This document shows, piece after piece, positions 1-64,000 of a stretch of 64,000 bases of DNA. Under the pieces are notes generated by a model. That model ran no database searches. It had not been told where the DNA came from and saw only the letters and a list, made by a program, of their open reading frames with translations. The stretch comes from Candidatus Gugararchaeum adminiculabundum (GTDB lineage Archaea; Micrarchaeota; Micrarchaeia; Burarchaeales; Gugararchaeaceae): NCBI GenBank assembly GCA_902384795.1, contig CABMDC010000004.1, positions 1,002-65,001 on the forward strand. Direction: 5' to 3'. The position numbers were made by a program, and so were the translations under genes. Position 1 is the stretch's first letter. The number at the start of each line of letters is the position of its first letter.

Positions 1-2537
1 TCCTCCCGTTTCACACCCGTATTCGTGTACATTTTTGCCAAATCCGCATAGAACGCTTCCCTATCATCCTGTCTCCTTGACAGGATGTCCATGGCCATAT
101 TGAACGGAATATGATTTTCACCCGCTGCTTTCACAAGCTCAACCTGGTCTTTGCTGGACATCTTTGACAATTCCTTTCCAACATTATGCTCGCTGTTAAA
201 CGAATTAGTGTATCTTTCAACATCCTGGGCATACATATTCACGGCTTTGCTGTCATGCCTCGTTTCCGTTTCTTTTTCAGTTTTCATTTGCGCAAAGTCG
301 TCCCTTCTTTCCGTCAGTATCTTTATCTCCGCCAGCCTTCCCAGCTCATTTTTCTCCTCTTGTGTCTTGTTTATCACTGCCACGACTTTCTGTTGTACCT
401 CCGCTTGCTTATCCGCAGGCACTTTTTCCAGGGGCAAAGAACTTACGAAAGCCTTAACTCCCTCCTGGCCCAATCCGCCGTAGTCGCCAAAGCCAGCTAT
501 TGTTGCTTTCAGATTATACTCCTTGGAGATATTGACCATTTCATCATTCTGCCGCTGGTATATATCCGCTATTTTCTGTGCCTCGCTGGTCACTTTCTCG
601 TGATGGTGCAATTTGTCTTCTACAGTATCCACTTCCTTCTGGATAGTTTTTGAATACCTGTCAAAAAATCCAGACACCTCCGCCGCAACCGGCAGCTGTT
701 TCATCACTGCCCTAAATGCCACTCCCTCGCTGCCAATGCCAGCTGAAGCCGCTGCATCTGCGTATGCTTGCGCTCCTTTATTCCCAAATCCCCCTTCAAA
801 CGCTTCCTTAATGCCCTTCGGGCTTGCGAAAGCTTTTGCATAGGATGCGATCGACCCAATTACAGGAATCTTTCCGAGCATCCCGCCTAATTTCGCGCCC
901 TGCGGACCCGATCCCATCCCCGCCCCCTGTGATGCGAACATCGGCATGCCAATCATGCCCATGATAAATGCCTTGTTGACTGCTTTCATTCCCGCAGCTA
1001 TATTCGCCTGCTGGGTCGCAACTGTCGCTTCATACTTTGTTTTCTCAGCCTGCCTATCCAGGATTTTCTGGTTAGTCACCTCTCCGCCTTTTTTGGAGAT
1101 TTCTTTCTTTAACACTTCAACCTCTTTCTTCATCTCGTGCGTTTGCATCATATACTTCTTCTTCTCCAGTTCAAGCCCTTTAAGTTCGCCCTCTAATTTT
1201 TCTTTTTTCTTCGCATCCTGCTCTTTGGCAATTTTATGTTTCAGCTCCGCGGTGGCGTTCATGCCTTTCCAGCCAGTTGCCATCTCCGACATTCCAGTTT
1301 GCTGAGTGTATAAGCCCATCTGCGCCGCGTTTTGCTGCAGCGCAAGTTTCTGGGCGCCAGCTGCAGTTCCAGCAGTTGTTTTTCTTCTGATCGCGTTCAT
1401 TTGCGGTGCCAGCCTGGCCATTTCTTTTTTGTTGTTGGTCGCTACCGCTATGCCGTACTTAGCGATAACCGCTTTATCGCTACTGCTCAATTTTGAGGTA
1501 TCGATTGTTTTCTGCGCGCCGGCCAATTGACCTGCAACATTTGATTTGTTCGCCGCTGCCGTCGCCTGCTCCTTCGCCTTCAATGCCTGCCCTTTTGCAG
1601 CCGCCTTCTGCTGCGCAAAGCTCATGACGCTCATGAACAATCCACCGAGCGCGATGTTCTTGCTCTGCGTCCTCATCTGGTACTGCTGCCCGCGGTGCAA
1701 TCGCGGTGACGAGAAATCAAAGCTGGCCATGGGATTTTTCCCCTGCATGAACATCGCACCGCCAAGCAGCCCCAAAATCAGGAATACGGGAAAGCACTGG
1801 TCGGTGAGCGATATTTCCTTAATCGTAGGCGAAAGGGCTTTTTTAGAAAGGCAATAGGGCACAAATTGGTATACTCCGAGCAATGGCTTGCTCACCGCTC
1901 CTTTTTTGCACGGGCACGGATCAATGTCCAGATAATCATCAGGAACGCTAGTCGGGCATGTGGAAGGTTTCGGAGGCACGTAATTTATCCTTCCATACGC
2001 ATTCATCGGAATTGCGGGATCAAGCGTGCCGCAATCATTCACTCCGTTTGCCACCAATGTTCCGGCATCATAGCGGACATAGGGGTCAAATTTCAAGGTG
2101 AGGTAGCATTCCTCGCCCATGGTGTCAAGATAATCCAGCAGCTTGTTGCTTTTCGGAATGCTGTTGATATCCACTGAAAACGTCCCGTCCGCCTTGGTTT
2201 CAATGACATAGGCGCTTCCCCCGGTTCCCAACTCCTTCCCTCCATTGGTGGTGCCCGCCATCTCCCCGGCGTTGGTCAGCTGGTTGGCAGGCAGCATGGG
2301 CCCTATGAAAACCGTCAGTTTCGCATAGGCAACCCCTGTTCTCGCGTCCTGTGTCTTGTTATAGTAATATAGCTGCCCCTCTATTTTGTCCTTGTTCACG
2401 GCTATGCTAAGGGATGGTTGGGTGAAGCATGATTCGCAAGAACCAGTCGGCGTAATGTCCTTAACATCGGCACCTACCACGCCCGAAAAGAGCGAAGCGA
2501 GCAAAACGAACGCCAATAATAAAGGCAAACCACGCAT
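1..2537 (-). CDS. large membrane-anchored protein, C-terminal end runs off the window (at least 845 codons)
   Basis: Absent from the ORF track because it has no stop in the window. I translated the minus strand from ATG (2537-2535) and found no stop down to position 1. The N-terminus MRGLPLLLAFVLLASLFSGVVGA is signal-peptide-like. It is followed by a ~260-aa Cys-containing ectodomain and one hydrophobic helix (CFPVFLILGLLGGAMFM). After that comes a long Ala/Lys/Gln/Glu-rich coiled-coil-like region with a Gly/Met-rich hydrophobic patch (GMIGMPMFASQGAGMGSGPQGAKLGGMLGKIPVIGSIASY). Plus-strand track ORFs 151-2177 are low-complexity antisense frames of it. Confidence 0.75.
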   Translation of the reverse strand, partial: MRGLPLLLAFVLLASLFSGVVGADVKDITPTGSCESCFTQPSLSIAVNKDKIEGQLYYYNKTQDARTGVAYAKLTVFIGPMLPANQLTNAGEMAGTTNGGKELGTGGSAYVIETKADGTFSVDINSIPKSNKLLDYLDTMGEECYLTLKFDPYVRYDAGTLVANGVNDCGTLDPAIPMNAYGRINYVPPKPSTCPTSVPDDYLDIDPCPCKKGAVSKPLLGVYQFVPYCLSKKALSPTIKEISLTDQCFPVFLILGLLGGAMFMQGKNPMASFDFSSPRLHRGQQYQMRTQSKNIALGGLFMSVMSFAQQKAAAKGQALKAKEQATAAANKSNVAGQLAGAQKTIDTSKLSSSDKAVIAKYGIAVATNNKKEMARLAPQMNAIRRKTTAGTAAGAQKLALQQNAAQMGLYTQQTGMSEMATGWKGMNATAELKHKIAKEQDAKKKEKLEGELKGLELEKKKYMMQTHEMKKEVEVLKKEISKKGGEVTNQKILDRQAEKTKYEATVATQQANIAAGMKAVNKAFIMGMIGMPMFASQGAGMGSGPQGAKLGGMLGKIPVIGSIASYAKAFASPKGIKEAFEGGFGNKGAQAYADAAASAGIGSEGVAFRAVMKQLPVAAEVSGFFDRYSKTIQKEVDTVEDKLHHHEKVTSEAQKIADIYQRQNDEMVNISKEYNLKATIAGFGDYGGLGQEGVKAFVSSLPLEKVPADKQAEVQQKVVAVINKTQEEKNELGRLAEIKILTERRDDFAQMKTEKETETRHDSKAVNMYAQDVERYTNSFNSEHNVGKELSKMSSKDQVELVKAAGENHIPFNMAMDILSRRQDDREAFYADLAKMYTNTGVKRE

Positions 2538-2561
2538 GGAGTTTGTTTAGTGTTTCAGCAT

Positions 2562-2571
2562 TATTTAAATA
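2562..2571. promoter_or_regulatory. palindromic TATA box shared by two divergent genes
   Basis: Perfect palindrome TATTTAAATA lies in the 51-nt gap between ATG 2537 (minus) and TTG 2589 (plus). It matches the archaeal TATA consensus TTTAWATA on both strands at about 20-30 nt from each start. GGTGAT (2576-2581) is an SD-like element before TTG 2589. Confidence 0.5.
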
Positions 2572-2588
2572 TGATGGTGATGAATTAG

Positions 2589-3674
2589 TTGAGCGTGGAA
2601 TTAAGCCCAAAAAAGCTTTTCGTCATTTTTGCCCTGTTTTCGCTAATCTTCGCCTCGGGCTGCAGCACCGGGGTCAACGGCGAACGGACAAAACAGGATT
2701 TCTACTCATTTGATACTGGCGCGAACGCGGGCGAAGCGGCGGGCACGGGCACTACCGCGGAAACCTGCGCAGCGCCAACCGAGACGCCCCCCCCGGACGT
2801 CTGCTCATCCTATTCCTCGCTTCTCGGCCGCGCGTCCATGAATTTCCAGGGAATGGATTATGTCGACCAAACCGTTTACCACGTACAAATAGACGACCCA
2901 AGCGGTGCCAGTTCAGAGAGCATAACCCAGCAGGTGATTACCTACACCTCGATCAATGGGATGAAAAGTTTGACAACCCTTCCCAGCGGGACCTATGAAG
3001 TCTACTATGACCCACTAACTTACGCCCCCGATGCGTTGTCCTGCGACGAGACTACCGGGGCAACGGTGACCGACGGCGGAGATGTTTTCATTTGCGGGCC
3101 GGGGAACAGCTGGGTTTCAAATCCAAACATCGCCAATGATGTGGTGAACGGGGCCACGGGCTGGAAAAATAACAATTTGGTCCCTGTAGGATTCAAGGAA
3201 TACGGCCCGCAGCTCGGAGACCTGGGCAGATCCTCGGACGCGCCCACCTGCAACACCCTTGATGGAAACAACGGGAAATACTGCACGCACTGCATCGGGA
3301 CGGCCTGCGCCCCGTGCGCCAAGGATTCGCCGCCTTTCAATTCCCTGAAATGCGCAAGCGAGTGCGTTGATTTCTATGGATCAGCGCTCTATTCGGGGCA
3401 GGACGAGCAGGACCTCGGTGTCGCGAAAGAGACTGAAAAGGCGACAATCTACACCGGCGGCCCTGTGCAAGTGAAAGACTGGTACCAGGCGGAATTTTCC
3501 AAAACAACCGCCAATGGCGGGACAATAACAATGACAAGCGATTCCAATTACACGATGCAGGAAACGCCGATCCCCGAGGATTTCTTCAAACCGGAGAAAA
3601 GCAAATGCGGCGGCGTGCCCATGAAATGCACTCTTATCTGCGAATCCTCTGGAATGAAGTGCGGCTACACTTAA
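2589..3674 (+). CDS. secreted Cys-rich putative lipoprotein, function unknown
   Basis: 361-aa ORF with TTG start. The N-terminus KKLFVIFALFSLIFASGCSTG is a signal peptide with a lipobox-like SGC. There are many Cys residues, including the clusters CTHCIGTACAPCAKD and KCGGVPMKCTLICESSGMKCGY. I recognise no family motif. Confidence 0.7.
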   Translation: MSVELSPKKLFVIFALFSLIFASGCSTGVNGERTKQDFYSFDTGANAGEAAGTGTTAETCAAPTETPPPDVCSSYSSLLGRASMNFQGMDYVDQTVYHVQIDDPSGASSESITQQVITYTSINGMKSLTTLPSGTYEVYYDPLTYAPDALSCDETTGATVTDGGDVFICGPGNSWVSNPNIANDVVNGATGWKNNNLVPVGFKEYGPQLGDLGRSSDAPTCNTLDGNNGKYCTHCIGTACAPCAKDSPPFNSLKCASECVDFYGSALYSGQDEQDLGVAKETEKATIYTGGPVQVKDWYQAEFSKTTANGGTITMTSDSNYTMQETPIPEDFFKPEKSKCGGVPMKCTLICESSGMKCGYT

Positions 3675-3714
3675 GAGCGGACAGTGTTCGAACAGAACCG
3701 CTCTTATTATTTTC
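3674..3714 (+). terminator. hairpin plus T-tract downstream of CDS 2589..3674
   Basis: AGAGCGG...CCGCTCT inverted repeat enclosing the palindrome GTTCGAAC, followed by TTATTATTTT. Confidence 0.45.
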
Positions 3715-3883
3715 AGAATACAATCTAGAACTAGTACTACTTTAGATGAGAGACTCGCAGAACAAGTCTGCTCGCTCTCATCCTACCTTCTAAGAATTTT
3801 TTACATGGCTCGCGCTAGTTTAATTAAAAAACCGAAAATTATTTTTGCAGCGCTCACGCTAACTAATTTAGAAAAATAAAATT

Positions 3884-3948
3884 CGCAGGATGAAAACGAG
3901 CGAGTAATCGCGAGCCTTTCATCCGCAGTTGCCCTAGTTTAGCTATGG
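3884..3948. repeat. hairpin repeat (copy 1) plus conserved 10-mer TTAGCTATGG
   Basis: The hairpin has arms GCAGGATGAAA and TTTCATCCGC. The core AACGAGCGAGTAATCGCGAG (3895-3914) matches the reverse complement of 37282-37301 at 19 of 20 positions. TTAGCTATGG at 3939-3948 recurs (reverse complement) at 37186-37195 and 37335-37344. Confidence 0.7.
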
Positions 3949-4002
3949 ATATTGGTACAAGCGGCTCAAAGAAAATAATGTACGCTTGTATATTGTGGGA
4001 AA

Positions 4003-4042
4003 TGTGGTTGCATATTTTTAGAACACGGACAGACTTGAATTA
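4003..4042 (-). other. 23S processing stem, 3' half
   Basis: 4003-4012, 4021-4028 and 4034-4042 are complementary to 7339-7348, 7331-7338 and 7281-7289 respectively. They bracket the 23S as in archaeal pre-rRNA processing helices. Confidence 0.65.
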
Positions 4043-4046
4043 AGTT

Positions 4047-7000
4047 TTATAATGGATTTAGTAATTGCGGGCTGAATGAATCGCGTGAGCTCTTCACTTA
4101 CACCCCAATCCTATCAAACCCGTCTGCTACGGGCTCCAATATCGCCTCGTTTTGAGATTTGCTTCGACCTTAGATGCTTTCAGGTCTTATCAAATAGCGC
4201 GTAGCTGCCCAGCAGTGCCTTGTTAGACAACTGGTAAACCAGAGGCGCCGATCCCAAGTTCCTCTCGTACTCATGGGACCTTACTCTCAAGCGACAACAC
4301 TCCTAAGAGATACTACCGAACTGTCTCGCGACGTTCTGAACCCAGCTCGTGTAAGTCTTTAATGGATGAACAACCCAACCATTGGTGGCTCCTGCACCAC
4401 CAGGATGACTTAAGCCGACAGCGATGTACCAAACCGCGGGGTCGATGGGTATTTGAGTAAAACTCTCCCACGCCCAACAGCGAAAACACGAACTGCTAGA
4501 TTCCATTTAGTATCCGCACGCTAGTCCATCGACTGGCCTAGCATGCGCTAGAAATCTGCCTATGAATTCCTTATGCAGAACTTATTGAGGAAGAATTTCT
4601 AACTAAACGAAAACGATAGCAGTTCGTACGCAAATAATTTAGGGAGAGATTTATCTCTCGCCCGCGACGAGCCTGTTACCCCCGGGGTAGCTTGTCTGAC
4701 AGCTTGGACCCTCATCAAAAGGGATACCAAGGTTCGTTAAGCCCGACTTTCGTCTCTGCATTCAACGCTCTTATGAATACAGTCAGTCTAGCATTTGTCT
4801 TTTTCCCTTAACCTCGCATTTCTGACGCGAGTAAGCTAAACATTGGGCATCCTTGTTTCCTTATCGAGGATGTACCGCCCCAGCCAAACTATCCATCTGC
4901 CGCTGTCCCTAATTAGGTAAGCAGTGTATCAACCAGTGATTGGTGTTACAAAATCGCCTATTTGCACCCCGAAAGATGCAACATAGCGGCTCCCAATTAC
5001 GCTCCGCATTGATCAAGACACTACAACAACAGACTATAGTAAAGCTCCACGGGGTCTTCGTTTCCCCTTAGAAGTCCTCCGCATATTCACGGAGTAGTGA
5101 GTTCACCAGGTCCTAGACAGGGACAGTGGGAGGCTCGTTATGCCATTCATGCAAGCCGCCAATTAAGCGGCGAGGTATTACGCTACCTTAAGAGGGTCAG
5201 AGTTACCCCCGCTCTTTGCCGGCGCTTAGTTCGGTTGAAACCGAGTTTGACGTACCGGTAGTGAGCAGGCATCGACCACTATACTAAGCCTTACGACTTT
5301 GCAGTGATCTGTGTTTTTGATAAACAGTCGACCTCCCCTTGATACTGAGACCTGCAGTTCTTGTAAACCGCAGGCATAGCTTGTCCCGAAGTTACGCTAC
5401 TATTTTGCCGAGTTCCCTTGCCTAGGTCACCCTGCTACGCCTTGGCTTTCTCTGCCAGCAACACCTGTACTGGTTCTAGGTACGATCTTGTGGAATCGGA
5501 TTAGTTCTCTTTTCGTGTACCCTTTTTACATATTTTTTATTGCGCAATTTCCCGCGCGCAACCCGCGTTACGTTATCCCCGCCCAAAATAAGGCAGAGAA
5601 GTTTTTCCGTTAACGCTTTTTGCTTTAGCAAAAAGGGTTATTTCACGGGCTCCGGGAATCAATCGAAGTATTGCTACCCCTCCAGTTGTTATCCTGCTTC
5701 TCTTCATAACGAATCTCCACAGGACTGCAAAAGAAGAACAACCCTTGCGAATTGCTCGACCTATCCCCAAGCGTCAAGAACTAAACTTGTCTTGCGACGT
5801 CTATCCACAAGGTGCGGGAATTTTAACCCGCTTCCCTTTCATGCAATGGTGATTGGCCTTGCATTTAGGATCGACTTACTCTTGGCTGACAAACGTTGCC
5901 AAGAAAACCGTGTGCTTACGGCGTTCAGGATTCTCACCTGAATTAGATGTTACTAACACCAGGATCTTCATAACAAGCCAGTCCACACAACCTTACGGCT
6001 GTGCTTCTGCCCGGCCCGTTCGCCTCCCTACCAGATGACTGCCCGAAGGCAGTCCTCTAGGGTTTCGGTTTCTGACTTAGTCCCGTACATCTTCAGAGCC
6101 AGCAAACTCGACTGGTCCGCTATTACGCGTTGTTTAAAGGATGGCTGCTTCTGAGCCTACCTTCCAGCTGTTTTTGCTTGGAGACTCCTTCATATTAACA
6201 CTTAGTCAGACATTAGGGACCTTAACCCTAGCCATGGTCGTTCCCATGCAACAACACTAGCTTACCCAGCGTCGTCGACTCCCGTCTTCTACGACGTGTA
6301 TAGATTCGGAGTTTGACAACGAGGTGACACCTTTCGATGCCGCTCCCCGTGATCAGTGCTCTACCCCACACACTATCTCAGACGAGGCTATCCTAGGAGA
6401 TACTTCGGAAGGAACCCGCTATTGCCATGTTCGATTGGACTTTCACCCCTAAACGCACGTCACCCGAGCAGATATACTAGCAACGGTAGCGGTCCTCCAC
6501 CAGCTGAAAAGCCGGCTTCGACCTGCGCACGTATAGATCACAATGGCTTCGGGTCTGGCAATAGTGACTAATCGCTTTTTCAAACGACGCGCCTCGCTTA
6601 TCACTGCGCGCAATCGCTTTCGCTTCGCATTCCTGCTCGCCACTATCGCAAACTCCCTGGCCCTTGACTCAAGAAGGACGATGTAATATTGGTAGTCCCG
6701 CATCGCTTCCACCCTTGCGAATGGTCGCTTCTGCAGGCGTTCATTCCTTTCACACTACATCAACCTGTAGCCTTTCAGTTTCAGGCACTTTTAACCCCCC
6801 TGTTCGGGGTTCTTTTCAGCTTTCGCTCGCGCTACTAATACGCTATCGGTCTCAGATCTGTATTTAGAGTTGCAAGTCGATACTCGCATCTTCACGCCCC
6901 ATACTCGAGGGACCTTACTCGCATCGCTCCCTTCCATCTAACCTTCACCTACGAGGCTATCACTCTCTCTGGCACAACTTTCCAGTTGCTTCAGTTCAAT

Positions 7001-7280
7001 TAAATGGATAGTTGGAGCGCCCACATCTACGGCACATTGCTGTGCCGCATTCAGTTTGCTCTGTGCTGCTTTCAGTCACCCTTACTTACAGCATCCCTAT
7101 TGGTTTCTTTTCCTCCCGTTACTAAGATGTTTCATTTCACGGGGTATCTGCCCATTACTGGGTATTCGGGAACCTCCGGTTCAACGGCTGCATGCGCCTA
7201 GCCGGAGCTTTTCGCAGCTTGCCACGCCCTTGCTTTTATCTGAGCCAAGCCATCCTCTGAAAGGCTTCGTAACAAAACAC
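4047..7280 (-). rRNA. rrl: 23S rRNA (interrupted by a ~208-nt insertion; ends approximate to about 15 nt)
   Basis: Reverse complement contains the sarcin-ricin loop AGTACGAGAGGAAC (4258-4271). It also contains CTGAAAGCATCTAAG, ACGAGCTGGGTTCAGAACGTCGCGAGACAG, CCCCGGGGGTAACAGGCT, GAAGACCCCGTGGAGCTTTACTATAG and GGAACTCGGCAAAATAG, plus the 5' block GGATGGCTTGGCTCAG near 7255. About 3026 nt remain without the insertion. Confidence 0.95.
4447..4654 (-). other. ORF-less ~208-nt insertion in 23S helix 89 (intron or expansion segment)
   Basis: The conserved sequence runs GGGTAACAGGCTCGTCGCGGGCGAGAG, then the insertion, then ATCGACCCCGCGGTTTGGTACATCGCTGTCGGC. In E. coli (recalled from memory) only about 5 nt (UUCAU) occupy this gap. 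The insertion ends are complementary (CTCTCCC near the 5' end, GGGAGAG near the 3' end). No ORF is present. Confidence 0.7.
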
Positions 7281-7348
7281 TAATTCAAGTTATTATTTAT
7301 AGTTGACCTTTTTATGACTCAACTAATATTCCGTGTTCTGCAACCACA
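7281..7348 (-). other. 23S processing stem, 5' half
   Basis: Complementary to 4003-4042 (see that feature). Lies in the 16S-23S spacer immediately upstream of the 23S 5' end. Confidence 0.65.
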
Positions 7349-7497
7349 CTTCTGTCCACATGATTGAATGCGAAAGCATAGTCCGCACCCAACGCGAGAA
7401 AAAATCTAAAAAAATAATTCCGAAAATTTTCATTTTCGAAAAAATATTTCCGAGATATTTTTCCCGCCACGCTCGGAATAAAATTCCGAAACGTTTC

Positions 7498-7534
7498 GAG
7501 TCTTCAAGAGATTAATAGAGTTGTACGAATATTC
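7498..7534 (-). other. 16S processing stem, 3' half
   Basis: GAGTCTTCAAG (7498-7508) and GTTGTACGAAT (7520-7530) are perfectly complementary to 9777-9787 and 9755-9765. The two 11-bp helices are separated by an 11-nt internal loop on each side. Confidence 0.75.
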
Positions 7535-8050
7535 ATGCTCGCTCTATGCACATTCGCTTACTTAGTCTTTTTTTACAAGCAAACCAGACTGACTGATTTG
7601 TATAAAAAAGGAGGTGATCTATCCGCAGGTTCCCCTACGGATACCTTGTTACGACTTAGCCCCCCTCATGACATCTTAGTTCGACAACGCCATTAAAGCG
7701 CCGCCTCACTAAGAGATCACTTGGGTGACTTGACGGGCGGTGTGTGCAAGGAGCGGGGACGTATTCACCGCGCGATGCTGACACGCGATTACTAGGGATT
7801 CCAGCTTCATGGGGGCGAGTTTCAGCCCCCAATCCGAACTTAGGTTAGGTTTCAGAGATTAGCTTCCCCTTTCGGGGTTGCATCCCGTTGTCCTAATCAT
7901 TGTAGGCCACGTGTAGCCCAGGCGATTCGGAGCATACTGACCTACCGTCGCCCTCTCCTTCCTCCCATTTAACACGGGCAGTCTCCACAGAGTGCTCACC
8001 CCCCGGAGGAGATGATAGCAACAGTGGACAAGGGTCTCGCTCGTTTCCGG

Positions 8051-8648
8051 ACCTCTCAAGAAAAGTTAACATCATTCAGAACCGGTTAGATATCCTTTGA
8101 TTAGGGATATTTCTGAAATTTGCCTATAAAAAAACGGAAATCATCGCCCAGCACGAACAATTTCTTGTTGTGCTTGATTATGTGAAAATTCAAACGCGAG
8201 AGAATCATCTCGTCGTTAAGAGTTGCGTTCGCAAGATAGCATAATTTTTTCCCCTTGACAAGTTCCGTTCCTCCCATGGCATCAAAGACCCCTGCGATAT
8301 ACGCAGCAGCCTTGTCGTTTTTTTCACGGAAAATTTCCAGCGACTCGCGCTGGACTTTCTGGAAAAACTTTTCATATGCAGAATGGTAGAAAAAAATTTT
8401 GTCATCAACTCCCAGTTTGATTTTTTCCGGGGGCACGAGCTTGAGCTCGAGAATCTGCTTGAGGAAAATTTCGCACAATCGCGGATTTCCCTGGATGCCG
8501 ATTCCGTTATCGCTCCTGCGCTTGCTCCACAGGCCAATCAAATAGGCGAGTTCAGGTGTCAAATTTATTTTCATGCAAATCACAAATTTGTTTTCACATC
8601 GCTATTCCGTTGTACTATATTATTATACTTTTTTTCTTGAGGGGTTTA
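8051..8648 (-). mobile_element. 16S rRNA intron carrying a homing-endonuclease ORF
   Basis: The conserved block GTTAAGTCCGG / AACGAGCGAGACCC (around E. coli position 1090-1100) is split by about 598 AT-rich nt. The intron ends pair (CCTCAAGAAAA with TTTTCTTGAGAGG). CCGG is repeated at both junctions, so the boundaries are ambiguous by a few nt. Confidence 0.85.
8101..8583 (-). CDS. LAGLIDADG-family homing endonuclease (intron-encoded)
   Basis: 160-aa ORF inside the 16S intron, same strand as the rRNA. Two LAGLIDADG-like motifs are present: LAYLIGLWSKRRSD and AAYIAGVFDAMGG. Confidence 0.75.
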   Translation of the reverse strand: MICMKINLTPELAYLIGLWSKRRSDNGIGIQGNPRLCEIFLKQILELKLVPPEKIKLGVDDKIFFYHSAYEKFFQKVQRESLEIFREKNDKAAAYIAGVFDAMGGTELVKGKKLCYLANATLNDEMILSRLNFHIIKHNKKLFVLGDDFRFFIGKFQKYP

Positions 8649-8794
8649 CCGGACTTAACCGGACAGTTCGCACCACGAGCTGACGATGGCCATGCACTAC
8701 CTCTCGGCTCGTTAGGTAAGATCTTTAGTCTGACCTTCATCCTGCCGTCGCGCCTGGTAATGTTCCCGGCGTTGAATCCAATTGAACCGCAGCC

Positions 8795-8837
<43 letters not shown>

Positions 8838-9751
8838 ACCTTGCGGCCGTACTCCCCAGGTGGCAGACTAAACACCTACGCTACGGCACTGCATTGGCTC
8901 GAGGCCAACGCAACACCACAGTCTGCATCATTTACTGCTAGGGCTACTCGGGTATCTAATCCGATTTGTTCTCCTAGCCTTCGTCCCTCACTGTCAGACG
9001 CGTTTTGGTAGGGCGCCTACGCCACTGGTAGTCCGTATAGGATTACAGAATTTTACCTCTACCCCATACGTACTCCCTACCTCCCCCGCTCTCGAGCCAT
9101 GACAGTATTTCTTGCGCGCATTGAAGTTAAGCTCCAATATTTCACAAGAAACTTATCAGGCCAGCTACGGACTCTTTAGACCCAATATTCGTGGAGATCA
9201 CTCGGGCTGCCAGTGTTACCGCGGCGGCTGGCACTGGTCTTACCCACCCCTTATTCTACGAGCGTTCTAGGCTCGTCAAAAGATAGCCTTTAAGGCTACC
9301 ACTCAGAATTTCCTTATCACGCTTGCGCGCATTGTAAAGGTTTCGCGCCTGCTGCATCCCGTAGGACTAGGACCCTTGTCTCAGTGTCCTTCTCGGGGCT
9401 CCGACTCCCATCGCCCCCACTGATTATCGGCTTGGTGGGCCGTTACCCCACAAACTACCTAATCAGGCGCAGTCTCATCCTAGGGCGGACCGGCTCCAAT
9501 TCACCGGCCTTTTAAACGATAAAGCATTCCAGCATCTATCGCCCATATGGTATTACCCTCAATTTCTCGAGGTTATCCCCTTCCCTAGGGCAGATTGACT
9601 ACGTGCTACTGAGCCGTACGCCACCCACTGAAGTCAGTGGGTAGACTTGCATGGCTTAGGCAAATTCTGATAGCAATCCCCTCCAGCAGGATCAACTGGA
9701 GTTGCACACTAAAGTCTACTACATAAATTTCGAATTGTTCGAGGTTGCACT

Positions 9752-9787
9752 CACATTCGTACAACATTTCTATTCCCTTGAAGACTC
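9752..9787 (-). other. 16S processing stem, 5' half
   Basis: Complementary to 7498-7534 (see that feature). Lies in the rRNA leader about 50 nt upstream of the 16S 5' end. Confidence 0.75.
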
Positions 9788-9943
9788 AAGTCAGATCCGA
9801 CAAAGTCGGATATCCATAGACTACGCTGATGGTATATGCTGTAGTGGAAAGCGATCTGCTCATTGCGCCCGAATCGAAAATTCGTGTGCTCCCGTCAGCC
9901 GGAACCACAGCCGCCAGCGTGCCAATTATTATGAATAAGATAG

Positions 9944-9951
9944 TATTTAAA
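9944..9951 (-). promoter_or_regulatory. candidate rRNA operon TATA box
   Basis: The minus strand reads TTTAAATA, preceded by purine-rich CGGAAGG (BRE-like). This would give a leader of about 220 nt containing the 16S processing stem. The box is palindromic, so it could also fire rightward. Confidence 0.45.
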
Positions 9952-10130
9952 CCTTCCGACAATGAACGAATAGCGCGAAAAACCCCACACCGCTCCAAAA
10001 TCAGCAACATTTTGGGGTTTTCACCCGGTTTCGCCCAATGGGTGAAATCTACACCATTAACTCACATCCAGGTATATTAAAGTTTATTAATCTCCTGTCG
10101 CAATAAATCGTATAACATGTTTTTGAAAAG

Positions 10131-11489
10131 GTGATTGATTTGGGCAACACAGATATTTTTGTAAGACCTTTGGGCAAGCTTCCGAACAACAAGGCCAACC
10201 AGAACAAAATTTCACAAGTTCTTGATTTGGCTTTCGAAAAAATGAGGGGAACAGGAAACAACAGAATTGACAGCGCGGTTCTTGTTGACACGCTCTTCAG
10301 TTCGGACAAAAACAAAAGAATGCCCATAAGGTCCGGGAAAGACCGGGAAGAGGCCGTAGCAAAGATCGTTTCTCTCAGCGATTCCCACCGCGCAAAACAA
10401 TCATCCACGCAAATTTCCAGTTCCAGTTCTACTCAAACTACGCAAGCCACGCAAACTAAGCAAACTACTCGCGCTGAATCCGTTAGTGACTTTCTGAATG
10501 TTTTCGTTGATTCAGAGGGCACAATCATAGTTGAAAACAAATATAAAGACTCGATTGATTTGTCGAAAGTGAGCATCGGCAGAGACGGCCCAATTTGCCG
10601 TTCCATGGATTTACTCAACAAATGGCTCGAACCGGGCCAGAAATATTACTCCGATCGGAAATGCCACCAAAAACCAGCTTATGGCTCAACAAGACTGCAG
10701 GTTGGATACATCAATGGTTCCGAGCTTGTCACTCCCAAGGAAATTCCTCTTTTCAAATTCGAAAAAGAAGTTGACGGAGTTTTGAAATTCACAGTTCAGG
10801 CAGAAGGAAAACTGGTGAGGGTATTTGCAGAAAACATCAGCAACCAGGCTGAAGTGGAAGCCGATATGACTCTCCGCCTCAGGGGGCAGTTTTCCTCTCG
10901 TCCAAAGGAGATTCCGCAGTACGGTGATTTTTTCCCAAAAGGAAGAGGACAGGTTATCGCGGCACAATTTGAAAACGAACCAGGCATGGAAGAAATTTCT
11001 ATTTTCATTGAAGCGGCGGGGCCTGCCCGCAGAGACAGGACTGAGCTTATCCGGCCTTCCCTGATCAGAGACAGACTAGTTTCCATAAATTTCAACAGCG
11101 ATGAAGACCGCGTTGGCTTCCAAAAGCAGGTGCCGCAGGTTTCAGGAATCGCTGCGGAATCTTTGATACCTGTTGAGCTTGGGAATATGGCTGAAGCAGT
11201 AATCGGCTCAATAAAGGTTTTTGTTTTCAACAGCGGTCGTTTCGTTCAAGTTGAAGCTAACAACCCACATGAATTTGCAGTCGAGTTTGAAATGACTTTT
11301 GACCGGGAAAACGGCGACCGTCCGTATACCGAGCGCAAAGTGTTAACTTCCGGAGCGCGGGAAGAAGTCTACGCCATGCCAAAAGCCATCTCCCCCAACC
11401 TAGAGGTAAAATTTGGCAAGGTCGTCAAATATTATAATAACACGATCGTTGTCGATGAAGGCGGGCAAAGGCGTTTCAAGCTCCTCTAA
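10131..11489 (+). CDS. hypothetical protein (orphan)
   Basis: 452-aa ORF. GTG 10131 lies inside the SD-like GGTGAT, so TTG 10140 may be the true start. It has a Ser/Thr/Gln-rich linker (SSTQISSSSSTQTTQATQTKQTT), no TM helix and no recognisable motif. Confidence 0.6.
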   Translation: MIDLGNTDIFVRPLGKLPNNKANQNKISQVLDLAFEKMRGTGNNRIDSAVLVDTLFSSDKNKRMPIRSGKDREEAVAKIVSLSDSHRAKQSSTQISSSSSTQTTQATQTKQTTRAESVSDFLNVFVDSEGTIIVENKYKDSIDLSKVSIGRDGPICRSMDLLNKWLEPGQKYYSDRKCHQKPAYGSTRLQVGYINGSELVTPKEIPLFKFEKEVDGVLKFTVQAEGKLVRVFAENISNQAEVEADMTLRLRGQFSSRPKEIPQYGDFFPKGRGQVIAAQFENEPGMEEISIFIEAAGPARRDRTELIRPSLIRDRLVSINFNSDEDRVGFQKQVPQVSGIAAESLIPVELGNMAEAVIGSIKVFVFNSGRFVQVEANNPHEFAVEFEMTFDRENGDRPYTERKVLTSGAREEVYAMPKAISPNLEVKFGKVVKYYNNTIVVDEGGQRRFKLL

Positions 11490-11584
11490 ACTACACCTTC
11501 CCACTAACAACAACATTTAAATATTTGCTAATCCATAACAAATTAATAGTATCCGCGTAATGTTACGTTTAAGCAGGCGGCCAT

Positions 11585-12328
11585 ATGGGTTCATTTCAAA
11601 TGCCATTCGGGGACAGGTTCACTTCCAGGCGAGCACAGCCGCAGGTGAAAATATATCCCCTGGGCGATGCCGCAGGTTTGGTGATTGCAGAAATCGAAAA
11701 ACAGTCTGAGCGGCGGCTCATTCTCTGCAGGCTCAGCACCACAAACTTTTATTTTTCAGACGGGTCAGCAAAGATAAAAGCGCACGGTGTCCTGGAAGTG
11801 CTTTGCGAAATGACTTTCAGCGGAAACGTGCTCTTGGATAAACATGGGGATTCAAAACTTAAACCAGCGGACAAGAAGCGGATAGAACGGGTTATTAACT
11901 GCGCATTCGAGGAGACGCGGGGGCGCCATCCTATTTCAGACTTCTTTGACAAGCTGGTGGGTCCGAAGACCACACTCCTCCTGCCCAACCAAATGATTAC
12001 CACTGAGAAGCCAGCACTTACATTAGATTTGAATCGCGTGGACCTACGGCATAGTTGTGGCTCTGGAGATTTGTTAATCCATGGCGAGTCATTTAAGCAT
12101 GTTGGCGTCGATCTTTCGGTCCAGAAGCCATTCGTTGAAGGAATTCCTTCCACGGTCAGTGTTTTGGAAGTGAGAATCGGTTTCTGCCTCGGCATAACCG
12201 GGCCAACGGAGGCCGCACATAGGGGGGCCGCAGAAAAAAATGCAAACGAGGTTTTAAACAGGCATTTTAATTTTTCTAACGCGGACAATGCCCAATTGGA
12301 GCTTCCTTTCCATAAAGAAAAAAAGTGA
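11585..12328 (+). CDS. hypothetical protein (orphan)
   Basis: 247-aa ATG ORF, co-directional with 10131..11489. Palindromic TATA-like ATTTAAAT lies about 60 nt upstream. No recognisable motif. Confidence 0.55.
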   Translation: MGSFQMPFGDRFTSRRAQPQVKIYPLGDAAGLVIAEIEKQSERRLILCRLSTTNFYFSDGSAKIKAHGVLEVLCEMTFSGNVLLDKHGDSKLKPADKKRIERVINCAFEETRGRHPISDFFDKLVGPKTTLLLPNQMITTEKPALTLDLNRVDLRHSCGSGDLLIHGESFKHVGVDLSVQKPFVEGIPSTVSVLEVRIGFCLGITGPTEAAHRGAAEKNANEVLNRHFNFSNADNAQLELPFHKEKK

Positions 12329-12369
12329 TCCTATAATAGTTAAATAAGCCCCTTGCTCAAATCCTTTCC

Positions 12370-13239
12370 ATGCCAGAATCAGACTATTACGCCTATCAAG
12401 AATATTCGACTCCAACCCCCCAGCCCATGGCGCGGCGGCCGAGCTCGCCAAAGTATACTTACTACCTGATTGGCATCTGCATCGCGGTTTTCATTCTCCA
12501 GTCAGTCTACCCGCTAATCACCGAGTATTTCGTGCTCTCGCCTGCTTTCATTCTGGAGCGCCCCTGGGGAATTTTCACCAGCATGTTCCTGCATGCGGAC
12601 TTCCTGCATATCCTCTACAACATGATCGGCCTCTTTATTTTCGGCTCTGTGCTTGAGCAGCAGATCGGAAGCAAAAATTTCCTTTATTTATTTCTGCTGT
12701 GCGGGCTGGTCGGTTCCCTGGGCTACCTGGCTCTTGCCGATACCGCGCTCATCGGCGCGCTCGGGGCAAGCGGCGCGATTTTCGGAGTCATCGGCGCAGT
12801 CACGCTAATCCTGCCGAACATGAAAATTTACGTGCAGGGTTTCATCCCGCTTCCAATGTATGCGGCAGGCCCGCTGTATGTTTTGATTGAAATTTTCTAT
12901 TTGCGCACAGGCGGAGGAGGAGGAATTGCGCACAGCGCGCACGTTGCCGGATTTTTCGCAGGGCTTGCGCTCGCCTATTATTACAAGAAAAATTCGCCTG
13001 TGCTAAAATTGAACCAGGTGGCTTTCGCGCTCGCAGCGGTCATTTTGCTGACCATCGCAGTGGGCTATGCGAAATTCCCGAACACCTCGGGGGCGAAAAT
13101 AATCAGCACTTGCATTTCTTCCAGCGACTCGGATTTGCAATTGCAGGGCTGCGTCATGCGCGCCTATAATTCGGCTGATCCGCAAACCCAGTCCCAGATA
13201 GACGAAGAGCTTACGAACCTATTGCGGAAAACGGGCTAG
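12370..13239 (+). CDS. rhomboid-family intramembrane serine protease
   Basis: Multi-TM protein with HADFLHILYNMIGLF (H-x4-H-x3-N), GASGAIFGVIGA (GxSG catalytic Ser) and AHVAGFFAGL (catalytic His). Confidence 0.85.
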   Translation: MPESDYYAYQEYSTPTPQPMARRPSSPKYTYYLIGICIAVFILQSVYPLITEYFVLSPAFILERPWGIFTSMFLHADFLHILYNMIGLFIFGSVLEQQIGSKNFLYLFLLCGLVGSLGYLALADTALIGALGASGAIFGVIGAVTLILPNMKIYVQGFIPLPMYAAGPLYVLIEIFYLRTGGGGGIAHSAHVAGFFAGLALAYYYKKNSPVLKLNQVAFALAAVILLTIAVGYAKFPNTSGAKIISTCISSSDSDLQLQGCVMRAYNSADPQTQSQIDEELTNLLRKTG

Positions 13240-13260
13240 CCGTTGCAGCCAATGCTTCGG

Positions 13261-14295
13261 CTATCTGACAAACCTCAACCCGATGAGTGTTTTCTTTGAA
13301 AGCCCCTCGCCTTCCCCTTTTCCTCCGTAAACTTCTCCTATGATTCTTGCCCGCATAAGTGGGCTGTAATCCTGCAGTATGTCGCATATCTGGCTCTTTA
13401 GCTCACGCGCTGTTTGCGCAAGGTCCTGTTCTCCCCGTGTACCCTGGTGGAACAGTTGCTTTGCTTTCGCAATAAGTTCTCTTCGTGTTTCCCTTTCTGT
13501 AGCGTTGATTATGTCATCATACAGCCACGGATTCGTTCCTTTAAAATGATCCTCAACAAGCTCCCCGATCCGGTCATATCTCCCTCTTATCTTCAAAATC
13601 ACATTCTGCAGTTCATCCGCTTCGGCCGGAGGAAGCAGTTTATTCAGCGGAGTCCATCTCAAATTCTCCCCGAGCACTCCTCTCCCCAGGCATCCGGCAT
13701 TAATCGCCAATTCAATCTGCCCCATGCGCAGCAACCCGCCTCTTGTCATATATACCATGTCCCTTGCGGTCTTGAGTATCAGGTTTCCTATCTCACCATG
13801 CCTCTTTGCGTGCTCGGCATGTGTTTCCTCGACATTTTTCCATCTTGTCTGCTCGGACACCCCGATTAAAGACTGCCCTGGCGGGCAATAGCAGGAGATA
13901 ATGCCTGACACTATGGCCGAGACTTTGTAGCGATTTGTCGACCTGCCATCCGGCGAATTCCTGGGAACTTCTACGAATGTTAAGTTTTTGCTTGTAGCCA
14001 GAGCCCAGCGCGTGTCTTCCTCAACCGCCCTGTATCTGCGGCTGTTCTCCGCCCTGTTCCTGCTCCCCGGCCCCAAATTGAGCAACCGGCTCGTTCCAAC
14101 TTTGAAATAGAATGCGTTGGCGGCAGCGGTAATCAACCTGTTGACCTGTTGCCCGGTTGCCCCCCATTCTTCCTTGACTGTTCCGCAATTCCTTGTGTTC
14201 TGTTTCATTTTCATAGTTCCAGTCCTCCCGGTATATGTGGTACTTGACATGTGTTTGTATCCGCTCGCATATAAGCCTATATCTACGACAATCAA
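13261..14295 (-). CDS. hypothetical protein (orphan; true start may be an internal Met)
   Basis: 344-aa ORF with coding-like composition and Arg-rich soluble sequence. I recognise no motif. MSSTTY or MKMKQN are alternative starts. Confidence 0.55.
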   Translation of the reverse strand: MIVVDIGLYASGYKHMSSTTYTGRTGTMKMKQNTRNCGTVKEEWGATGQQVNRLITAAANAFYFKVGTSRLLNLGPGSRNRAENSRRYRAVEEDTRWALATSKNLTFVEVPRNSPDGRSTNRYKVSAIVSGIISCYCPPGQSLIGVSEQTRWKNVEETHAEHAKRHGEIGNLILKTARDMVYMTRGGLLRMGQIELAINAGCLGRGVLGENLRWTPLNKLLPPAEADELQNVILKIRGRYDRIGELVEDHFKGTNPWLYDDIINATERETRRELIAKAKQLFHQGTRGEQDLAQTARELKSQICDILQDYSPLMRARIIGEVYGGKGEGEGLSKKTLIGLRFVR

Positions 14296-14390
14296 CGCAA
14301 ATATTTTCCAAATTTTAGCAATCCAACGAACTGTTTTTTCAACGGCACCAAGCTGGAAAGCTTTTTTAAGCGCTGTTGTGTTTTTTATCT

Positions 14391-14528
14391 ATGGCACGCA
14401 CAACCCCCCAAAAATACAAAAAAGCAGATGAAATTTCAATCGGAATCAGATGGGCGAGGAGCATTGATGCAAAGCTTGATGCCCGGGATAAGGAAATCTC
14501 GGAAAACAAAGAAGACATATTTGTTTGA
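14391..14528 (+). CDS. candidate 45-aa small ORF
   Basis: MARTTPQKYKKADEISIGIRWARSIDAKLDARDKEISENKEDIFV, found by hand in a 315-nt gap. TTTTTTAAG lies about 25 nt upstream. The strand-then-helix pattern is vaguely ribbon-helix-helix-like. Weak. Confidence 0.25.
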   Translation: MARTTPQKYKKADEISIGIRWARSIDAKLDARDKEISENKEDIFV

Positions 14529-14610
14529 ACAAGAATAATGCAGGTTCATTTTTTCACCAGCATCACTGCTGCCAATCTTTAAAAAGAAAGCGGCTGTAAT
14601 CCATCCGAGT

Positions 14611-15474
14611 ATGCACGTAGTAAAATTTCGGCCTAGCGCATACCCCTACGCGCCTGTTTTGCAGGTGCGGGAGCAGGCTTTGTTTGGCGACCAGCTTGCA
14701 AGCGTTGAGCTTAAGGGTGAAATGCATCTGGGCTTTAGCACTGACCGGTACTGCACGGGTTACCAAATCGCCAATGAGCTCAGGCCATGCCAGTTCAATG
14801 CGCTTACCACTGGAAAACAGTGCGAATACTGCCGGCACCAGGAAATCACCTGCGCCGCCTGCGGCGGAGAACTCTGCATAAATCCCGGTTTCCGCGAGCA
14901 CTGCGCCAAGCAGGAACTTTCTGTTTATCTGGCATCCTTTGGCGACCATGTGAAAGCAGGTGTCACTCGGAAAGGAAGGGAAATGGAAAGATGGACCGAG
15001 CAGGGGGCTGATTGCGCGGCAGTGATAATGGAAGTGACAGACGGGCAACTGGCTCGGCAGTATGAAAAACGAGTGCAGCAGGTTTTTGGCTTTAGGAATT
15101 CTTTGAGAACAAGCACGAAACTAAAACTGCTAACCTCTTCAAATGCGGCTTTGCCTTCTTTGCTCAAGGCGCTCGATGATTTGTACGCTTTCCATGATGA
15201 AATGCTGGTGCACAGCCCGAAAGTTATTGAGCTGGAAAAATTCTACCCGCGGATTTATGAAAAGCCAAGGGCGGCTGAAAGGATTGATGGAAAAGTTTTG
15301 GGCTCCAAGGGAAACATCTTGCTGTTCGAGAATTCCAATTCGCTTTTGCACGCCGTGGACATGAGCTCGATTCTCGGCAGAACGCTTTTGCCCCAGGAAA
15401 CCGCGCAAAATGCGCTGACACTAACCCAGTTTATGCCGATAAAAACTTCCGAGCCAGCGCAGGCAATACTGTAG
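14611..15474 (+). CDS. zinc-ribbon protein, possibly DUF2797-like
   Basis: 287 aa. A Cys cluster CEYCRHQEITCAACGGELC is followed by VYLASFGDHVKAGVTRKG. This resembles my recollection of DUF2797. Not verified. Confidence 0.4.
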   Translation: MHVVKFRPSAYPYAPVLQVREQALFGDQLASVELKGEMHLGFSTDRYCTGYQIANELRPCQFNALTTGKQCEYCRHQEITCAACGGELCINPGFREHCAKQELSVYLASFGDHVKAGVTRKGREMERWTEQGADCAAVIMEVTDGQLARQYEKRVQQVFGFRNSLRTSTKLKLLTSSNAALPSLLKALDDLYAFHDEMLVHSPKVIELEKFYPRIYEKPRAAERIDGKVLGSKGNILLFENSNSLLHAVDMSSILGRTLLPQETAQNALTLTQFMPIKTSEPAQAIL

Positions 15475-15613
15475 CTTTATATACTTCGAAGTGCATAATA
15501 ACAGCAACAAGAAAATTTTGGAAAATCTTTTTGTGAGAAAGACTCTCGCCTGCGTATGCGGAGAGGCTTTCAATATGTCGTGAGATTTTTCGGAAAAACA
15601 CGAGGTTATGTGA

Positions 15614-16915
15614 ATGGCTAGATTTGAAGATATGGGTTTAAGTGAGCCTTTGCTCCGCGCCCTTAAGGAAATGAAATATGAAGCACCGACTCCCATCCAG
15701 GAGATGTCGCTCTCGCCGCTATTTCTGGGCGAGGACATTATCGGGCAGGCCGAGACAGGAAGCGGGAAAACAGCCGCATTCGGCATCTTTTTGCTTGAGA
15801 AAATCAAGGATGAGAAAAAAGGATTCCCAAAAGTGATAATCCTCGCTCCAACCAGGGAGCTTGCGGTGCAGGTTTCTGACGAGCTGCGCGAGCTCTCCAA
15901 ATATTTGAGGCTGCGCGTGCTTCCGGTTTACGGGGGCCAGCCAATCGACAGGCAGCTTGCCGAACTCCAGCGCGGAGTGGACGTGGTTGTCGGAACCCCG
16001 GGAAGAGTTATCGATCATATTGAGCGCGGCACTTTGCGATTGGATAAAATCAGCGTGCTCATTCTGGACGAAGCGGACAGGATGCTGGACATGGGTTTCG
16101 TTGATGATGTGGAAAAAATAATGGCAAAAACGCCCAAGGAAAGGCAGACGCTTTTATTCTCCGCAACAATGCCCGGGCCGATCATGGATCTTACTAACAA
16201 GTACATGCGCAACCCGCAGCTGATCAAGGTGCGCGATGACCCGATGACCGTGAAGAACATCGAGCACTTCTACGCAGAAGTGAACAATTACAACAAGCTC
16301 TACACATTGCTCGGATTTCTCGGCGCATTGCCCAGGCCCCATTTGGCGCTCATTTTCGTGCGCACAAAACGGGGCGTTGACCATATCCACGAAGTGCTTG
16401 AAGACCGCGGATTCAAGGCAATCTGCCTGCACGGCGATATGAGCCAGAATAAAAGAGACAAGGTAATGGAAAAATTCAAGGCAGGCGAGACCGACATCCT
16501 GGTGGCAACCGACGTTGCCGCCCGAGGGATTGATGTGCACAACATCACCCATGTGATCAATTTCGACTGCCCCGAGGACCAGTTCACCTACGTGCACCGG
16601 GTCGGAAGGACAGGAAGAATCGGAAATAACGGAGTTGCGTTCACATTGGTTTTCGGAGACCAGACCCGCACTCTCGACCTTGTGCGCCAGACAATCGGCA
16701 AGCCGATTACCAAAATCGAGGTTGACACTAACAAGATTCCGCAGCGTGTTTCAGGCAGGCGCGAATTCGGCGCAAGCCGCCAGCGCAGTGACCGGAGAGA
16801 CGAGCGAAGGGGGGAACGAAGGTTTTCAGGAAGCGAGAAACACCCGTCCCGCTACTCTCACCCCAAGCGGGGAGCTGAGGACAACCGTTTTATTTTTAAG
16901 CCGCGAAATAAATAG
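15614..16915 (+). CDS. DEAD-box ATP-dependent RNA helicase
   Basis: Q motif (TPIQ), AETGSGKT, DEAD, SAT and HRVGRTGR are present, with an Arg-rich C-terminal tail. GAGGT SD lies 7 nt upstream. Confidence 0.95.
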   Translation: MARFEDMGLSEPLLRALKEMKYEAPTPIQEMSLSPLFLGEDIIGQAETGSGKTAAFGIFLLEKIKDEKKGFPKVIILAPTRELAVQVSDELRELSKYLRLRVLPVYGGQPIDRQLAELQRGVDVVVGTPGRVIDHIERGTLRLDKISVLILDEADRMLDMGFVDDVEKIMAKTPKERQTLLFSATMPGPIMDLTNKYMRNPQLIKVRDDPMTVKNIEHFYAEVNNYNKLYTLLGFLGALPRPHLALIFVRTKRGVDHIHEVLEDRGFKAICLHGDMSQNKRDKVMEKFKAGETDILVATDVAARGIDVHNITHVINFDCPEDQFTYVHRVGRTGRIGNNGVAFTLVFGDQTRTLDLVRQTIGKPITKIEVDTNKIPQRVSGRREFGASRQRSDRRDERRGERRFSGSEKHPSRYSHPKRGAEDNRFIFKPRNK

Positions 16916-16951
16916 CGGAAAACAGCGAAAAATACGGGGAGTTGAAGGTTT

Positions 16952-17842
16952 ATGGCTGAAAAAAGGACAGGAACTGACACTTCAAAGAAAGGCCTTGCCC
17001 AGATGTTCAAGGGCGGGGTAATCATGGACGTGGTTAATGCCGAGCAGGCAAAAATCGCTGAAAAAGCAGGCGCTGTTTCGGTAATGGCCCTGGAAAGGGT
17101 TCCCTCTGATATCCGCAGGGACGGGGGAGTTGCGCGCATGGCAGACCCGGCGCAGACCAAGGCGATCATCGCTGCTGTCACAATTCCAGTCATGGGCAAG
17201 TGCCGCATAGGCCATTTTGTCGAAGCCCAGGTTCTCCAGGAGCTCGGAGTGGACTATATAGATGAAAGCGAAGTTTTGACTCCTGCTGACAATGCAAATC
17301 ACATTGACAAGAAGAAATTCACAGTCCCGTTTGTTTGCGGTGCAAGGAATTTGGGCGAAGCCCTTAGGCGAATTAACGAGGGAGCTTCCATGATCCGCAC
17401 CAAGGGCGAAGCAGGCACTGGCAACATAGTCGAAGCTGTAAAACACATTCGCGCGATTAATGAAGAAGTTGCAGCCCTCAAAAACATGAATGATTCACAG
17501 TTAGCCGAGAAGGCAAAGGAATATCGCGTTCCAATCGAATTGGTAAAAGAAACCAAGGCAGCCGGAAGGCTCACGGTTGTGAATTTCGCAGCAGGCGGAA
17601 TCGCAACACCCTGTGACGCGGCCCTGTGCATGCAGCTCGGCTGCGACGGAGTTTTCGTTGGCTCAGGAATTTTCAAGAGCACGGAGCCGGAAAAAATGGC
17701 CCGCGCGATAGTTGACGCTGTTACACACTTCAGGGATGCAAAGAAAATTGCAGAAGTTTCCACTGGTTTAGGAAAGGCAATGCCAGGTTTGGACGTGCTG
17801 AGCATGCCCGAAGACCAGAAATTATCCAAACGCGGAGTTTGA
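16952..17842 (+). CDS. pdxS: pyridoxal 5'-phosphate synthase, lyase subunit PdxS
   Basis: [35 protein letters not shown] and full-length resemblance to PdxS/SNZ. Confidence 0.95.
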
Positions 17843-17850
17843 ATCTACTT

Positions 17851-18423
17851 ATGAAAGTTGGAATTCTCGCCCTGCACGGCGATGTTGAGGAACACAGGAA
17901 AGCAACATTAGCAGCAGCCAAAAATTTAGGATTAAAGGTTGAGGTGTGCGAAGTGCGCACAGCGCGCGACCTTGAAGGAGTAACCCATCTGATTTTGCCG
18001 GGCGGAGAAAGTTCCAGCTTCTCGCTTCTGATGCGCGAAAGCGAGCTGTTGGACGCAATAAAGAAGCGCGCTCGTACTCTAAAATTCTTCGGCACCTGCG
18101 CCGGCCTGATTTTGCTTGCAAAGAAATTCAACAAAGGCACAGTTGACCAGGTTTCACTTGAACTGTTGGACGTGGAAGTTGATCGGAATGCCTATGGAAG
18201 GCAGAGAGAAAGTTTTGAGGCTGAAATTGACACCAAGCTCGGCAAAATAAACGGAGTGTTCATCCGCGCCCCGCGCATCCTGAAACTGAACAATGGAGTT
18301 GAAGTGCTTGCAGAATACAAAGGCGAGCCGGTTGCAGTAAAAGAAGGGAACATTTTAGCGTGTTCATTTCATCCTGAATTGACTACCACGAAGTTTCATG
18401 AGCTGTTTTTGAAAGGAAACTAA
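17851..18423 (+). CDS. pdxT: pyridoxal 5'-phosphate synthase, glutaminase subunit PdxT
   Basis: KVGILALHGDVEEH, GTCAGLILL (nucleophile Cys) and FHPE. I chose ATG 17851 over the track's TTG 17839, which overlaps the pdxS stop. Confidence 0.9.
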   Translation: MKVGILALHGDVEEHRKATLAAAKNLGLKVEVCEVRTARDLEGVTHLILPGGESSSFSLLMRESELLDAIKKRARTLKFFGTCAGLILLAKKFNKGTVDQVSLELLDVEVDRNAYGRQRESFEAEIDTKLGKINGVFIRAPRILKLNNGVEVLAEYKGEPVAVKEGNILACSFHPELTTTKFHELFLKGN

Positions 18424-18486
18424 AATTATCCCTAAACCTAGCTCAAACCCCCCTGTTTTATTAACTCTGAAATCGCATTTATCCCT

Positions 18487-19062
18487 ATGGCAGTAGAAGT
18501 TCGGCTCCAATCTCCCAAGCAAACGCAGAACCCCCTAATGGAATTTTACGCCGAGCAGAAGGTTACCCTCGAAACAGCGCGAAAGATTGAAGCCGCAATA
18601 CAAAAATATTCCAGGGAATTCGACCTGGATCCAAATTTAGTCAGGTCAATAATTTTTGTCGAAAGCACCTTCAAACCCCATGCCCAAGTTAAAAGTTACA
18701 ATCCCAAGACCGGAAAAACCAAGCATTTCTACGGCCTGTTTCAGCTGGACGATAGAATAGTAAAACAATACGGGGTAAAGAACTGGAACAGCATTGACGA
18801 GAATATCAAAGCCGGCTGCCACATGCTGAAGGATATTTACGATTTCATGAAAGACAAAGACCTTAAGCTCCGGCCGTTTCCGAATAGCCCGCTGGATGCA
18901 AACATGGTGGCGGCAGTCTACGGGAGAAACGTGGGGCAGTTCGGAGCAGTCAAAAAAATCCACTCCGGGCTCAACACGCTTTCAAAAATCACGGAAGCAA
19001 GGCCGCATGTGAAAAAAGTTTTGCACCAGTTCGAGCTTTTCCAGAAAATGCACGAAGTTTAA
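18487..19062 (+). CDS. SLT/GH23-like lytic transglycosylase domain protein
   Basis: DLDPNLVRSIIFVESTFKPHA (catalytic E-S), YGLFQL, DENIKAGCHMLKD and MVAAVYGRNVG follow the SLT domain motif order. No signal peptide or TM helix at the N-terminus. Confidence 0.7.
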   Translation: MAVEVRLQSPKQTQNPLMEFYAEQKVTLETARKIEAAIQKYSREFDLDPNLVRSIIFVESTFKPHAQVKSYNPKTGKTKHFYGLFQLDDRIVKQYGVKNWNSIDENIKAGCHMLKDIYDFMKDKDLKLRPFPNSPLDANMVAAVYGRNVGQFGAVKKIHSGLNTLSKITEARPHVKKVLHQFELFQKMHEV

Positions 19063-19640
19063 AGTTTCAGTTCGCTAGCTTTCTTCTTTTTCGCGTTAGC
19101 GCGCCATTCCAAGTGTATCACAATCAGGTAAATGCAACCGGTTACTACTCCATAGGAAAACAGCGTAGGCACAAACAATGCGAAAAAAACAGCGAACAAA
19201 AAGAACATGAAATAATTGTACATGGAGCGGGTTATCTGGTAGGTAATAGGGTATACTCCCAATAGTTTAACTTCAGGCGGATTTTTCAGGTAATATCTGC
19301 AAATCAAGATCCCGCTGATATGGTGGATGTTAATCACCACCCACGCAGTCAGGGCGGCACCCTGGGCAAATGGAAAAAATGGATTGAGGTAAAAATAAAC
19401 TAGCGCTACCAATCCCAGGACAAGCATGGACAGGAAAAAATGCTTCAAAGAGAGCCGCACACCCGAGTGGACCTCTTTTCTCATACCGGGATTGAGTTCG
19501 TAAACTTCCTGTTTTGCCCCGGACATCTCGTTTACTTTTTTTCCTAGAACTATTCCATATAATGTAAGCTGGTAATCCATCATCTGCAAACAAAAGACCC
19601 CTGCCAAAGTCAAAACCAGCTCCAGCGGGATGGCAGTCAT
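19059..19640 (-). CDS. multi-pass membrane protein, function unknown
   Basis: 193 aa with 5-6 hydrophobic helices. It starts 4 nt after the thrC stop. Its last 8 codons (KKASELKL) duplicate the thrC C-terminus. Confidence 0.6.
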   Translation of the reverse strand: MTAIPLELVLTLAGVFCLQMMDYQLTLYGIVLGKKVNEMSGAKQEVYELNPGMRKEVHSGVRLSLKHFFLSMLVLGLVALVYFYLNPFFPFAQGAALTAWVVINIHHISGILICRYYLKNPPEVKLLGVYPITYQITRSMYNYFMFFLFAVFFALFVPTLFSYGVVTGCIYLIVIHLEWRANAKKKKASELKL

Positions 19641-19644
19641 TTGA

Positions 19645-20829
19645 TCACAATTTCAGTTCGCTGGCTTTCTTTATTTTCCCCTTGAACTGGTCAACAACGG
19701 CATTCGGGTCCTTCAAACCATTCCCGGTGGTAACGCAAACGACTTTTTCCCCCTTGCTGATTTCGCCTGATTTCACCAGCTTCTGCAGACCGGCAATGGA
19801 AGCGGCGCTCGCTGGCTCGACAAAAATCCCTTCCCTGCTCGCAAGCAAAGACTGCGCCTCAAGAATTTCCTTGTCAGTAACCGAGAATATTTTCCCGCCG
19901 CTTTCCTTCAAAGCGCGCACGGTTTTCTTCCAATTGACCGGGTTTCCGATCCTGATGGCGCTGGCAATCGTCTCCGGGTGTTCCTCGGGAACGAACTTTC
20001 CGGTTTGCCAGAATTTCGCAACCGGGCTCGCGCCCTCGGCCTGCACCCCGATCATCTGCGGCAATTTCTTTACCATGTGATAGCGCTTGAACTCGACAAA
20101 TCCCTTCCAGATGGCCGCAATGTTCGCCGCATTCCCGACCGGCACAATGACCTTGTCAACCGCGCCAATCTGCTCTGCGATTTCAAAGCCAATGGTTTTC
20201 TGCCCCTCCAATCTGAACGGGTTCATGGAATTGAGCAAATACATTTTGCTGCTGTCCTTGCACATGTCCTCCACGGTTCTCATGGCATCGTCGAAGCTTC
20301 CGTCAACCTCGTAAACGCTTGCCCCGTAAACCAGCGCCTGGGCCAGCTTTCCAAATGCGATTTTCCCAGAGGGAATGAAAACAGTGGCTTCAATTCCCGC
20401 TTTTGCGCAGTAGGCAGCCATGCTCGCGCTCGTATTTCCGGTGGACGCACAGCCGACTTTTTTCGCGCCATACTCCAACGCCTTGGTGACTCCCAGCGTC
20501 ATTCCCCTGTCCTTGAAGGAGCCGGTCGGGTTCGCGCCCTCGTTCTTCACATAAACGTGCGAATCGGCAATGTGTAATTCCTTTGCCAGGTTCTTGCATT
20601 CGTAGCTCGGTGTGTTGCCTTCCTGGAGCGAAACGATTTTCGATTCGTCGTCAATGGGCAGGAGCCCGCGGTATTTCCAAATGCCGGGAAGCGCGATTTT
20701 GCTAAAGCTCTTCGCGTAGTTTATGTTCACATCAAGCAGGTCGTGGCATTTGTCGCAAACATAGCGGATTTCTTCCTTGTGGTAGGTGGCCCCGCAACTG
20801 ATGCACTGCAAGTGGTAATCCATAGGCAT
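19645..20829 (-). CDS. thrC: threonine synthase
   Basis: N-terminal zinc ribbon CISCG...CDKC, PLP-lysine motif NPTGSFKDRG, GNTSASMAAY, 394 aa. Confidence 0.9.
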   Translation of the reverse strand: MPMDYHLQCISCGATYHKEEIRYVCDKCHDLLDVNINYAKSFSKIALPGIWKYRGLLPIDDESKIVSLQEGNTPSYECKNLAKELHIADSHVYVKNEGANPTGSFKDRGMTLGVTKALEYGAKKVGCASTGNTSASMAAYCAKAGIEATVFIPSGKIAFGKLAQALVYGASVYEVDGSFDDAMRTVEDMCKDSSKMYLLNSMNPFRLEGQKTIGFEIAEQIGAVDKVIVPVGNAANIAAIWKGFVEFKRYHMVKKLPQMIGVQAEGASPVAKFWQTGKFVPEEHPETIASAIRIGNPVNWKKTVRALKESGGKIFSVTDKEILEAQSLLASREGIFVEPASAASIAGLQKLVKSGEISKGEKVVCVTTGNGLKDPNAVVDQFKGKIKKASELKL

Positions 20830-20908
20830 CCTTTTGGGAGAAACGGTTTTTTAAGCTGTCTATAACTTTAAATAGCGGAATTGCGCAATAAGAACGGGAG
20901 GTTGTTTT

Positions 20909-21757
20909 TTGGCAAAATCCAGAAAAGACGACGATCTAAAAAAAGACGATGACAAAGGCGACGAGCGCGGAACGAGTGTCGAAGACGCTGTCTCCAGGGG
21001 AAAGGATGCCACTGACAATTTGCGCCAAGCTTTAACCGATCAGATACTAACCGGGCTTAGGAGCGCGATTGCAAGCAGTGCGATTTCCATCTCAGTATTT
21101 GCTCAAATTGACAAGCTGATCGACGACCCAAATGCCAACCTAAAGCCAATCATCCCTCTGCTAGTCGAGAACCTTGCAAGCAAGAACCAGACCATTGCGC
21201 TCGAATCCCAAAAGCGAATCTCAAAAATAATCGAATTCAGGACCGACCGGGACAAATACCTCCCGGAACTCACGAAAGCCATTCCACAGACAGTTTTGAA
21301 CCTGGCGAATGGCGGTCCGGCCCTTTCTTTGAACTCACTTCACACTATCAGTGCGTTTGCACGGAAAACATCCGTTGATATCGGCGGAGCAATCCCGATC
21401 ATCGTACAGCGCGCCAAAAACAAGTTTGCGGCAAATGCTTCGGACTACCTTGGCGTTTTGACCGATGTGGCGTGTTTCAGGGGAAAACTCACCGATGCCG
21501 ATGCAGACAAGCTAGCCCGCGATGCATTGGACCCAAACACAGCCGTTTCTGGAAAAGCAATAAAGTGGATCACCAACTTGGCCAGCGGCAAAGGCGAAAT
21601 CGCCATGGTCCGCGGCATGAAAAACATGGAGGGCCTGGCAATAACCAAGGCCAAGCAGCCAGCTCCAAAGAAGGCGGAACCCAAGGCCGCCAAGCCGCCA
21701 GTCCAGCCCATTGCCGAAGCGAAGCACAGGAAAGAGAAAGAAGTCGTCCTGCACTGA
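20909..21757 (+). CDS. hypothetical protein (helical repeat-like)
   Basis: 282 aa, TTG start. Acidic/basic N-terminus, Lys/Pro/Ala-rich C-terminus, no specific motif. Confidence 0.5.
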   Translation: MAKSRKDDDLKKDDDKGDERGTSVEDAVSRGKDATDNLRQALTDQILTGLRSAIASSAISISVFAQIDKLIDDPNANLKPIIPLLVENLASKNQTIALESQKRISKIIEFRTDRDKYLPELTKAIPQTVLNLANGGPALSLNSLHTISAFARKTSVDIGGAIPIIVQRAKNKFAANASDYLGVLTDVACFRGKLTDADADKLARDALDPNTAVSGKAIKWITNLASGKGEIAMVRGMKNMEGLAITKAKQPAPKKAEPKAAKPPVQPIAEAKHRKEKEVVLH

Positions 21758-21803
21758 TTTTTCACACTGCTTTTTTAATTCTTTCAAGCCTAATTCTGCC
21801 TGT

Positions 21804-24230
21804 ATGTCATTGGAAAAGAATTACGGCAAGGAAGTCGAGCAATTCTGGCAGAAGAAATGGGAAGAGCAGGGAGTTTACAGTTTTGACGAGCAAGACGATA
21901 AACGGCCCGTTTATTCCATTGACACCCCTCCGCCTTTTACTAGCGGAGACCTGCACATGGGACACGTTCTTTCCTACGCCTATTTCGATTTCGCGGCGCG
22001 CTACAAGCGCATGCGCGGCTTCAATGTCTATTACCCTCAGGGCTGGGACTGCCAGGGATTCCCGACAGAAGTGAAAGTGGAGCAGAAATTCGGCAGGCTT
22101 CCTCCGGACCAGTTCAGGGCAAAGTGCGTTGAATGGACAACCCAGTTCATTGCGCGCATGCGCTCGCAAATGGTTTCCATGGGTTTCTCGCCTGACTGGA
22201 AGTATGAGTACCGGACAATGAATCCGGACTATCACCGCAGGGTGCAATTCTCGCTTCTGAAAATGTTCGAGAAGAATCTGGTTTACAAAAAAGAGCACCC
22301 GGTTTTCTGGTGCACCAAATGCGTGAGCGCAATCGCAAAAACCGACACCGAGGAAACAGAGCGCGACAGCGCATTGAATGATCTGAAATTTGAAATTGTT
22401 GAAACAGGCGAGCCGTTGGTGATAGCGACTACGCGCCCCGAACTGCTTCACGCCTGCGTTGCCGTGCTAGTGGCGCCGGATGATGCGCGCTACACAAAAC
22501 TATTGGCAAAAAAAGTCCATGTGCGCACCCCGTTCGGAAAAGAAGTTCCGCTTCTTGCTGACAAGGAAGTGGACAAGGAATTCGGCACAGGCGCGGTCAT
22601 GGTGTGCACTTTCGGCGACAAGCAGGATGTCATCTGGATGTACCGGCACAACCTTCCAATAATAAAGGCAATGAGCGAGCGCGGGAAACTGATGAATGCA
22701 GGCGAATTTGACGGGTTGAGCGTTGAAGATGCAAAAGTGAAAGTTCTTGAGAAACTGGAAAAGGAGGGAAAGCTCCTGAAAAAGAAGCCGCTCAAGCAAG
22801 TGATTAAGCTCCATGACAGGTGCAAAAAGCCGATTGAATTGATTTTGTCAAACCAATGGTTCGCAAAATTGGTGGGCGAGCAGCAAGCGAAAATCGTTGA
22901 GAACGCCAAGAAAATGCGCTGGATTCCTGAATTCGCGATTTCCTATTTGGAAGACTGGGCACAGTACGTTGAATGGGACTGGGTGATTTCACGCCAGCGT
23001 GTTTTTGGAACTCCGTTGCCTTTCTGGTACTGCAAAAAATGTGAGAAAGATTTTGCTGCGCGCGAAGACGAATTGCCATTTAACCCGCTCACCGCTAAAA
23101 AAAGAAATTGCGAAAAATGCGGAGACGAAATGGTGGCCGAAACATCCACCTGCGACTGCTGGATCGATTCATCCATCACCCCGCTGATTATTGGAAAATG
23201 GCCTGATGACGAGAAATTCCTAAAAAAAGTCTATCCCGCAACACTCCGGCCACAGGGGGTGGAAATCATCCGCACCTGGGCGTTCTACACCATATATAGA
23301 TGCGGCATTCTTACTGGAAAGCCCTGCTTCAAGGAGTTGCTGCTGAACGGAAATGTGCTTGCGCCAGACGGCAAAAAGATGAGTAAATCATTGGGGAACA
23401 TCATTGCACCCGACGAACTAATCACTAAGTACGGCGCCGATTCAGTGCGCCAATGGGCAGCGCTTTCAGGAGCAATGGCAAAGGACAGGCCGTTTTCATT
23501 CCAGGACATTCAGTATGCAAAGAGCTTCATTAACAAAGTCTGGAATGCCGCGAAGTTCATTGAGTTCGCGTGCAAAGTTGAAATTGTAGATGGAAAAGAA
23601 ACTGGCGGATACAAAGATGAGCCAATTGATGAAAAGAAATTACGTTTGGTTGACAAATGGATTCTGTCGCGCCTGAATGAAACAATCAAGCTTTCAACCG
23701 AGCATTTCGAAGATTACGATTACCGCCCAATCATGAGCGCAATCCAGACATTTTTCTGGCAGGAATTCTGCGACTACTATTTGGAGTACGTGAAATATCG
23801 CGTGTACGGCGATGTTGGCGAGGAGGAGAAAAAGCGCTCGCTCTACGTGATCAGGAAAGTTGTGCTTGAAACAATCAAGCTGCTTGCGCCATTCACTCCG
23901 CACATGAGCGAGGAAATTTACTCCAAAGTTTTTGGCGCAAAGGAATCGATTCACCGTGCAGCGTGGCCAACCTGCGATGCGAAAGCGATTGACCCGAAGG
24001 TGACTGAAAAAGCAATTGTGTGCAATACGCTCATCGCGCAAATCCGGCAATTCAAGGCCGATTCGAAACTGCCCCTGAATGCGGAGATCAACAGCGCAAT
24101 AATCCGGAGCAATGTCGACCTAAAGGATTTCGAGCAGGACATCAAGGCAACGGGCAGGATAAAGGAAATCGAGTTCAAGAAAGAGGACGGTCGGTCAACG
24201 GAGACCGGCCCGTCGGTAGAAGTTTTGTGA
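21804..24230 (+). CDS. valS: valine--tRNA ligase (class I aaRS)
   Basis: IDTPPPFTSGDLHMGH (HIGH), PQGWDCQGFPTEVKVE, IIRTWAFYTI and KMSKS are present. The start was trimmed to ATG 21804 because the track start overlaps the upstream gene. Confidence 0.8.
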   Translation: MSLEKNYGKEVEQFWQKKWEEQGVYSFDEQDDKRPVYSIDTPPPFTSGDLHMGHVLSYAYFDFAARYKRMRGFNVYYPQGWDCQGFPTEVKVEQKFGRLPPDQFRAKCVEWTTQFIARMRSQMVSMGFSPDWKYEYRTMNPDYHRRVQFSLLKMFEKNLVYKKEHPVFWCTKCVSAIAKTDTEETERDSALNDLKFEIVETGEPLVIATTRPELLHACVAVLVAPDDARYTKLLAKKVHVRTPFGKEVPLLADKEVDKEFGTGAVMVCTFGDKQDVIWMYRHNLPIIKAMSERGKLMNAGEFDGLSVEDAKVKVLEKLEKEGKLLKKKPLKQVIKLHDRCKKPIELILSNQWFAKLVGEQQAKIVENAKKMRWIPEFAISYLEDWAQYVEWDWVISRQRVFGTPLPFWYCKKCEKDFAAREDELPFNPLTAKKRNCEKCGDEMVAETSTCDCWIDSSITPLIIGKWPDDEKFLKKVYPATLRPQGVEIIRTWAFYTIYRCGILTGKPCFKELLLNGNVLAPDGKKMSKSLGNIIAPDELITKYGADSVRQWAALSGAMAKDRPFSFQDIQYAKSFINKVWNAAKFIEFACKVEIVDGKETGGYKDEPIDEKKLRLVDKWILSRLNETIKLSTEHFEDYDYRPIMSAIQTFFWQEFCDYYLEYVKYRVYGDVGEEEKKRSLYVIRKVVLETIKLLAPFTPHMSEEIYSKVFGAKESIHRAAWPTCDAKAIDPKVTEKAIVCNTLIAQIRQFKADSKLPLNAEINSAIIRSNVDLKDFEQDIKATGRIKEIEFKKEDGRSTETGPSVEVL

Positions 24231-24239
24231 GGTCCTGGT

Positions 24240-24794
24240 TTGCGGTCAATTATCTTCGTAACATCCAATAAACACAAAGTGACCGAAGCGCAAAGTATTT
24301 TAAAGCGCTTCTCTATAAATATTGTCCACAATCCGCTTTCTGTTAACGAGATTCGTTCAGAGAGTTGTGAAGATATCTCTTCGCGTTCTGCGGCAGAAGC
24401 TTACTCGAAGATTAGGCAGCCGCTTATCGTTGAGGACTCAGGGCTCTTCATCGAATGCTTGAACGGTTTCCCAGGAACCTACTCAGCGTGGGTCCTAAAG
24501 AAGCTGGAGCTGGACGGAATCCTCCGCCTTATGAAAGGCGAAGGGAAACGCTCGGCAAAATACATTTCAAGCGTCGCATTTGCCGACGAGAAAGGGGTCC
24601 GCGCGTTCACGGAAGAATGCGCAGGGGAATTAGCTGAAAAGGCCCGGGGAAACAAGGGGTTCGGCTATGATCCGCTGTTCGTCCCAAAAGGTTCGGAAAA
24701 AACCTTTGGCGAGGACGATGCACAGAAGAATGATGTTTCGCACCGCGCAAAGGCGCTGGTGAAATTCGGAGAATGGTTCCAGAAAAATAGGTGA
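24240..24794 (+). CDS. non-canonical purine NTP pyrophosphatase (RdgB/HAM1, ITPase)
   Basis: IIFVTSNKHKVTEA, EDSGL, GFPGTYSAW, GFGYDPLF and SHRAKA. Confidence 0.9.
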   Translation: MRSIIFVTSNKHKVTEAQSILKRFSINIVHNPLSVNEIRSESCEDISSRSAAEAYSKIRQPLIVEDSGLFIECLNGFPGTYSAWVLKKLELDGILRLMKGEGKRSAKYISSVAFADEKGVRAFTEECAGELAEKARGNKGFGYDPLFVPKGSEKTFGEDDAQKNDVSHRAKALVKFGEWFQKNR

Positions 24795-24805
24795 ATGGTG
24801 AATAA

Positions 24806-25261
24806 ATGGCAAGAATGCACTCAAAAAAGAGAGGAAAATCAGGCTCAAAAAAGCCAACCACACGGGAAGTTCCTGACTGGGTAGAATTCGCACCAGCGGA
24901 CGTGGAGAAAATGGTCGTTGACCTGGGGAATAAGGGCATGTCTTCGGCAACAATCGGCATGATTCTCAGGGACGAGCACGGAATCCCGAGCGTGAAGAAC
25001 ATCTGCAAAAAAGGCGTGACCAAGGTGCTCACAACCGGCGGGGTAAAAATCGAGTACCCCGAGGACCTGATGAGCCTCATCAAGAAAGCCGTTGGCATGA
25101 GAAAACACATCACCAAGAACAACAAGGATGCCAGCAACAAGACCAAACTAGTTCATGTTGAATCGAAAATCAGGCGGCTTGTGCTCTATTACACAAGAGT
25201 CGGAAGGCTTCCGGCAGACTGGAAGTACAACCCCGAGCAGGCCGCATTGATTGTGAAGTAA
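24806..25261 (+). CDS. rps15: 30S ribosomal protein S15 (uS15)
   Basis: MARMHSKKRGKSGSKKP N-terminus, 151 aa, archaeal S15P/S13e pattern. Confidence 0.93.
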   Translation: MARMHSKKRGKSGSKKPTTREVPDWVEFAPADVEKMVVDLGNKGMSSATIGMILRDEHGIPSVKNICKKGVTKVLTTGGVKIEYPEDLMSLIKKAVGMRKHITKNNKDASNKTKLVHVESKIRRLVLYYTRVGRLPADWKYNPEQAALIVK

Positions 25262-25309
25262 GTGAATAAGTGAATTGAAAAATTGAATTTGATTGATGGG
25301 TGAATTTAC

Positions 25310-25891
25310 ATGGCTGCACCAAGACGAGCGGTTGACAAATGGAAAATGAAGAAATGGTACAATGTAGTAGCGCCGGAGCTTTTCGAAAAGAAAACCATCG
25401 GCGAAATAATCTCCATTGAAGACGAGAACCTCCTTAACCGCAAGGTCAAGGCCTCCATGGCGGACCTAACCGGCGACATGGGCCAGGTCTACACCATGAT
25501 CACTTTCCGCGTAACCGATGTGAAGGGCGAGTCCGCGAACACGAAAATCGTGGGCCACGAGCTCTCGCGCAGCTATCTCCGCACGCTTGTGCGCAGAAGG
25601 AAGAACATCATCCGCCAGGTGCAGGATGTCAAGACAAAGGATAACGCTACCGTAAGGCTGAAAATCAGCGCGCTGACGCAAACCCGCGTAAGCGATGTGG
25701 TGAAACAGGCCCTAAGAAGGGCTTTGGTTGATGAAATCGCCGTTGCCACAAAAGACATGAATTACGAGGAAATCGAGCGCGACGTGATTTACGGAAAGCT
25801 TTCAGCCAAACTGTTCAACAAGCTCAAGAAAATCGCCCCAGTGAAAAGGGTCGAGGTTCACAAGAGCGAGCTGCTTGAGCAGTTCAACTAA
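25310..25891 (+). CDS. rps3ae: 30S ribosomal protein S3Ae (eS1)
   Basis: VDKWKMKKWYNVVAPELF N-terminus, 193 aa. Confidence 0.93.
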   Translation: MAAPRRAVDKWKMKKWYNVVAPELFEKKTIGEIISIEDENLLNRKVKASMADLTGDMGQVYTMITFRVTDVKGESANTKIVGHELSRSYLRTLVRRRKNIIRQVQDVKTKDNATVRLKISALTQTRVSDVVKQALRRALVDEIAVATKDMNYEEIERDVIYGKLSAKLFNKLKKIAPVKRVEVHKSELLEQFN

Positions 25892-25931
25892 ACTCAACTG
25901 AACCCAACTGCTTTTAGCTTTTTTCTCCGAA

Positions 25932-26468
25932 ATGATTACTGGAGGCATTTTCATCACACTGCAAATCGGAGTAATCGGTTCGGGCGCGACAACTGACAAG
26001 AAAGTGCTAGCGCTCGCAAAAAGCGTGGGCGAGGAAATCGCCAAGAACAACGCAATTCTAATCACAGGTGGAATCGCAGGGGTCATGGAAGCGGCGAGCT
26101 TCGGGTGCGCGACCGCGAAAGGGCTTTCCATTGGCGTCATTCCAACCAGCAACAAGCAGCACGCGAACAAATACTGCCATGCGGTCATCTGCACCGCCAT
26201 GGGCCTCGCGCGCAACGCGCTCATTGCCTCGTCCAGCGATGGTTTAATAGTGATAGGCGGCGAGGCCGGAACACTCAGCGAAATGTGCCTTGCCTGGCAA
26301 ATGGACCGCCCCATAGTAGCAATCAAGGGAAGCGGCGGATTCGCGGACCAGTTCGCAGGAAAGAAAATGGATTCGCTCAGGGACAATGGGATTATAATTG
26401 AATCCGCTCCAACTCCTCAGGAAGCAGTAAATTTATTGATAAGATTGATTCGCGAGAAAGGCGATTAA
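25932..26468 (+). CDS. TIGR00725/LOG-like (SLOG) family protein
   Basis: IGVIGSG, ITGGIAGVMEAA and GGEAGTLSE motif series, 178 aa. Confidence 0.75.
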   Translation: MITGGIFITLQIGVIGSGATTDKKVLALAKSVGEEIAKNNAILITGGIAGVMEAASFGCATAKGLSIGVIPTSNKQHANKYCHAVICTAMGLARNALIASSSDGLIVIGGEAGTLSEMCLAWQMDRPIVAIKGSGGFADQFAGKKMDSLRDNGIIIESAPTPQEAVNLLIRLIREKGD

Positions 26469-26503
26469 TTTAATTTTGAAACTAAAGTTAAACAGGTGAT
26501 TGA

Positions 26504-26842
26504 ATGATTCCAGGAATGGGTGGAATGGATCCAAGGCAAATGGCGCGCATGATGAAGCAGATGGGCATCAACTCGCGCGAAATCAAGGCCAAGCGCGTGG
26601 TGATCGAAGGTGAGGATGGCACTAATTTGATAGTTTCCCAGCCAAGCGTGACTGAAATTGACATGCAGGGGCAAAAATCGTTCCAGGTTGCCGGGAACAT
26701 CAGCGAGGAAACAGCCATAAGCAAGGAAGACATCGAATTGGTCTGCGAGCAGACGGGCTGCGGTAAAGCTGACGCTGAAAACGCAATTAAGGACGCGAAC
26801 GGCGACATCGCCGAAGCGATTCTCAAGCTGAAGAAGGAATAA
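26504..26842 (+). CDS. nac: nascent polypeptide-associated complex protein (NAC)
   Basis: GMDPRQMARMMKQMGI, a NAC beta-barrel segment, and a C-terminal UBA-like ENAIKDANGDIAEAILKL. Confidence 0.9.
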   Translation: MIPGMGGMDPRQMARMMKQMGINSREIKAKRVVIEGEDGTNLIVSQPSVTEIDMQGQKSFQVAGNISEETAISKEDIELVCEQTGCGKADAENAIKDANGDIAEAILKLKKE

Positions 26843-26944
26843 CGGAAAAGCGGGCGCAGACAGCAAAGGAAAGCGAACACCGGGCGTAGTTAGTAATTAA
26901 TGTCTACCTATGGTATTTTAAATTTGGGACAGCAATAATCAGAC

Positions 26945-27844
26945 ATGGCGATCTCCGCAAGACAGACTCCAAAAGATTTCGTTTCTTCGCAGAAAAAAAC
27001 TTTTCCGCAGGATTCACTGCAACCCTCCAGCGGCATTGCCGGAGCGTCTTTTTATGGTGCTTCCAAGGTTTCCATCTCCCTAAGCGCAGTGCCCTATCTG
27101 GCCGCCCAGTGGGGCTTAGACCAATCCGAAATCAAGAGAATGATAGACAATAAGGAACTGGAACTCTGCATGGACTTTAACGGCTCTTATGCCCGGCTTT
27201 ATTCCACCCAGGCATCGCCCCCTCCGCCAGTCTGGCTTGTTTCCTTAACCTGCCTAAGGTCAAAGGTGGCCTTTACAGACGAAAGTTCATTGCTGGCGAA
27301 AAAAGCCGAGCCTTTCCTGCCGATTATTTCCTGCAATCCATACGAAAATGGAAAACTGTTCTATTTCATTCCTGTGGACAGGTTGGCCATAAGCATGCTG
27401 GAGTTTTTTGATTCCAGCGCTCACGTAGTATCAGTCTCAGATCCCGGGCAGATCAAGGAACTGCTGGGATTGCCCAAGAAATTTGACCTGGAAAAAGCGA
27501 TTAGGCGAGGGTTGCTGCGGGTCAATCTCAACCTGCTTGAAATCTATGGCAAAGAAACGGAAGTGGGGGTTATCCTGCCCAGGGAAGCCGCCAAGCTAGT
27601 CGGTTTCAACCTGTGCACCTTTGCCAGAAGGGTTGAAGAGGAAAGCGGAGTGTTGCTGATAAAAGTGGACAAGCCCTACGGAAAAAACACTGCGCAGCGT
27701 TACGTCGCTGCAAATATAACCGCACTTAAAGCCGAATTACAAAAACCAAGAGAGCCAAAAAAAAGGAGAATGGCGCGGCTGTTCAAGCGGTGCCAAAGGA
27801 CGAAACACCCGAATCCAGGCTGTTTCGCATTAGGGGCGATTTAA
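26945..27844 (+). CDS. hypothetical protein; possibly the 5' part of a frameshifted gene
   Basis: 299-aa orphan ORF. It contains the slippery tract cc-A-AAA-AAA-agg at 27757-27764, in the X-XXY-YYZ register. After the tract it reads an Arg/Lys-rich junk-like tail. Confidence 0.55.
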   Translation: MAISARQTPKDFVSSQKKTFPQDSLQPSSGIAGASFYGASKVSISLSAVPYLAAQWGLDQSEIKRMIDNKELELCMDFNGSYARLYSTQASPPPPVWLVSLTCLRSKVAFTDESSLLAKKAEPFLPIISCNPYENGKLFYFIPVDRLAISMLEFFDSSAHVVSVSDPGQIKELLGLPKKFDLEKAIRRGLLRVNLNLLEIYGKETEVGVILPREAAKLVGFNLCTFARRVEEESGVLLIKVDKPYGKNTAQRYVAANITALKAELQKPREPKKRRMARLFKRCQRTKHPNPGCFALGAI

Positions 27845-28368
27845 ACGCTAAATTAAGCGAAGAAACCCCACCGACATCAACTTTCAGAAATGAAATCAAT
27901 CCTAACGTGGTTCTCATCTGCATGCTGGCAAAGGACCCGGAAGCCAGCCTCGGTTTCCTTCTTTCCGATGATGCGCGGAAGAACTATAACCGTCCGCTCA
28001 CCCTGTTCGAGGATGTTGCCTGGCAGACCAGGGTTTTTTCCGAGCAAGGCGAGATTATCCGCAAGCTTCCGGCCGAAGGCGATCTGGACGGCAAGGTTGC
28101 CGCGTACGCGGTCGTGGGTTCTGCGCAAGATTTTTTTGCTAAGTTGTCCCGGCTAGAAATGCCGGAAGCAATCCCGGAAACCGAGTTCTTCCGCTGGTTC
28201 AACCCGGAAAAAAACAGGTTCGAGCTGCTGACTCTTGTTCCAAGAAGCAAGGATGGCGGCATCAATATCGAGAAACTCGTTCCCCTGTTTGTTGAGGCAA
28301 GGAACAACGAATTCGCAAAATCAGTCAGGAAGTTTCTCGTCCTGCCCCCTGCCAAGGAAAAAAGCTAA
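27790..28368 (+). CDS. hypothetical protein; possibly the 3' part of the same gene (-1 frame)
   Basis: This frame is open from 27730, upstream of the A8 tract. The only start is GTG 27790, with no SD or TATA. It overlaps the upstream ORF by 55 nt. Confidence 0.5.
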   Translation: MPKDETPESRLFRIRGDLNAKLSEETPPTSTFRNEINPNVVLICMLAKDPEASLGFLLSDDARKNYNRPLTLFEDVAWQTRVFSEQGEIIRKLPAEGDLDGKVAAYAVVGSAQDFFAKLSRLEMPEAIPETEFFRWFNPEKNRFELLTLVPRSKDGGINIEKLVPLFVEARNNEFAKSVRKFLVLPPAKEKS

Positions 28369-28385
28369 AGAAAGAGCGGGTTTAG

Positions 28386-29267
28386 CTATCTTTTTCCCTT
28401 TTCATTTCTAGCGTCTTCTTTCGCATCTCTTGCATCTTCTTTTTTCTTTTCAGCGGTCGCGTCCGAATCTCTTTTCGCCTTTTTAATCGCTTCAAATTCC
28501 TTTTTCGAGTCCTTTTTCACGCCGAATTTCTTGAAGCAGAAGCAGATATTTTTCACATCCCTCTCTACGAATTCCATGAATTTGTGGTGCGAATCCACAA
28601 CTCCTTGCCCGCAGTCAATCAAAACAGGAACAGCCGGCTCGCCAGGCTTTGGCGAATGCATGAGAATATTGAATTCGCTCAAATCAGCGTGCACGAATCC
28701 GCGCACATACATTTTCTTTATGTAATCCAGAATTATTTCGCAGTCTTTCTCAGGGTTTTCGGTCCCATTCTGCCTAAGGGTGGAATCAGGCACGCCATTT
28801 TCTCCAATGAATTCCATCACCAGCACGTTTCTTTTCACAGCAATCGGCTTTGGGCACCGCACTCCGCACTCCTGAATAATTTTCAGATTCTTGAATTCCT
28901 TGCTCGCCCATTCCTCAACAATGCTTCTTTTGTTCCCGTGAATCCCGTCAAATCTCCTGTCCCCTTGCATGTAATCCATCATGTTCAGGAAACCGCTGGT
29001 GTCAATCCTGAAAATTTTCACTGCAGCAAATTCCCCGCCTTCCAGAGTTGCACGAAAAACATCCGCTTCCTTTCCGGTTGAAACAGGGTAGTCAACGCTC
29101 AGCATTACCTCGTCCTTGATCATTTTGGACAGCACGTGCATTGTCTGGCTGTCAAAAACAGAGGACTCGGTCTTATTTTCTATCTTTCGCCTTCTCTTCT
29201 GTTTCAGTTCCTTGGGGTTGAATTTTTCCTGAGAATATTCTTCTTCCAAAACTAGCCACCCAAACAA
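28386..29267 (-). CDS. rio1: RIO-type serine/threonine protein kinase (Rio1-like)
   Basis: STGKEADVF, VHADLSEFNIL and IDCGQGV. Lys/Glu/Asp-rich C-terminal tail. Confidence 0.85.
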   Translation of the reverse strand: MFGWLVLEEEYSQEKFNPKELKQKRRRKIENKTESSVFDSQTMHVLSKMIKDEVMLSVDYPVSTGKEADVFRATLEGGEFAAVKIFRIDTSGFLNMMDYMQGDRRFDGIHGNKRSIVEEWASKEFKNLKIIQECGVRCPKPIAVKRNVLVMEFIGENGVPDSTLRQNGTENPEKDCEIILDYIKKMYVRGFVHADLSEFNILMHSPKPGEPAVPVLIDCGQGVVDSHHKFMEFVERDVKNICFCFKKFGVKKDSKKEFEAIKKAKRDSDATAEKKKEDARDAKEDARNEKGKR

Positions 29268-29280
29268 CTGCCATCCATCC

Positions 29281-29607
29281 CTAATTGATGATTCCCTTCC
29301 TTCTCAGGACTTCTGCCTGGATTTTCGTGTAACGCCAGATGACATCCCCTTTTGTGTCCTTTTCGATTTCCCAGGGGACTATGATCACCACATCGCCTTC
29401 CTTTACCCAAATTTTCTTCTTGATTTTCCCGGGCACGCGGCACATCCTGTCCTTGCCATCCTTGCATGCGACCATCATGCGCGAGCCGCCCATTAATCCG
29501 GTCACCAATCCGAGAATCTCCCCGTCTTTCGGAAGCCTTACCCTGAACCCGATATCCTCGGTTCCAGGCGGATTGTCCGGCCTAAGTGTCTGTTCAACCA
29601 TAAACAT
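29281..29607 (-). CDS. eif1a: translation initiation factor aIF-1A
   Basis: RMCRVPGKIKKKIWVKEGDVVIIVPWE and KGDVIWRYT, 108 aa. Confidence 0.9.
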   Translation of the reverse strand: MFMVEQTLRPDNPPGTEDIGFRVRLPKDGEILGLVTGLMGGSRMMVACKDGKDRMCRVPGKIKKKIWVKEGDVVIIVPWEIEKDTKGDVIWRYTKIQAEVLRRKGIIN

Positions 29608-29617
29608 TACCCCCTAA

Positions 29618-30028
29618 CTATACTCCCCTGGCAGGCGCACGCGCGCCGCAGGCCTCGCAAACCAGCGTATGTATCCTGTTTCCTTCCTCGATCAGGTTTG
29701 TGTCAGGCTTGCCGCACTCCTTGCACAGCACATAGGTTTTTGCGTAGTTTTCGAGCTTTTCATTAAGCATTTTATCCCCGAACTTCCCCTGAAGCATGAG
29801 CCTCTGCCCCTGTACCGAGCCCGGAGCCGCCAGCTCCTTGTACAGGTATTTGGCGACCTGGTTCGGGTCCCTGCGCAGCTTCTGGCACACAAAATCGAAA
29901 TTCTTCACTATGGTCTTGGTTCCCTGGATAAACGAGTCCACTGCCGGCATCTCGAACCTTTCCTGGGTCAGCACCTTTTTCGGCAGGTTCGCATATGCCT
30001 TATCCAGTAATTTTTCGTAATCATCCAA
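29618..30028 (-). CDS. eif2b: translation initiation factor aIF-2 beta subunit
   Basis: YEKLLDKAY, FEMP, and a C-terminal zinc ribbon CKECGKPDT...CEACGA, 136 aa. Confidence 0.9.
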   Translation of the reverse strand: MDDYEKLLDKAYANLPKKVLTQERFEMPAVDSFIQGTKTIVKNFDFVCQKLRRDPNQVAKYLYKELAAPGSVQGQRLMLQGKFGDKMLNEKLENYAKTYVLCKECGKPDTNLIEEGNRIHTLVCEACGARAPARGV

Positions 30029-30169
30029 ATAATCACTCTCTAAAGTTACTAAGTTTGATGCGACAAATCTTATAAGGCGTTCTAAAGACGCGTTTGCGCT
30101 GGAACGGCGAATGCATCCTGGCTCAAAGCGTTAAGTTTATATATGCGAAGTTGTAGAATATAATAGTTT

Positions 30170-31450
30170 GTGGATTATTGCAGTGTGGTGTTCGCTACGT
30201 CAAAATGGCTTCTGTCTTGCAGGAATTGCGGGGAAAAATACCCGGAAAAGTCAATTGAAAATTTCCACGGCAAATGCGGGCGCGCTGGATTCGTGGACGT
30301 AGTTTTGGAAGAAATGGAAAGAAAAGTGCATCGGAATCTGCCTTCCATCTTCAAATTCAAGGATTACATGCCTATTCTTGACGAGCATGTCCCGCTCCTT
30401 CAGGGCGCTGAAACAATCCCGGACGTGCCGATTTTCTACTCCCAACAACTGTCGGACGAGCTAGGCATCCACGTTTATTTCGCAGATATGATCCAAAATC
30501 CCACTGGCTCATGGAAAGATTTTGACGGATTCATAACCATGTATCGGGTGTACCAAAACAATGTGCCTGAAATCGCCGCATCTTCTTCCGGAAACGCCGG
30601 GACTGCTATGGCGCGTGCCGCAACCTTGTTCGGAGCCACCATAAGAAAAACGGATCCCAGCTTCAAGGGACCAGTGCTCCACCTGTTTCTGCCCGAATCC
30701 GGCAGAACCGCGGTGGGGTATCAAAAAGGGTTTTTTCATCCTGACCACACTCGGGTAACTTTCGTCCATGGGGATAACGATGAAGCCCTGCAAGCCGCCC
30801 AGAAGTTTTCCGGAGAGTCCGGTGTTCCGCTGATCGGAGGTTTTTTCAATTATGTAAAGCGGGAGGGCACAGCCAAGTTCCTCGGTTTGTGCTACCGTTT
30901 CAATTTCATGCCCAAAAATGACCCAGTGCAGTGGTACGCGCAAGCGGTATCCAGCGGAAACGGGATATACGCGTTCCAAAAAGCCAGTCTAGACGGTGAA
31001 TTTGAGTGCCCGAAGATTCTTGGCGTGCAGGCGGATGCGTGCTCGCCCATGGCCAATGCTTGGAAAGAAAAACATCTGGGCCCGTTGGAAGACAGGCACT
31101 CTCCGAAAGAAATACCCCCCACCCCGTTTCTCAGAATATTGAAGACAAAAAAACCGGCCTCTTATCCATACCTCGCAGAAATAGTTCGTGAAACAAACGG
31201 AGCTTTTGAGAGTGTTACCAGCATTGATTTCGGTTGTGAAATACACAGCGCTCTCAAAAAATTGCACAGCGAACCTTATTACACCGAACTCAGGGAAGCC
31301 GGCGGGCCCATGCCCGGGCTTGAGTCTGCAACCGCCCTTGCCGGAGTAATAAAATCCGTGCATAACGGAACAATAAGGCCGCAGGAGCGCGTTTTAGTAG
31401 TTTCAAGCGGCGCAGCAAAAGCAGGGGACCTAAGGGCGGAATGGTTCTAG
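30170..31450 (+). CDS. PLP-dependent enzyme, threonine-synthase-like paralogue
   Basis: N-terminal CRNCGEKYPE...HGKC, NPTGSWKD (PLP Lys) and SSGNAGTAMA. GTG start about 25 nt after TTTATATA (leaderless). Confidence 0.7.
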   Translation: MDYCSVVFATSKWLLSCRNCGEKYPEKSIENFHGKCGRAGFVDVVLEEMERKVHRNLPSIFKFKDYMPILDEHVPLLQGAETIPDVPIFYSQQLSDELGIHVYFADMIQNPTGSWKDFDGFITMYRVYQNNVPEIAASSSGNAGTAMARAATLFGATIRKTDPSFKGPVLHLFLPESGRTAVGYQKGFFHPDHTRVTFVHGDNDEALQAAQKFSGESGVPLIGGFFNYVKREGTAKFLGLCYRFNFMPKNDPVQWYAQAVSSGNGIYAFQKASLDGEFECPKILGVQADACSPMANAWKEKHLGPLEDRHSPKEIPPTPFLRILKTKKPASYPYLAEIVRETNGAFESVTSIDFGCEIHSALKKLHSEPYYTELREAGGPMPGLESATALAGVIKSVHNGTIRPQERVLVVSSGAAKAGDLRAEWF

Positions 31451-31527
31451 AGCCCAACTAATTTCGCAATAAGCAGCGAAAGCATCCCGAAAAAGCACAA
31501 TGGCGGAAGCGCAGGCAGGAATAATCT
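31447..31527 (-). pseudogene. relic copy of the presenilin-like gene 3' end (27 codons including stop)
   Basis: Encodes HRLFLPALPPLCFFGMLSLLIAKLVGL-stop, versus NRLFLPALPPLCFFGMLSLLIAKLAGF-stop at 33041-33121. Nine codons differ, all synonymously, across the 23 shared residues. There is no start codon, and an in-frame TAG lies upstream (31600-31602). Confidence 0.75.
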
Positions 31528-31622
31528 GTGTCCAACAAACGGGAGCTGCGGATAGGATACAAATAAATAGGTCCAGAGGCAAATACATATATCCTCGAAC
31601 TAAGCGAATAGAAAACGGACGA

Positions 31623-33038
31623 ATGGAAAGGAATGTGATGATTATGGCTGAAACCCAGAAGAAGGCTGAAAAAACTAATTTTGAAGAGATGATCGCAAAA
31701 AAGGCGTTCGTAGAATTCCAGCCCATGAGCGGAGGCCCGAAGATGATCGGCTATGTTGTCGGAAGGGATGCTGACAAAAAGCTTATTGTGAAAATCAAGG
31801 AACATAACAAGCTGCTGAGACTGTTCAAGAAAACCAAGCACGAATACCGGGTCGAGGATAAACTGGTACGGCCATTGGGGGCGCCGGTTGAAGAAAAACC
31901 AAAGCAGGAAACGCCCAAAGCGCCAGAAGAAAAGCCAAAGCAGCCCGTAGCCGGAAAGCAATGGACAAATCCTGAAAAACTGATTTTGGGCGCCTATGCG
32001 CTCGCGGTAAAGAATCTGAGCGATGGTGAAAAATCCGCTTTCTGCAGGTTCGTTGCAAAAACACAGGAGACCGGCGATAATCGCGGAGCGCTTGAAAAGC
32101 TGTATGTCGGATGGCAGGCAGCGGTGTCCGCAAAAGTTCAGGGCGGAGGCAAAAAATTCCCGGATTTCTCAAACGCCTGGATCGCTTTCACCAAGACCAG
32201 CGAATACGCCACAATGAAGAAGAAAATCAGCGCAAAGTGGTTTGGGCAGGGAATGGTCTATGCGAAAAAAGGCGATTACGACCATGCAATCAGGGAATTC
32301 GACAAAGTTCTTTCACTATACCCTAACCACGCCATTACGATTTACAGCAAGGCCGTTGCATTGTACAAAAAAGGCGACTACAAGAAAGCCAATGAGCTGC
32401 TTGCAAAAGCCAAAAAGCTGGACCCGGCAAAGTTCGGGGACAAAGCGTTCACAAATTCAGGGCTCCAAAAGGCGCCTCCTATGGATTCAACGGAGATGGA
32501 GCGGCCAGAGACCAAGGGAGAGCGGTTTTACAACTACGGCCGCTATCTTGAAAGCCAGGGCCGCTATAAGGATGCCGTTAAAAACTACCAGAAGGCTGCA
32601 AAATCCGGGGAACCGGAAATTGCCAAAAAAGCCACCAAGGCCGCAAGCGACCTTGAAAAGAAATTGAATGCGCCAGTTACGCCCAGGCAGCTTCTTGAAC
32701 AGGGCCATAAGTATGAAAACGAAGGCGCCTATGGGGTCGCAATGGACAAATACAGACTGGCTGCAAAATCCGGGGATCCGGAAATTGCCAAAAAAGCCAC
32801 CAAGGCCGCAAGCGACCTTGACAAGCTAATGCATGCGAATGTTAAGCCCAGGGGAGCGCCTATGCGGATGGATGCAACTGCCTGGTACTCCCGGGCAAGA
32901 CTGGAGTATAAAGCCGGGCATTATCAAAAGGCAAAAGAAGCCTATGACCAAGTCATAAAACTGGACAAAAACAACGAGTTTTCCAACGCGCGCAGTGAAC
33001 GGGCCGCCATTATCCGTGAAATGAGCAAACAAAAATAA
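31623..33038 (+). CDS. TPR/Sel1-like repeat protein
   Basis: TPR-like segments are present (GMVYAKKGDYDHAIREFDKVLSLYPNH, KAVALYKKGDYKKANELLAKAKKLDP). There is an internal near-identical 55-codon duplication. The start was set to ATG 31623 (TATA-like CATATAT about 30 nt upstream). The track ORF begins at 31500, inside the duplicated segment. Confidence 0.7.
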   Translation: MERNVMIMAETQKKAEKTNFEEMIAKKAFVEFQPMSGGPKMIGYVVGRDADKKLIVKIKEHNKLLRLFKKTKHEYRVEDKLVRPLGAPVEEKPKQETPKAPEEKPKQPVAGKQWTNPEKLILGAYALAVKNLSDGEKSAFCRFVAKTQETGDNRGALEKLYVGWQAAVSAKVQGGGKKFPDFSNAWIAFTKTSEYATMKKKISAKWFGQGMVYAKKGDYDHAIREFDKVLSLYPNHAITIYSKAVALYKKGDYKKANELLAKAKKLDPAKFGDKAFTNSGLQKAPPMDSTEMERPETKGERFYNYGRYLESQGRYKDAVKNYQKAAKSGEPEIAKKATKAASDLEKKLNAPVTPRQLLEQGHKYENEGAYGVAMDKYRLAAKSGDPEIAKKATKAASDLDKLMHANVKPRGAPMRMDATAWYSRARLEYKAGHYQKAKEAYDQVIKLDKNNEFSNARSERAAIIREMSKQK

Positions 33039-33040
33039 AA

Positions 33041-34027
33041 CTAAAAGCCTGCGAGTTTTGCAATAAGCAGCGAAAGCATTCCAAAGAAGCACAATGGCGG
33101 AAGCGCTGGCAAAAATAAGCGATTTTTCAGTACCACATAGAGCACGACCCCCAGCCCGAAAGTTGTGCCAATAATCACTGCAATGGAATCCACCCACCCG
33201 CCCCATTTTAGCACCGCAACCGCAAGCATCAATGGGATTGCCATATCACCTGTTCCGAGTTCAAGCGCAGTTCTCCTGTGTTCCGGAGGAAGCGACTGCA
33301 AATGCTCATGGACTTGCTGTTGCTGGTCCTCGGTCAGGTTCTTCAGTTTCTTGGGCTCGATTTCTTCTTCAGCGCTCACCGAGAAAGACAGGTTCCTTTT
33401 TCCCAATTCCTTGGCCATGGTGATCATGTGCCTTGTGTAATAGACCGCAAGCACGTCATAGACCGAAAGGGCCGAGATGAAAACAATCGCCGGCACGACA
33501 TCCAGCGAGAATCCGAAAATAGCGCCAACCCCGGCGCTCGCAATTATCGCAACAAGATTCTTCGCCTTCTTGAAAAAGAATTTCGTGATTGCGAGCAACG
33601 CGGCGACTGCGAACGCGAGTTCGCTCGAGTTCGGCACATTGAAGCTGCGCAAAAGCGCGAACCCGATCACATACCCCGAGATCATCACAATCATGACTTC
33701 CATCAGTTTGAATGCCATGACCCCTTTGTAGAATTTTATTACTATGAGCATGATTGCCGCGCCTACCAGCACGTAGGCGATGAAAAATATGACATTTGCC
33801 AAATCCCCGGCATTTCCGGTTGGCGCAACGCTCAGTTCCTTGAACTCCTGGATCTCCGGTGCCTTGTTCGTGAGCTGGGCGCCTGCGTACAGGCCGAGGG
33901 CCTGGGTCAGCAGGAACATGATTAGAATTGTTGCCATTATGCGCTCGTGCGGAATTTCGACATGGTGCTCCTGGTGAAGATGGTCGTGCACATCGCGCCT
34001 TTGCTCGTATTCGTCAGCCATTGGCAA
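33041..34027 (-). CDS. presenilin/signal-peptide-peptidase-like intramembrane aspartyl protease (A22 family)
   Basis: Multi-TM protein with YD (LSVYDVLAVYY), GxGD (LGTGDMAIP) and PAL (LPALPPL) in the canonical order. Confidence 0.7.
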   Translation of the reverse strand: MPMADEYEQRRDVHDHLHQEHHVEIPHERIMATILIMFLLTQALGLYAGAQLTNKAPEIQEFKELSVAPTGNAGDLANVIFFIAYVLVGAAIMLIVIKFYKGVMAFKLMEVMIVMISGYVIGFALLRSFNVPNSSELAFAVAALLAITKFFFKKAKNLVAIIASAGVGAIFGFSLDVVPAIVFISALSVYDVLAVYYTRHMITMAKELGKRNLSFSVSAEEEIEPKKLKNLTEDQQQQVHEHLQSLPPEHRRTALELGTGDMAIPLMLAVAVLKWGGWVDSIAVIIGTTFGLGVVLYVVLKNRLFLPALPPLCFFGMLSLLIAKLAGF

Positions 34028-34050
34028 TATATGACTGGCTGGGGTTTAAA

Positions 34051-34890
34051 TCAGTTTTCGTCCTGCTGACCTAATCTCGCTTTCATCTCTTTGATGAATT
34101 TATCCTCGTTGTTACCCGTATTTGGCAAGTTTTCGCTTAGATTGAAATTTCCAGACCCTATCAAGTAAAAAGTTTTGTCTACAGTATACGCATCTTTTTC
34201 AACTGCTTCACTCATTTCTATTATTGATTTGTAAACTTCATAATCTTCCTCTGAATCAGATAATCCTAATTGATAAAATATTTTCTTTAGATGTCTGTCT
34301 GGTTTTGGATAATTTTTGTAACCAGAATCCTTAAGAAAATCACAAGCCAAGGCAAAGCCAAAACCATTGATTTCCTTACTCAGCAGCATAGGTAAAGCTG
34401 CTTTAGTATATTTATTGAATGAAAAATTATTTACAAAACTGTCAAATTCATTAATGTCCACAAAACTTGATATGAATCTGCTCCCCGAAATGATACCCTT
34501 AGAAAACTGCTTCCATGTATTTAACGGACTATCCGCGTTGTTTATTTCAAAAGTGCTCCCGAATCTCTCGAATAATTGTTCTGAACTTGGATAGTGTTCA
34601 AGAATCTTTTTCGGCTCAAAACCATAAAGTATCTCAGTCAACTCTTTTTCTCTCTCGTCAAATTTTATAATGTTGCGCGCTCCGCCTTTATTTAACAACG
34701 ATTCCATCAACCGTTTATTAAGCTCAAATAAGTGATTAAACTTTTGACGGACCGTAAGGTGTTCTTCTAGGATCTTCTCATTTAATTCCGGGTGTTCTGC
34801 CACAATCTTTCTCAGAAACTGTTCGGCATATCCGTAAACCAATCGGTATCTCTCGTTTCTATTCATTGTTTTACCCTCCAAATCTTGCAC
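34051..34890 (-). CDS. hypothetical protein in AT-rich island (weak helix-hairpin-helix-like motif)
   Basis: 279 aa, visibly AT-richer than both flanks. INGFGFALACDFLKDSGYKNYPKPDRHLKKIF loosely resembles HhH-GPD glycosylase motifs. Not verified. Confidence 0.55.
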   Translation of the reverse strand: MQDLEGKTMNRNERYRLVYGYAEQFLRKIVAEHPELNEKILEEHLTVRQKFNHLFELNKRLMESLLNKGGARNIIKFDEREKELTEILYGFEPKKILEHYPSSEQLFERFGSTFEINNADSPLNTWKQFSKGIISGSRFISSFVDINEFDSFVNNFSFNKYTKAALPMLLSKEINGFGFALACDFLKDSGYKNYPKPDRHLKKIFYQLGLSDSEEDYEVYKSIIEMSEAVEKDAYTVDKTFYLIGSGNFNLSENLPNTGNNEDKFIKEMKARLGQQDEN

Positions 34891-34918
34891 TTTTTCAATC
34901 TGTTTAATCCTGATTTAG

Positions 34919-35080
34919 TTACCTTTTGATCTGAACGTTATCCGTTCGGTTAGAACCATGGCAGTTCCAACAACCTCCATTCAAATTGCGCCAACATGCT
35001 TCACACGCCACTAATGCACACTTCCTGCATACTCTAAAATATTCTGCGCTACTGTTACATCTCTGGCATATTTCGCTCAT
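34919..35080 (-). CDS. 53-aa Cys-rich zinc-ribbon/RING-like small protein
   Basis: Hand-found, below the track's length cut-off. Sequence: MSEICQRCNSSAEYFRVCRKCALVACEACWRNLNGGCWNCHGSNRTDNVQIKR, with four CxxC pairs plus a His. GGTGAT SD lies 5 nt upstream of the ATG. The ORF lies 18 nt downstream of the MCM stop. Confidence 0.55.
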   Translation of the reverse strand: MSEICQRCNSSAEYFRVCRKCALVACEACWRNLNGGCWNCHGSNRTDNVQIKR

Positions 35081-35098
35081 TCAAATCACCTCGATTAT

Positions 35099-37189
35099 TT
35101 ACTCTCCGTATCCGCGCACCAGTTTCACAAAATTAGGCTTGGGCTTGTACAGCTCCCCCTTGTGGATCAGGTCATCCACAATCCTGTTCGCCTTTACCGA
35201 GTCAATTCCGTAATCCCCGCACTTTTCAATCACCTGGGCGATGGAAACCTCGTCAAACTCCTTTGCAAGCTCGCGGATAATTCCGAGAATCGTGTTGATT
35301 TTGTCCACCTGCGATTTCGGCGTGCCCGTGGCAACAATATCCCCGTCAATCCTGTTTGTTTCCTTGTCCACCATGATGGTGTGCAGCATGAAATTGAGCA
35401 GGCCGATTGAGCGCTCGGCATCAACCGATTCCACTCTTTCAGACAATCTCATCTTCGCGCTCGCTTCCGCCAGCCTGATCAACCCTTCAATCGCCCTCGG
35501 AGTAATCGGAACCGCTCCCTGCTGCGCGCCGATTTTTCTCAAGTCAACATAATAATCGCGAATCCTGGTTTTCGCCTCCTGGGTGAGCACAGGCCTGATG
35601 TGCTTGCGCGCATAGGCAATATACTGTCTCAGGAATGCCGGGTTCATTTCACCCACGTCCCCCTGCCAGTCGCTTTTTGAAAGCGTCCTTCCCTCTGCCG
35701 CGCGCTTGGATGCGCTTTCGTGTGATGCGAGTATGTGCTCGGCCATCATGGTGTCCCTTTCGGCATCCAGCACGTCGCGGATTACGAAAATCAAATCAAA
35801 CCTTGAAAGCAATGTTGGCGGAATATTGAACTGCTCGGATGGCAATTTGTACGGGTCGAATCTTCCGTATTCAGGGTTTGCTGCCGCAAGAATGCTCGTC
35901 CTTGCCCTGAAGGTTGCCACAATTCCTGCCTTGGCAACCGAAACGGTTTGCGATTCCATAACTTCGTGCATTGAGGCAGTGTCCTCTTCGCCGATTTTGT
36001 CAAACTCGTCAACGCATGCCAGGCCTCCGCTTGCAAGCACCAGCGCGCCTGCCTTCAATGTCCAGCCCCCGTCGCTCAACGGATCCTTTTCGGCTGATGC
36101 GGTCAAACCTGCTGCGCTCACTGATTTTCCTGAAACATAAACACTTTTTGGTGAAATGTCCCGGGTATACTGCAAAATCCTGGTTTTAGCGGCACCCGGA
36201 TCGCCGACCAATAGAACGTGAATATCATGCCTGATTCTTGACCCGTCTGGCAAAACCTTGTCATGGGTTCCTCCGAAAAGCTGGAGCGCGATTGCCTGCT
36301 TCACTTCCTCATGCCCATAGATTCCAGGGGCAACTGATTTGGAAATAATGTCAAACAGGCGCGGGCTTTTGGACAATTCAATGATTTTCCTTTCCTCTTC
36401 TGCCGAAAGCTCCAAATCCTCAAAATCATTCTGCTCTTTCTGTAAATAGTTCACTTCCAGGTATTTCGAATAGACATTGGGATTCTTTCCTTTTTCAGGG
36501 GGTTTCAGCCTCAGGATGCCGGAGAGAATCACCCTGTCCCCAGGTACATAGGTGTTCACCAGATCATCTTCGATCCATAATTCAAGATGGCCGGTTGGCG
36601 CTCCGCTCTTCGCCCTTTCCAAAAGCTCCTGCACCTCGGCCCGCTGAAGGTCAACAAAATAGGATTCCTCCTCGACCATTTTGAGCGAGCGGCGCTTGCA
36701 GTCATCGCAGATGACCGGCGCGATCGCGTTCTTGGTCATTGCAATTTTGTGCTTTGCATCGCACAATTGGCAGACATAAACGGCAATCCTTACTTTTGGC
36801 TTTACCTCGGCGCGCTTGGTCACGATCCCCTCAACGCGGATTAGTTTCTCGATGTGGTGCGAGCCGACGCTTTCAATCAGCAGGCCGGAATAGGGGAGGT
36901 TCATGAAGCGCACATGCGGCTCGAATTCCTCCTTCTCCTTCCGGTCCAGCAGGTTGACCGTAATGTTCAGTTTCTTTATCGCTTCCTTTGCGGCATCGAT
37001 GATTTTGTCAGGGCTTTTCAGGAGCTCGTCCGCAAGCTCCATGTTGAATTTTTCCAAATCCAGGTAGTCGACGATAAGGCCCTTTTTCCTCGGGTAATTG
37101 AGCGCCAGCTCGTCAAGCCCTTTTTTGCAATATTTCTCCAGGAATTCCTCGAAGACCGATTCTACCTGTGAAACTTCTTCCATTGCCAT
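35099..37189 (-). CDS. mcm: MCM replicative helicase
   Basis: Zinc motif CQLCDAKHK...CDDCKRR, Walker A GDPGAAKT, Walker B CVDEFDK, arginine finger SRFDLIF, 696 aa, no intein. Confidence 0.97.
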   Translation of the reverse strand: MAMEEVSQVESVFEEFLEKYCKKGLDELALNYPRKKGLIVDYLDLEKFNMELADELLKSPDKIIDAAKEAIKKLNITVNLLDRKEKEEFEPHVRFMNLPYSGLLIESVGSHHIEKLIRVEGIVTKRAEVKPKVRIAVYVCQLCDAKHKIAMTKNAIAPVICDDCKRRSLKMVEEESYFVDLQRAEVQELLERAKSGAPTGHLELWIEDDLVNTYVPGDRVILSGILRLKPPEKGKNPNVYSKYLEVNYLQKEQNDFEDLELSAEEERKIIELSKSPRLFDIISKSVAPGIYGHEEVKQAIALQLFGGTHDKVLPDGSRIRHDIHVLLVGDPGAAKTRILQYTRDISPKSVYVSGKSVSAAGLTASAEKDPLSDGGWTLKAGALVLASGGLACVDEFDKIGEEDTASMHEVMESQTVSVAKAGIVATFRARTSILAAANPEYGRFDPYKLPSEQFNIPPTLLSRFDLIFVIRDVLDAERDTMMAEHILASHESASKRAAEGRTLSKSDWQGDVGEMNPAFLRQYIAYARKHIRPVLTQEAKTRIRDYYVDLRKIGAQQGAVPITPRAIEGLIRLAEASAKMRLSERVESVDAERSIGLLNFMLHTIMVDKETNRIDGDIVATGTPKSQVDKINTILGIIRELAKEFDEVSIAQVIEKCGDYGIDSVKANRIVDDLIHKGELYKPKPNFVKLVRGYGE

Positions 37190-37349
37190 AGCTAATCCCC
37201 TGTAGAGCGCACTTTGTCCGAACAGAGCCGCTCTACGCGTTCAACATCCACACCAGAACCATAACTGCTGCGGGCGAGGAACTCGCGATGACTCGCTCGT
37301 TCTCGTCCTCCGCACGCTTTTGGTTCTTTCATCGCCATAGCTAACTCCC
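37190..37349. repeat. hairpin-rich ~149-nt segment flanked by an imperfect duplication of the MCM start region (hairpin repeat copy 2)
   Basis: 37173-37200 and 37322-37349 match at 21 of 28 positions (both contain CCATAGCTAA, which is TTAGCTATGG on the gene strand). Between them lie hairpins GTAGAGCG...CGCTCTAC (37202-37238) and 37267-37313. The latter is homologous to 3884-3928. Confidence 0.65.
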
Positions 37350-37438
37350 ACACATTGTTATATTGGCCCAAAGAAGCTGTTCGCACTTACAACCAGATTG
37401 GGAGTGATAATAGCTGTTTAATGATTAAATACTTTTTC

Positions 37439-38365
37439 TTAGCTCCTCGATGCCGGTGTTTGCAGCTGCCTGTTCCCACTCTGGAACAACGGTTTCAGAT
37501 AAGGATAGTCAGCGTTTCCCAATTTTTTCTTGCCTTCAATCAGGTACTGTTCGATAACAAAGTCTACTATCGTTTGTTCCCCTATCCAAATTTTAACGGT
37601 GGGGCGCTCCGTCAAATCCTCAAGGAATTTCTGTCTTTCACTCTCTCCCTGCAATTTATTGTATTCGGTATTCACGCCAATGGCAATTTTCAAGTCAGAG
37701 AGGAAATATCCTATTTTGTTCTCTGCAGGAGACATTTTTGGGATATTGACATGAGCGGCACGTACAAGCTCTTTCGCCCTTCCAAAGTTGATCTCCTTCA
37801 AACCAACGAGCTTTTTGATCGCAGGCATGTTGTGCGCTGCGTTTTCTTCAGTGCCCAAACAGGAAAGCCTCCACATGACATCTACTTTTTCCTCTGGAAG
37901 AAACTTTAGCACTCTGCCATCTTTTTTCTGCATAATTTCAAGAATTCCGAGCATTTCAGGCAAATGCAGGAGAATCTGGTCGCAGTCCCTGTTTGTTTCC
38001 TCAATGAGCGGAATACCAGACGCAAACGAAACAAAATATGCTTTCGTGAAAAGCAGGGAAAATACTGGGGCAGTAAGATCTGGGTCATTAATTCTGCGTT
38101 CTATCTCCATCAATTTCTGCTCGATTTGGCAATCTCCTTCAATTCCATTTTCAGAGCGCAGTTTTGCGAACGCATGGCTGATAAATTTGAGCATCTCGCT
38201 TGTTTTCATTTTCCGTAACTCATTTGTGAGCACAATGGGAACTATCTGCCAGTTTCTGAATTCAGTGCTCAGGGTTTTTTTATCCAAAAGAACCGCTGCA
38301 TCTGCAAATGCGAGCCTAAGTTTCTCCGGTTTAATCGTCAAAGGTTGTTTTGTTTCAAAAACCAT
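37439..38365 (-). CDS. hypothetical protein (orphan)
   Basis: 308 aa, somewhat AT-richer than the MCM gene, no recognisable motif. Confidence 0.55.
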   Translation of the reverse strand: MVFETKQPLTIKPEKLRLAFADAAVLLDKKTLSTEFRNWQIVPIVLTNELRKMKTSEMLKFISHAFAKLRSENGIEGDCQIEQKLMEIERRINDPDLTAPVFSLLFTKAYFVSFASGIPLIEETNRDCDQILLHLPEMLGILEIMQKKDGRVLKFLPEEKVDVMWRLSCLGTEENAAHNMPAIKKLVGLKEINFGRAKELVRAAHVNIPKMSPAENKIGYFLSDLKIAIGVNTEYNKLQGESERQKFLEDLTERPTVKIWIGEQTIVDFVIEQYLIEGKKKLGNADYPYLKPLFQSGNRQLQTPASRS

Positions 38366-38480
38366 GTCTACACCTCTTCGTTTTACTGCTCTAGACGTGG
38401 TAAATATATCAAAGTCGTGTTATATAAAGCTTGCCTAAATCCGCGCATGCTTTATATTTTCCAGAAGCGCAACCTAATCC

Positions 38481-39179
38481 ATGGCGAACCCATCCCCAAT
38501 TATAAGAGCGGTAGTCTTTGACCTGGACAACACGCTAATGGATTTCCTGGAGATGAAGCGGCAGGGGTGCAAAATCGCCGCCAGGGAGCTGGTTTCAAGC
38601 GGAGTTGACCTGGAAAACAAGGATGCTGAAAAGCTATTGATGCAAACCCATTTGGATGTGGGCGACGAGGGCGAGGATGTTTTTGAGGAGTTCCTGAAAA
38701 AGCTGAACAAGAAAGTGGACAAGGAACTGGTGAAAAAGAGCTTCAAAACCTACAACCGGGCGAAAAAGGAGTTCATGAAGCCCTACCCGAATGTGATTGA
38801 AGTTCTTACTTTTCTCAAGGGCAAAGGCATCAAGCTTGCGGTGATCACTGATGCCGAAGAGCCCCAGGCAATGGAGCGCATCCTTGGAATCGGGGTGGAA
38901 AAATTCTTTGACGCGGTTATAACCCAGTCGCACACCAAATCGCAGAAGCCTGATGAAAAGCCCTTCCGCGAAGCGCTGAAGAAATTAGGCACAAAACCAG
39001 AGGAAACGTTGATGGTTGGGGATTCTTTGGAGCGCGATGTGTGGGGCGCAAAAAGGGTAGGCATGCTGGCCGCCTATGCAAAATACGGGGAAGACTGGGA
39101 ATGGAAATGGCCGCACAAAGAGGTTACGCCTGACTATGTTTTGCATGACATTTGTGAACTGATGAAAATAATCGGATGA
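38481..39179 (+). CDS. HAD-superfamily hydrolase
   Basis: VVFDLDNTLMDF (DxD motif I), VITDA and MVGDSLERDVWGA (motif IV). Confidence 0.85.
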   Translation: MANPSPIIRAVVFDLDNTLMDFLEMKRQGCKIAARELVSSGVDLENKDAEKLLMQTHLDVGDEGEDVFEEFLKKLNKKVDKELVKKSFKTYNRAKKEFMKPYPNVIEVLTFLKGKGIKLAVITDAEEPQAMERILGIGVEKFFDAVITQSHTKSQKPDEKPFREALKKLGTKPEETLMVGDSLERDVWGAKRVGMLAAYAKYGEDWEWKWPHKEVTPDYVLHDICELMKIIG

Positions 39180-39195
39180 AAATATTAGGTTGAGT

Positions 39196-39636
39196 TCACT
39201 CACTAAAACTAGCTGCGCCATACTCTGTTTCCCAGATTTTCACTTCCAATTTCTTAAACTTCGGAAGTTTCTTTTCAAGTTTCCGATAAACTCTCTGCGC
39301 CAGGAGTTCGCACATGGCATAATCCTCATCAAGCAGAACCGCATCCTTTTTTGGAACAGAGTAATTGGAATGGCAAACGACTGTTTCTCCCTTGATTTCT
39401 TTCACATCCTTTTTTCCAAGCAGCACCTTGTGGTCAAATTCAGCAGTAATCTCATTCAACAGTTTTTTGACAATCCTGAAATCAATTACCATTCCATCTG
39501 TCAGCTTATCATGCTCAATCAGGACTATGGGGCGGTAATTGTGCCCATGGAGCGGCTCGCCTTTTATGAGCGAATCGCTGTGGCTTGCTGCAAAAGTTTT
39601 TCCATGAATTTCAAGCTTGTACATAGGTTTCTTCAC
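39196..39636 (-). CDS. 6-pyruvoyl-tetrahydropterin synthase family protein (QueD/PTPS-like)
   Basis: FAASHS, LHGHNY and GMVIDF, 146 aa. Adjacent to the GTP cyclohydrolase gene. Confidence 0.75.
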   Translation of the reverse strand: MKKPMYKLEIHGKTFAASHSDSLIKGEPLHGHNYRPIVLIEHDKLTDGMVIDFRIVKKLLNEITAEFDHKVLLGKKDVKEIKGETVVCHSNYSVPKKDAVLLDEDYAMCELLAQRVYRKLEKKLPKFKKLEVKIWETEYGAASFSE

Positions 39637-39682
39637 CTAATTTCAATTCCATTTATCTGCTTCCAGTTTCCTCCATTCTCTG

Positions 39683-40561
39683 CTAATTCCTGCTTCCGTT
39701 TCCCTTTAATTCTTTTTTCAAATCCGCAAATTTAACGGTTCTTTCGGCATAGGCATTGTGCTCATGGATGCTCTCGTAATTCTTCTGCTTCGCAATCACA
39801 ACCGCGTCATCGCTCAGGTTCAGCTTTGCAACGCGCGCCAGCATTCCACGAACGCAATCCTCAACGAATTTCGGGTTTGCATGCGCCTGAATTATCAAAT
39901 CGCGCTCATCGGGCCTTTTCAATAATCCACTCACCGGGGCGCTCATGGAATCCCGGACAATTTTCGCCAGCTCAGCAGCATCCACCCGTTCATTCTCATC
40001 GGTTTCAACAATCAGGGTGCCAACGCTTCTTTGATTATGTGAAGCAATGGGCAGTTCATCAAGAATTTTTGGGTCAATCCCTTTTTTCTGCAAAATTCCG
40101 CGCGAATATTCCTTCACCAGTTCCTGGGCGCAGGGGCAAACAGTAATCCCAACAACCTCGGCGCCAATCGCCTTTTTGATGAGCGGGCTTTCTCCCTTCT
40201 TCCTGTATGCAACCGCGCTGCCAATCAAATCGAATTCAAAATCAACTTTCACGCGCGCCTTCAAATTGGCCTCAACCCTTTCGGCTTCCTCGTGCTTTTC
40301 CAATAATTTGCGCGCAATCCCGGCGCAAAGCAGCTCGGCATCGGATTTGCTCGGAACCGATTCCACCAGCTCGTTCACTGCCTCCAAATTACGGGACAAG
40401 TTGATTCCTTTTCTGTCAGCGCGCAAATCCGCAAACAGGTCAATGGTGGCAGTAAAGCTGGTCTTGCCGGTATTGATGACTTTCTTAAGGTCGGTTATCC
40501 CAACCCGGTTAAGGGAAACAGGGACATCCGGCAAATTAGCGTGAATATCGGGTAAAACCAT
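39683..40561 (-). CDS. GTP cyclohydrolase FolE2/MptA family
   Basis: LNRVGITDL, ITVCPCAQE and SHNQRS. The start was trimmed to the internal ATG 40561 because the track start overlaps the divergent gene. Confidence 0.8.
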   Translation of the reverse strand: MVLPDIHANLPDVPVSLNRVGITDLKKVINTGKTSFTATIDLFADLRADRKGINLSRNLEAVNELVESVPSKSDAELLCAGIARKLLEKHEEAERVEANLKARVKVDFEFDLIGSAVAYRKKGESPLIKKAIGAEVVGITVCPCAQELVKEYSRGILQKKGIDPKILDELPIASHNQRSVGTLIVETDENERVDAAELAKIVRDSMSAPVSGLLKRPDERDLIIQAHANPKFVEDCVRGMLARVAKLNLSDDAVVIAKQKNYESIHEHNAYAERTVKFADLKKELKGNGSRN

Positions 40562-40627
40562 GGAAACCGCAGAAAAACTTTGCCGAGCAACAAATAATAA
40601 ATAGGTTGCCAACACAAAGGTAGCCCG

Positions 40628-41548
40628 ATGGCTTTTGTTGAATTCGCCGCAGTTCATCTGCAGTATGAAACAGTCAGGATTGCTATTGCGGTCCTTGCGG
40701 TTGCGATCGGCTCCTACTTCGACATCTTCAACAATCGAAACATCCCCAACTGGCTCACTTACTCAATGCTCGCGCTCGCAATTCTCATAAACATCCCGGG
40801 ATTTGAGATGAATGCCGCGATTTACACTTTTGGCATTGCGGCGATAGTTTTCGTGCTAGGTTATGCGTTTTACGTAAACGGCCAGATTGGCGGGGCGGAT
40901 GTGCTGGTTTTGACCTCCATCGCGCTTCTGCTGCCGGTCCAGCCGACTTTGCTCCTGCTCAAGGGCGCTCCAGCGCCCATAATCCAGTTTCCGTTCATTC
41001 TCACAGTTTTCATCACTGCGGGAATTCTTTTCATTTTGATAATGTTCCTGCTGTCCGCGCCCAAGGCGCTGAAGGCCCTGGGAACCGGAAAAATCAAATT
41101 CAGCCTGATGCAGAAACTCAGTGCAGCCCTGCTGCTGGTTTTCTTTTGCGTGTTCGCCTACCTGGCGAACCAGGTCGATATTTTTCCAAAATCATTTATT
41201 CTGATATTGGCCGCAGTGCTCATCCCCTCAATTTTCTTCACGCTTTTCAAGGATTTCATCGAGGACGAGATGACCGAGCTGATTTCAGTTGACAAAATCG
41301 AGGAGGAGGATGTGCTCTTAATCCGGAAGCTGGACCCACAGCTGGTAAAGGAGCACAACCTGAAAAAATTGCTGGATGCCAAGGAAATTGAAAGGCTGAA
41401 ATCATTGCCCATCAAAAAGTTCCCGATTTTCACCAGGATGCCCGCCTTCCTGCCCTATGTCCTGATGGCGCTGCTAATCAACCTGCTGGTCGGGGATCTG
41501 ATGCTTTTGCTGGCAGCGAGTTCCATGGGAGTAAGGGCAGTAGCCTAA
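40628..41548 (+). CDS. A24-family prepilin/preflagellin peptidase-like membrane protein with C-terminal extension
   Basis: First Asp in SYFDIFNNRNIPNWL near TM1. Second Asp in QIGGADVLVL (a GxGD variant). Multi-TM. Confidence 0.6.
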   Translation: MAFVEFAAVHLQYETVRIAIAVLAVAIGSYFDIFNNRNIPNWLTYSMLALAILINIPGFEMNAAIYTFGIAAIVFVLGYAFYVNGQIGGADVLVLTSIALLLPVQPTLLLLKGAPAPIIQFPFILTVFITAGILFILIMFLLSAPKALKALGTGKIKFSLMQKLSAALLLVFFCVFAYLANQVDIFPKSFILILAAVLIPSIFFTLFKDFIEDEMTELISVDKIEEEDVLLIRKLDPQLVKEHNLKKLLDAKEIERLKSLPIKKFPIFTRMPAFLPYVLMALLINLLVGDLMLLLAASSMGVRAVA

Positions 41549-41579
41549 GTTTGCAGTTTGCCCAAGCCGAGTTCTAGTT

Positions 41580-42239
41580 TCAAACCGTAACAATCGGCAA
41601 CAGATAATAACCAAGCACAGCGCCGGCTATCGCGCAAATAATATTAGTAGTGGACTTGTTCCCAATCCCCTTTTCTTCCAAAATCCCAAACAGGGTGTCA
41701 ACAAACGAGCCGGCAAATCCAATCAGCCCAATGGCCAGCACATTCAGGAGCGAGAGCTGCGGGAAAAGGAAACGCGCCGCAAATCCGATCAGCAATGCGC
41801 CGTCAAAGGACATAAAAGTCCCGAGCGCGCTCATGGAGCCCGAAGTTCCGGGCCTTGTGAGTTTCAGGGTCATCAGGTTCAGCGGGTTTCCTCCAAGCAC
41901 CCCCAACTCGCTTGCGAACTTGTCGCTGGTGATTGCCGCAACCGCTCCGATGTACGCGGCTCCCCACTTCAAATCTATTGTTGCCAGGACCGCGCACAGA
42001 ACAGGAACCAGTCCGTTTGCAACTACGTTTTCCCAGCTTCGCTCATGCTCGTAAATTCCCATTTCCTTTTTGACCGGTTTTTCGTATTTGGTCACAATGA
42101 CCCCTGCTGCCAGGAAAACAATTAGAAGAATTAGGAAATTCGGGCCGAATGGGCCTGAAAAGAACAGTATTATCGCACCTATCACCAGTGCGATAAGCAC
42201 TCCGACCATGTCCAAGAGCAGGAATTTCATAGGCGCCAC
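41580..42239 (-). CDS. integral membrane protein, DUF92/TMEM19-like
   Basis: 219 aa, about 6 TM helices. The GTSGSMSALGT and GFAGSFVDTLFG segments resemble my recollection of DUF92. Confidence 0.45.
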   Translation of the reverse strand: MAPMKFLLLDMVGVLIALVIGAIILFFSGPFGPNFLILLIVFLAAGVIVTKYEKPVKKEMGIYEHERSWENVVANGLVPVLCAVLATIDLKWGAAYIGAVAAITSDKFASELGVLGGNPLNLMTLKLTRPGTSGSMSALGTFMSFDGALLIGFAARFLFPQLSLLNVLAIGLIGFAGSFVDTLFGILEEKGIGNKSTTNIICAIAGAVLGYYLLPIVTV

Positions 42240-42250
42240 TCATCTGTCTT

Positions 42251-43276
42251 TCATTTCTTGCTAAAATCAATTCCCCGGAGCATAATAACCTTTTCGTTTT
42301 CATCAAGGGAAATCCCGGCATTGCAGAACTGCCCTATCACCGATGCATTGGTTTTCGCATGGCTGGAAATTTCGCTTGTCCTGATTTTGCTTTCTCCGTG
42401 CGCCAGGGCGGCGAAAATCATAAGTTGGTCCGCGAGGTGAACATCAACGCACGCTCCTGCATCAATTTCTTGCTTGAGCGCAGTTGCCGCTTCCTCTCCG
42501 ACTTTTTCAGCGCTCTTGCCGATTTTCCCGAGCGAGCTCGCGCCAAGGAATCCTTTCCACAGAGTGATTGCGGTTCCAGGGCAGGAAGTTTTCACGGAAA
42601 TCGCAGGCACATCACAGCTTCCCAGGATTTCGCCTGCGGAATTCGCCTGCCTGTCCGCGATTGTTTGCGGAAGGTTTGATGCGATTGACACGCCGCGAAT
42701 CGGCGCGTTAGCCATGTTCGTTCCTGTTCCGTCAAATCTCGCGGCTTTCAGTTTCCCTCCAGCAATTGGTTCAATTTTCAAAACAACTTTCCCGCCGCCT
42801 TTGGGGTAAAATCCGTAATTTCCGATTTCCAGCGAAGTGCGCGCGCCAAACTCGGCAAGCGCGGGCAGGAGGACTTTTTGGGTATAATCAATGGTGGGCG
42901 AATGATCCACATGCGTTCCGCCGGTGATTGCTATATGCGAAGGCTTGCTGGCAAACAACAGGACTGGGACAATGGACTGCAGGACCAGGGAAATCGCCCC
43001 GGCTGTGCCCACGTCGAAAGCGAATTCTCCCCCGGAAATCGCGCCCGGCTCAAAGGAAACTTCGGTCGAGCCGATTGCAGCCCCGTTAACCCTGGCATTG
43101 CAGATTTTCTGGAGCGCGAGGATTCCTGCCAAATGCTGGGCTTTCAAGCCCGGTTTCTCCCTTCCAGCCCGGATATTGGCAATATGCGCCGGTTTTCCGA
43201 GGATACAGCTAAGGGCGAGCGAAGTTCTAAGGATTTGCCCGCCCCCTTCAAGCGACGAGCCGTCAATTTCAAGCAT
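42251..43276 (-). CDS. rtcA: RNA 3'-terminal phosphate cyclase
   Basis: LEGGGQILRTSLALS, REKPGLKAQHL and HLADQL, 341 aa. Confidence 0.9.
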   Translation of the reverse strand: MLEIDGSSLEGGGQILRTSLALSCILGKPAHIANIRAGREKPGLKAQHLAGILALQKICNARVNGAAIGSTEVSFEPGAISGGEFAFDVGTAGAISLVLQSIVPVLLFASKPSHIAITGGTHVDHSPTIDYTQKVLLPALAEFGARTSLEIGNYGFYPKGGGKVVLKIEPIAGGKLKAARFDGTGTNMANAPIRGVSIASNLPQTIADRQANSAGEILGSCDVPAISVKTSCPGTAITLWKGFLGASSLGKIGKSAEKVGEEAATALKQEIDAGACVDVHLADQLMIFAALAHGESKIRTSEISSHAKTNASVIGQFCNAGISLDENEKVIMLRGIDFSKK

Positions 43277-43313
43277 GGAATTGATTTAAAGAAGAATCGG
43301 CTTAAACCTAACC

Positions 43314-43508
43314 ATGGTAAACATCATCAATTTCCAGAAAGCAAGCTTTACCCGGATGCTATTGGCCCTTCCGCTCGCGGGATGCATCTATTTCGCCATC
43401 TTTTCCAATGACATGATGACCCGGGCGGTCGCCCTGGCTATCGCAGTGGCCGTGGAGGGGGTGCGGGACGCCTTCCTTATCGCCGAGCTTACTGTGCACA
43501 AAAAATAG
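43314..43508 (+). CDS. candidate small membrane protein
   Basis: 64 aa with two hydrophobic segments. ATTTAAA lies about 25 nt upstream of the ATG (leaderless geometry). Confidence 0.4.
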   Translation: MVNIINFQKASFTRMLLALPLAGCIYFAIFSNDMMTRAVALAIAVAVEGVRDAFLIAELTVHKK

Positions 43509-43529
43509 GTTCGAGGGAGCCAAAAAGGG

Positions 43530-43550
43530 CTATTTAAAGGGTTTAAATAG
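43530..43550. promoter_or_regulatory. 9-bp perfect inverted repeat made of two TATA-like boxes
   Basis: CTATTTAAA-GGG-TTTAAATAG, immediately after the 43314..43508 stop. Confidence 0.35.
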
Positions 43551-43619
43551 GGGCGAAAAAAGCACCTTCGACGCCCGACGAAACCCGGATACCTTTATAT
43601 TCGTATTGGTAATATAAGT

Positions 43620-43750
43620 ATAGTTTCTGCGTCTTCTCTACCTCTGCCTTCGGGCAGAAAACTGGTCGCCTTGCCAGCGCCGTAGTGCGCTGGCCTAATT
43701 TTCTCAACCTCCAGCTTTAGCGCCAGGGCTCCGGGATTTGCCCTATACCC
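43620..43750 (+). ncRNA. candidate structured small RNA (unclassified)
   Basis: GC-rich island in a 300-nt gap, preceded by CTTTATAT (43593-43600). It contains hairpins CTGCC-TTCG-GGCAG (43643-43656), GCCAGCGC-CGTAGT-GCGCTGGC (43673-43694) and AGGGC-TCCGGGATT-GCCCT (43724-43743). The downstream gene has its own TATA (43775-43782). Confidence 0.3.
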
Positions 43751-43806
43751 TTTAAACCACTAATTATAACAACGTTTATATACCCTGAAAACCAAATATA
43801 CTCACC

Positions 43807-44856
43807 ATGGCAGACATCATACCTTTCCGCCCAAAAGAGGCCGGCGCAGAGAAATCCCGCCTAGACCTGCAAAAAATAGCAAAACCCCTAAATCTGTCCC
43901 AGCTGAGTTTTTCAGACAATCCGCTGGTGCAGATGTTTACCCGGAGGGTTGAGCGGAAAACGAGCGAACGGGCCATTCAATTCAGGTTTCTTAGTGAAAA
44001 ACGGATTCCAAAGATAGAAGGAATCTATGGCATTGCCGCGGCCGCAGAAGCCGTGGAAAAAATAGGGGAGGCAGTGGAACACGTGCACCGGCTTCCGATT
44101 TCCCATGAAATAAAAGAAAGTTTTATCTCAAAGTTTGATTTTGAAAATGAAACTAAATGGGAACTCGGCAGGATAATCCAAAAAGCAAGTGAAATGCACG
44201 GGATTATCAGCAGAATTCCCGCAGAAGAGCACATGCGGCACAAGCTGATGGTTCTGGCTTCCATACGCTCATGCCTTGAGCACGCGGTTCTGCTTGCTGA
44301 AAACGGCGAAGATGAAATATATATGCGCCTAGAGCTTGCCACAAGGATTGGCGGCTTCAATGGCGTGCTTCTTAACTACAATCCGAAACTCCCGCCGGTT
44401 TTTGTAACCGGTTTGGAGAGAAGGGGCAATTACCTGACCATCGGGGGGACCCCGCTTGAACTGCTGCTTTCAATTGTTGAAAAAGTGCCGAGTTTCCTGA
44501 TTCCTGCAATGCTGTTCAACTCAATCATATACAAGGAATGGCAACATCTCATTAACGCGCTTGGCGATTACCGGCCGGTGAGTGAAAGGGTCGCAAGCGT
44601 TGAATTCAGCGAAGTGTTTGAGCGGGCACGCAAAGAGGTGGCGCGCTCATTTATGAAACAAGGAGTCCTGACTGCCGATGTTTTGAAGGCAATAAACCAA
44701 ATCTGGGTAATGGAAATGGCGCTGGAAACCATGCTCAAAAAAAAGCGCTCTCAAATAAGCGCGGATGAAGTTATAACCACCTACAAATCGGATTATTCCG
44801 GCTTCGGCCAGGGGCTGAAAAAAGAGCTTGAGAAAATTGTCGGCCCGATTAATTAG
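43807..44856 (+). CDS. hypothetical protein (orphan), convergent with the giant ORF
   Basis: 349 aa, ATG 25 nt after TTTATATA, no TM helix and no recognisable motif. Confidence 0.6.
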   Translation: MADIIPFRPKEAGAEKSRLDLQKIAKPLNLSQLSFSDNPLVQMFTRRVERKTSERAIQFRFLSEKRIPKIEGIYGIAAAAEAVEKIGEAVEHVHRLPISHEIKESFISKFDFENETKWELGRIIQKASEMHGIISRIPAEEHMRHKLMVLASIRSCLEHAVLLAENGEDEIYMRLELATRIGGFNGVLLNYNPKLPPVFVTGLERRGNYLTIGGTPLELLLSIVEKVPSFLIPAMLFNSIIYKEWQHLINALGDYRPVSERVASVEFSEVFERARKEVARSFMKQGVLTADVLKAINQIWVMEMALETMLKKKRSQISADEVITTYKSDYSGFGQGLKKELEKIVGPIN

Positions 44857-44861
44857 TCTTC

Positions 44862-47800
44862 TTATTTGCTGGTTATAGCAAGCGCTTCAAATGATCTGCC
44901 TTGTATAAGGTCGCTCCCGTAACTGCCAACGGCATTCGCGAATATCGCTCGAGCAGGTTTTGGTGCTGCGCTAATCCTGACTTTCTTTTGTGGATTTTCG
45001 GTTATTCCCGTTTCTTTTCTGAAGTTTTCAAGCCCTTCTGCCAAATTTTTACCCTCATAATAGTATACCCTGGGTTTTTCATGGCCGGCTGCCTCGAGAT
45101 CTGAGAACGTTTTTTCATACTGCGCTTTCTTTGATTTGGGCATCAATACCACGCCCAAGTCCAGATCAACTTCGTGGGACTTATGGAGGGGGTCATCAGA
45201 TAGCCCCATAAGCGGAGAATCGGCTTTTGTTTTGCTGTTCATTAATGGATCGTAAGCAAAACCATGCCCATTTTCCATCGCAGCCTCCAGCGGAAGCACT
45301 ATGGCTATATCGGATATATCCACCGCAGCTCCGTTCACCACAGTGTGCACATAAGGAGTAGAGATTCTATTAGTCTTGATACCGTTGTTTGTTCTTTCTT
45401 CGTATATCCCTCTCCCAATGAGGTGCCCGCTTTCAAATATCTTAGTCTGCAGATTTTCATCCGGAGTCATGGCATGCACTAGCAGATTGCCCGACCCCTT
45501 ATCTTTTACCAAGTGGGTGTATTCTTCCAGAGTCATGTCCTTGATTGTGCTTTCGTTCCATGTTTTCCTGGCGCTGGGGTCAATTTCATAATTTTTCTTA
45601 AAACTCGCTATCTGTTCCTTAGTAAACAGTTTCATCTCAACAAACTGCATATGCCCGTTGTATTCGAATCTCCCGTCATTTTTCAACATGTCCGCGAAGT
45701 CGTTTAGGTGGATGTTTTTCCCTTCGAATTCTACTCCCGTTGTGGTCAACTCAGGCAGATATTTAACAACCTGCAAAATCGCTTCCCTGTTAATGCCATC
45801 CGTGCGGGACAGAGTGTCCACCAGGCTGCGGGCATCAATTTTTCCAGCATCAAGGTCAGGAGCTTGGACGAACTCCCCGCGCGAATCCTTTACTGGATCA
45901 AGGGAGTTGATAATGGATGCGATTACTTTTGCATCAGGGTTTTTTTCCAGATAAGGCAGGCTGGCTTCGACAAGATTATTTTCAGTTTGGGAATATCTGC
46001 TATCCCGCTCTAATTTACGGTTTATTTTTCGAAGTAAATCGCTTACGCTTTTATCGCTTGCCAGGTCGCCATTTTTGTGTATGGCATCGAATATGTCTGG
46101 CAGTAAATCCTCCGTCCGAACCCCCTCGCTTCCTATCCTGTCCGCCAGTTCGTTTGCAGCGTTAGTTCTATGCTCTGGTTTAGAAAGAAGATTTGCCAGC
46201 TCTTTTGGTGTGCTGTTTTTTAAATCGCCAATTTGAACTGGCGCTGTTTCTTCGCTGGATGGTTTCTCAACCGTAGCTGTTTCTTTATTGACTTTTTTCT
46301 GCGCTGGTGCATGCTCACCACCGCTTTTTTTTGGTGCATTAAACGCCTTGAGAATCTGGTCCTTGGTCAGCCCTTCCTTCTGCAGTGTATCAAACGCGCT
46401 TTCAACGCTTTTCCTGTATTTTCCTTCGGCCGCGTCTATGCGATTTTCAGCCTCCGCTTTCTTTGCCTGAACATCATCTGGATGGAGGAATTTTGTGCTG
46501 CCATCGGCATTTTTAACGCGGTACATTCCGGTTTTACTGTCCAGCCCTCTTGCAACCGCATCGTCGATTCTCCGCAGATCGCTGGTTTCAGTTTCCATCA
46601 CGTTCTGCCAATTTATGTACCTGTCTTGGGCTTCGCCGAATTTGGGTGCGACCGTATCGTAGAATTCATTCCTAGGCACCTCTGTTAAATCGGAAAGCGT
46701 CCTCAGCCCTTTTGCAACATCGGTTGGCAGCTGGTATCTTCGGTCTGAGCCATAAACTTCGGATTGCCGGGCCCAGGCGTTTGTATTTTCCGGAGCTTTC
46801 GCGCCTTCAACCGAACCCTGGAACATCTTGTCAAATGTTTCAGGCCCGATGCGCGTAGCAATTTCCGCCGAGGTTGCGGCTGGCGTCTGCACCTGTGCTC
46901 CGCCTTTCCCGGCTGCCTCGTTTGGAGAAATTTCTGTTTCCGGCCTTGCAACAGGAACTGATTTTTCTTTTGGAATTGCGGCAGCCGCATTTTTATTATC
47001 CGCCACTTCCGTGAGAAATTCGCTGAGTTTGATCGGAGGATCTCCGCGCGCCCTCCTCATCGTATTCATCGCGTCCCACGCCGTAAGCATCGGGTCCGTT
47101 TCTTCGGTTTGTGTTTTGGCTTTCAGCCCGGCCGCTTCTCCCTGCTTGATTTCCGTGTATGGCTTTGGCGCAGTAACCGCGTTCCCGCTCTCCAATTCTT
47201 TGGCTTTCCCCTCGCAATAGTTTGCTTCACGGGTTCCGGGGACGAGCGCCCTTTCCCTAAATGTTTCGTAATCAACATTTGGCATCATGCTTGCAATGCC
47301 CTGGCTGTGGAGCGATGCATTGTGAATTTTGAGCTCGTCCCAAAAGCCCTTAATCATCTGATCGGTCAAAACAGGCGCCTTTGCCACCGGTTCTGGTTCT
47401 ACCCTTGCAGTTCCTGGCTCGTTTTCATCATGCGGGGGCCCGCCCTCCTTACTGGCCGCGCCCAGTGCGTTTCCCTGGGTCTGCTCAAAAACTTTCAGCT
47501 TATTCGTTACGGCTAATTCCGAGTTCAAGCCTTTTCCATTGTAATATTTCTCAAGCCCTTTGATTATCGGAGTATAGTCTCCGCTTGTCAGCGCCTTGAA
47601 TAGGATTTCGTCTCCGTTCTTGCCAAGGAACTTTGAGAATTCTTCAATGCGGGCCACTTCATTGGTATAGCCGGTGCTCTTCCGGCCTGTTGCTTTGCCT
47701 GTGAAGTACTCGGTAAGGCCTTCGTGCATTCCCTGGAAGACTTTATTCAGGTTCGGGTATTTTTGTGCAAGAGCGGCCTGCTCCTTATAGTTTTGCAAAA

Positions 47801-50800
47801 TTGTCGGATCGCTTGCTTTTTCGAGCCTTAGTTTGTTTCTCAATTCGCCAAGCGCGGTTTTTACCTGCTTGCTTTCCTCGTAAATGTCCAGCACCTTGTT
47901 GTCACTTGCATATTTTTTGGAGGGATCCGGGTGAACTGTCATTTCCTTCAAATCGAGCTTATTCCTGACTTCGCCCAGGGCGGCTTTTAGTTCATTCTTA
48001 TCAACAGGCTCTTTGTTGACCGCCTTGTCAAGAACAGCTTTTGATTGCGGGGAGATTTCAGTGTCAATTCCAATAACTTTTCCTCCTGTTGCCCTGGTCC
48101 TAACCGCGCCATCCAGGACAAAGCGCGAGGCAAATGACAGTTCTTCGCGGGAATAGGGGGTGGCTTCGTGCATGAACTCATGGACCAGCAGGCCGGATAT
48201 GCGGGGTATGTCTAGGCCTTTGCTAGGTTCATAGCGTATCATAATAACCGGAGGATCCTTGCCCGTAGCGTCAACGATATGCAAACCAGCGGTTCTTCCG
48301 CCCTTGCCGGGCGGCAAAATCCGATCCATTGTCACGCCGTCCACAAACAGGAATTTGACGCCTGTGTATTTCCGTGCAAAATCCGGGGAATAGGACTTCT
48401 CAAGATTCCCCAGCGCTTTTCTTGCAATAACTGTCAGGTCGCGCATTTCATTAAGTGTTTCTCCTTTGGGCACTTCCAGGCCAGAGCCAATGTAGATTTT
48501 TGCCCCTTCTCCCTTCGGGACATTTGCTTCGTTCAAGCACTTCCGGGCAAAGGCGCTCTGCTGTTCGGAAGTGTGCAGCTGCATCGCCTGCCATGTCCCT
48601 TTCGCGTCGCGCACATAGCCAAGTTTTGTCAGAGCGTCCGCGCTCTTGAATTCCCATCCGTTTTTATCTATGTTCCAGAGCAGGCCTCCTTTTCCTTCTG
48701 AATTCTTGATGCGGCCGACTTCCCAAATTATCGTATCCCCGCTGGGCGTAGTCACCTGAAGTTTTCCCTCGCCTACTGTCTTCACTTGCGTGGGCCCGAG
48801 CACCGTGGCCGCTTCCTCAAAAAATCGTCCGTTGTAATCGATGTAAGTCATTGGGCCGGAGGTGGAGAGCGTGGTGGAACGTTCCCCTTTCGGGGCTTGT
48901 GGAAGCATCTCTCCTGACATCACTCCGTCATAAATAATCCGTGCAGCCTGCATTCTGCGCAGCTCGGTAAACTTCTGCTGTGGGGTCAACTTCCTCCACT
49001 CGGGCGATTTCACCATGTCTTCGTAGGGTTTTCTCATTTCAGGGGAAGTTTTGAGCTTGCCTGCAAGATCGATGATTTTCTGCTCAATCGGAATTTCAGT
49101 TTCAGTAACCGGCGCGCGCGGCCGTGTTCCTGTTCTGTTTCTGTCAGTAGTTTCAGATTCCGGAATGTCGGTTCCGATCCGCTTGGTTTTGGGCGCGGCT
49201 TTTTCAACCGGTGTTTGCGCTTCATGCGGATTCTCCCTTGAGGCGGCAATCCTTACCTTTGATTCCGCAACCGGCGTTTTTGTTTCAGTTTCAACTTTTG
49301 CAGTTATTTTTGTTTCAGTTTTCACCGCAGGTTCCGGAGCCGTTGTTTTCTTGGCAATTTCGGTTTTCGGAGCCGTTGCCTTGGTTTCCGTTCCTTTCTC
49401 TATGGGAGTTATTTTCGCTTTGCCATCTGTTTTTTTCGCCCCGCCAATTTGGTTCAGAAGGTCTGCGCGGCGATCAAACTCCTTGCCAAGGACTACTCCC
49501 TCCGCTGGTGCCGTTTCTGGAACTATCGCGGATTTTGAAGTTGCTGTTTCAACTGGGCGCGCTGATGCTGGAACTAATCCGCCGGCGCCCACTTCCGCCT
49601 TTGCCCTTCCGACTGCAAAATAATTCATCACATCCTGTGGAATTTTATTCACTTCGCGGCTAAGAGTCGGCATGTCCAGCTGTTTTCCGGTTGCGCCCTT
49701 GTACATATGCCCAAGAAAAACAAGGTTGACCGCGATGCTGGACACATCATTCATTATTCGCTCGGAATCTCCCCGGTTTTGTACAATATCATAAATCAAA
49801 GTTCCGCTGTTCTTGACCATATCTGTTCCCATCATGATTGACCCGGCTTTGGAAGCAATCCTGGCTGCAGTGCTTCCCTCCTGCGCGACTTTGCCCAGGC
49901 TTCCTCCGAATACCATGGTCGCATCAACGCCCAGCCTCCAGGCGTCTTCACCGCTGAACTTGCCTGTCGTATAGGTGTTATACCCGGTTCTGCCCATGTC
50001 ATAAAGCGCCTGCGCCTGGAAATACAGTATCGCTTTCTCTCCTGCAAATCTCAAGCCAGCGCTCCACGCGCTTGCCGCAGCAACTCCTTCAGGCTGCAAA
50101 GTGAGCAGGCTCAGCAGCGTCAGAATCGGCGGGCCAGCCTGCATTGCAGTGTCCACTCCAGCCTGCACAAAAGTATTCGTGTTCTCATAGTTCATCTTGG
50201 ATTCAAAACCAGCGAATGCACCCGACACAAATTGGTGCTTGTATTTAGTATACGAAGCCTTGTCGGTTACTGATGCAAGCATGTTTGCGCCTGCAGTGAG
50301 CCCGCTGATTGAATCCCCAAGAACAGTCGCCTTCTGGCTTTTGGACAAGCCGGTTTCGCCTGCCACGTAATCAAACGCAGTTCCCATGTACAGCATAAGC
50401 TGATCGAAATGTTTGCCATTGAGTTCTGCATCTACCGCTGCCCCGTCTTTTCGAAGCAATCTTGAGTAAAGTGTATTCGCCGCAATGCTGAACCCGTTTG
50501 CATTGCTTTCAAGACTAACCCACTCTTTTCCTTCCACTGACCTTGCAAGATTTCTGACCCAGAGTACGGTGGTGTCTTTCGTGCCAAGCTTGGAGATATC
50601 GTCGTGCAATTTGTCCGCAACCATTTTGAGGCTCTGGGAGAGGAACACAGCGTAATCAACCGTGCCGTTCTTATTCACCCAGTCATAGTGCGCGTTCTTG
50701 CCTTCGTTCCAAGTTCTTGCAAGCCCCTGGATGCGGCCCCTCATCACCAAACTAACGTCCGGGCAATTGCTGAAGTTTTTCGCATACTGATCAGTGAGAA

Positions 50801-52373
50801 AACTAAATGTCTTCATTGCATTCGGCTCGCTCACTATTTTTGCAAGCGCCACATCCCCTTTCCGGATTTTCTGATTGATCAGCGTAAGCTGCTCCAGAGT
50901 TGCTCGATTGCTCTTGTCCCCGCTATTTATCAGAGCCTGCGCGCAGCCATTGAGCATTGAAAGTGACGGGACCGCATATTGAAGGTCAATACTGAGATTT
51001 TCATGTCTTTTCAGTGCTGCTTCACGCTGTTCCGGAGTTGTTGCGTTTTTGAGGTCCGCGTTTACGCTGGTTATTCTGTCCTCCCACACAGAACCCCGCA
51101 GAAACTGTAGCGAACCTCTTGGAGAGGTAATCCCCGCTAGCTGATTTCTGGTGCTTGCTTCTGCGCTAGCCACCTGAAAGTTAGTGAACATGTCGCTGAA
51201 TTCTTTCAGAAGCCCGGGCAGGTCTTCAGGCTTTGCCCCCTGGAGCCTTGAACGCATGTCCGTGAGTTCTGATTTCCAGTTTTTGCGCATTTCAAGCAAA
51301 GTCGGATCCCCTGCGCCTTTGTTCGTGCGCAGGTTTGCTTCGAAAGCTTCCAGGGTTTTGTCGCACATATCAATTGCCATGCCCTGCTTCTGGGCAGTGT
51401 CCCTGGCGACTGCCTCTTTTATGATCGGAGCCATTTTTGTTTCAAAAGCCTGCATTTCGGTTCCAAGTTTTTTCTCCAGGGCAGTTGCTTTTGCCTCAAG
51501 CTTTGAAAAATTGTCGAAATGGTTCAACGAATCGGCGTATAATTTTTGGGATGTTTTCTCGTCGCCGTTAGCCAGCGCATCCACTGCCTTACGGTAATCG
51601 GAATTCATTGCGTCGTGCTCTTTTTTCATCTGCTTCTGCATATCACTGAGCTCTTTTGTGGCGCTCTCGATACCACTGGCATAACCTTTTGTCTTTGGAT
51701 TGGCTTGCAGCATGGGCTTGAAGTTTTCCAGTTCTTGTTTTCCCGCATCAATGTTCTGCGCAATAACTGCAAACCTGGCTTCGTTTGTGGTGGATTTTTC
51801 AGAGCAGGAGTATATGCTGGTTAAAACAAATACCTGTGTTTGGTAAATACTTTTAAGGCGCGTCTGGACTTTTTGCGAGTTCAGCTCTAATTCAGGCAGC
51901 GTTGACAGGGTCTGCATCTCGGTCTTCAAATCATTGAGCTTTCCTAGGACGAAATTCTTTGTTTCCAGTGGAAGAACGACTTGTTCAGTTAATGTAGTTA
52001 GGTGGTCTATAGCCGCTATTCCATTCTGCACATATTCCTTGTTGGTCAGTATTTGCCCGGTTTGCTGCCGTGGGGCAGTCGGGGCGATTATAGCTGCCGG
52101 CGCCTGGACAGCCTTGGGTTCCACTGGCTTTTCCGGTTGAGTCGCGTTCTTTAGGTTGTCAAAAGTCTTATCCGCAGGAGGAGTAGTTAGGATATTGTCA
52201 GTATTTAGGAGACCTGTTTTTTTATGCTCGAGGCCGCCCAGAAATTGGGTTACAAATGCTCCCTGGGCCTGTTTTTGCAGTTGCGCTGCTTTTTGCGCTT
52301 CCGCTGGCGATTGTATTGGAGCGACTGCCTGTTTCAGCCCCCCCTCCTCAGGCTCTTTTTTATACCCGGTCAT
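44862..52373 (-). CDS. giant 2503-aa protein with one HExxH zincin-like motif
   Basis: Uninterrupted 7.5-kb ORF with no N-terminal signal peptide. The N-terminal ~650 aa are coiled-coil-like. A Gly/Ala-rich hydrophobic patch spans about aa 690-890. A Lys/Thr/Glu/Pro low-complexity linker spans about aa 980-1100. LLVHEFMHEATPY places HEFMH at nt 48168-48182. There is an internal repeat ALGEVRNKL / ALGELRNKL. The C-terminal ~300 aa are unassigned. Confidence 0.85.
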   Translation of the reverse strand: MTGYKKEPEEGGLKQAVAPIQSPAEAQKAAQLQKQAQGAFVTQFLGGLEHKKTGLLNTDNILTTPPADKTFDNLKNATQPEKPVEPKAVQAPAAIIAPTAPRQQTGQILTNKEYVQNGIAAIDHLTTLTEQVVLPLETKNFVLGKLNDLKTEMQTLSTLPELELNSQKVQTRLKSIYQTQVFVLTSIYSCSEKSTTNEARFAVIAQNIDAGKQELENFKPMLQANPKTKGYASGIESATKELSDMQKQMKKEHDAMNSDYRKAVDALANGDEKTSQKLYADSLNHFDNFSKLEAKATALEKKLGTEMQAFETKMAPIIKEAVARDTAQKQGMAIDMCDKTLEAFEANLRTNKGAGDPTLLEMRKNWKSELTDMRSRLQGAKPEDLPGLLKEFSDMFTNFQVASAEASTRNQLAGITSPRGSLQFLRGSVWEDRITSVNADLKNATTPEQREAALKRHENLSIDLQYAVPSLSMLNGCAQALINSGDKSNRATLEQLTLINQKIRKGDVALAKIVSEPNAMKTFSFLTDQYAKNFSNCPDVSLVMRGRIQGLARTWNEGKNAHYDWVNKNGTVDYAVFLSQSLKMVADKLHDDISKLGTKDTTVLWVRNLARSVEGKEWVSLESNANGFSIAANTLYSRLLRKDGAAVDAELNGKHFDQLMLYMGTAFDYVAGETGLSKSQKATVLGDSISGLTAGANMLASVTDKASYTKYKHQFVSGAFAGFESKMNYENTNTFVQAGVDTAMQAGPPILTLLSLLTLQPEGVAAASAWSAGLRFAGEKAILYFQAQALYDMGRTGYNTYTTGKFSGEDAWRLGVDATMVFGGSLGKVAQEGSTAARIASKAGSIMMGTDMVKNSGTLIYDIVQNRGDSERIMNDVSSIAVNLVFLGHMYKGATGKQLDMPTLSREVNKIPQDVMNYFAVGRAKAEVGAGGLVPASARPVETATSKSAIVPETAPAEGVVLGKEFDRRADLLNQIGGAKKTDGKAKITPIEKGTETKATAPKTEIAKKTTAPEPAVKTETKITAKVETETKTPVAESKVRIAASRENPHEAQTPVEKAAPKTKRIGTDIPESETTDRNRTGTRPRAPVTETEIPIEQKIIDLAGKLKTSPEMRKPYEDMVKSPEWRKLTPQQKFTELRRMQAARIIYDGVMSGEMLPQAPKGERSTTLSTSGPMTYIDYNGRFFEEAATVLGPTQVKTVGEGKLQVTTPSGDTIIWEVGRIKNSEGKGGLLWNIDKNGWEFKSADALTKLGYVRDAKGTWQAMQLHTSEQQSAFARKCLNEANVPKGEGAKIYIGSGLEVPKGETLNEMRDLTVIARKALGNLEKSYSPDFARKYTGVKFLFVDGVTMDRILPPGKGGRTAGLHIVDATGKDPPVIMIRYEPSKGLDIPRISGLLVHEFMHEATPYSREELSFASRFVLDGAVRTRATGGKVIGIDTEISPQSKAVLDKAVNKEPVDKNELKAALGEVRNKLDLKEMTVHPDPSKKYASDNKVLDIYEESKQVKTALGELRNKLRLEKASDPTILQNYKEQAALAQKYPNLNKVFQGMHEGLTEYFTGKATGRKSTGYTNEVARIEEFSKFLGKNGDEILFKALTSGDYTPIIKGLEKYYNGKGLNSELAVTNKLKVFEQTQGNALGAASKEGGPPHDENEPGTARVEPEPVAKAPVLTDQMIKGFWDELKIHNASLHSQGIASMMPNVDYETFRERALVPGTREANYCEGKAKELESGNAVTAPKPYTEIKQGEAAGLKAKTQTEETDPMLTAWDAMNTMRRARGDPPIKLSEFLTEVADNKNAAAAIPKEKSVPVARPETEISPNEAAGKGGAQVQTPAATSAEIATRIGPETFDKMFQGSVEGAKAPENTNAWARQSEVYGSDRRYQLPTDVAKGLRTLSDLTEVPRNEFYDTVAPKFGEAQDRYINWQNVMETETSDLRRIDDAVARGLDSKTGMYRVKNADGSTKFLHPDDVQAKKAEAENRIDAAEGKYRKSVESAFDTLQKEGLTKDQILKAFNAPKKSGGEHAPAQKKVNKETATVEKPSSEETAPVQIGDLKNSTPKELANLLSKPEHRTNAANELADRIGSEGVRTEDLLPDIFDAIHKNGDLASDKSVSDLLRKINRKLERDSRYSQTENNLVEASLPYLEKNPDAKVIASIINSLDPVKDSRGEFVQAPDLDAGKIDARSLVDTLSRTDGINREAILQVVKYLPELTTTGVEFEGKNIHLNDFADMLKNDGRFEYNGHMQFVEMKLFTKEQIASFKKNYEIDPSARKTWNESTIKDMTLEEYTHLVKDKGSGNLLVHAMTPDENLQTKIFESGHLIGRGIYEERTNNGIKTNRISTPYVHTVVNGAAVDISDIAIVLPLEAAMENGHGFAYDPLMNSKTKADSPLMGLSDDPLHKSHEVDLDLGVVLMPKSKKAQYEKTFSDLEAAGHEKPRVYYYEGKNLAEGLENFRKETGITENPQKKVRISAAPKPARAIFANAVGSYGSDLIQGRSFEALAITSK

Positions 52374-52433
52374 CCGAATATATCTTGCAACTTAGGGGAT
52401 TAATATATATTCCTTATACCCCAAGTAAACCCG

Positions 52434-53288
52434 ATGATTGACAACGCTGACCTGTACGAGGGCGTAAAATTCATGGAAGAAAAGCAGTACGCGAAAGCGA
52501 TAGTGAGCTTGGACGATATTGCGCATAAAAAAGGCGAATGCTTCGAGATTTACGAGCTCCAGGGAATGTGCTATTATCACATGGAAGACTGGCGGAACGC
52601 GGTAAGAACCCTCGCAACAGCCATTTCCTATCTGGAATCCCCGCAACCTAATCTCTATCAGTTCAAGGGGCTCGCGAACCTATACCTGGGCGAGTTTTCA
52701 TTCTCGGTCCATGATTTGTTCCTGGCGCTCCGCTACACCCCGGTTGAAACGCTTTCCGGCGAAGCGGACCTGCTTTCAAACATCTTTTTCGCGTGCGTGC
52801 TCGCAGGCGATGAGAGGGCGCATAAGATTTTCGATTTGGGTTACAGCCATTGCCCTGAAAGGATGATGGATAACATACAGCAGCTGTTTGACTCGTTTTT
52901 CGTCAAAATGAACGTTCCCCAAGATGAAAAAATCGCAATGCAGGAGCAAATCAACCAATTGAAGGAGCAGGCAGAAGCGGACCAGAAAGTAATTGAGAAG
53001 ATGACCGCTGCACGGGGAGAAAAGCTTACTGCGCTCATTGACAATCTGAAGAATTTGAAAATCGCGAAAAAACCTGAAAATCCCCTTAACTACGAGGCAC
53101 GGGACAAAATCAAGGAATTGGTAGGGGCGGAAGAGGAAAAGCCCGAAGAGCAGGGTGAAGAGACAACAGCCGAAATTCCTGTTCCCAGAGAGGAAAAGAA
53201 AGAAGCTCCTAAGCCAAAGGAGAGGAAAACAGGGAAAGAAGCTGCTGACGATTTCATCAAAAAAATCAAGAATAGGGGCAAGAAATAG
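52434..53288 (+). CDS. TPR-like protein with Lys/Glu-rich tail
   Basis: 284 aa. TPR-like helices (KQYAKAIVSLDDI, WRNAVRTLATAISY) and an EEKPEEQGEE...KERKTGKE tail. TAATATATAT lies about 25 nt upstream, in the 60-nt gap shared with the giant ORF. Confidence 0.65.
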   Translation: MIDNADLYEGVKFMEEKQYAKAIVSLDDIAHKKGECFEIYELQGMCYYHMEDWRNAVRTLATAISYLESPQPNLYQFKGLANLYLGEFSFSVHDLFLALRYTPVETLSGEADLLSNIFFACVLAGDERAHKIFDLGYSHCPERMMDNIQQLFDSFFVKMNVPQDEKIAMQEQINQLKEQAEADQKVIEKMTAARGEKLTALIDNLKNLKIAKKPENPLNYEARDKIKELVGAEEEKPEEQGEETTAEIPVPREEKKEAPKPKERKTGKEAADDFIKKIKNRGKK

Positions 53289-53347
53289 GGAAACCCTATC
53301 TAACCCGCCCTAAAGCCTTTTATGTTTCAGAATCCATAACTTATTCT

Positions 53348-54232
53348 ATGACAAGGGAGGATTTGCTGAACAAGACCGCACATGAACTGGTTAGCAAGGG
53401 CTATGAATCCTATTCCTGCGCTGGCACGCATTCCTGCTTTGACATTGCTGCCAAGAAAGGGCAGACCATGCTCGTAAAAGTATTGGAGAACATTGACGCA
53501 TTAACTGAAGAGCAGGCCCAGGCGATCAAAAGCACTGCGTCCATGCTGAAAGGCGAAAGCTTCCTGGTTGGTGAAAGGGCGCGCGACATTAAACTCGAAG
53601 ATGGTGTGATCTATGAGAGATACTCTGTTCCGGCCGGGAATGTTGCAACTTTCAAAATGGTGATTGAAAACGAGTATCCCATTTTCAAGAAAATCCACAA
53701 GGGGGTTGCGAAAATCGACGGGAAAATGATGGAAAAGGCGCGCGAAAAAGCAAAATTAAGCATTGCCGACCTTGCGAAGAAAACAAACATTTCACGCGAA
53801 ACGCTTTACAGGTATGAAAAGAATGAGATTTGTGCGAGCAGGGAAAATGTCGAGGCGATTGAGAAAATTGTGCATGAGAAGATTGCAACCAAATTCGACC
53901 CGTTTGAAGCAAGCTCGCATTCTACTCCGCGCACTTTCAAGTTCATTGGCATTGATGCGATTCATGTGAAAAATCCGTTTGACCTTTTTGCAGCTGACAA
54001 GGAAAGGAAAAACAAATTCATTGCAGAAACCAAGCATGATGTGAGAACTCTCACGAAGAGGGCGGGCATGCTGGACAAGCTGGGCGAGATGTTCGATTCG
54101 CGCTATTTCATCTTCTCGCGCAAGGAAAAGAAGGACAATATCGCGGGAATACCGGTTGTGAAGCAGGAGGAGATTGGCGAGCTGAAAAACGTGAAGCAGC
54201 TGATCAAACTGGTGGAAGAGCGAGCTAACTAA
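53348..54232 (+). CDS. HTH (XRE-type) transcriptional regulator, COG1395-like
   Basis: 294 aa with a central LSIADLAKKTNISRETLYRYEKNE helix-turn-helix. Confidence 0.6.
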   Translation: MTREDLLNKTAHELVSKGYESYSCAGTHSCFDIAAKKGQTMLVKVLENIDALTEEQAQAIKSTASMLKGESFLVGERARDIKLEDGVIYERYSVPAGNVATFKMVIENEYPIFKKIHKGVAKIDGKMMEKAREKAKLSIADLAKKTNISRETLYRYEKNEICASRENVEAIEKIVHEKIATKFDPFEASSHSTPRTFKFIGIDAIHVKNPFDLFAADKERKNKFIAETKHDVRTLTKRAGMLDKLGEMFDSRYFIFSRKEKKDNIAGIPVVKQEEIGELKNVKQLIKLVEERAN

Positions 54233-54245
54233 ATTCAAACTAATT

Positions 54246-54255
54246 CTTTTTAAGT
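54246..54255 (+). promoter_or_regulatory. candidate tRNA promoter TATA box
   Basis: CTTTTTAAGT lies 28-37 nt upstream of tRNA position 1. Confidence 0.35.
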
Positions 54256-54282
54256 ACAGGCGGCATATTCTAGCTAATTCAC

Positions 54283-54391
54283 GGGCCCGTGTGGCAACCT
54301 GGATAACCGGCGGGGCTTCGAATAGCCCTTTTGCGCAAGGCGCATGGTTGGAGGCAACCCCGAGATATGGGTTCAAATCCCGTCGGGCCCG
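54283..54391 (+). tRNA. tRNA-Arg (anticodon UCG) with 35-nt intron after position 37
   Basis: Folded by hand. Acceptor stem GGGCCCG/CGGGCCC. Anticodon stem CGGGG/CCCCG, with loop CT-TCG-AA once 54322-54356 is removed. T arm ATGGG-TTCAAAT-CCCGT. Discriminator G, no encoded CCA, T-tract follows. Mature length 74 nt. The D stem is only 3 bp (UGG/CCG). Confidence 0.8.
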
Positions 54392-54453
54392 TTTTTCTTT
54401 TTTCGCTCTCTTTTTATCACAACTTTATATACTTTTTCACACATAAGCAAATC

Positions 54454-54930
54454 ATGAAAGCTTCCGCCGTAATCAGATTGGATTCTGATATAATCGCACT
54501 TGACCTGACGCAGATAGAGAGCCTGCATCCAGCCGCATATAACTGTGGAACCAAAGGGGGCAAAGCTCTCCCGCAAAATCTTGTTTTCACTATGACTTTC
54601 CAGCGGGCTTTGCTGGAGAGCGTAACCAATGGAGAGGCAACCCGCTATCCAGAAGCCCCGATTCCGGTAGTTAATGACGAAATGACAGAGGTCGGTTTGA
54701 CGAAAATACTCGGGAAGGTTGCGATAGTGGTAACTACTTCCATAGACAACCCGAAAAAATCGGAAAGCCAAATAACCGTTATCGGGCGCAGGGAAGACAA
54801 AGAGAAAGTGAATATCCTGATGGGCATCGTCACGCAGCAGATAGAACAGTTGCAGACTACGCGGAAATTCAGAGAACTGGATGCCCCCACTAGACAAAAA
54901 CTCGGGGAAATGGCGAAACTCAGCCACTAA
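54454..54930 (+). CDS. hypothetical protein
   Basis: 158 aa from ATG 54454, with CTTTATATAC about 25 nt upstream. The track's longer ORF (54331) overlaps the tRNA and was trimmed. Confidence 0.55.
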   Translation: MKASAVIRLDSDIIALDLTQIESLHPAAYNCGTKGGKALPQNLVFTMTFQRALLESVTNGEATRYPEAPIPVVNDEMTEVGLTKILGKVAIVVTTSIDNPKKSESQITVIGRREDKEKVNILMGIVTQQIEQLQTTRKFRELDAPTRQKLGEMAKLSH

Positions 54931-55003
54931 CTAGGGACGAAGAAAAATAAAACTAGAAAAAGAACTTTAAAAGAAATTAAAAAAATTAAAGATTAAAAGA
55001 AAC

Positions 55004-55369
55004 CTATCCCTTTCTGCTTTTTACGATTTTTACCTTGGTAGGTGTCAGAAGGATCTTGTCATTGTCAATCCTTGCCATGTCGCCGTTCATCTTGCCCACA
55101 TGGTCCTTCAGCTTCGCGAGAATGCTCTTCAGCGCAGCCGCGTTCCTTGCCATGGGCGCGATGTTAAGCAGGATTATGTTCTTCTGTGCGAGCTCCTGGG
55201 TTATGACCTTGACATCATCCTCGTTCTCGAGCGCAACGGGCTTGATGTAGAAATCAGCCGCCTCGTGCAACACGTCGACATTCTCGAGCTCCACTGCATC
55301 CATATACTCCTCGATATCAGTGTCCTTGTTGACGCCAAGGGCGCCTGTCAATTTCTTGATTATGCTCAC
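55004..55369 (-). CDS. sepF: SepF-like cell-division protein (DUF552)
   Basis: 121 aa. It follows the pattern FYIKPVALENEDDVKVITQELAQKNIILLNI ... GDMARIDNDKILLTPTKVKI typical of SepF. Confidence 0.65.
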   Translation of the reverse strand: MSIIKKLTGALGVNKDTDIEEYMDAVELENVDVLHEAADFYIKPVALENEDDVKVITQELAQKNIILLNIAPMARNAAALKSILAKLKDHVGKMNGDMARIDNDKILLTPTKVKIVKSRKG

Positions 55370-55468
55370 TGCATCACCTCAATAATTTAACATAAACTGT
55401 CTATTTTCTGAGATATAATGCAGAAAGGGTTAATAAACATTCCCGCACCAACCCAGAAAACGAACCAC

Positions 55469-55705
55469 ATGAAAGCCACAATCGTACTTGCACTGGCACT
55501 TATTTTGCTTGCAGGGACAGCATTTGCAGCGGAGATCGCCGCAGAAAATTCGAGCGCAAGCATCGGAGCCGGGAATAGCGGCCAGGCGGGCGAAGGAAGC
55601 GGAGTAGAGGCCGCAAAAGGCGAATTCGACCCATTAATAGTCGCGCTCGGCATTTTCGTGGCGGTTCTAATCGCAATCATCTACCTGGTCATCCGGGGCA
55701 GGTAA
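55469..55705 (+). CDS. small secreted, C-terminally anchored protein
   Basis: MKATIVLALALILLAGTAFA signal peptide, Gly/Ser/Ala-rich middle, C-terminal TM helix ending RGR. Confidence 0.5.
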   Translation: MKATIVLALALILLAGTAFAAEIAAENSSASIGAGNSGQAGEGSGVEAAKGEFDPLIVALGIFVAVLIAIIYLVIRGR

Positions 55706-55764
55706 GCGGGCGATAAATCCACGAGAGTAAGGAAAAAGGTTATTAAAACTAATAATGTAATCAA

Positions 55765-57171
55765 ATGGCGCGCTTTGGGGAAATATTCATCCCCGGGTGT
55801 TCTCTTATGGTTGGTTCGTTTAAAGAAATCTTAGCAGAGTCCAGCATTTTCCTGGATAGGAACGTTTTGCTACCACACTACATACCGGCCCATCTGCCCC
55901 ACAGGGAAAAATACATCGAAAAAGTGATGCGCAGCGTATCCCCGGCCCTGCAGGGCGCAAAGCCAAGGAACCTGTTCATCTATGGAAAAGTCGGCACTGG
56001 CAAAACCTGCTGCGTAAAGCACGTGATGCAGAAATTCGAGCAAATGGAATCCAGCTCCAAAATGACTTACATCAACTGCCGGGTTTACAATTCGCGCTAC
56101 AAAATTTTCCAGAAAATTGTCAAGGACTATATTCCGGAGCAGGACAAGCCCGGGTTCGGGCTGCAGTATTTCTACGAGAATATTGTGAAATGGGTGGAAC
56201 AGGAGAAACGCCACCTGATCGTGGTGCTGGATGAAATTGACGTTGTCCATGATTTGAATGAATTGGTTTACAATTTCACAAGAGCCAATGATGATCTCAA
56301 GGCCGGTGGAATTTCGATTCTTGGAATTTCCAACAAGCTTTCGTTCAAAGAGCGGCTCGACAACAGAAGCAAAAGCGCGCTCTATGAGACCGAGCTGGTA
56401 TTCCCGCCCTATAACGCGAACCAGCTCCAGGAAATTCTAATTGAAAGGGTGAAAATGGGCTATGCCAACAGCAGCGTTGATGAGGCCGCACTGAACCTGG
56501 CGTCAGCGGTTGCTGCGCAGGAAACAGGGGATGCAAGGTACGCACTCAAGCTGATTCTGCGCGCAGGCGAATTGGTTCTTGATTCTGGGAGACGAATTGT
56601 GACTGAAAGCGATGTGGAACAGGCGCGCAAGAGCGTTGACGAGGATGTCATCACTGATGCGATCTCCACATTGCCAGAGCACCAGCAGATGGTGCTTTAC
56701 TCAGTGGCGAATCTGGCAATCACCGGCGGCAGGTATTCCAAGCTAGCGGCAATCGAGGATGACGGGAATTATTTGATGTCAGGGGAAGTTTACGAAGGGT
56801 ATCTTTCTTCCTGCTCAAAATATAGGAAGCGCGCCCGCTCCATGCGCTGGTTCCAGGAATATCTGGGCGAGCTGGAAGTTTTCGGATTGATTTCAATGCT
56901 TGAAAGCGGCCAGGGAGTGCGCGGAAGAAGCAGGCTCATTAAAATTGGCTATTCTCCTGAAAGGGTGAAGGGGATTATTGAAAAGAATTTCAATGGCGGC
57001 TACCGCAATGAGGACAGCAAGGATGCCGGGAATAATGGCGGCAATGCTGTCCTGGCGGCCAATGAACACAATGGCGGTTCGGCAGAAATGGCCAAAGGAA
57101 ACAATGGCGGGAACGGCGGTTCAATAAACGCGGCTAGCCTGGAAAACAGAAACAACGGCGGCGCGGTTTGA
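55765..57171 (+). CDS. orc1: Orc1/Cdc6 replication initiator with Asn/Gly-rich C-terminal extension
   Basis: Walker A GKVGTGKT, Walker B VVLDEID, sensor/winged-helix region GDARYALKLI. The last ~60 aa are N/G low complexity (NNGGNAVLAANEHNGGSAEMAKGNNGGNGGS). Confidence 0.93.
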   Translation: MARFGEIFIPGCSLMVGSFKEILAESSIFLDRNVLLPHYIPAHLPHREKYIEKVMRSVSPALQGAKPRNLFIYGKVGTGKTCCVKHVMQKFEQMESSSKMTYINCRVYNSRYKIFQKIVKDYIPEQDKPGFGLQYFYENIVKWVEQEKRHLIVVLDEIDVVHDLNELVYNFTRANDDLKAGGISILGISNKLSFKERLDNRSKSALYETELVFPPYNANQLQEILIERVKMGYANSSVDEAALNLASAVAAQETGDARYALKLILRAGELVLDSGRRIVTESDVEQARKSVDEDVITDAISTLPEHQQMVLYSVANLAITGGRYSKLAAIEDDGNYLMSGEVYEGYLSSCSKYRKRARSMRWFQEYLGELEVFGLISMLESGQGVRGRSRLIKIGYSPERVKGIIEKNFNGGYRNEDSKDAGNNGGNAVLAANEHNGGSAEMAKGNNGGNGGSINAASLENRNNGGAV

Positions 57172-57767
57172 TGGCTAAACCAAAGGAAAAGGAAATGGCC
57201 GCACTCGCAAACCTATTTTTTGAAGCAGGCCAGCTCAAGCGGCTTCCAAGAAGCGGCTGGCTCACGATTGGCATAAAGGATTGTGAAACAATTGCAGAGC
57301 ACAGCTTTAGATCGGCGCTCATTTCCTATGTGCTCGCGAAAATGGAAGGGGTCGACTATTCGCGAATTTTGCTCGCAAGCCTTGTTCATGATTTGCACGA
57401 GGCGCGCATCAGCGACCTTAATACCACCAATAAAAAATACGTGAAAGCGGATGAGCGAAAAGCCTGGGAAGATGCGCTCGCGGGCCTGCCAGGCGAAATG
57501 AGAATGGAGATTGAAAGCGCGCTGGATGAAAAAAGCAAAAACAGCATTGAGGCGAAAATCTGCAATGACGCGGACAAACTCGAAATGCTGGTCCAGGCAA
57601 AGGAATATCTGGACCTGGGGCACAGGAATGCGACCGACTGGATCGCCAGCGCGCAGAAGAATTTGAGGACAAACAGCGCAAAACGCCTGGCAAAAATTAT
57701 TTTAAGGATGGATTCCAACAATTGGCTGCTTGCGAACAGAAACGAAAGCAAGGGGAAGAAACGATGA
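57171..57767 (+). CDS. HD-domain phosphohydrolase (YfbR-like 5'-nucleotidase family)
   Basis: RSGW, AEHSF and LVHDLHEARISD. The ATG overlaps the orc1 TGA (TGATG). Confidence 0.8.
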   Translation: MAKPKEKEMAALANLFFEAGQLKRLPRSGWLTIGIKDCETIAEHSFRSALISYVLAKMEGVDYSRILLASLVHDLHEARISDLNTTNKKYVKADERKAWEDALAGLPGEMRMEIESALDEKSKNSIEAKICNDADKLEMLVQAKEYLDLGHRNATDWIASAQKNLRTNSAKRLAKIILRMDSNNWLLANRNESKGKKR

Positions 57768-58426
57768 AGGCGAAATACCTGGTTATCTGCGCAATCGCCA
57801 TTGCTGGGCTCGTTTTCCTCTCAGGGTGCGTCCAGGAAATCAATTTCGCCGCCTCCTGCGAGACTAATTGCCAGGACATGTTTTCACAGAAAAAATCCGC
57901 ATGCATGGCTTCCTGCGGCATGAGCGGCAAATCCGATGTAACCTGCCAGACCGAGTGCGACAGTGCGATGGTGGCAACGATCGAGGGGTGCAAGGAGGAC
58001 TGCAGAAAAAGGAAAGCGTTCGAGTCTGGCGATGTCAGTTACTGCACCACACTCACCGAACTGAACGAATATAACGAGTGCTTCTTCAACATCGCGGTAA
58101 AGGAGGAACGGCCTAACCTGTGCAAGGAGATGGTTGATGGGAAAGGGGACCTGGAGAGAAACCTTGCGCGCGAATGCCTGGCAAGGATAGCGAAAAAGGA
58201 CCCGAAGAGGTTCGGGCCGGGCGGCATTGAAACCAACCTGTGCACGGATGACCTGTTCTTCTACGAGCTGAATAACGTGGACGGGCTGCCGGGCGGCAAG
58301 GCAAGGGCGGAAAAATTCACCTGCGAAACCGAAGCCAATGGCGCCAAGCAGAGCGGCATAAATTGCACGTCCATAATCGCCATTATGCTGGTGGCAGTTT
58401 CAGCCTATGCCTGCAGAAGAAATTAG
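57764..58426 (+). CDS. Cys-rich putative lipoprotein with C-terminal TM anchor
   Basis: MKAKYLVICAIAIAGLVFLSGC lipobox, many Cys, C-terminal IIAIMLVAVSAYACRRN. ATGA start/stop overlap with the HD gene. Confidence 0.65.
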   Translation: MKAKYLVICAIAIAGLVFLSGCVQEINFAASCETNCQDMFSQKKSACMASCGMSGKSDVTCQTECDSAMVATIEGCKEDCRKRKAFESGDVSYCTTLTELNEYNECFFNIAVKEERPNLCKEMVDGKGDLERNLARECLARIAKKDPKRFGPGGIETNLCTDDLFFYELNNVDGLPGGKARAEKFTCETEANGAKQSGINCTSIIAIMLVAVSAYACRRN

Positions 58427-58467
58427 GCAAACTAAATCTGTTCTGGAATTCGGGCTAAGCTACTAAG

Positions 58468-58710
58468 CTAATTGTGGGTTAACCAATAGGTTCCGTAGAT
58501 GGTCACAATAAAAACCGAGAGGATAAAAAAGAGCATTGATGCCTGCGGAGATACAAGAAAGTTCCCTGCGGCATAAACGAGCGAATTCTGGGTTTGTATT
58601 TCATCTCCAACTTGCCCCGGCCTGCCCCCATTGAATCCAAAAATAAAAAGCATGAAAACTCCGGCAAAGGCAAAGAACAGGAATGTCTGCTCGTAAAAGT
58701 GCATGCGCAA
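58468..58710 (-). CDS. small membrane protein
   Basis: 80 aa, two hydrophobic helices. Confidence 0.45.
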   Translation of the reverse strand: MRMHFYEQTFLFFAFAGVFMLFIFGFNGGRPGQVGDEIQTQNSLVYAAGNFLVSPQASMLFFILSVFIVTIYGTYWLTHN

Positions 58711-58733
58711 TCCTCTCCCAACTCTTCTCTCTT

Positions 58734-59315
58734 CTAGTTATGATTTTTCTCTTCTGAACCGGTTATATCATTTTTGGCAAATACCAGCAGCACCACTGTG
58801 GCCGCGGGTATGAAAACTCCGAAAAATAAATTGGAAGTCTGCGGCCCCGCCGCATTGTCGATTATCAGCGAAACATAGTAATAGAGCGAATAAAGCGCGA
58901 TTAGCATGCCTGTCCAGAAGCTGATTTCCTTGTTCAGCAGAAGCAATCCCGCCTGGATTGCCAGAATCAGGGCGATTCCCATGGAAACCATGGCAGCCAC
59001 TGCGGCCGATTTTTGATAGCTCAGGAAAGCGCCGGCCGTTCCGGTTGAAATGGCCCTCAAAAGCGGAGCCATGGTCGGGTAGCTCAGGATGGAATGATAA
59101 ACTGCGATGAGAAGGAATAGTATGGCGATTGCGCCGATTTTCAAAGTGAGCGATTTGTGTGTGTGCCTGTCAATGCTTGCCGTTGCCACTTCCTTCAGGC
59201 AGTCAAAGCAGACATACCCCCGGCCAACACGTTCAATGCAGTTTGCGCAGTAGGATTTTTCGCATTTGACGCACAAGCCAATCGCTGGCGTATCGGGATG
59301 ATTTTCGCAATTCAT
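58734..59315 (-). CDS. B-box-type zinc-finger membrane protein
   Basis: The N-terminus CENHPDTPAIGLCVKCEKSYCANCIERVGRGYVCFDC is followed by about 4 TM helices. Confidence 0.6.
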   Translation of the reverse strand: MNCENHPDTPAIGLCVKCEKSYCANCIERVGRGYVCFDCLKEVATASIDRHTHKSLTLKIGAIAILFLLIAVYHSILSYPTMAPLLRAISTGTAGAFLSYQKSAAVAAMVSMGIALILAIQAGLLLLNKEISFWTGMLIALYSLYYYVSLIIDNAAGPQTSNLFFGVFIPAATVVLLVFAKNDITGSEEKNHN

Positions 59316-59371
59316 GAGAAGGAGTTGGGGATACGGGATATTTTAACCTATTGCTGAACCGCCCGCCGCAG

Positions 59372-60394
59372 CTAGAACCGCCTGTTGATTATGTCCACTA
59401 AATCGCTGACTATGGCGCTTGCCGTTTCAATCTGCCCTGCCCCGCGGCCCACAACGAAAACCTCTTTTGCCAAATCAGTGTCAATCTGCAGGGCGTTCAG
59501 CGAGCCTTTTACATTAAGCGGGTGCACTTTCGGAATCAGCCTTGGGCTCACTTCCAGCGAACCGCTTTCGGAAATCTCTCCGATCAGCTTGATCACAAAC
59601 CCCTGGGAATTCGCGAGCTCCATTGCCTCTGCCGTCACCTTGGTGATTCCGGTCACTTTCACATCCTTGAAAGAAGCATTAATGCCCAGAAGCGCGTTTG
59701 CAAGTATGACAACTTTCGCTGCCGCATCAATCCCCTCGATATCATAGGTCGGGTCGGCTTCGGCATAACCCAGCTCCTGCGCCTCCTTGAGCGCGGATTC
59801 AAATGAAACCTTGTCCTCAAGCATTTTAGTAAGTATGAAATTGGTTGTTCCGTTCAGGATTCCCCTGACTGATTTTATTTTGTTCAGCTGGAGTCCGTTG
59901 CGCACCAGAGAGAAAACAGGCATTCCTCCGCAGACCGTTGCCTCAAACCGCATTTCCAGATTTTTCCTTTTTGCCTCGCCCATTAATTTTTGGAAGTTCA
60001 CTGCCAGCGGCCCTTTGTTGCTAGTGATAACGTGCTTTCCTGATTTGAATGCTGCCAGGAAATTCGCCGTGCCCGGCTCCCCGGTCTTGATGTCCGTGGG
60101 GGTCGCCTCAATCAGGATGTCCGCCTTCACGGACTCGATGGCATCCGCGCCTTTCATTTTCTGGAATTTTTTGTGCGACTCGAATTTCTTCTTGTCAGCG
60201 AGCTCCACCAGCTCCTCCAGGTCAAGCCCTGCCCCGCTCTCGTCAATCACACAGCCCTTGCTGTTGCACACTGCGACCACAGAAACTTTCGCGTTGTAAT
60301 CGTGCTCCAGCTCCTTGCGCTTGGTTTGCAGGACTTTCGCAACCCCTTTGCCAACAACTCCGAAACCGACAATGATTGCCTTGACGTTTTTCAT
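59372..60394 (-). CDS. hom: homoserine dehydrogenase
   Basis: Rossmann IIVGFGVVGKGV, GILNGTTNFIL and EADPTYDIEGIDAA. Confidence 0.9.
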   Translation of the reverse strand: MKNVKAIIVGFGVVGKGVAKVLQTKRKELEHDYNAKVSVVAVCNSKGCVIDESGAGLDLEELVELADKKKFESHKKFQKMKGADAIESVKADILIEATPTDIKTGEPGTANFLAAFKSGKHVITSNKGPLAVNFQKLMGEAKRKNLEMRFEATVCGGMPVFSLVRNGLQLNKIKSVRGILNGTTNFILTKMLEDKVSFESALKEAQELGYAEADPTYDIEGIDAAAKVVILANALLGINASFKDVKVTGITKVTAEAMELANSQGFVIKLIGEISESGSLEVSPRLIPKVHPLNVKGSLNALQIDTDLAKEVFVVGRGAGQIETASAIVSDLVDIINRRF

Positions 60395-60891
60395 TCGCGA
60401 ATCACCAATAGCCCCTTTTCCTTTGAGAGCTTGTCAAGCGCAGAAAGGATCGGGTCGAAATTCTTCTCGTCCATGTCCAGGGTAATCAGGGCGCAGGACG
60501 GCTTCTTTGAATCGCTGATTGAAAGGGTGAAATTCCTTGCATCGGCGCCTGCGTCCATCAATCTGTCCAGCGTGTTCTTGGCATCCGTGTCCATCACGTG
60601 CCCTAGCAGAAGGATGGAAACCGATTTCTTCTTAAGAAGCTTTTTGCCGTCAGCTGAAAGCTCGCGGATTTGCGCGACTTTTGACAAATCGGCCTTCAGC
60701 GCCTCCAGCGCGCTCAGGTCGCTTATCTCGAAATTGATTATGGTCGGAACGAACCCGCCCTCCCCCTCGCTGTTCTCGCGCAGGTGGGTGATATTCTGTA
60801 TGTTCCCGCCATGGCCGGAGATAGGCTTGAGCGATTCAACTAGCGCGCCGGGCGCATCTTTTAGCCTTAGCAATACCCTGCATTTCAGCAA
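60391..60891 (-). CDS. ACT-domain protein (upstream partner of hom)
   Basis: RLKDAPGALVESLKPISGHGGNI, 166 aa, 4-nt overlap with hom. Confidence 0.7.
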   Translation of the reverse strand: MLKCRVLLRLKDAPGALVESLKPISGHGGNIQNITHLRENSEGEGGFVPTIINFEISDLSALEALKADLSKVAQIRELSADGKKLLKKKSVSILLLGHVMDTDAKNTLDRLMDAGADARNFTLSISDSKKPSCALITLDMDEKNFDPILSALDKLSKEKGLLVIRE

Positions 60892-60912
60892 ATTAATCCC
60901 CGTAGACCCGGT

Positions 60913-61161
60913 TTACTGCCTGTTGTACTTTTCCATTTTTGCGTGGAATTTTCTCTTCTTCTTTTCGAAGATTCTCTTGTGCTTTCCACAGCTTATGCAG
61001 TAGTATTTCTTGCTGTCAACGAAAACCGTGACATCGTCAGCTGTTTTCAGGTCAGTGGTATACTTGGTGCGGCCGAAATCGGTCACGCTTTTGTCGCGCG
61101 GGCACCTCCGTCCACAAGAACTGCAGTTTACAAGAATTTCCCTTCCTCTTCCCATAGTCAT
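60913..61161 (-). CDS. rps26e: 30S ribosomal protein S26e-like
   Basis: VNCSSCGRRCPRDKSV and YYCISCGKHKRI match the eS26 zinc-binding pattern, with a basic tail. Confidence 0.6.
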   Translation of the reverse strand: MTMGRGREILVNCSSCGRRCPRDKSVTDFGRTKYTTDLKTADDVTVFVDSKKYYCISCGKHKRIFEKKKRKFHAKMEKYNRQ

Positions 61162-61186
61162 CCCTCTTTTAGATTTTTTTATTTTT

Positions 61187-62137
61187 TTAGTTAGTTTTTA
61201 GATAATTTTTAGCGGAACCCAGATTTATCCCGTTCAGCAAATAGATTTTCGCCTCAGCAGCTTTAAATAGCTTGTTTTTGAGGAGGGGGCCGGCTCGGTA
61301 GAAATCATTGGCAGCAGCGCCGCCACTATGGGCGCTGCGCCTGCGGTGCCTGGAGGCAGTCGCGCTCCAGCGCGACCGACCGCCCGAGCGGTCGCCGCAT
61401 CGTTTGGCGGCCCGATTTTTCGGCGAACCGAAAAATGGGCGCATTTGTCCTCGCGGGACAAATCGCGCAGCGCCCGGCGCGCTGCTGCCTTCGCGCGTAG
61501 AATTGATAGCTGAACCGGTAATTAATGGATTGAACGCAGGCACGAAAATCACCTTGATTTTCAGGTTCGCGTTCGGATACTTTTTGGCAAGCATTTCACT
61601 TTCCCCCTCCAATCCTCCCATCAGCCAGATTTTCTGCACTGATTTTGACTCCAATTTGTCAACAAACTCGATTGCCGGGTGGGAGTGGCCCACAAACAGG
61701 TAATCCTGCTGCATCATTTCTTCTGTTGGCCACGTGTGCCCATGGGCAAATGCCGCATTATTGTAAATCATGCCAGGCTGTTCAGCGAATTTCACATTTG
61801 TGTGAAACATGGCGTATTTCTTGAGCGAGCCATCGTGATTGCCTGGAACTATGGTAACTTCAAAATCCTGCAAGCCCTTGAAAAAATCAAAAACAAAATC
61901 ATCCTCGGCCGTAATCTTGTGCTTCACATCGCCCAGCAAAATTATTTTTTTGCAATTGTTCTCGTTTGCAAGTGCCACAATCTGCTCCACATTCTTCTTC
62001 AAAAAAACAGGCGCAGAGCCTTTTCCCAGAATTTCCGTTTCAAGCCCGATGTGCGCATCCGCAATCACCAGGGAATCGGAATAGACGCATGCTGGAACAT
62101 CGTGCAGAAAAATAGGCTCGAAAGATTTGGATGGCAT
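61187..62137 (-). CDS. calcineurin-like metallophosphoesterase carrying a 60-codon in-frame insertion
   Basis: IADAHIG, LLGDVKH, VPGNHDG, HGHTW and GHSHP. The C-terminal GPLLKNKLF...IYLLNGINLG looks native. The segment between is an Arg-rich translation of the GC-rich element. Confidence 0.8.
   Translation of the reverse strand: MPSKSFEPIFLHDVPACVYSDSLVIADAHIGLETEILGKGSAPVFLKKNVEQIVALANENNCKKIILLGDVKHKITAEDDFVFDFFKGLQDFEVTIVPGNHDGSLKKYAMFHTNVKFAEQPGMIYNNAAFAHGHTWPTEEMMQQDYLFVGHSHPAIEFVDKLESKSVQKIWLMGGLEGESEMLAKKYPNANLKIKVIFVPAFNPLITGSAINSTREGSSAPGAARFVPRGQMRPFFGSPKNRAAKRCGDRSGGRSRWSATASRHRRRSAHSGGAAANDFYRAGPLLKNKLFKAAEAKIYLLNGINLGSAKNYLKTN
61310..61489. repeat. 180-bp GC-rich hairpin-dense element with 11-bp terminal inverted repeats
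   Basis: GGCAGCAGCGC (61310-61320) pairs with GCGCTGCTGCC (61479-61489). Inside are these stems: 61359-65/61370-76, 61377-83/61388-94, 61415-23/61428-36 (9 bp), 61443-50/61456-63, and 61437-42/61470-75. On the gene (minus) strand three loops read UUCG, UCGG and UGGA. Confidence 0.8.
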
Positions 62138-62171
62138 AAACAGCTGCCTGCAAATGGCTTGCCCGCTTATT

Positions 62172-62360
62172 TTACTTTATCTTAACCGCGTACTTGCCCG
62201 GGATTTTTGCGCCAATCTTTTTGGCAAGCTCGCTTTTCTCAGGGTCAAAGACCACGATATAACCGGAGTATTTCTCGGACAGGTTCTCGCCCTGGCAGGA
62301 GGGGCATTTTACGCCTTCCTTGATTATCAGGTGGCAGGTTTTGCATGCTTTTTCAGCCAT
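62172..62360 (-). CDS. spt4: transcription elongation factor Spt4 (RpoE'')
   Basis: CKTCHLI...CPSC zinc ribbon, SGYIVVFDPEKSELAKKIG, 62 aa. Confidence 0.88.
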   Translation of the reverse strand: MAEKACKTCHLIIKEGVKCPSCQGENLSEKYSGYIVVFDPEKSELAKKIGAKIPGKYAVKIK

Positions 62361-62371
62361 TCAAATCACAT

Positions 62372-62998
62372 CTATTTCTTTTCCTTTTTCTCCTTCTTTT
62401 CCGCTTTTTCAGCCTTTTCCTTCTTCGGCTTTTCCTTCTTGTCGCCCTCTTTCTCTTCCTTCTTCGCGCCTGGCGCCCATTCGGGCTTTCCAAGGCCGGA
62501 TGGCCTCATGGTAAGGCCGATTTTTGACTCGGGAATGCTGTTCTTGAGCGAAACTGTCGAGATTTTCGCAAGCACATGGTCGCCCTTTTTCAGGGTTTTC
62601 TTGCTCTCGCGGCCCACAAAGCTCTGCGAATTCTTGTCATAGGAAAGGAAGTCGTTGGTTATCTGCGAAAGGTGCACGAGCCCCTCGAGCGGGCCGAGCG
62701 AAATGAACGCCCCGAATTCCACGATTTCGCCTGCCTCGCCCTCGAACACTTCGTTCACCTCGGGTTTGTAGCAAAGCGCGTCAAACGTGACTGTGTGATG
62801 GGTTGCCCCGTCCCCGGGAATCACTCTTCCGTCGGAGATTTCCCTCGGGTTCCTTATGGAGATTATGATTCCGAGATCCTTGTCAACCAGCCTTTCGTAG
62901 TGCTCCCTCAGTATTTGCAGTACCGATTCCTCCAAGGACATGGAGAACAATTTCGGAGGTATGCTGACAACGTCTCTTATGGTATAAAGTGTATACAT
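62372..62998 (-). CDS. rpoE: DNA-directed RNA polymerase subunit E' (Rpo7) with Lys/Glu-rich tail
   Basis: N-terminal Rpo7 fold sequence, S1 domain GEIVEFGAFISLGPLEGLVHLSQI, tail KKEEKEGDKKEKPKKEKAEKAEKKEKKEKK. Confidence 0.9.
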   Translation of the reverse strand: MYTLYTIRDVVSIPPKLFSMSLEESVLQILREHYERLVDKDLGIIISIRNPREISDGRVIPGDGATHHTVTFDALCYKPEVNEVFEGEAGEIVEFGAFISLGPLEGLVHLSQITNDFLSYDKNSQSFVGRESKKTLKKGDHVLAKISTVSLKNSIPESKIGLTMRPSGLGKPEWAPGAKKEEKEGDKKEKPKKEKAEKAEKKEKKEKK

Positions 62999-63067
62999 TC
63001 AGACCCACCCTTAAGATTAGAGTTTGATTATTCTAGATTTTGCGAGGAGAAACTTTATATAGGGTTC

Positions 63068-63940
63068 CTAGGGGCTCGGTTGAGGAAGGAAACCATGCCT
63101 TATTGCGATCGGATTGAACTGCCGGTCAAACTCAAGCGTTGCGAGCAAATTTTTCGGCGTTACGTTATAATCGGAAGCCAGCATCGCGAGCGCCTCTTCC
63201 GGGGTTAGCCATCCGTCTTCGATTCCGGTCCCTATGGCAGGCATTGCTTCCATGATGCAATCCCGGACCAAAGGGAGAAATCGCAAAACCTTCCCCCCAT
63301 TGCTCCCTTTCATCGGAAGCGCAGGCGGTTGCGGCTGCGCGCGGGGCTTTGCTTCGGGGGCAGGGGCTTCGGGCTCTGGGGATTTTGCTTTGCGTTTGCA
63401 CCAATTATTCGGAGAGCGGAATATGACTGAAGTGTCAAATTCGTCTTTTTTTGGGCGGTTTTTTCTCACCATCTCCCGCTTGGCCGCAAAAACAGCTTTC
63501 TGGTAATTCCTGAAATAGTTTTTCGAATGCTTGTACAGCGAACTGTCCCGCTTGTTCATGGCAGTGGGGCAAAGCTCGGTTACGCCATGCTCTTCGAATA
63601 TTTTTATGATTTCGTTCACAATAAACTTCCTGGAAAACGTTCGCTGTTCTTTTTGGCCGGCTGGATCGAATTTTTTTGCCTGTTTGGGTTTCCCCTCCTG
63701 CCGAAGATATTCAGTGGTTGCAAGAAGGGCCCCGTTCAGCCCGCCCGGGAAGAGGCGGCATGCGGCACCGTAAAGCGGCTGGTCGTTTTCCCTCAGGGCT
63801 GTTTTTGAAATTTCTCCCTTGTGCTTTTTCCCAAATTCTAACAGCCCGTCAATCACTTTTTGCCGGCTCCATTTCGCCCCTTCCTTTTGCAACGCCCCGT
63901 ATTTGTCAGGCGGCGGCTTTTGCGCGAGCCACTTGTCCAA
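63068..63940 (-). CDS. hypothetical protein with Pro/Ala-rich linker
   Basis: 290 aa, TTG start. Two loosely similar N-terminal segments, then the KSPEPEAPAPEAKPRAQPQPPALP linker. No recognisable motif. Confidence 0.5.
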   Translation of the reverse strand: MDKWLAQKPPPDKYGALQKEGAKWSRQKVIDGLLEFGKKHKGEISKTALRENDQPLYGAACRLFPGGLNGALLATTEYLRQEGKPKQAKKFDPAGQKEQRTFSRKFIVNEIIKIFEEHGVTELCPTAMNKRDSSLYKHSKNYFRNYQKAVFAAKREMVRKNRPKKDEFDTSVIFRSPNNWCKRKAKSPEPEAPAPEAKPRAQPQPPALPMKGSNGGKVLRFLPLVRDCIMEAMPAIGTGIEDGWLTPEEALAMLASDYNVTPKNLLATLEFDRQFNPIAIRHGFLPQPSP

Positions 63941-64000
63941 TCCGGTTTCCTGGATTTCGGAGATCAGAAACTTATTGAAGAAGAAAAATTTCTTGTTGCT

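Follow-up and report, generated by a model that had tools for sequence, protein, structure and literature searches.

Here, a foreign-looking, palindromic block of DNA is identified within the coding sequence of a metallophosphoesterase gene of Candidatus Gugararchaeum adminiculabundum, a member of the Micrarchaeota. The element spans 180 nt (61310..61489, strand not assigned) of the 64-kb stretch of DNA that was analysed, hereafter the window; its composition is foreign, its boundaries are exact, it preserves the reading frame of its host gene and the residues that it encodes are predicted to form a disordered loop. The explanation that best accommodates these properties, put forward tentatively, is insertion of a foreign, single-copy foldback element of the MITE, RPE (Rickettsia palindromic element) or PATE kind, tolerated in a permissive loop of the enzyme.

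A GC-rich block within a phosphoesterase gene

The host gene (61187..62137, - strand), recognised from the list of ORFs and from Pfam and TIGR00024 profiles, encodes a calcineurin-like metallophosphoesterase of 316 aa that is of the archaeal SbcD-related, TIGR00024-like type. Two Pfam models score above their cutoff, Metallophos_2 with 28.6 bits and Metallophos with 28.3 bits. The TIGR00024 match (E=5e-22) stays below the curated cutoff of 115.2, scoring 78.7 bits for the intact protein and 83.6 bits once the insert is taken out, and the D/H/N residues of the catalytic, metal-binding motifs (D27, H29, D70, N100, H101, H132, H151 and H153) are invariant across the host protein and the 18 homologues that were aligned. 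The gene is flanked by spt4 (62172-62360) on one side and by an eS26-like gene (60913-61161) on the other. The same window also contains a 16S rRNA with a 603-nt insertion, the flanks of which fold as a non-canonical bulge-helix motif, and a gene for RNA 3'-phosphate cyclase; the 16S and 23S rRNAs were the sole matches of a window-wide Rfam scan.

The element occupies codons 217-276 in phase 0 and, as a previous sequence-only reading of this DNA had proposed, the host ORF remains open through all 60 inserted codons without an in-frame stop. The exact 180-nt GC-rich block described in that reading is borne out by measurement, since its GC content of 71.1% lies 22 points above that of the 64-kb window (mean 49.0%, sd 6.0% in 120-nt windows); the rRNAs of the window have a GC content of ~49-50%. 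The GC peak at the block (0.733) ties with one at 2718-2837, these being the two highest peaks in the 64 kb, and the latter was considered as another copy and rejected, as it is the Ala/Gly/Thr/Pro linker of a secreted protein. GC at the three codon positions is 0.65/0.80/0.68 in the element vs 0.51/0.31/0.52 in the remaining host gene, and because of this difference the element is regarded as carrying neither a coding signature nor signs of amelioration. Its translation (GSSAPGAARF...HSGGAAA) contains 12 Arg and includes the stretch GSSAPGAARFVPR. Five of the six frames of the element are open (P = 0.013 against a mononucleotide shuffle and 0.031 against a structure-preserving null), which is a weak hint at compatibility with coding sequence.

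Comparison with TIGR00024-type phosphoesterases, a check suggested alongside the earlier reading, identifies the 60 residues as a clean insertion that is missing from 18/18 aligned homologues (lengths in the overall listing, ~222-312 aa) and from the TIGR00024 profile itself. The insertion boundaries deduced from these homologues coincide with the ends of the terminal inverted repeat. Deletion of the 60 codons in silico yields ...INSTRENDFYRAGPLL, and without the 60 aa the TIGR00024 match becomes one continuous stretch (16-251 to 11-220 of 224). The insertion site is a variable loop in which two of the homologues have short insertions of their own. AlphaFold pLDDT falls below 50 for residues 217-274 only and is mostly 85-97 in the remaining protein, so that the insert is predicted to be an Arg-rich, disordered loop of 60 residues on the protein surface. 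The alignment, the continuous profile match and the pLDDT values together uphold the claim that 60 non-native residues are read in frame with phosphoesterase sequence on both sides. An intein was considered and rejected, as the insert is too short and Cys/Ser...His-Asn boundaries are absent.

Palindromic architecture and folding

The element is bounded by a perfect 11-bp inverted repeat (GGCAGCAGCGC, 61310..61320, and GCGCTGCTGCC, 61479..61489), as had been reported before. Closely nested within this repeat is another of 11 bp, likewise perfect (GGGCGCTGCGC, 61330..61340, and GCGCAGCGCCC, 61465..61475). Outer repeat, a 3-bp GCC/GGC step and inner repeat make up a closing stem of ~25 bp, in which a 5-nt and a 1-nt bulge are both situated on the 3' strand. 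Alternatively, each end of the element can fold on itself, the left end into an 8-bp hairpin (GCAGCGCC ... GGCGCTGC, 61314..61338) and the right end into a 7-bp hairpin (GCAGCGC ... GCGCTGC, 61467..61485), although pairing of the two ends with each other (11+3+11 bp) is stronger. The two local hairpins have one core stem, i.e. GCAGCGC is present four times in alternating orientation.

The interior contains a three-way sub-domain (61342..61399) in which a GCGG/CCGC helix surrounds three hairpins: a weak one of 4 bp (61347-61358), one of 7-8 bp (61359-61376) and one of 7 bp (61377-61394). The longest internal hairpin follows, with 12-nt arms that are 92% complementary (61412..61439), and then a hairpin whose stem of 8 bp (ATTTGTCC/GGACAAAT) is capped by a loop of 5 nt (61443..61463). 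Five consecutive stems had been described previously, but the 6-9 bp then given for them does not hold throughout, as one has 4 bp and another ~12-15 bp. Two of the loops, UUCG and UCGG, had also been described as UNCG-type; the loop of hairpin 61412-61439 does read UUCG on the gene strand (CGAA on the + strand), yet its closing pair is G-C, whereas the extra-stable form has C-G, and UCGG falls outside the UNCG class, which needs C at position 3.

The element folds on the gene strand with a minimum free energy (MFE) of -120.7 kcal/mol and on the + strand with one of -121.1 kcal/mol, compared with ~-93 +/- 4.4 for dinucleotide shuffles (z = -6.5 and -6.25, respectively), and 0/200 shuffles equal the element. 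When folding was scanned along the + strand of the window with correction for GC, no region stood out more than this one. The gene-strand MFE structure has 71 pairs, each of them Watson-Crick and none G-U, and the structure mirrored onto the opposite strand has equal energy (-119.2 vs -118.1/-119.9). A DNA palindrome fits because all pairs are Watson-Crick and the strands fold equally, and the hairpins are best explained as belonging to a DNA element, as its ends and modules, rather than to an evolved RNA. The earlier inference that the folded form is gene-strand RNA is unsupported, given the lack of G-U pairs and the equally good folding of both strands.

Borders, further copies and donor sequences

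No target-site duplication was found at the element borders, either in the flanking sequence or in the homologue alignment. An imperfect direct repeat (9/11) flanks the element, with its left copy GTAGAAATCAT at 61298..61308 and its right copy GTAGAATTGAT at 61497-61507, but the copies sit 1 and 7 nt off the element ends and their spacing of 199 is not a multiple of 3. This repeat was rejected as a target-site duplication on the grounds of reading frame, because an ancestor with a single copy would shift the reading frame of the conserved GPLL...YLLNG C-terminus. The bases directly abutting the element are AA on either side, and a duplication of 2 bp would likewise break the frame.

A search of the 64-kb window found no second copy, in agreement with what had been stated before; an 18-nt match in the MCM gene (36280-36297) is due to chance and has no hairpin at that site. 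At the protein level, peptides from all six frames were compared with 5.8 billion protein clusters and the insert's 60 aa were searched with HMMER against 1.84 billion representatives; both searches recovered the host protein only. The element had no blastn match among plasmids and phages, and four element patterns had none among viral contigs. One internal 18-mer gave 45 chance matches among metagenome contigs (18-24 identical bases), including an imperfect 33-nt match at 85% identity, and none is a second copy. The terminal 11-mers occur by chance, inverted and 140-170 nt apart, in more than 119 contigs of high-GC bacteria in the genome collection, and the listed matches to this terminal pair, all in high-GC bacteria, have no interior similarity to the element. 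The loci of five relatives (L165-L169) contain no comparable GC or hairpin island and no nhmmer match, and the insert is absent from the phosphoesterase genes of two of them (L165 and L166). No transposase or integrase domains, including TnpA and TnpB, were found in the 56 window ORFs scanned, and no donor sequence was found among the listed bacterial contigs, plasmids, phages or metagenome contigs. The negative results for further copies carry little weight because no close relative of the host lineage has been sequenced and because the search within the genome itself covered 64 kb; the closest database relative of the window's MCM is just 56-59% identical.

Origin of the insertion

Under the preferred reading, a non-autonomous and presumably mobile palindromic element (MITE-like, RPE-like or a hairpin-ended IS200/IS605 derivative) would have entered the gene, inserting without target-site duplication into a surface loop of the enzyme that tolerates indels. 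Its survival there would rest on a length divisible by three and on an inserted frame free of stops. The mRNA would be read straight through the element, the insert probably being translated and not removed, to give a protein with an extra 60-residue Arg-rich disordered loop. A tolerated MITE-like insertion was one of three options offered by the sequence-only reading and is the best of them, even though the second copy, target-site duplication and transposase that would go with it were not found. The accompanying statement that no described element fits was too strong, as in-frame palindromic insertions (PMC10969869) and hairpin clusters (PMC4478555) are known.

A close parallel in coding sequence is provided by the RPEs, short (~150 bp) palindromes that lie in frame in unrelated protein genes, are translated and occupy fold-compatible sites (PMC10969869). 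The element resembles them in its 180 bp, its open frame without a stop, its position in a predicted disordered surface loop and its probable translation. RPEs are, however, multicopy (44 in R. conorii, in ten families) whereas the element is single-copy as far as searched, and they encode a conserved peptide whereas the peptide of the element matches only the host protein among the 1.84 billion representatives. Furthermore, RPEs are bacterial and have a composition near that of their genome, while the element is archaeal and 22 GC points richer.

MITEs are 50-800 bp long with terminal inverted repeats, 11% of those in archaea are intragenic, and their GC content normally follows that of the host genome (PMC11602168). 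The element is similar to MITEs such as Correia, ERIC and Sulfolobus SM in its size range, terminal inverted repeats, lack of coding capacity and intragenic position, but no target-site duplication, other copy or parent transposase was seen and its GC content does not track the host. In addition, its interior consists of several independent hairpins, which is atypical of MITEs that arise by transposase deletion. A high-GC haloarchaeal MITE in a nanohaloarchaeon was considered and rejected in view of the Lys-rich proteins and of a lineage that belongs to the Micrarchaeota. Members of the IS200/IS605 family have hairpin ends and insert without target duplication. As in IS200/IS605 derivatives (PATEs) and REP/BIME, each end of the element can form a hairpin, the two sharing one stem sequence in one orientation, and no target duplication was found; unlike IS200/IS605, the ends pair together better than each does alone, no TnpA or TnpB was found among the window ORFs scanned, and the single copy defines no conserved target tetranucleotide. 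REP/RAYT systems are bacterial, whereas the element is archaeal. More than 65% of Micrarchaeota genomes have IS200/IS605 elements (PMC13343696).

The GC clusters of yeast and other fungal mitochondria (GC42 etc.) are hairpin modules that spread into genomes of lower GC content and can merge into multi-hairpin units with their stems intact (PMC4478555). The element likewise consists of GC-rich hairpin modules in a lower-GC genome, but GC clusters are organellar, measure 30-60 bp per unit and are highly repeated. Some fungal mitochondrial GC clusters sit within coding sequence (VAR1). The mitochondrial byps of Magnusiomyces (Lang et al., in 2014) reportedly also lie within coding sequence and are translationally bypassed; byps depend on a stop and on take-off and landing codons that match each other, and the element has none of these.

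The strongest competing explanation, though an unlikely one, is that the block was never mobile, being either a one-off piece of foreign high-GC filler captured at double-strand-break repair or a set of palindromes made or homogenised by replication template switching. Both versions are consistent with an element that is a singleton in every search and that has neither a target duplication nor a transposase. Capture would also account for a composition like that of high-GC bacteria, in which the terminal 11-mer pair is found by chance, but a random fragment is unlikely to start and stop exactly at a perfect inverted repeat, the core in four alternating copies is unexpected for such a fragment, and no donor was found among the listed bacterial contigs, plasmids, phages and metagenome sequences. 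Exclusively Watson-Crick pairing (71/71, with no G-U or mismatch) is what template switching leads one to expect (PMC8794818, PMC8604942). That process copies local sequence, however, and the window has nothing resembling the block, nor can surroundings of 45-50% GC supply 71% GC.

Action of the block as RNA is improbable. It could in principle be an intron that the archaeal splicing endonuclease removes through a relaxed bulge-helix-bulge (BHB) motif, a stable RNA hosted in an mRNA, or, within the rpoE'-spt4-phosphoesterase-eS26 transcript, a cis-acting structure at which ribosomes pause or exonucleases are stopped. Archaeal BHB introns (cbf5, Crenarchaeota) offer a precedent for a structured segment inside an ORF, and the organism has an rRNA insertion and a broad-specificity endonuclease (PMC2738675, PMC5829648); in contrast to such introns, the element showed no canonical BHB at its boundaries, leaves the frame open and lies in a different host gene. 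The fold is extremely stable, excision of 180 nt would preserve the reading frame, and the window holds both the 16S rRNA insertion with its non-canonical motif and the cyclase gene; Micrarchaeota have an epsilon2-type endonuclease of broad substrate range (PMC5829648, PMC12397907). Against this, no canonical hBHBh' candidate was found at 8/8 pairs and none across the insert, a negative that holds for canonical motifs, as the strict bulge-helix-bulge scanner also missed the 16S insertion used as a positive control. In the closing stem, both bulges are found on one strand, contrary to the two-fold symmetric motif, and pairing shows neither G-U nor strand asymmetry. Rfam 15 covariance models gave the element no family match at E up to 10 (best 15 bits, E 1.8-9.6, far under gathering scores), and C/D-box, tRNA-like and ribozyme identities found no support. 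A GC content of 71% would be odd for a native RNA where rRNAs have ~50%, the absence of homologues means no covariation, and removal is unnecessary as the frame is already open. The excised or independently stable RNA once proposed gains no support, there being no Rfam match, no canonical BHB and no strand asymmetry.

It is quite improbable that the element represents an undescribed DPANN class of GC-rich multi-hairpin colonisers of coding sequence, perhaps derived from a higher-GC host or partner, in which case it would mark the symbiotic partner, and perhaps excised from the RNA by the broad-specificity epsilon2 endonuclease or bypassed by the ribosome instead of being plainly translated. 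Least probable, and very much so, is an assembly or amplification artefact in which a chimeric piece of a high-GC community member entered an archaeal contig: the contig does come from a metagenome and the block is foreign in composition and unique across the databases searched, but such a piece would keep the frame without a stop in only ~1 in 9 cases (1/3 for length x 0.33 for an open frame), must also hit the one insertion-tolerant loop, and amplification chimeras give inverted local duplicates, none of which was seen in the window.

Rickettsia and fungal mitochondria provide well-documented cases of selfish palindromes that lie in frame (PMC10969869, PMC4478555) and, as far as found, none has previously been described for DPANN archaea. 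Should the insertion favoured here stay a singleton, it would be a curiosity, tolerated by a permissive loop. If further copies exist, coding palindromes would extend to reduced archaeal genomes, the phosphoesterase would be a natural case of a nuclease-type enzyme onto which a disordered, Arg-rich loop of 60 residues has been grafted, and the foreign GC content might indicate the donor, which could be the organism that hosts the symbiont.

Fold and composition of the element

The element spans 180 nt (window 61310-61489). Its G+C content is 71.1%, against 49.0% across the window (SD 6.0% in 120-nt windows), and it is among the top two GC peaks in the 64 kb. A repeat search showed that its first and last 11 nt (61310-61320 and 61479-61489) form an inverted repeat free of mismatches, and a second perfect 11-bp inverted repeat lies just within the first (61330-61340 with 61465-61475). 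Together with a 3-bp step, these repeats build a closing stem of ~25 bp that is irregular only at a 5-nt bulge and a 1-nt bulge, both on one strand. Inside it are an 8-bp hairpin (61443-61463) and a hairpin with 12-nt arms (61412-61439), each detected by both repeat search and folding, and a three-way sub-domain (61342-61399) enclosing hairpins of 7 bp (61377-61394), 7-8 bp (61359-61376) and 4 bp (61347-61358). Four copies of the core GCAGCGC alternate in orientation, so that either end can fold alone (hairpins 61314-61338 and 61467-61485). Folding gave an MFE of -120.7 kcal/mol for the gene strand and -121.1 kcal/mol for the + strand, compared with ~ -93 +/- 4.4 kcal/mol for dinucleotide shuffles (z = -6.5 and -6.25), and 0 of 200 shuffles were as good. 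Furthermore, when folds along the + strand of the window were scanned with correction for GC, the element region ranked first, with nothing comparable outside it. The hairpin-rich fold is real and far beyond chance, and the GC-rich, hairpin-dense block with perfect terminal repeats described in the sequence-only reading is confirmed.

The same reading argued from the loop sequences that the folded form is RNA on the gene strand, which did not hold up: the gene-strand structure contains 71 pairs, every one Watson-Crick and none G-U, and the mirrored structure on the opposite strand is equally stable. UCGG, which had been taken as a UNCG-type loop, is not one, and the base pair closing the UUCG loop is G-C, not C-G. 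Strand-symmetric perfect pairing is the look of DNA palindromes, whereas evolved RNA helices usually have G-U pairs. G+C in the rRNAs of the organism is just 49-50%, thus the element is not composed like a thermophile's native stable RNA. A Micrarchaeota relative (GCA_028714235.1, JAQTMQ010000002.1; MCM 58% identical) has 62.5% G+C over 17 kb, so G+C ranges widely in the phylum and a high-GC donor inside it is possible. The other GC peak of the window (2718-2837, 73% over 120 nt) is unrelated to the element and without hairpin structure; it codes for part of a 361-aa secreted protein (2589-3674), a linker rich in Ala/Gly/Thr/Pro close to the N-terminus.

Insertion into the phosphoesterase gene

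The host ORF (61187-62137, - strand) encodes a 316-aa calcineurin-like metallophosphoesterase (Pfam Metallophos and Metallophos_2, both above cutoff); its nearest model, TIGR00024 (archaeal, SbcD-related), matches at E = 5e-22, under the curated cutoff. A database search returned 57 proteins including the query, i.e. 56 homologues, mostly ~245-260 aa (range 222-312) and at best only ~40% identical. The element occupies codons 217-276 in phase 0. When aligned with 18 homologues, the 60 residues stand out as a clean insert between ...INSTRE and NDFYRAGPLL...; two of the homologues have short insertions of their own in this loop. Exact removal of the 60 codons makes the TIGR00024 match continuous (residues 16-251, profile 11-220 of 224) and raises its score. 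Alignment-based AlphaFold modelling gave pLDDT < 50 for residues 217-274 and mostly 85-97 for the remaining protein, including the C-terminal strands past the insert. G+C by codon position is 0.65/0.80/0.68 in the insert versus 0.51/0.31/0.52 in the remainder of the gene, and the insert also differs from the high-GC coding pattern. Taken together, these data indicate that the 60 residues are non-native sequence read in frame, as had been proposed.

The gene lies in a transcription/translation operon in the order rpoE' (62372-62998), spt4 (62172-62360), phosphoesterase and, directly downstream, an eS26-like gene (60913-61161, - strand) for an 82-aa zinc-ribbon protein (PF01283, 30.2 bits, cutoff 27). 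In contrast, the homologous gene in two loci of related archaea, L165 (10001-10732) and L166 (9423-10163), is flanked by a HerA-like DUF87 ATPase and a DHH phosphoesterase, and in L166 is also near Mre11 and Rad50, an arrangement that suggests a DNA-repair role. A TATA-like TTTAAATA with a palindromic core lies inside the host ORF at 61262-61269 (+ strand), ~40 nt upstream of the element, and may be either an antisense promoter or a chance occurrence.

Mobile-element hallmarks and search for other copies

The element has terminal inverted repeats and no target-site duplication; both ends are flanked only by AA, and duplicating 2 bp would disrupt the reading frame. An imperfect 9/11 direct repeat (61298-61308 / 61497-61507), offset from the element ends, was rejected as a target-site duplication, as with its 199-nt spacing the ancestral gene would have read the conserved C-terminus in the wrong frame. 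No transposase or integrase domain was detected in the 56 window ORFs scanned. Five of the six frames of the element are stop-free, which is mildly unusual (P = 0.013 with simple shuffles, 0.031 with a structure-keeping null) and hints weakly that the element is compatible with coding sequence.

Short-word blastn and a search for the terminal 11-mer with one mismatch found no second copy within the window, in agreement with the sequence-only reading. The six reading frames, concatenated and searched against 5.8 billion protein clusters, and the 60-aa insert, searched with HMMER against 1.84 billion representatives, returned the host protein only. For the pattern made of the two terminal repeats, the matches listed from the genome collection were all chance ones in high-GC bacteria; an internal 18-mer gave 45 chance matches in metagenome contigs. 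Plasmid and phage collections held no match to the element, viral contigs none to four element patterns, and five loci of related archaea neither the insert nor a similar island. These negatives are weak, because the MCM protein, which assigns the organism to Candidatus Micrarchaeota (DPANN), has best matches only 56-59% identical and the genome was covered over 64 kb only.

Origin of the element

The best-supported reading, though a tentative one, places the element among palindromic selfish DNA, as a foldback insertion of foreign composition that occurs in one copy and is tolerated and read through. Foldback DNA would have entered the host gene without target duplication, the permissive loop of the phosphoesterase would have tolerated it, and read-through would yield a disordered segment rich in Arg (12 of the 60 residues). 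A less likely alternative is that foreign DNA was captured or that the block arose by local template switching (PMC8794818).

A processed or regulatory RNA, including relaxed splicing, is improbable: Rfam gave no family for the element even at E up to 10, and the two closing-stem bulges, being on the same strand, do not fit the symmetric bulge-helix-bulge motif. A strict scan found no full bulge-helix-bulge candidate and none spanning the insert, a negative that applies to canonical motifs, as the scan also missed the 16S insertion of the same window. No positive evidence favours relaxed splicing; what leaves it some probability are the non-canonical bulge-helix boundaries of that insertion and the broad-specificity endonuclease that Micrarchaeota possess (PMC5829648, PMC12397907).

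The 16S rRNA gene (7609-9702, - strand) carries this 603-nt insertion (window 8051-8654) after model position ~1033; its exon flanks repeat GUCCGG, and the fold has a 3-nt bulge, 3 bp and a 1x1 loop. The insertion has no group I intron match and contains a 160-aa ORF (8101-8583, - strand) with LAGLIDADG-like motifs by eye (LAYLIGLWSKRR, AAYIAGVFDAMGG) and no Pfam match at E<=0.001. The 23S rRNA gene (4039-7283) is 3245 nt long versus a 2987-position model, i.e. ~260 extra nt. Elsewhere, a giant ORF (44862-52373, - strand; 2503 aa) has no Pfam domain at E<=0.001.

An artefact is very improbable, since only ~1 in 9 random inserts would keep the frame open and the insert also falls in a permissive loop.

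Hairpin ends and the lack of a target duplication are features of the IS200/IS605 family. As a foldback insertion, the element has its nearest described likenesses in Rickettsia palindromic elements (in-frame insertions of ~150 bp where the protein structure permits; PMC10969869), MITEs (PMC11602168), hairpin-ended derivatives of IS200/IS605, which is present in > 65% of Micrarchaeota genomes (PMC13343696), and yeast mitochondrial GC-rich hairpin clusters, which fuse into composite units while their stems stay intact (PMC4478555). The GC of MITEs normally tracks the host (PMC11602168), whereas the element is 22 points GC-richer than its own genome; this excess, together with its being a singleton and archaeal, separates it from all four known systems. 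As there is one copy only, the element is not assignable to a new family; it is real and unusual, and falls under a type of phenomenon already known.
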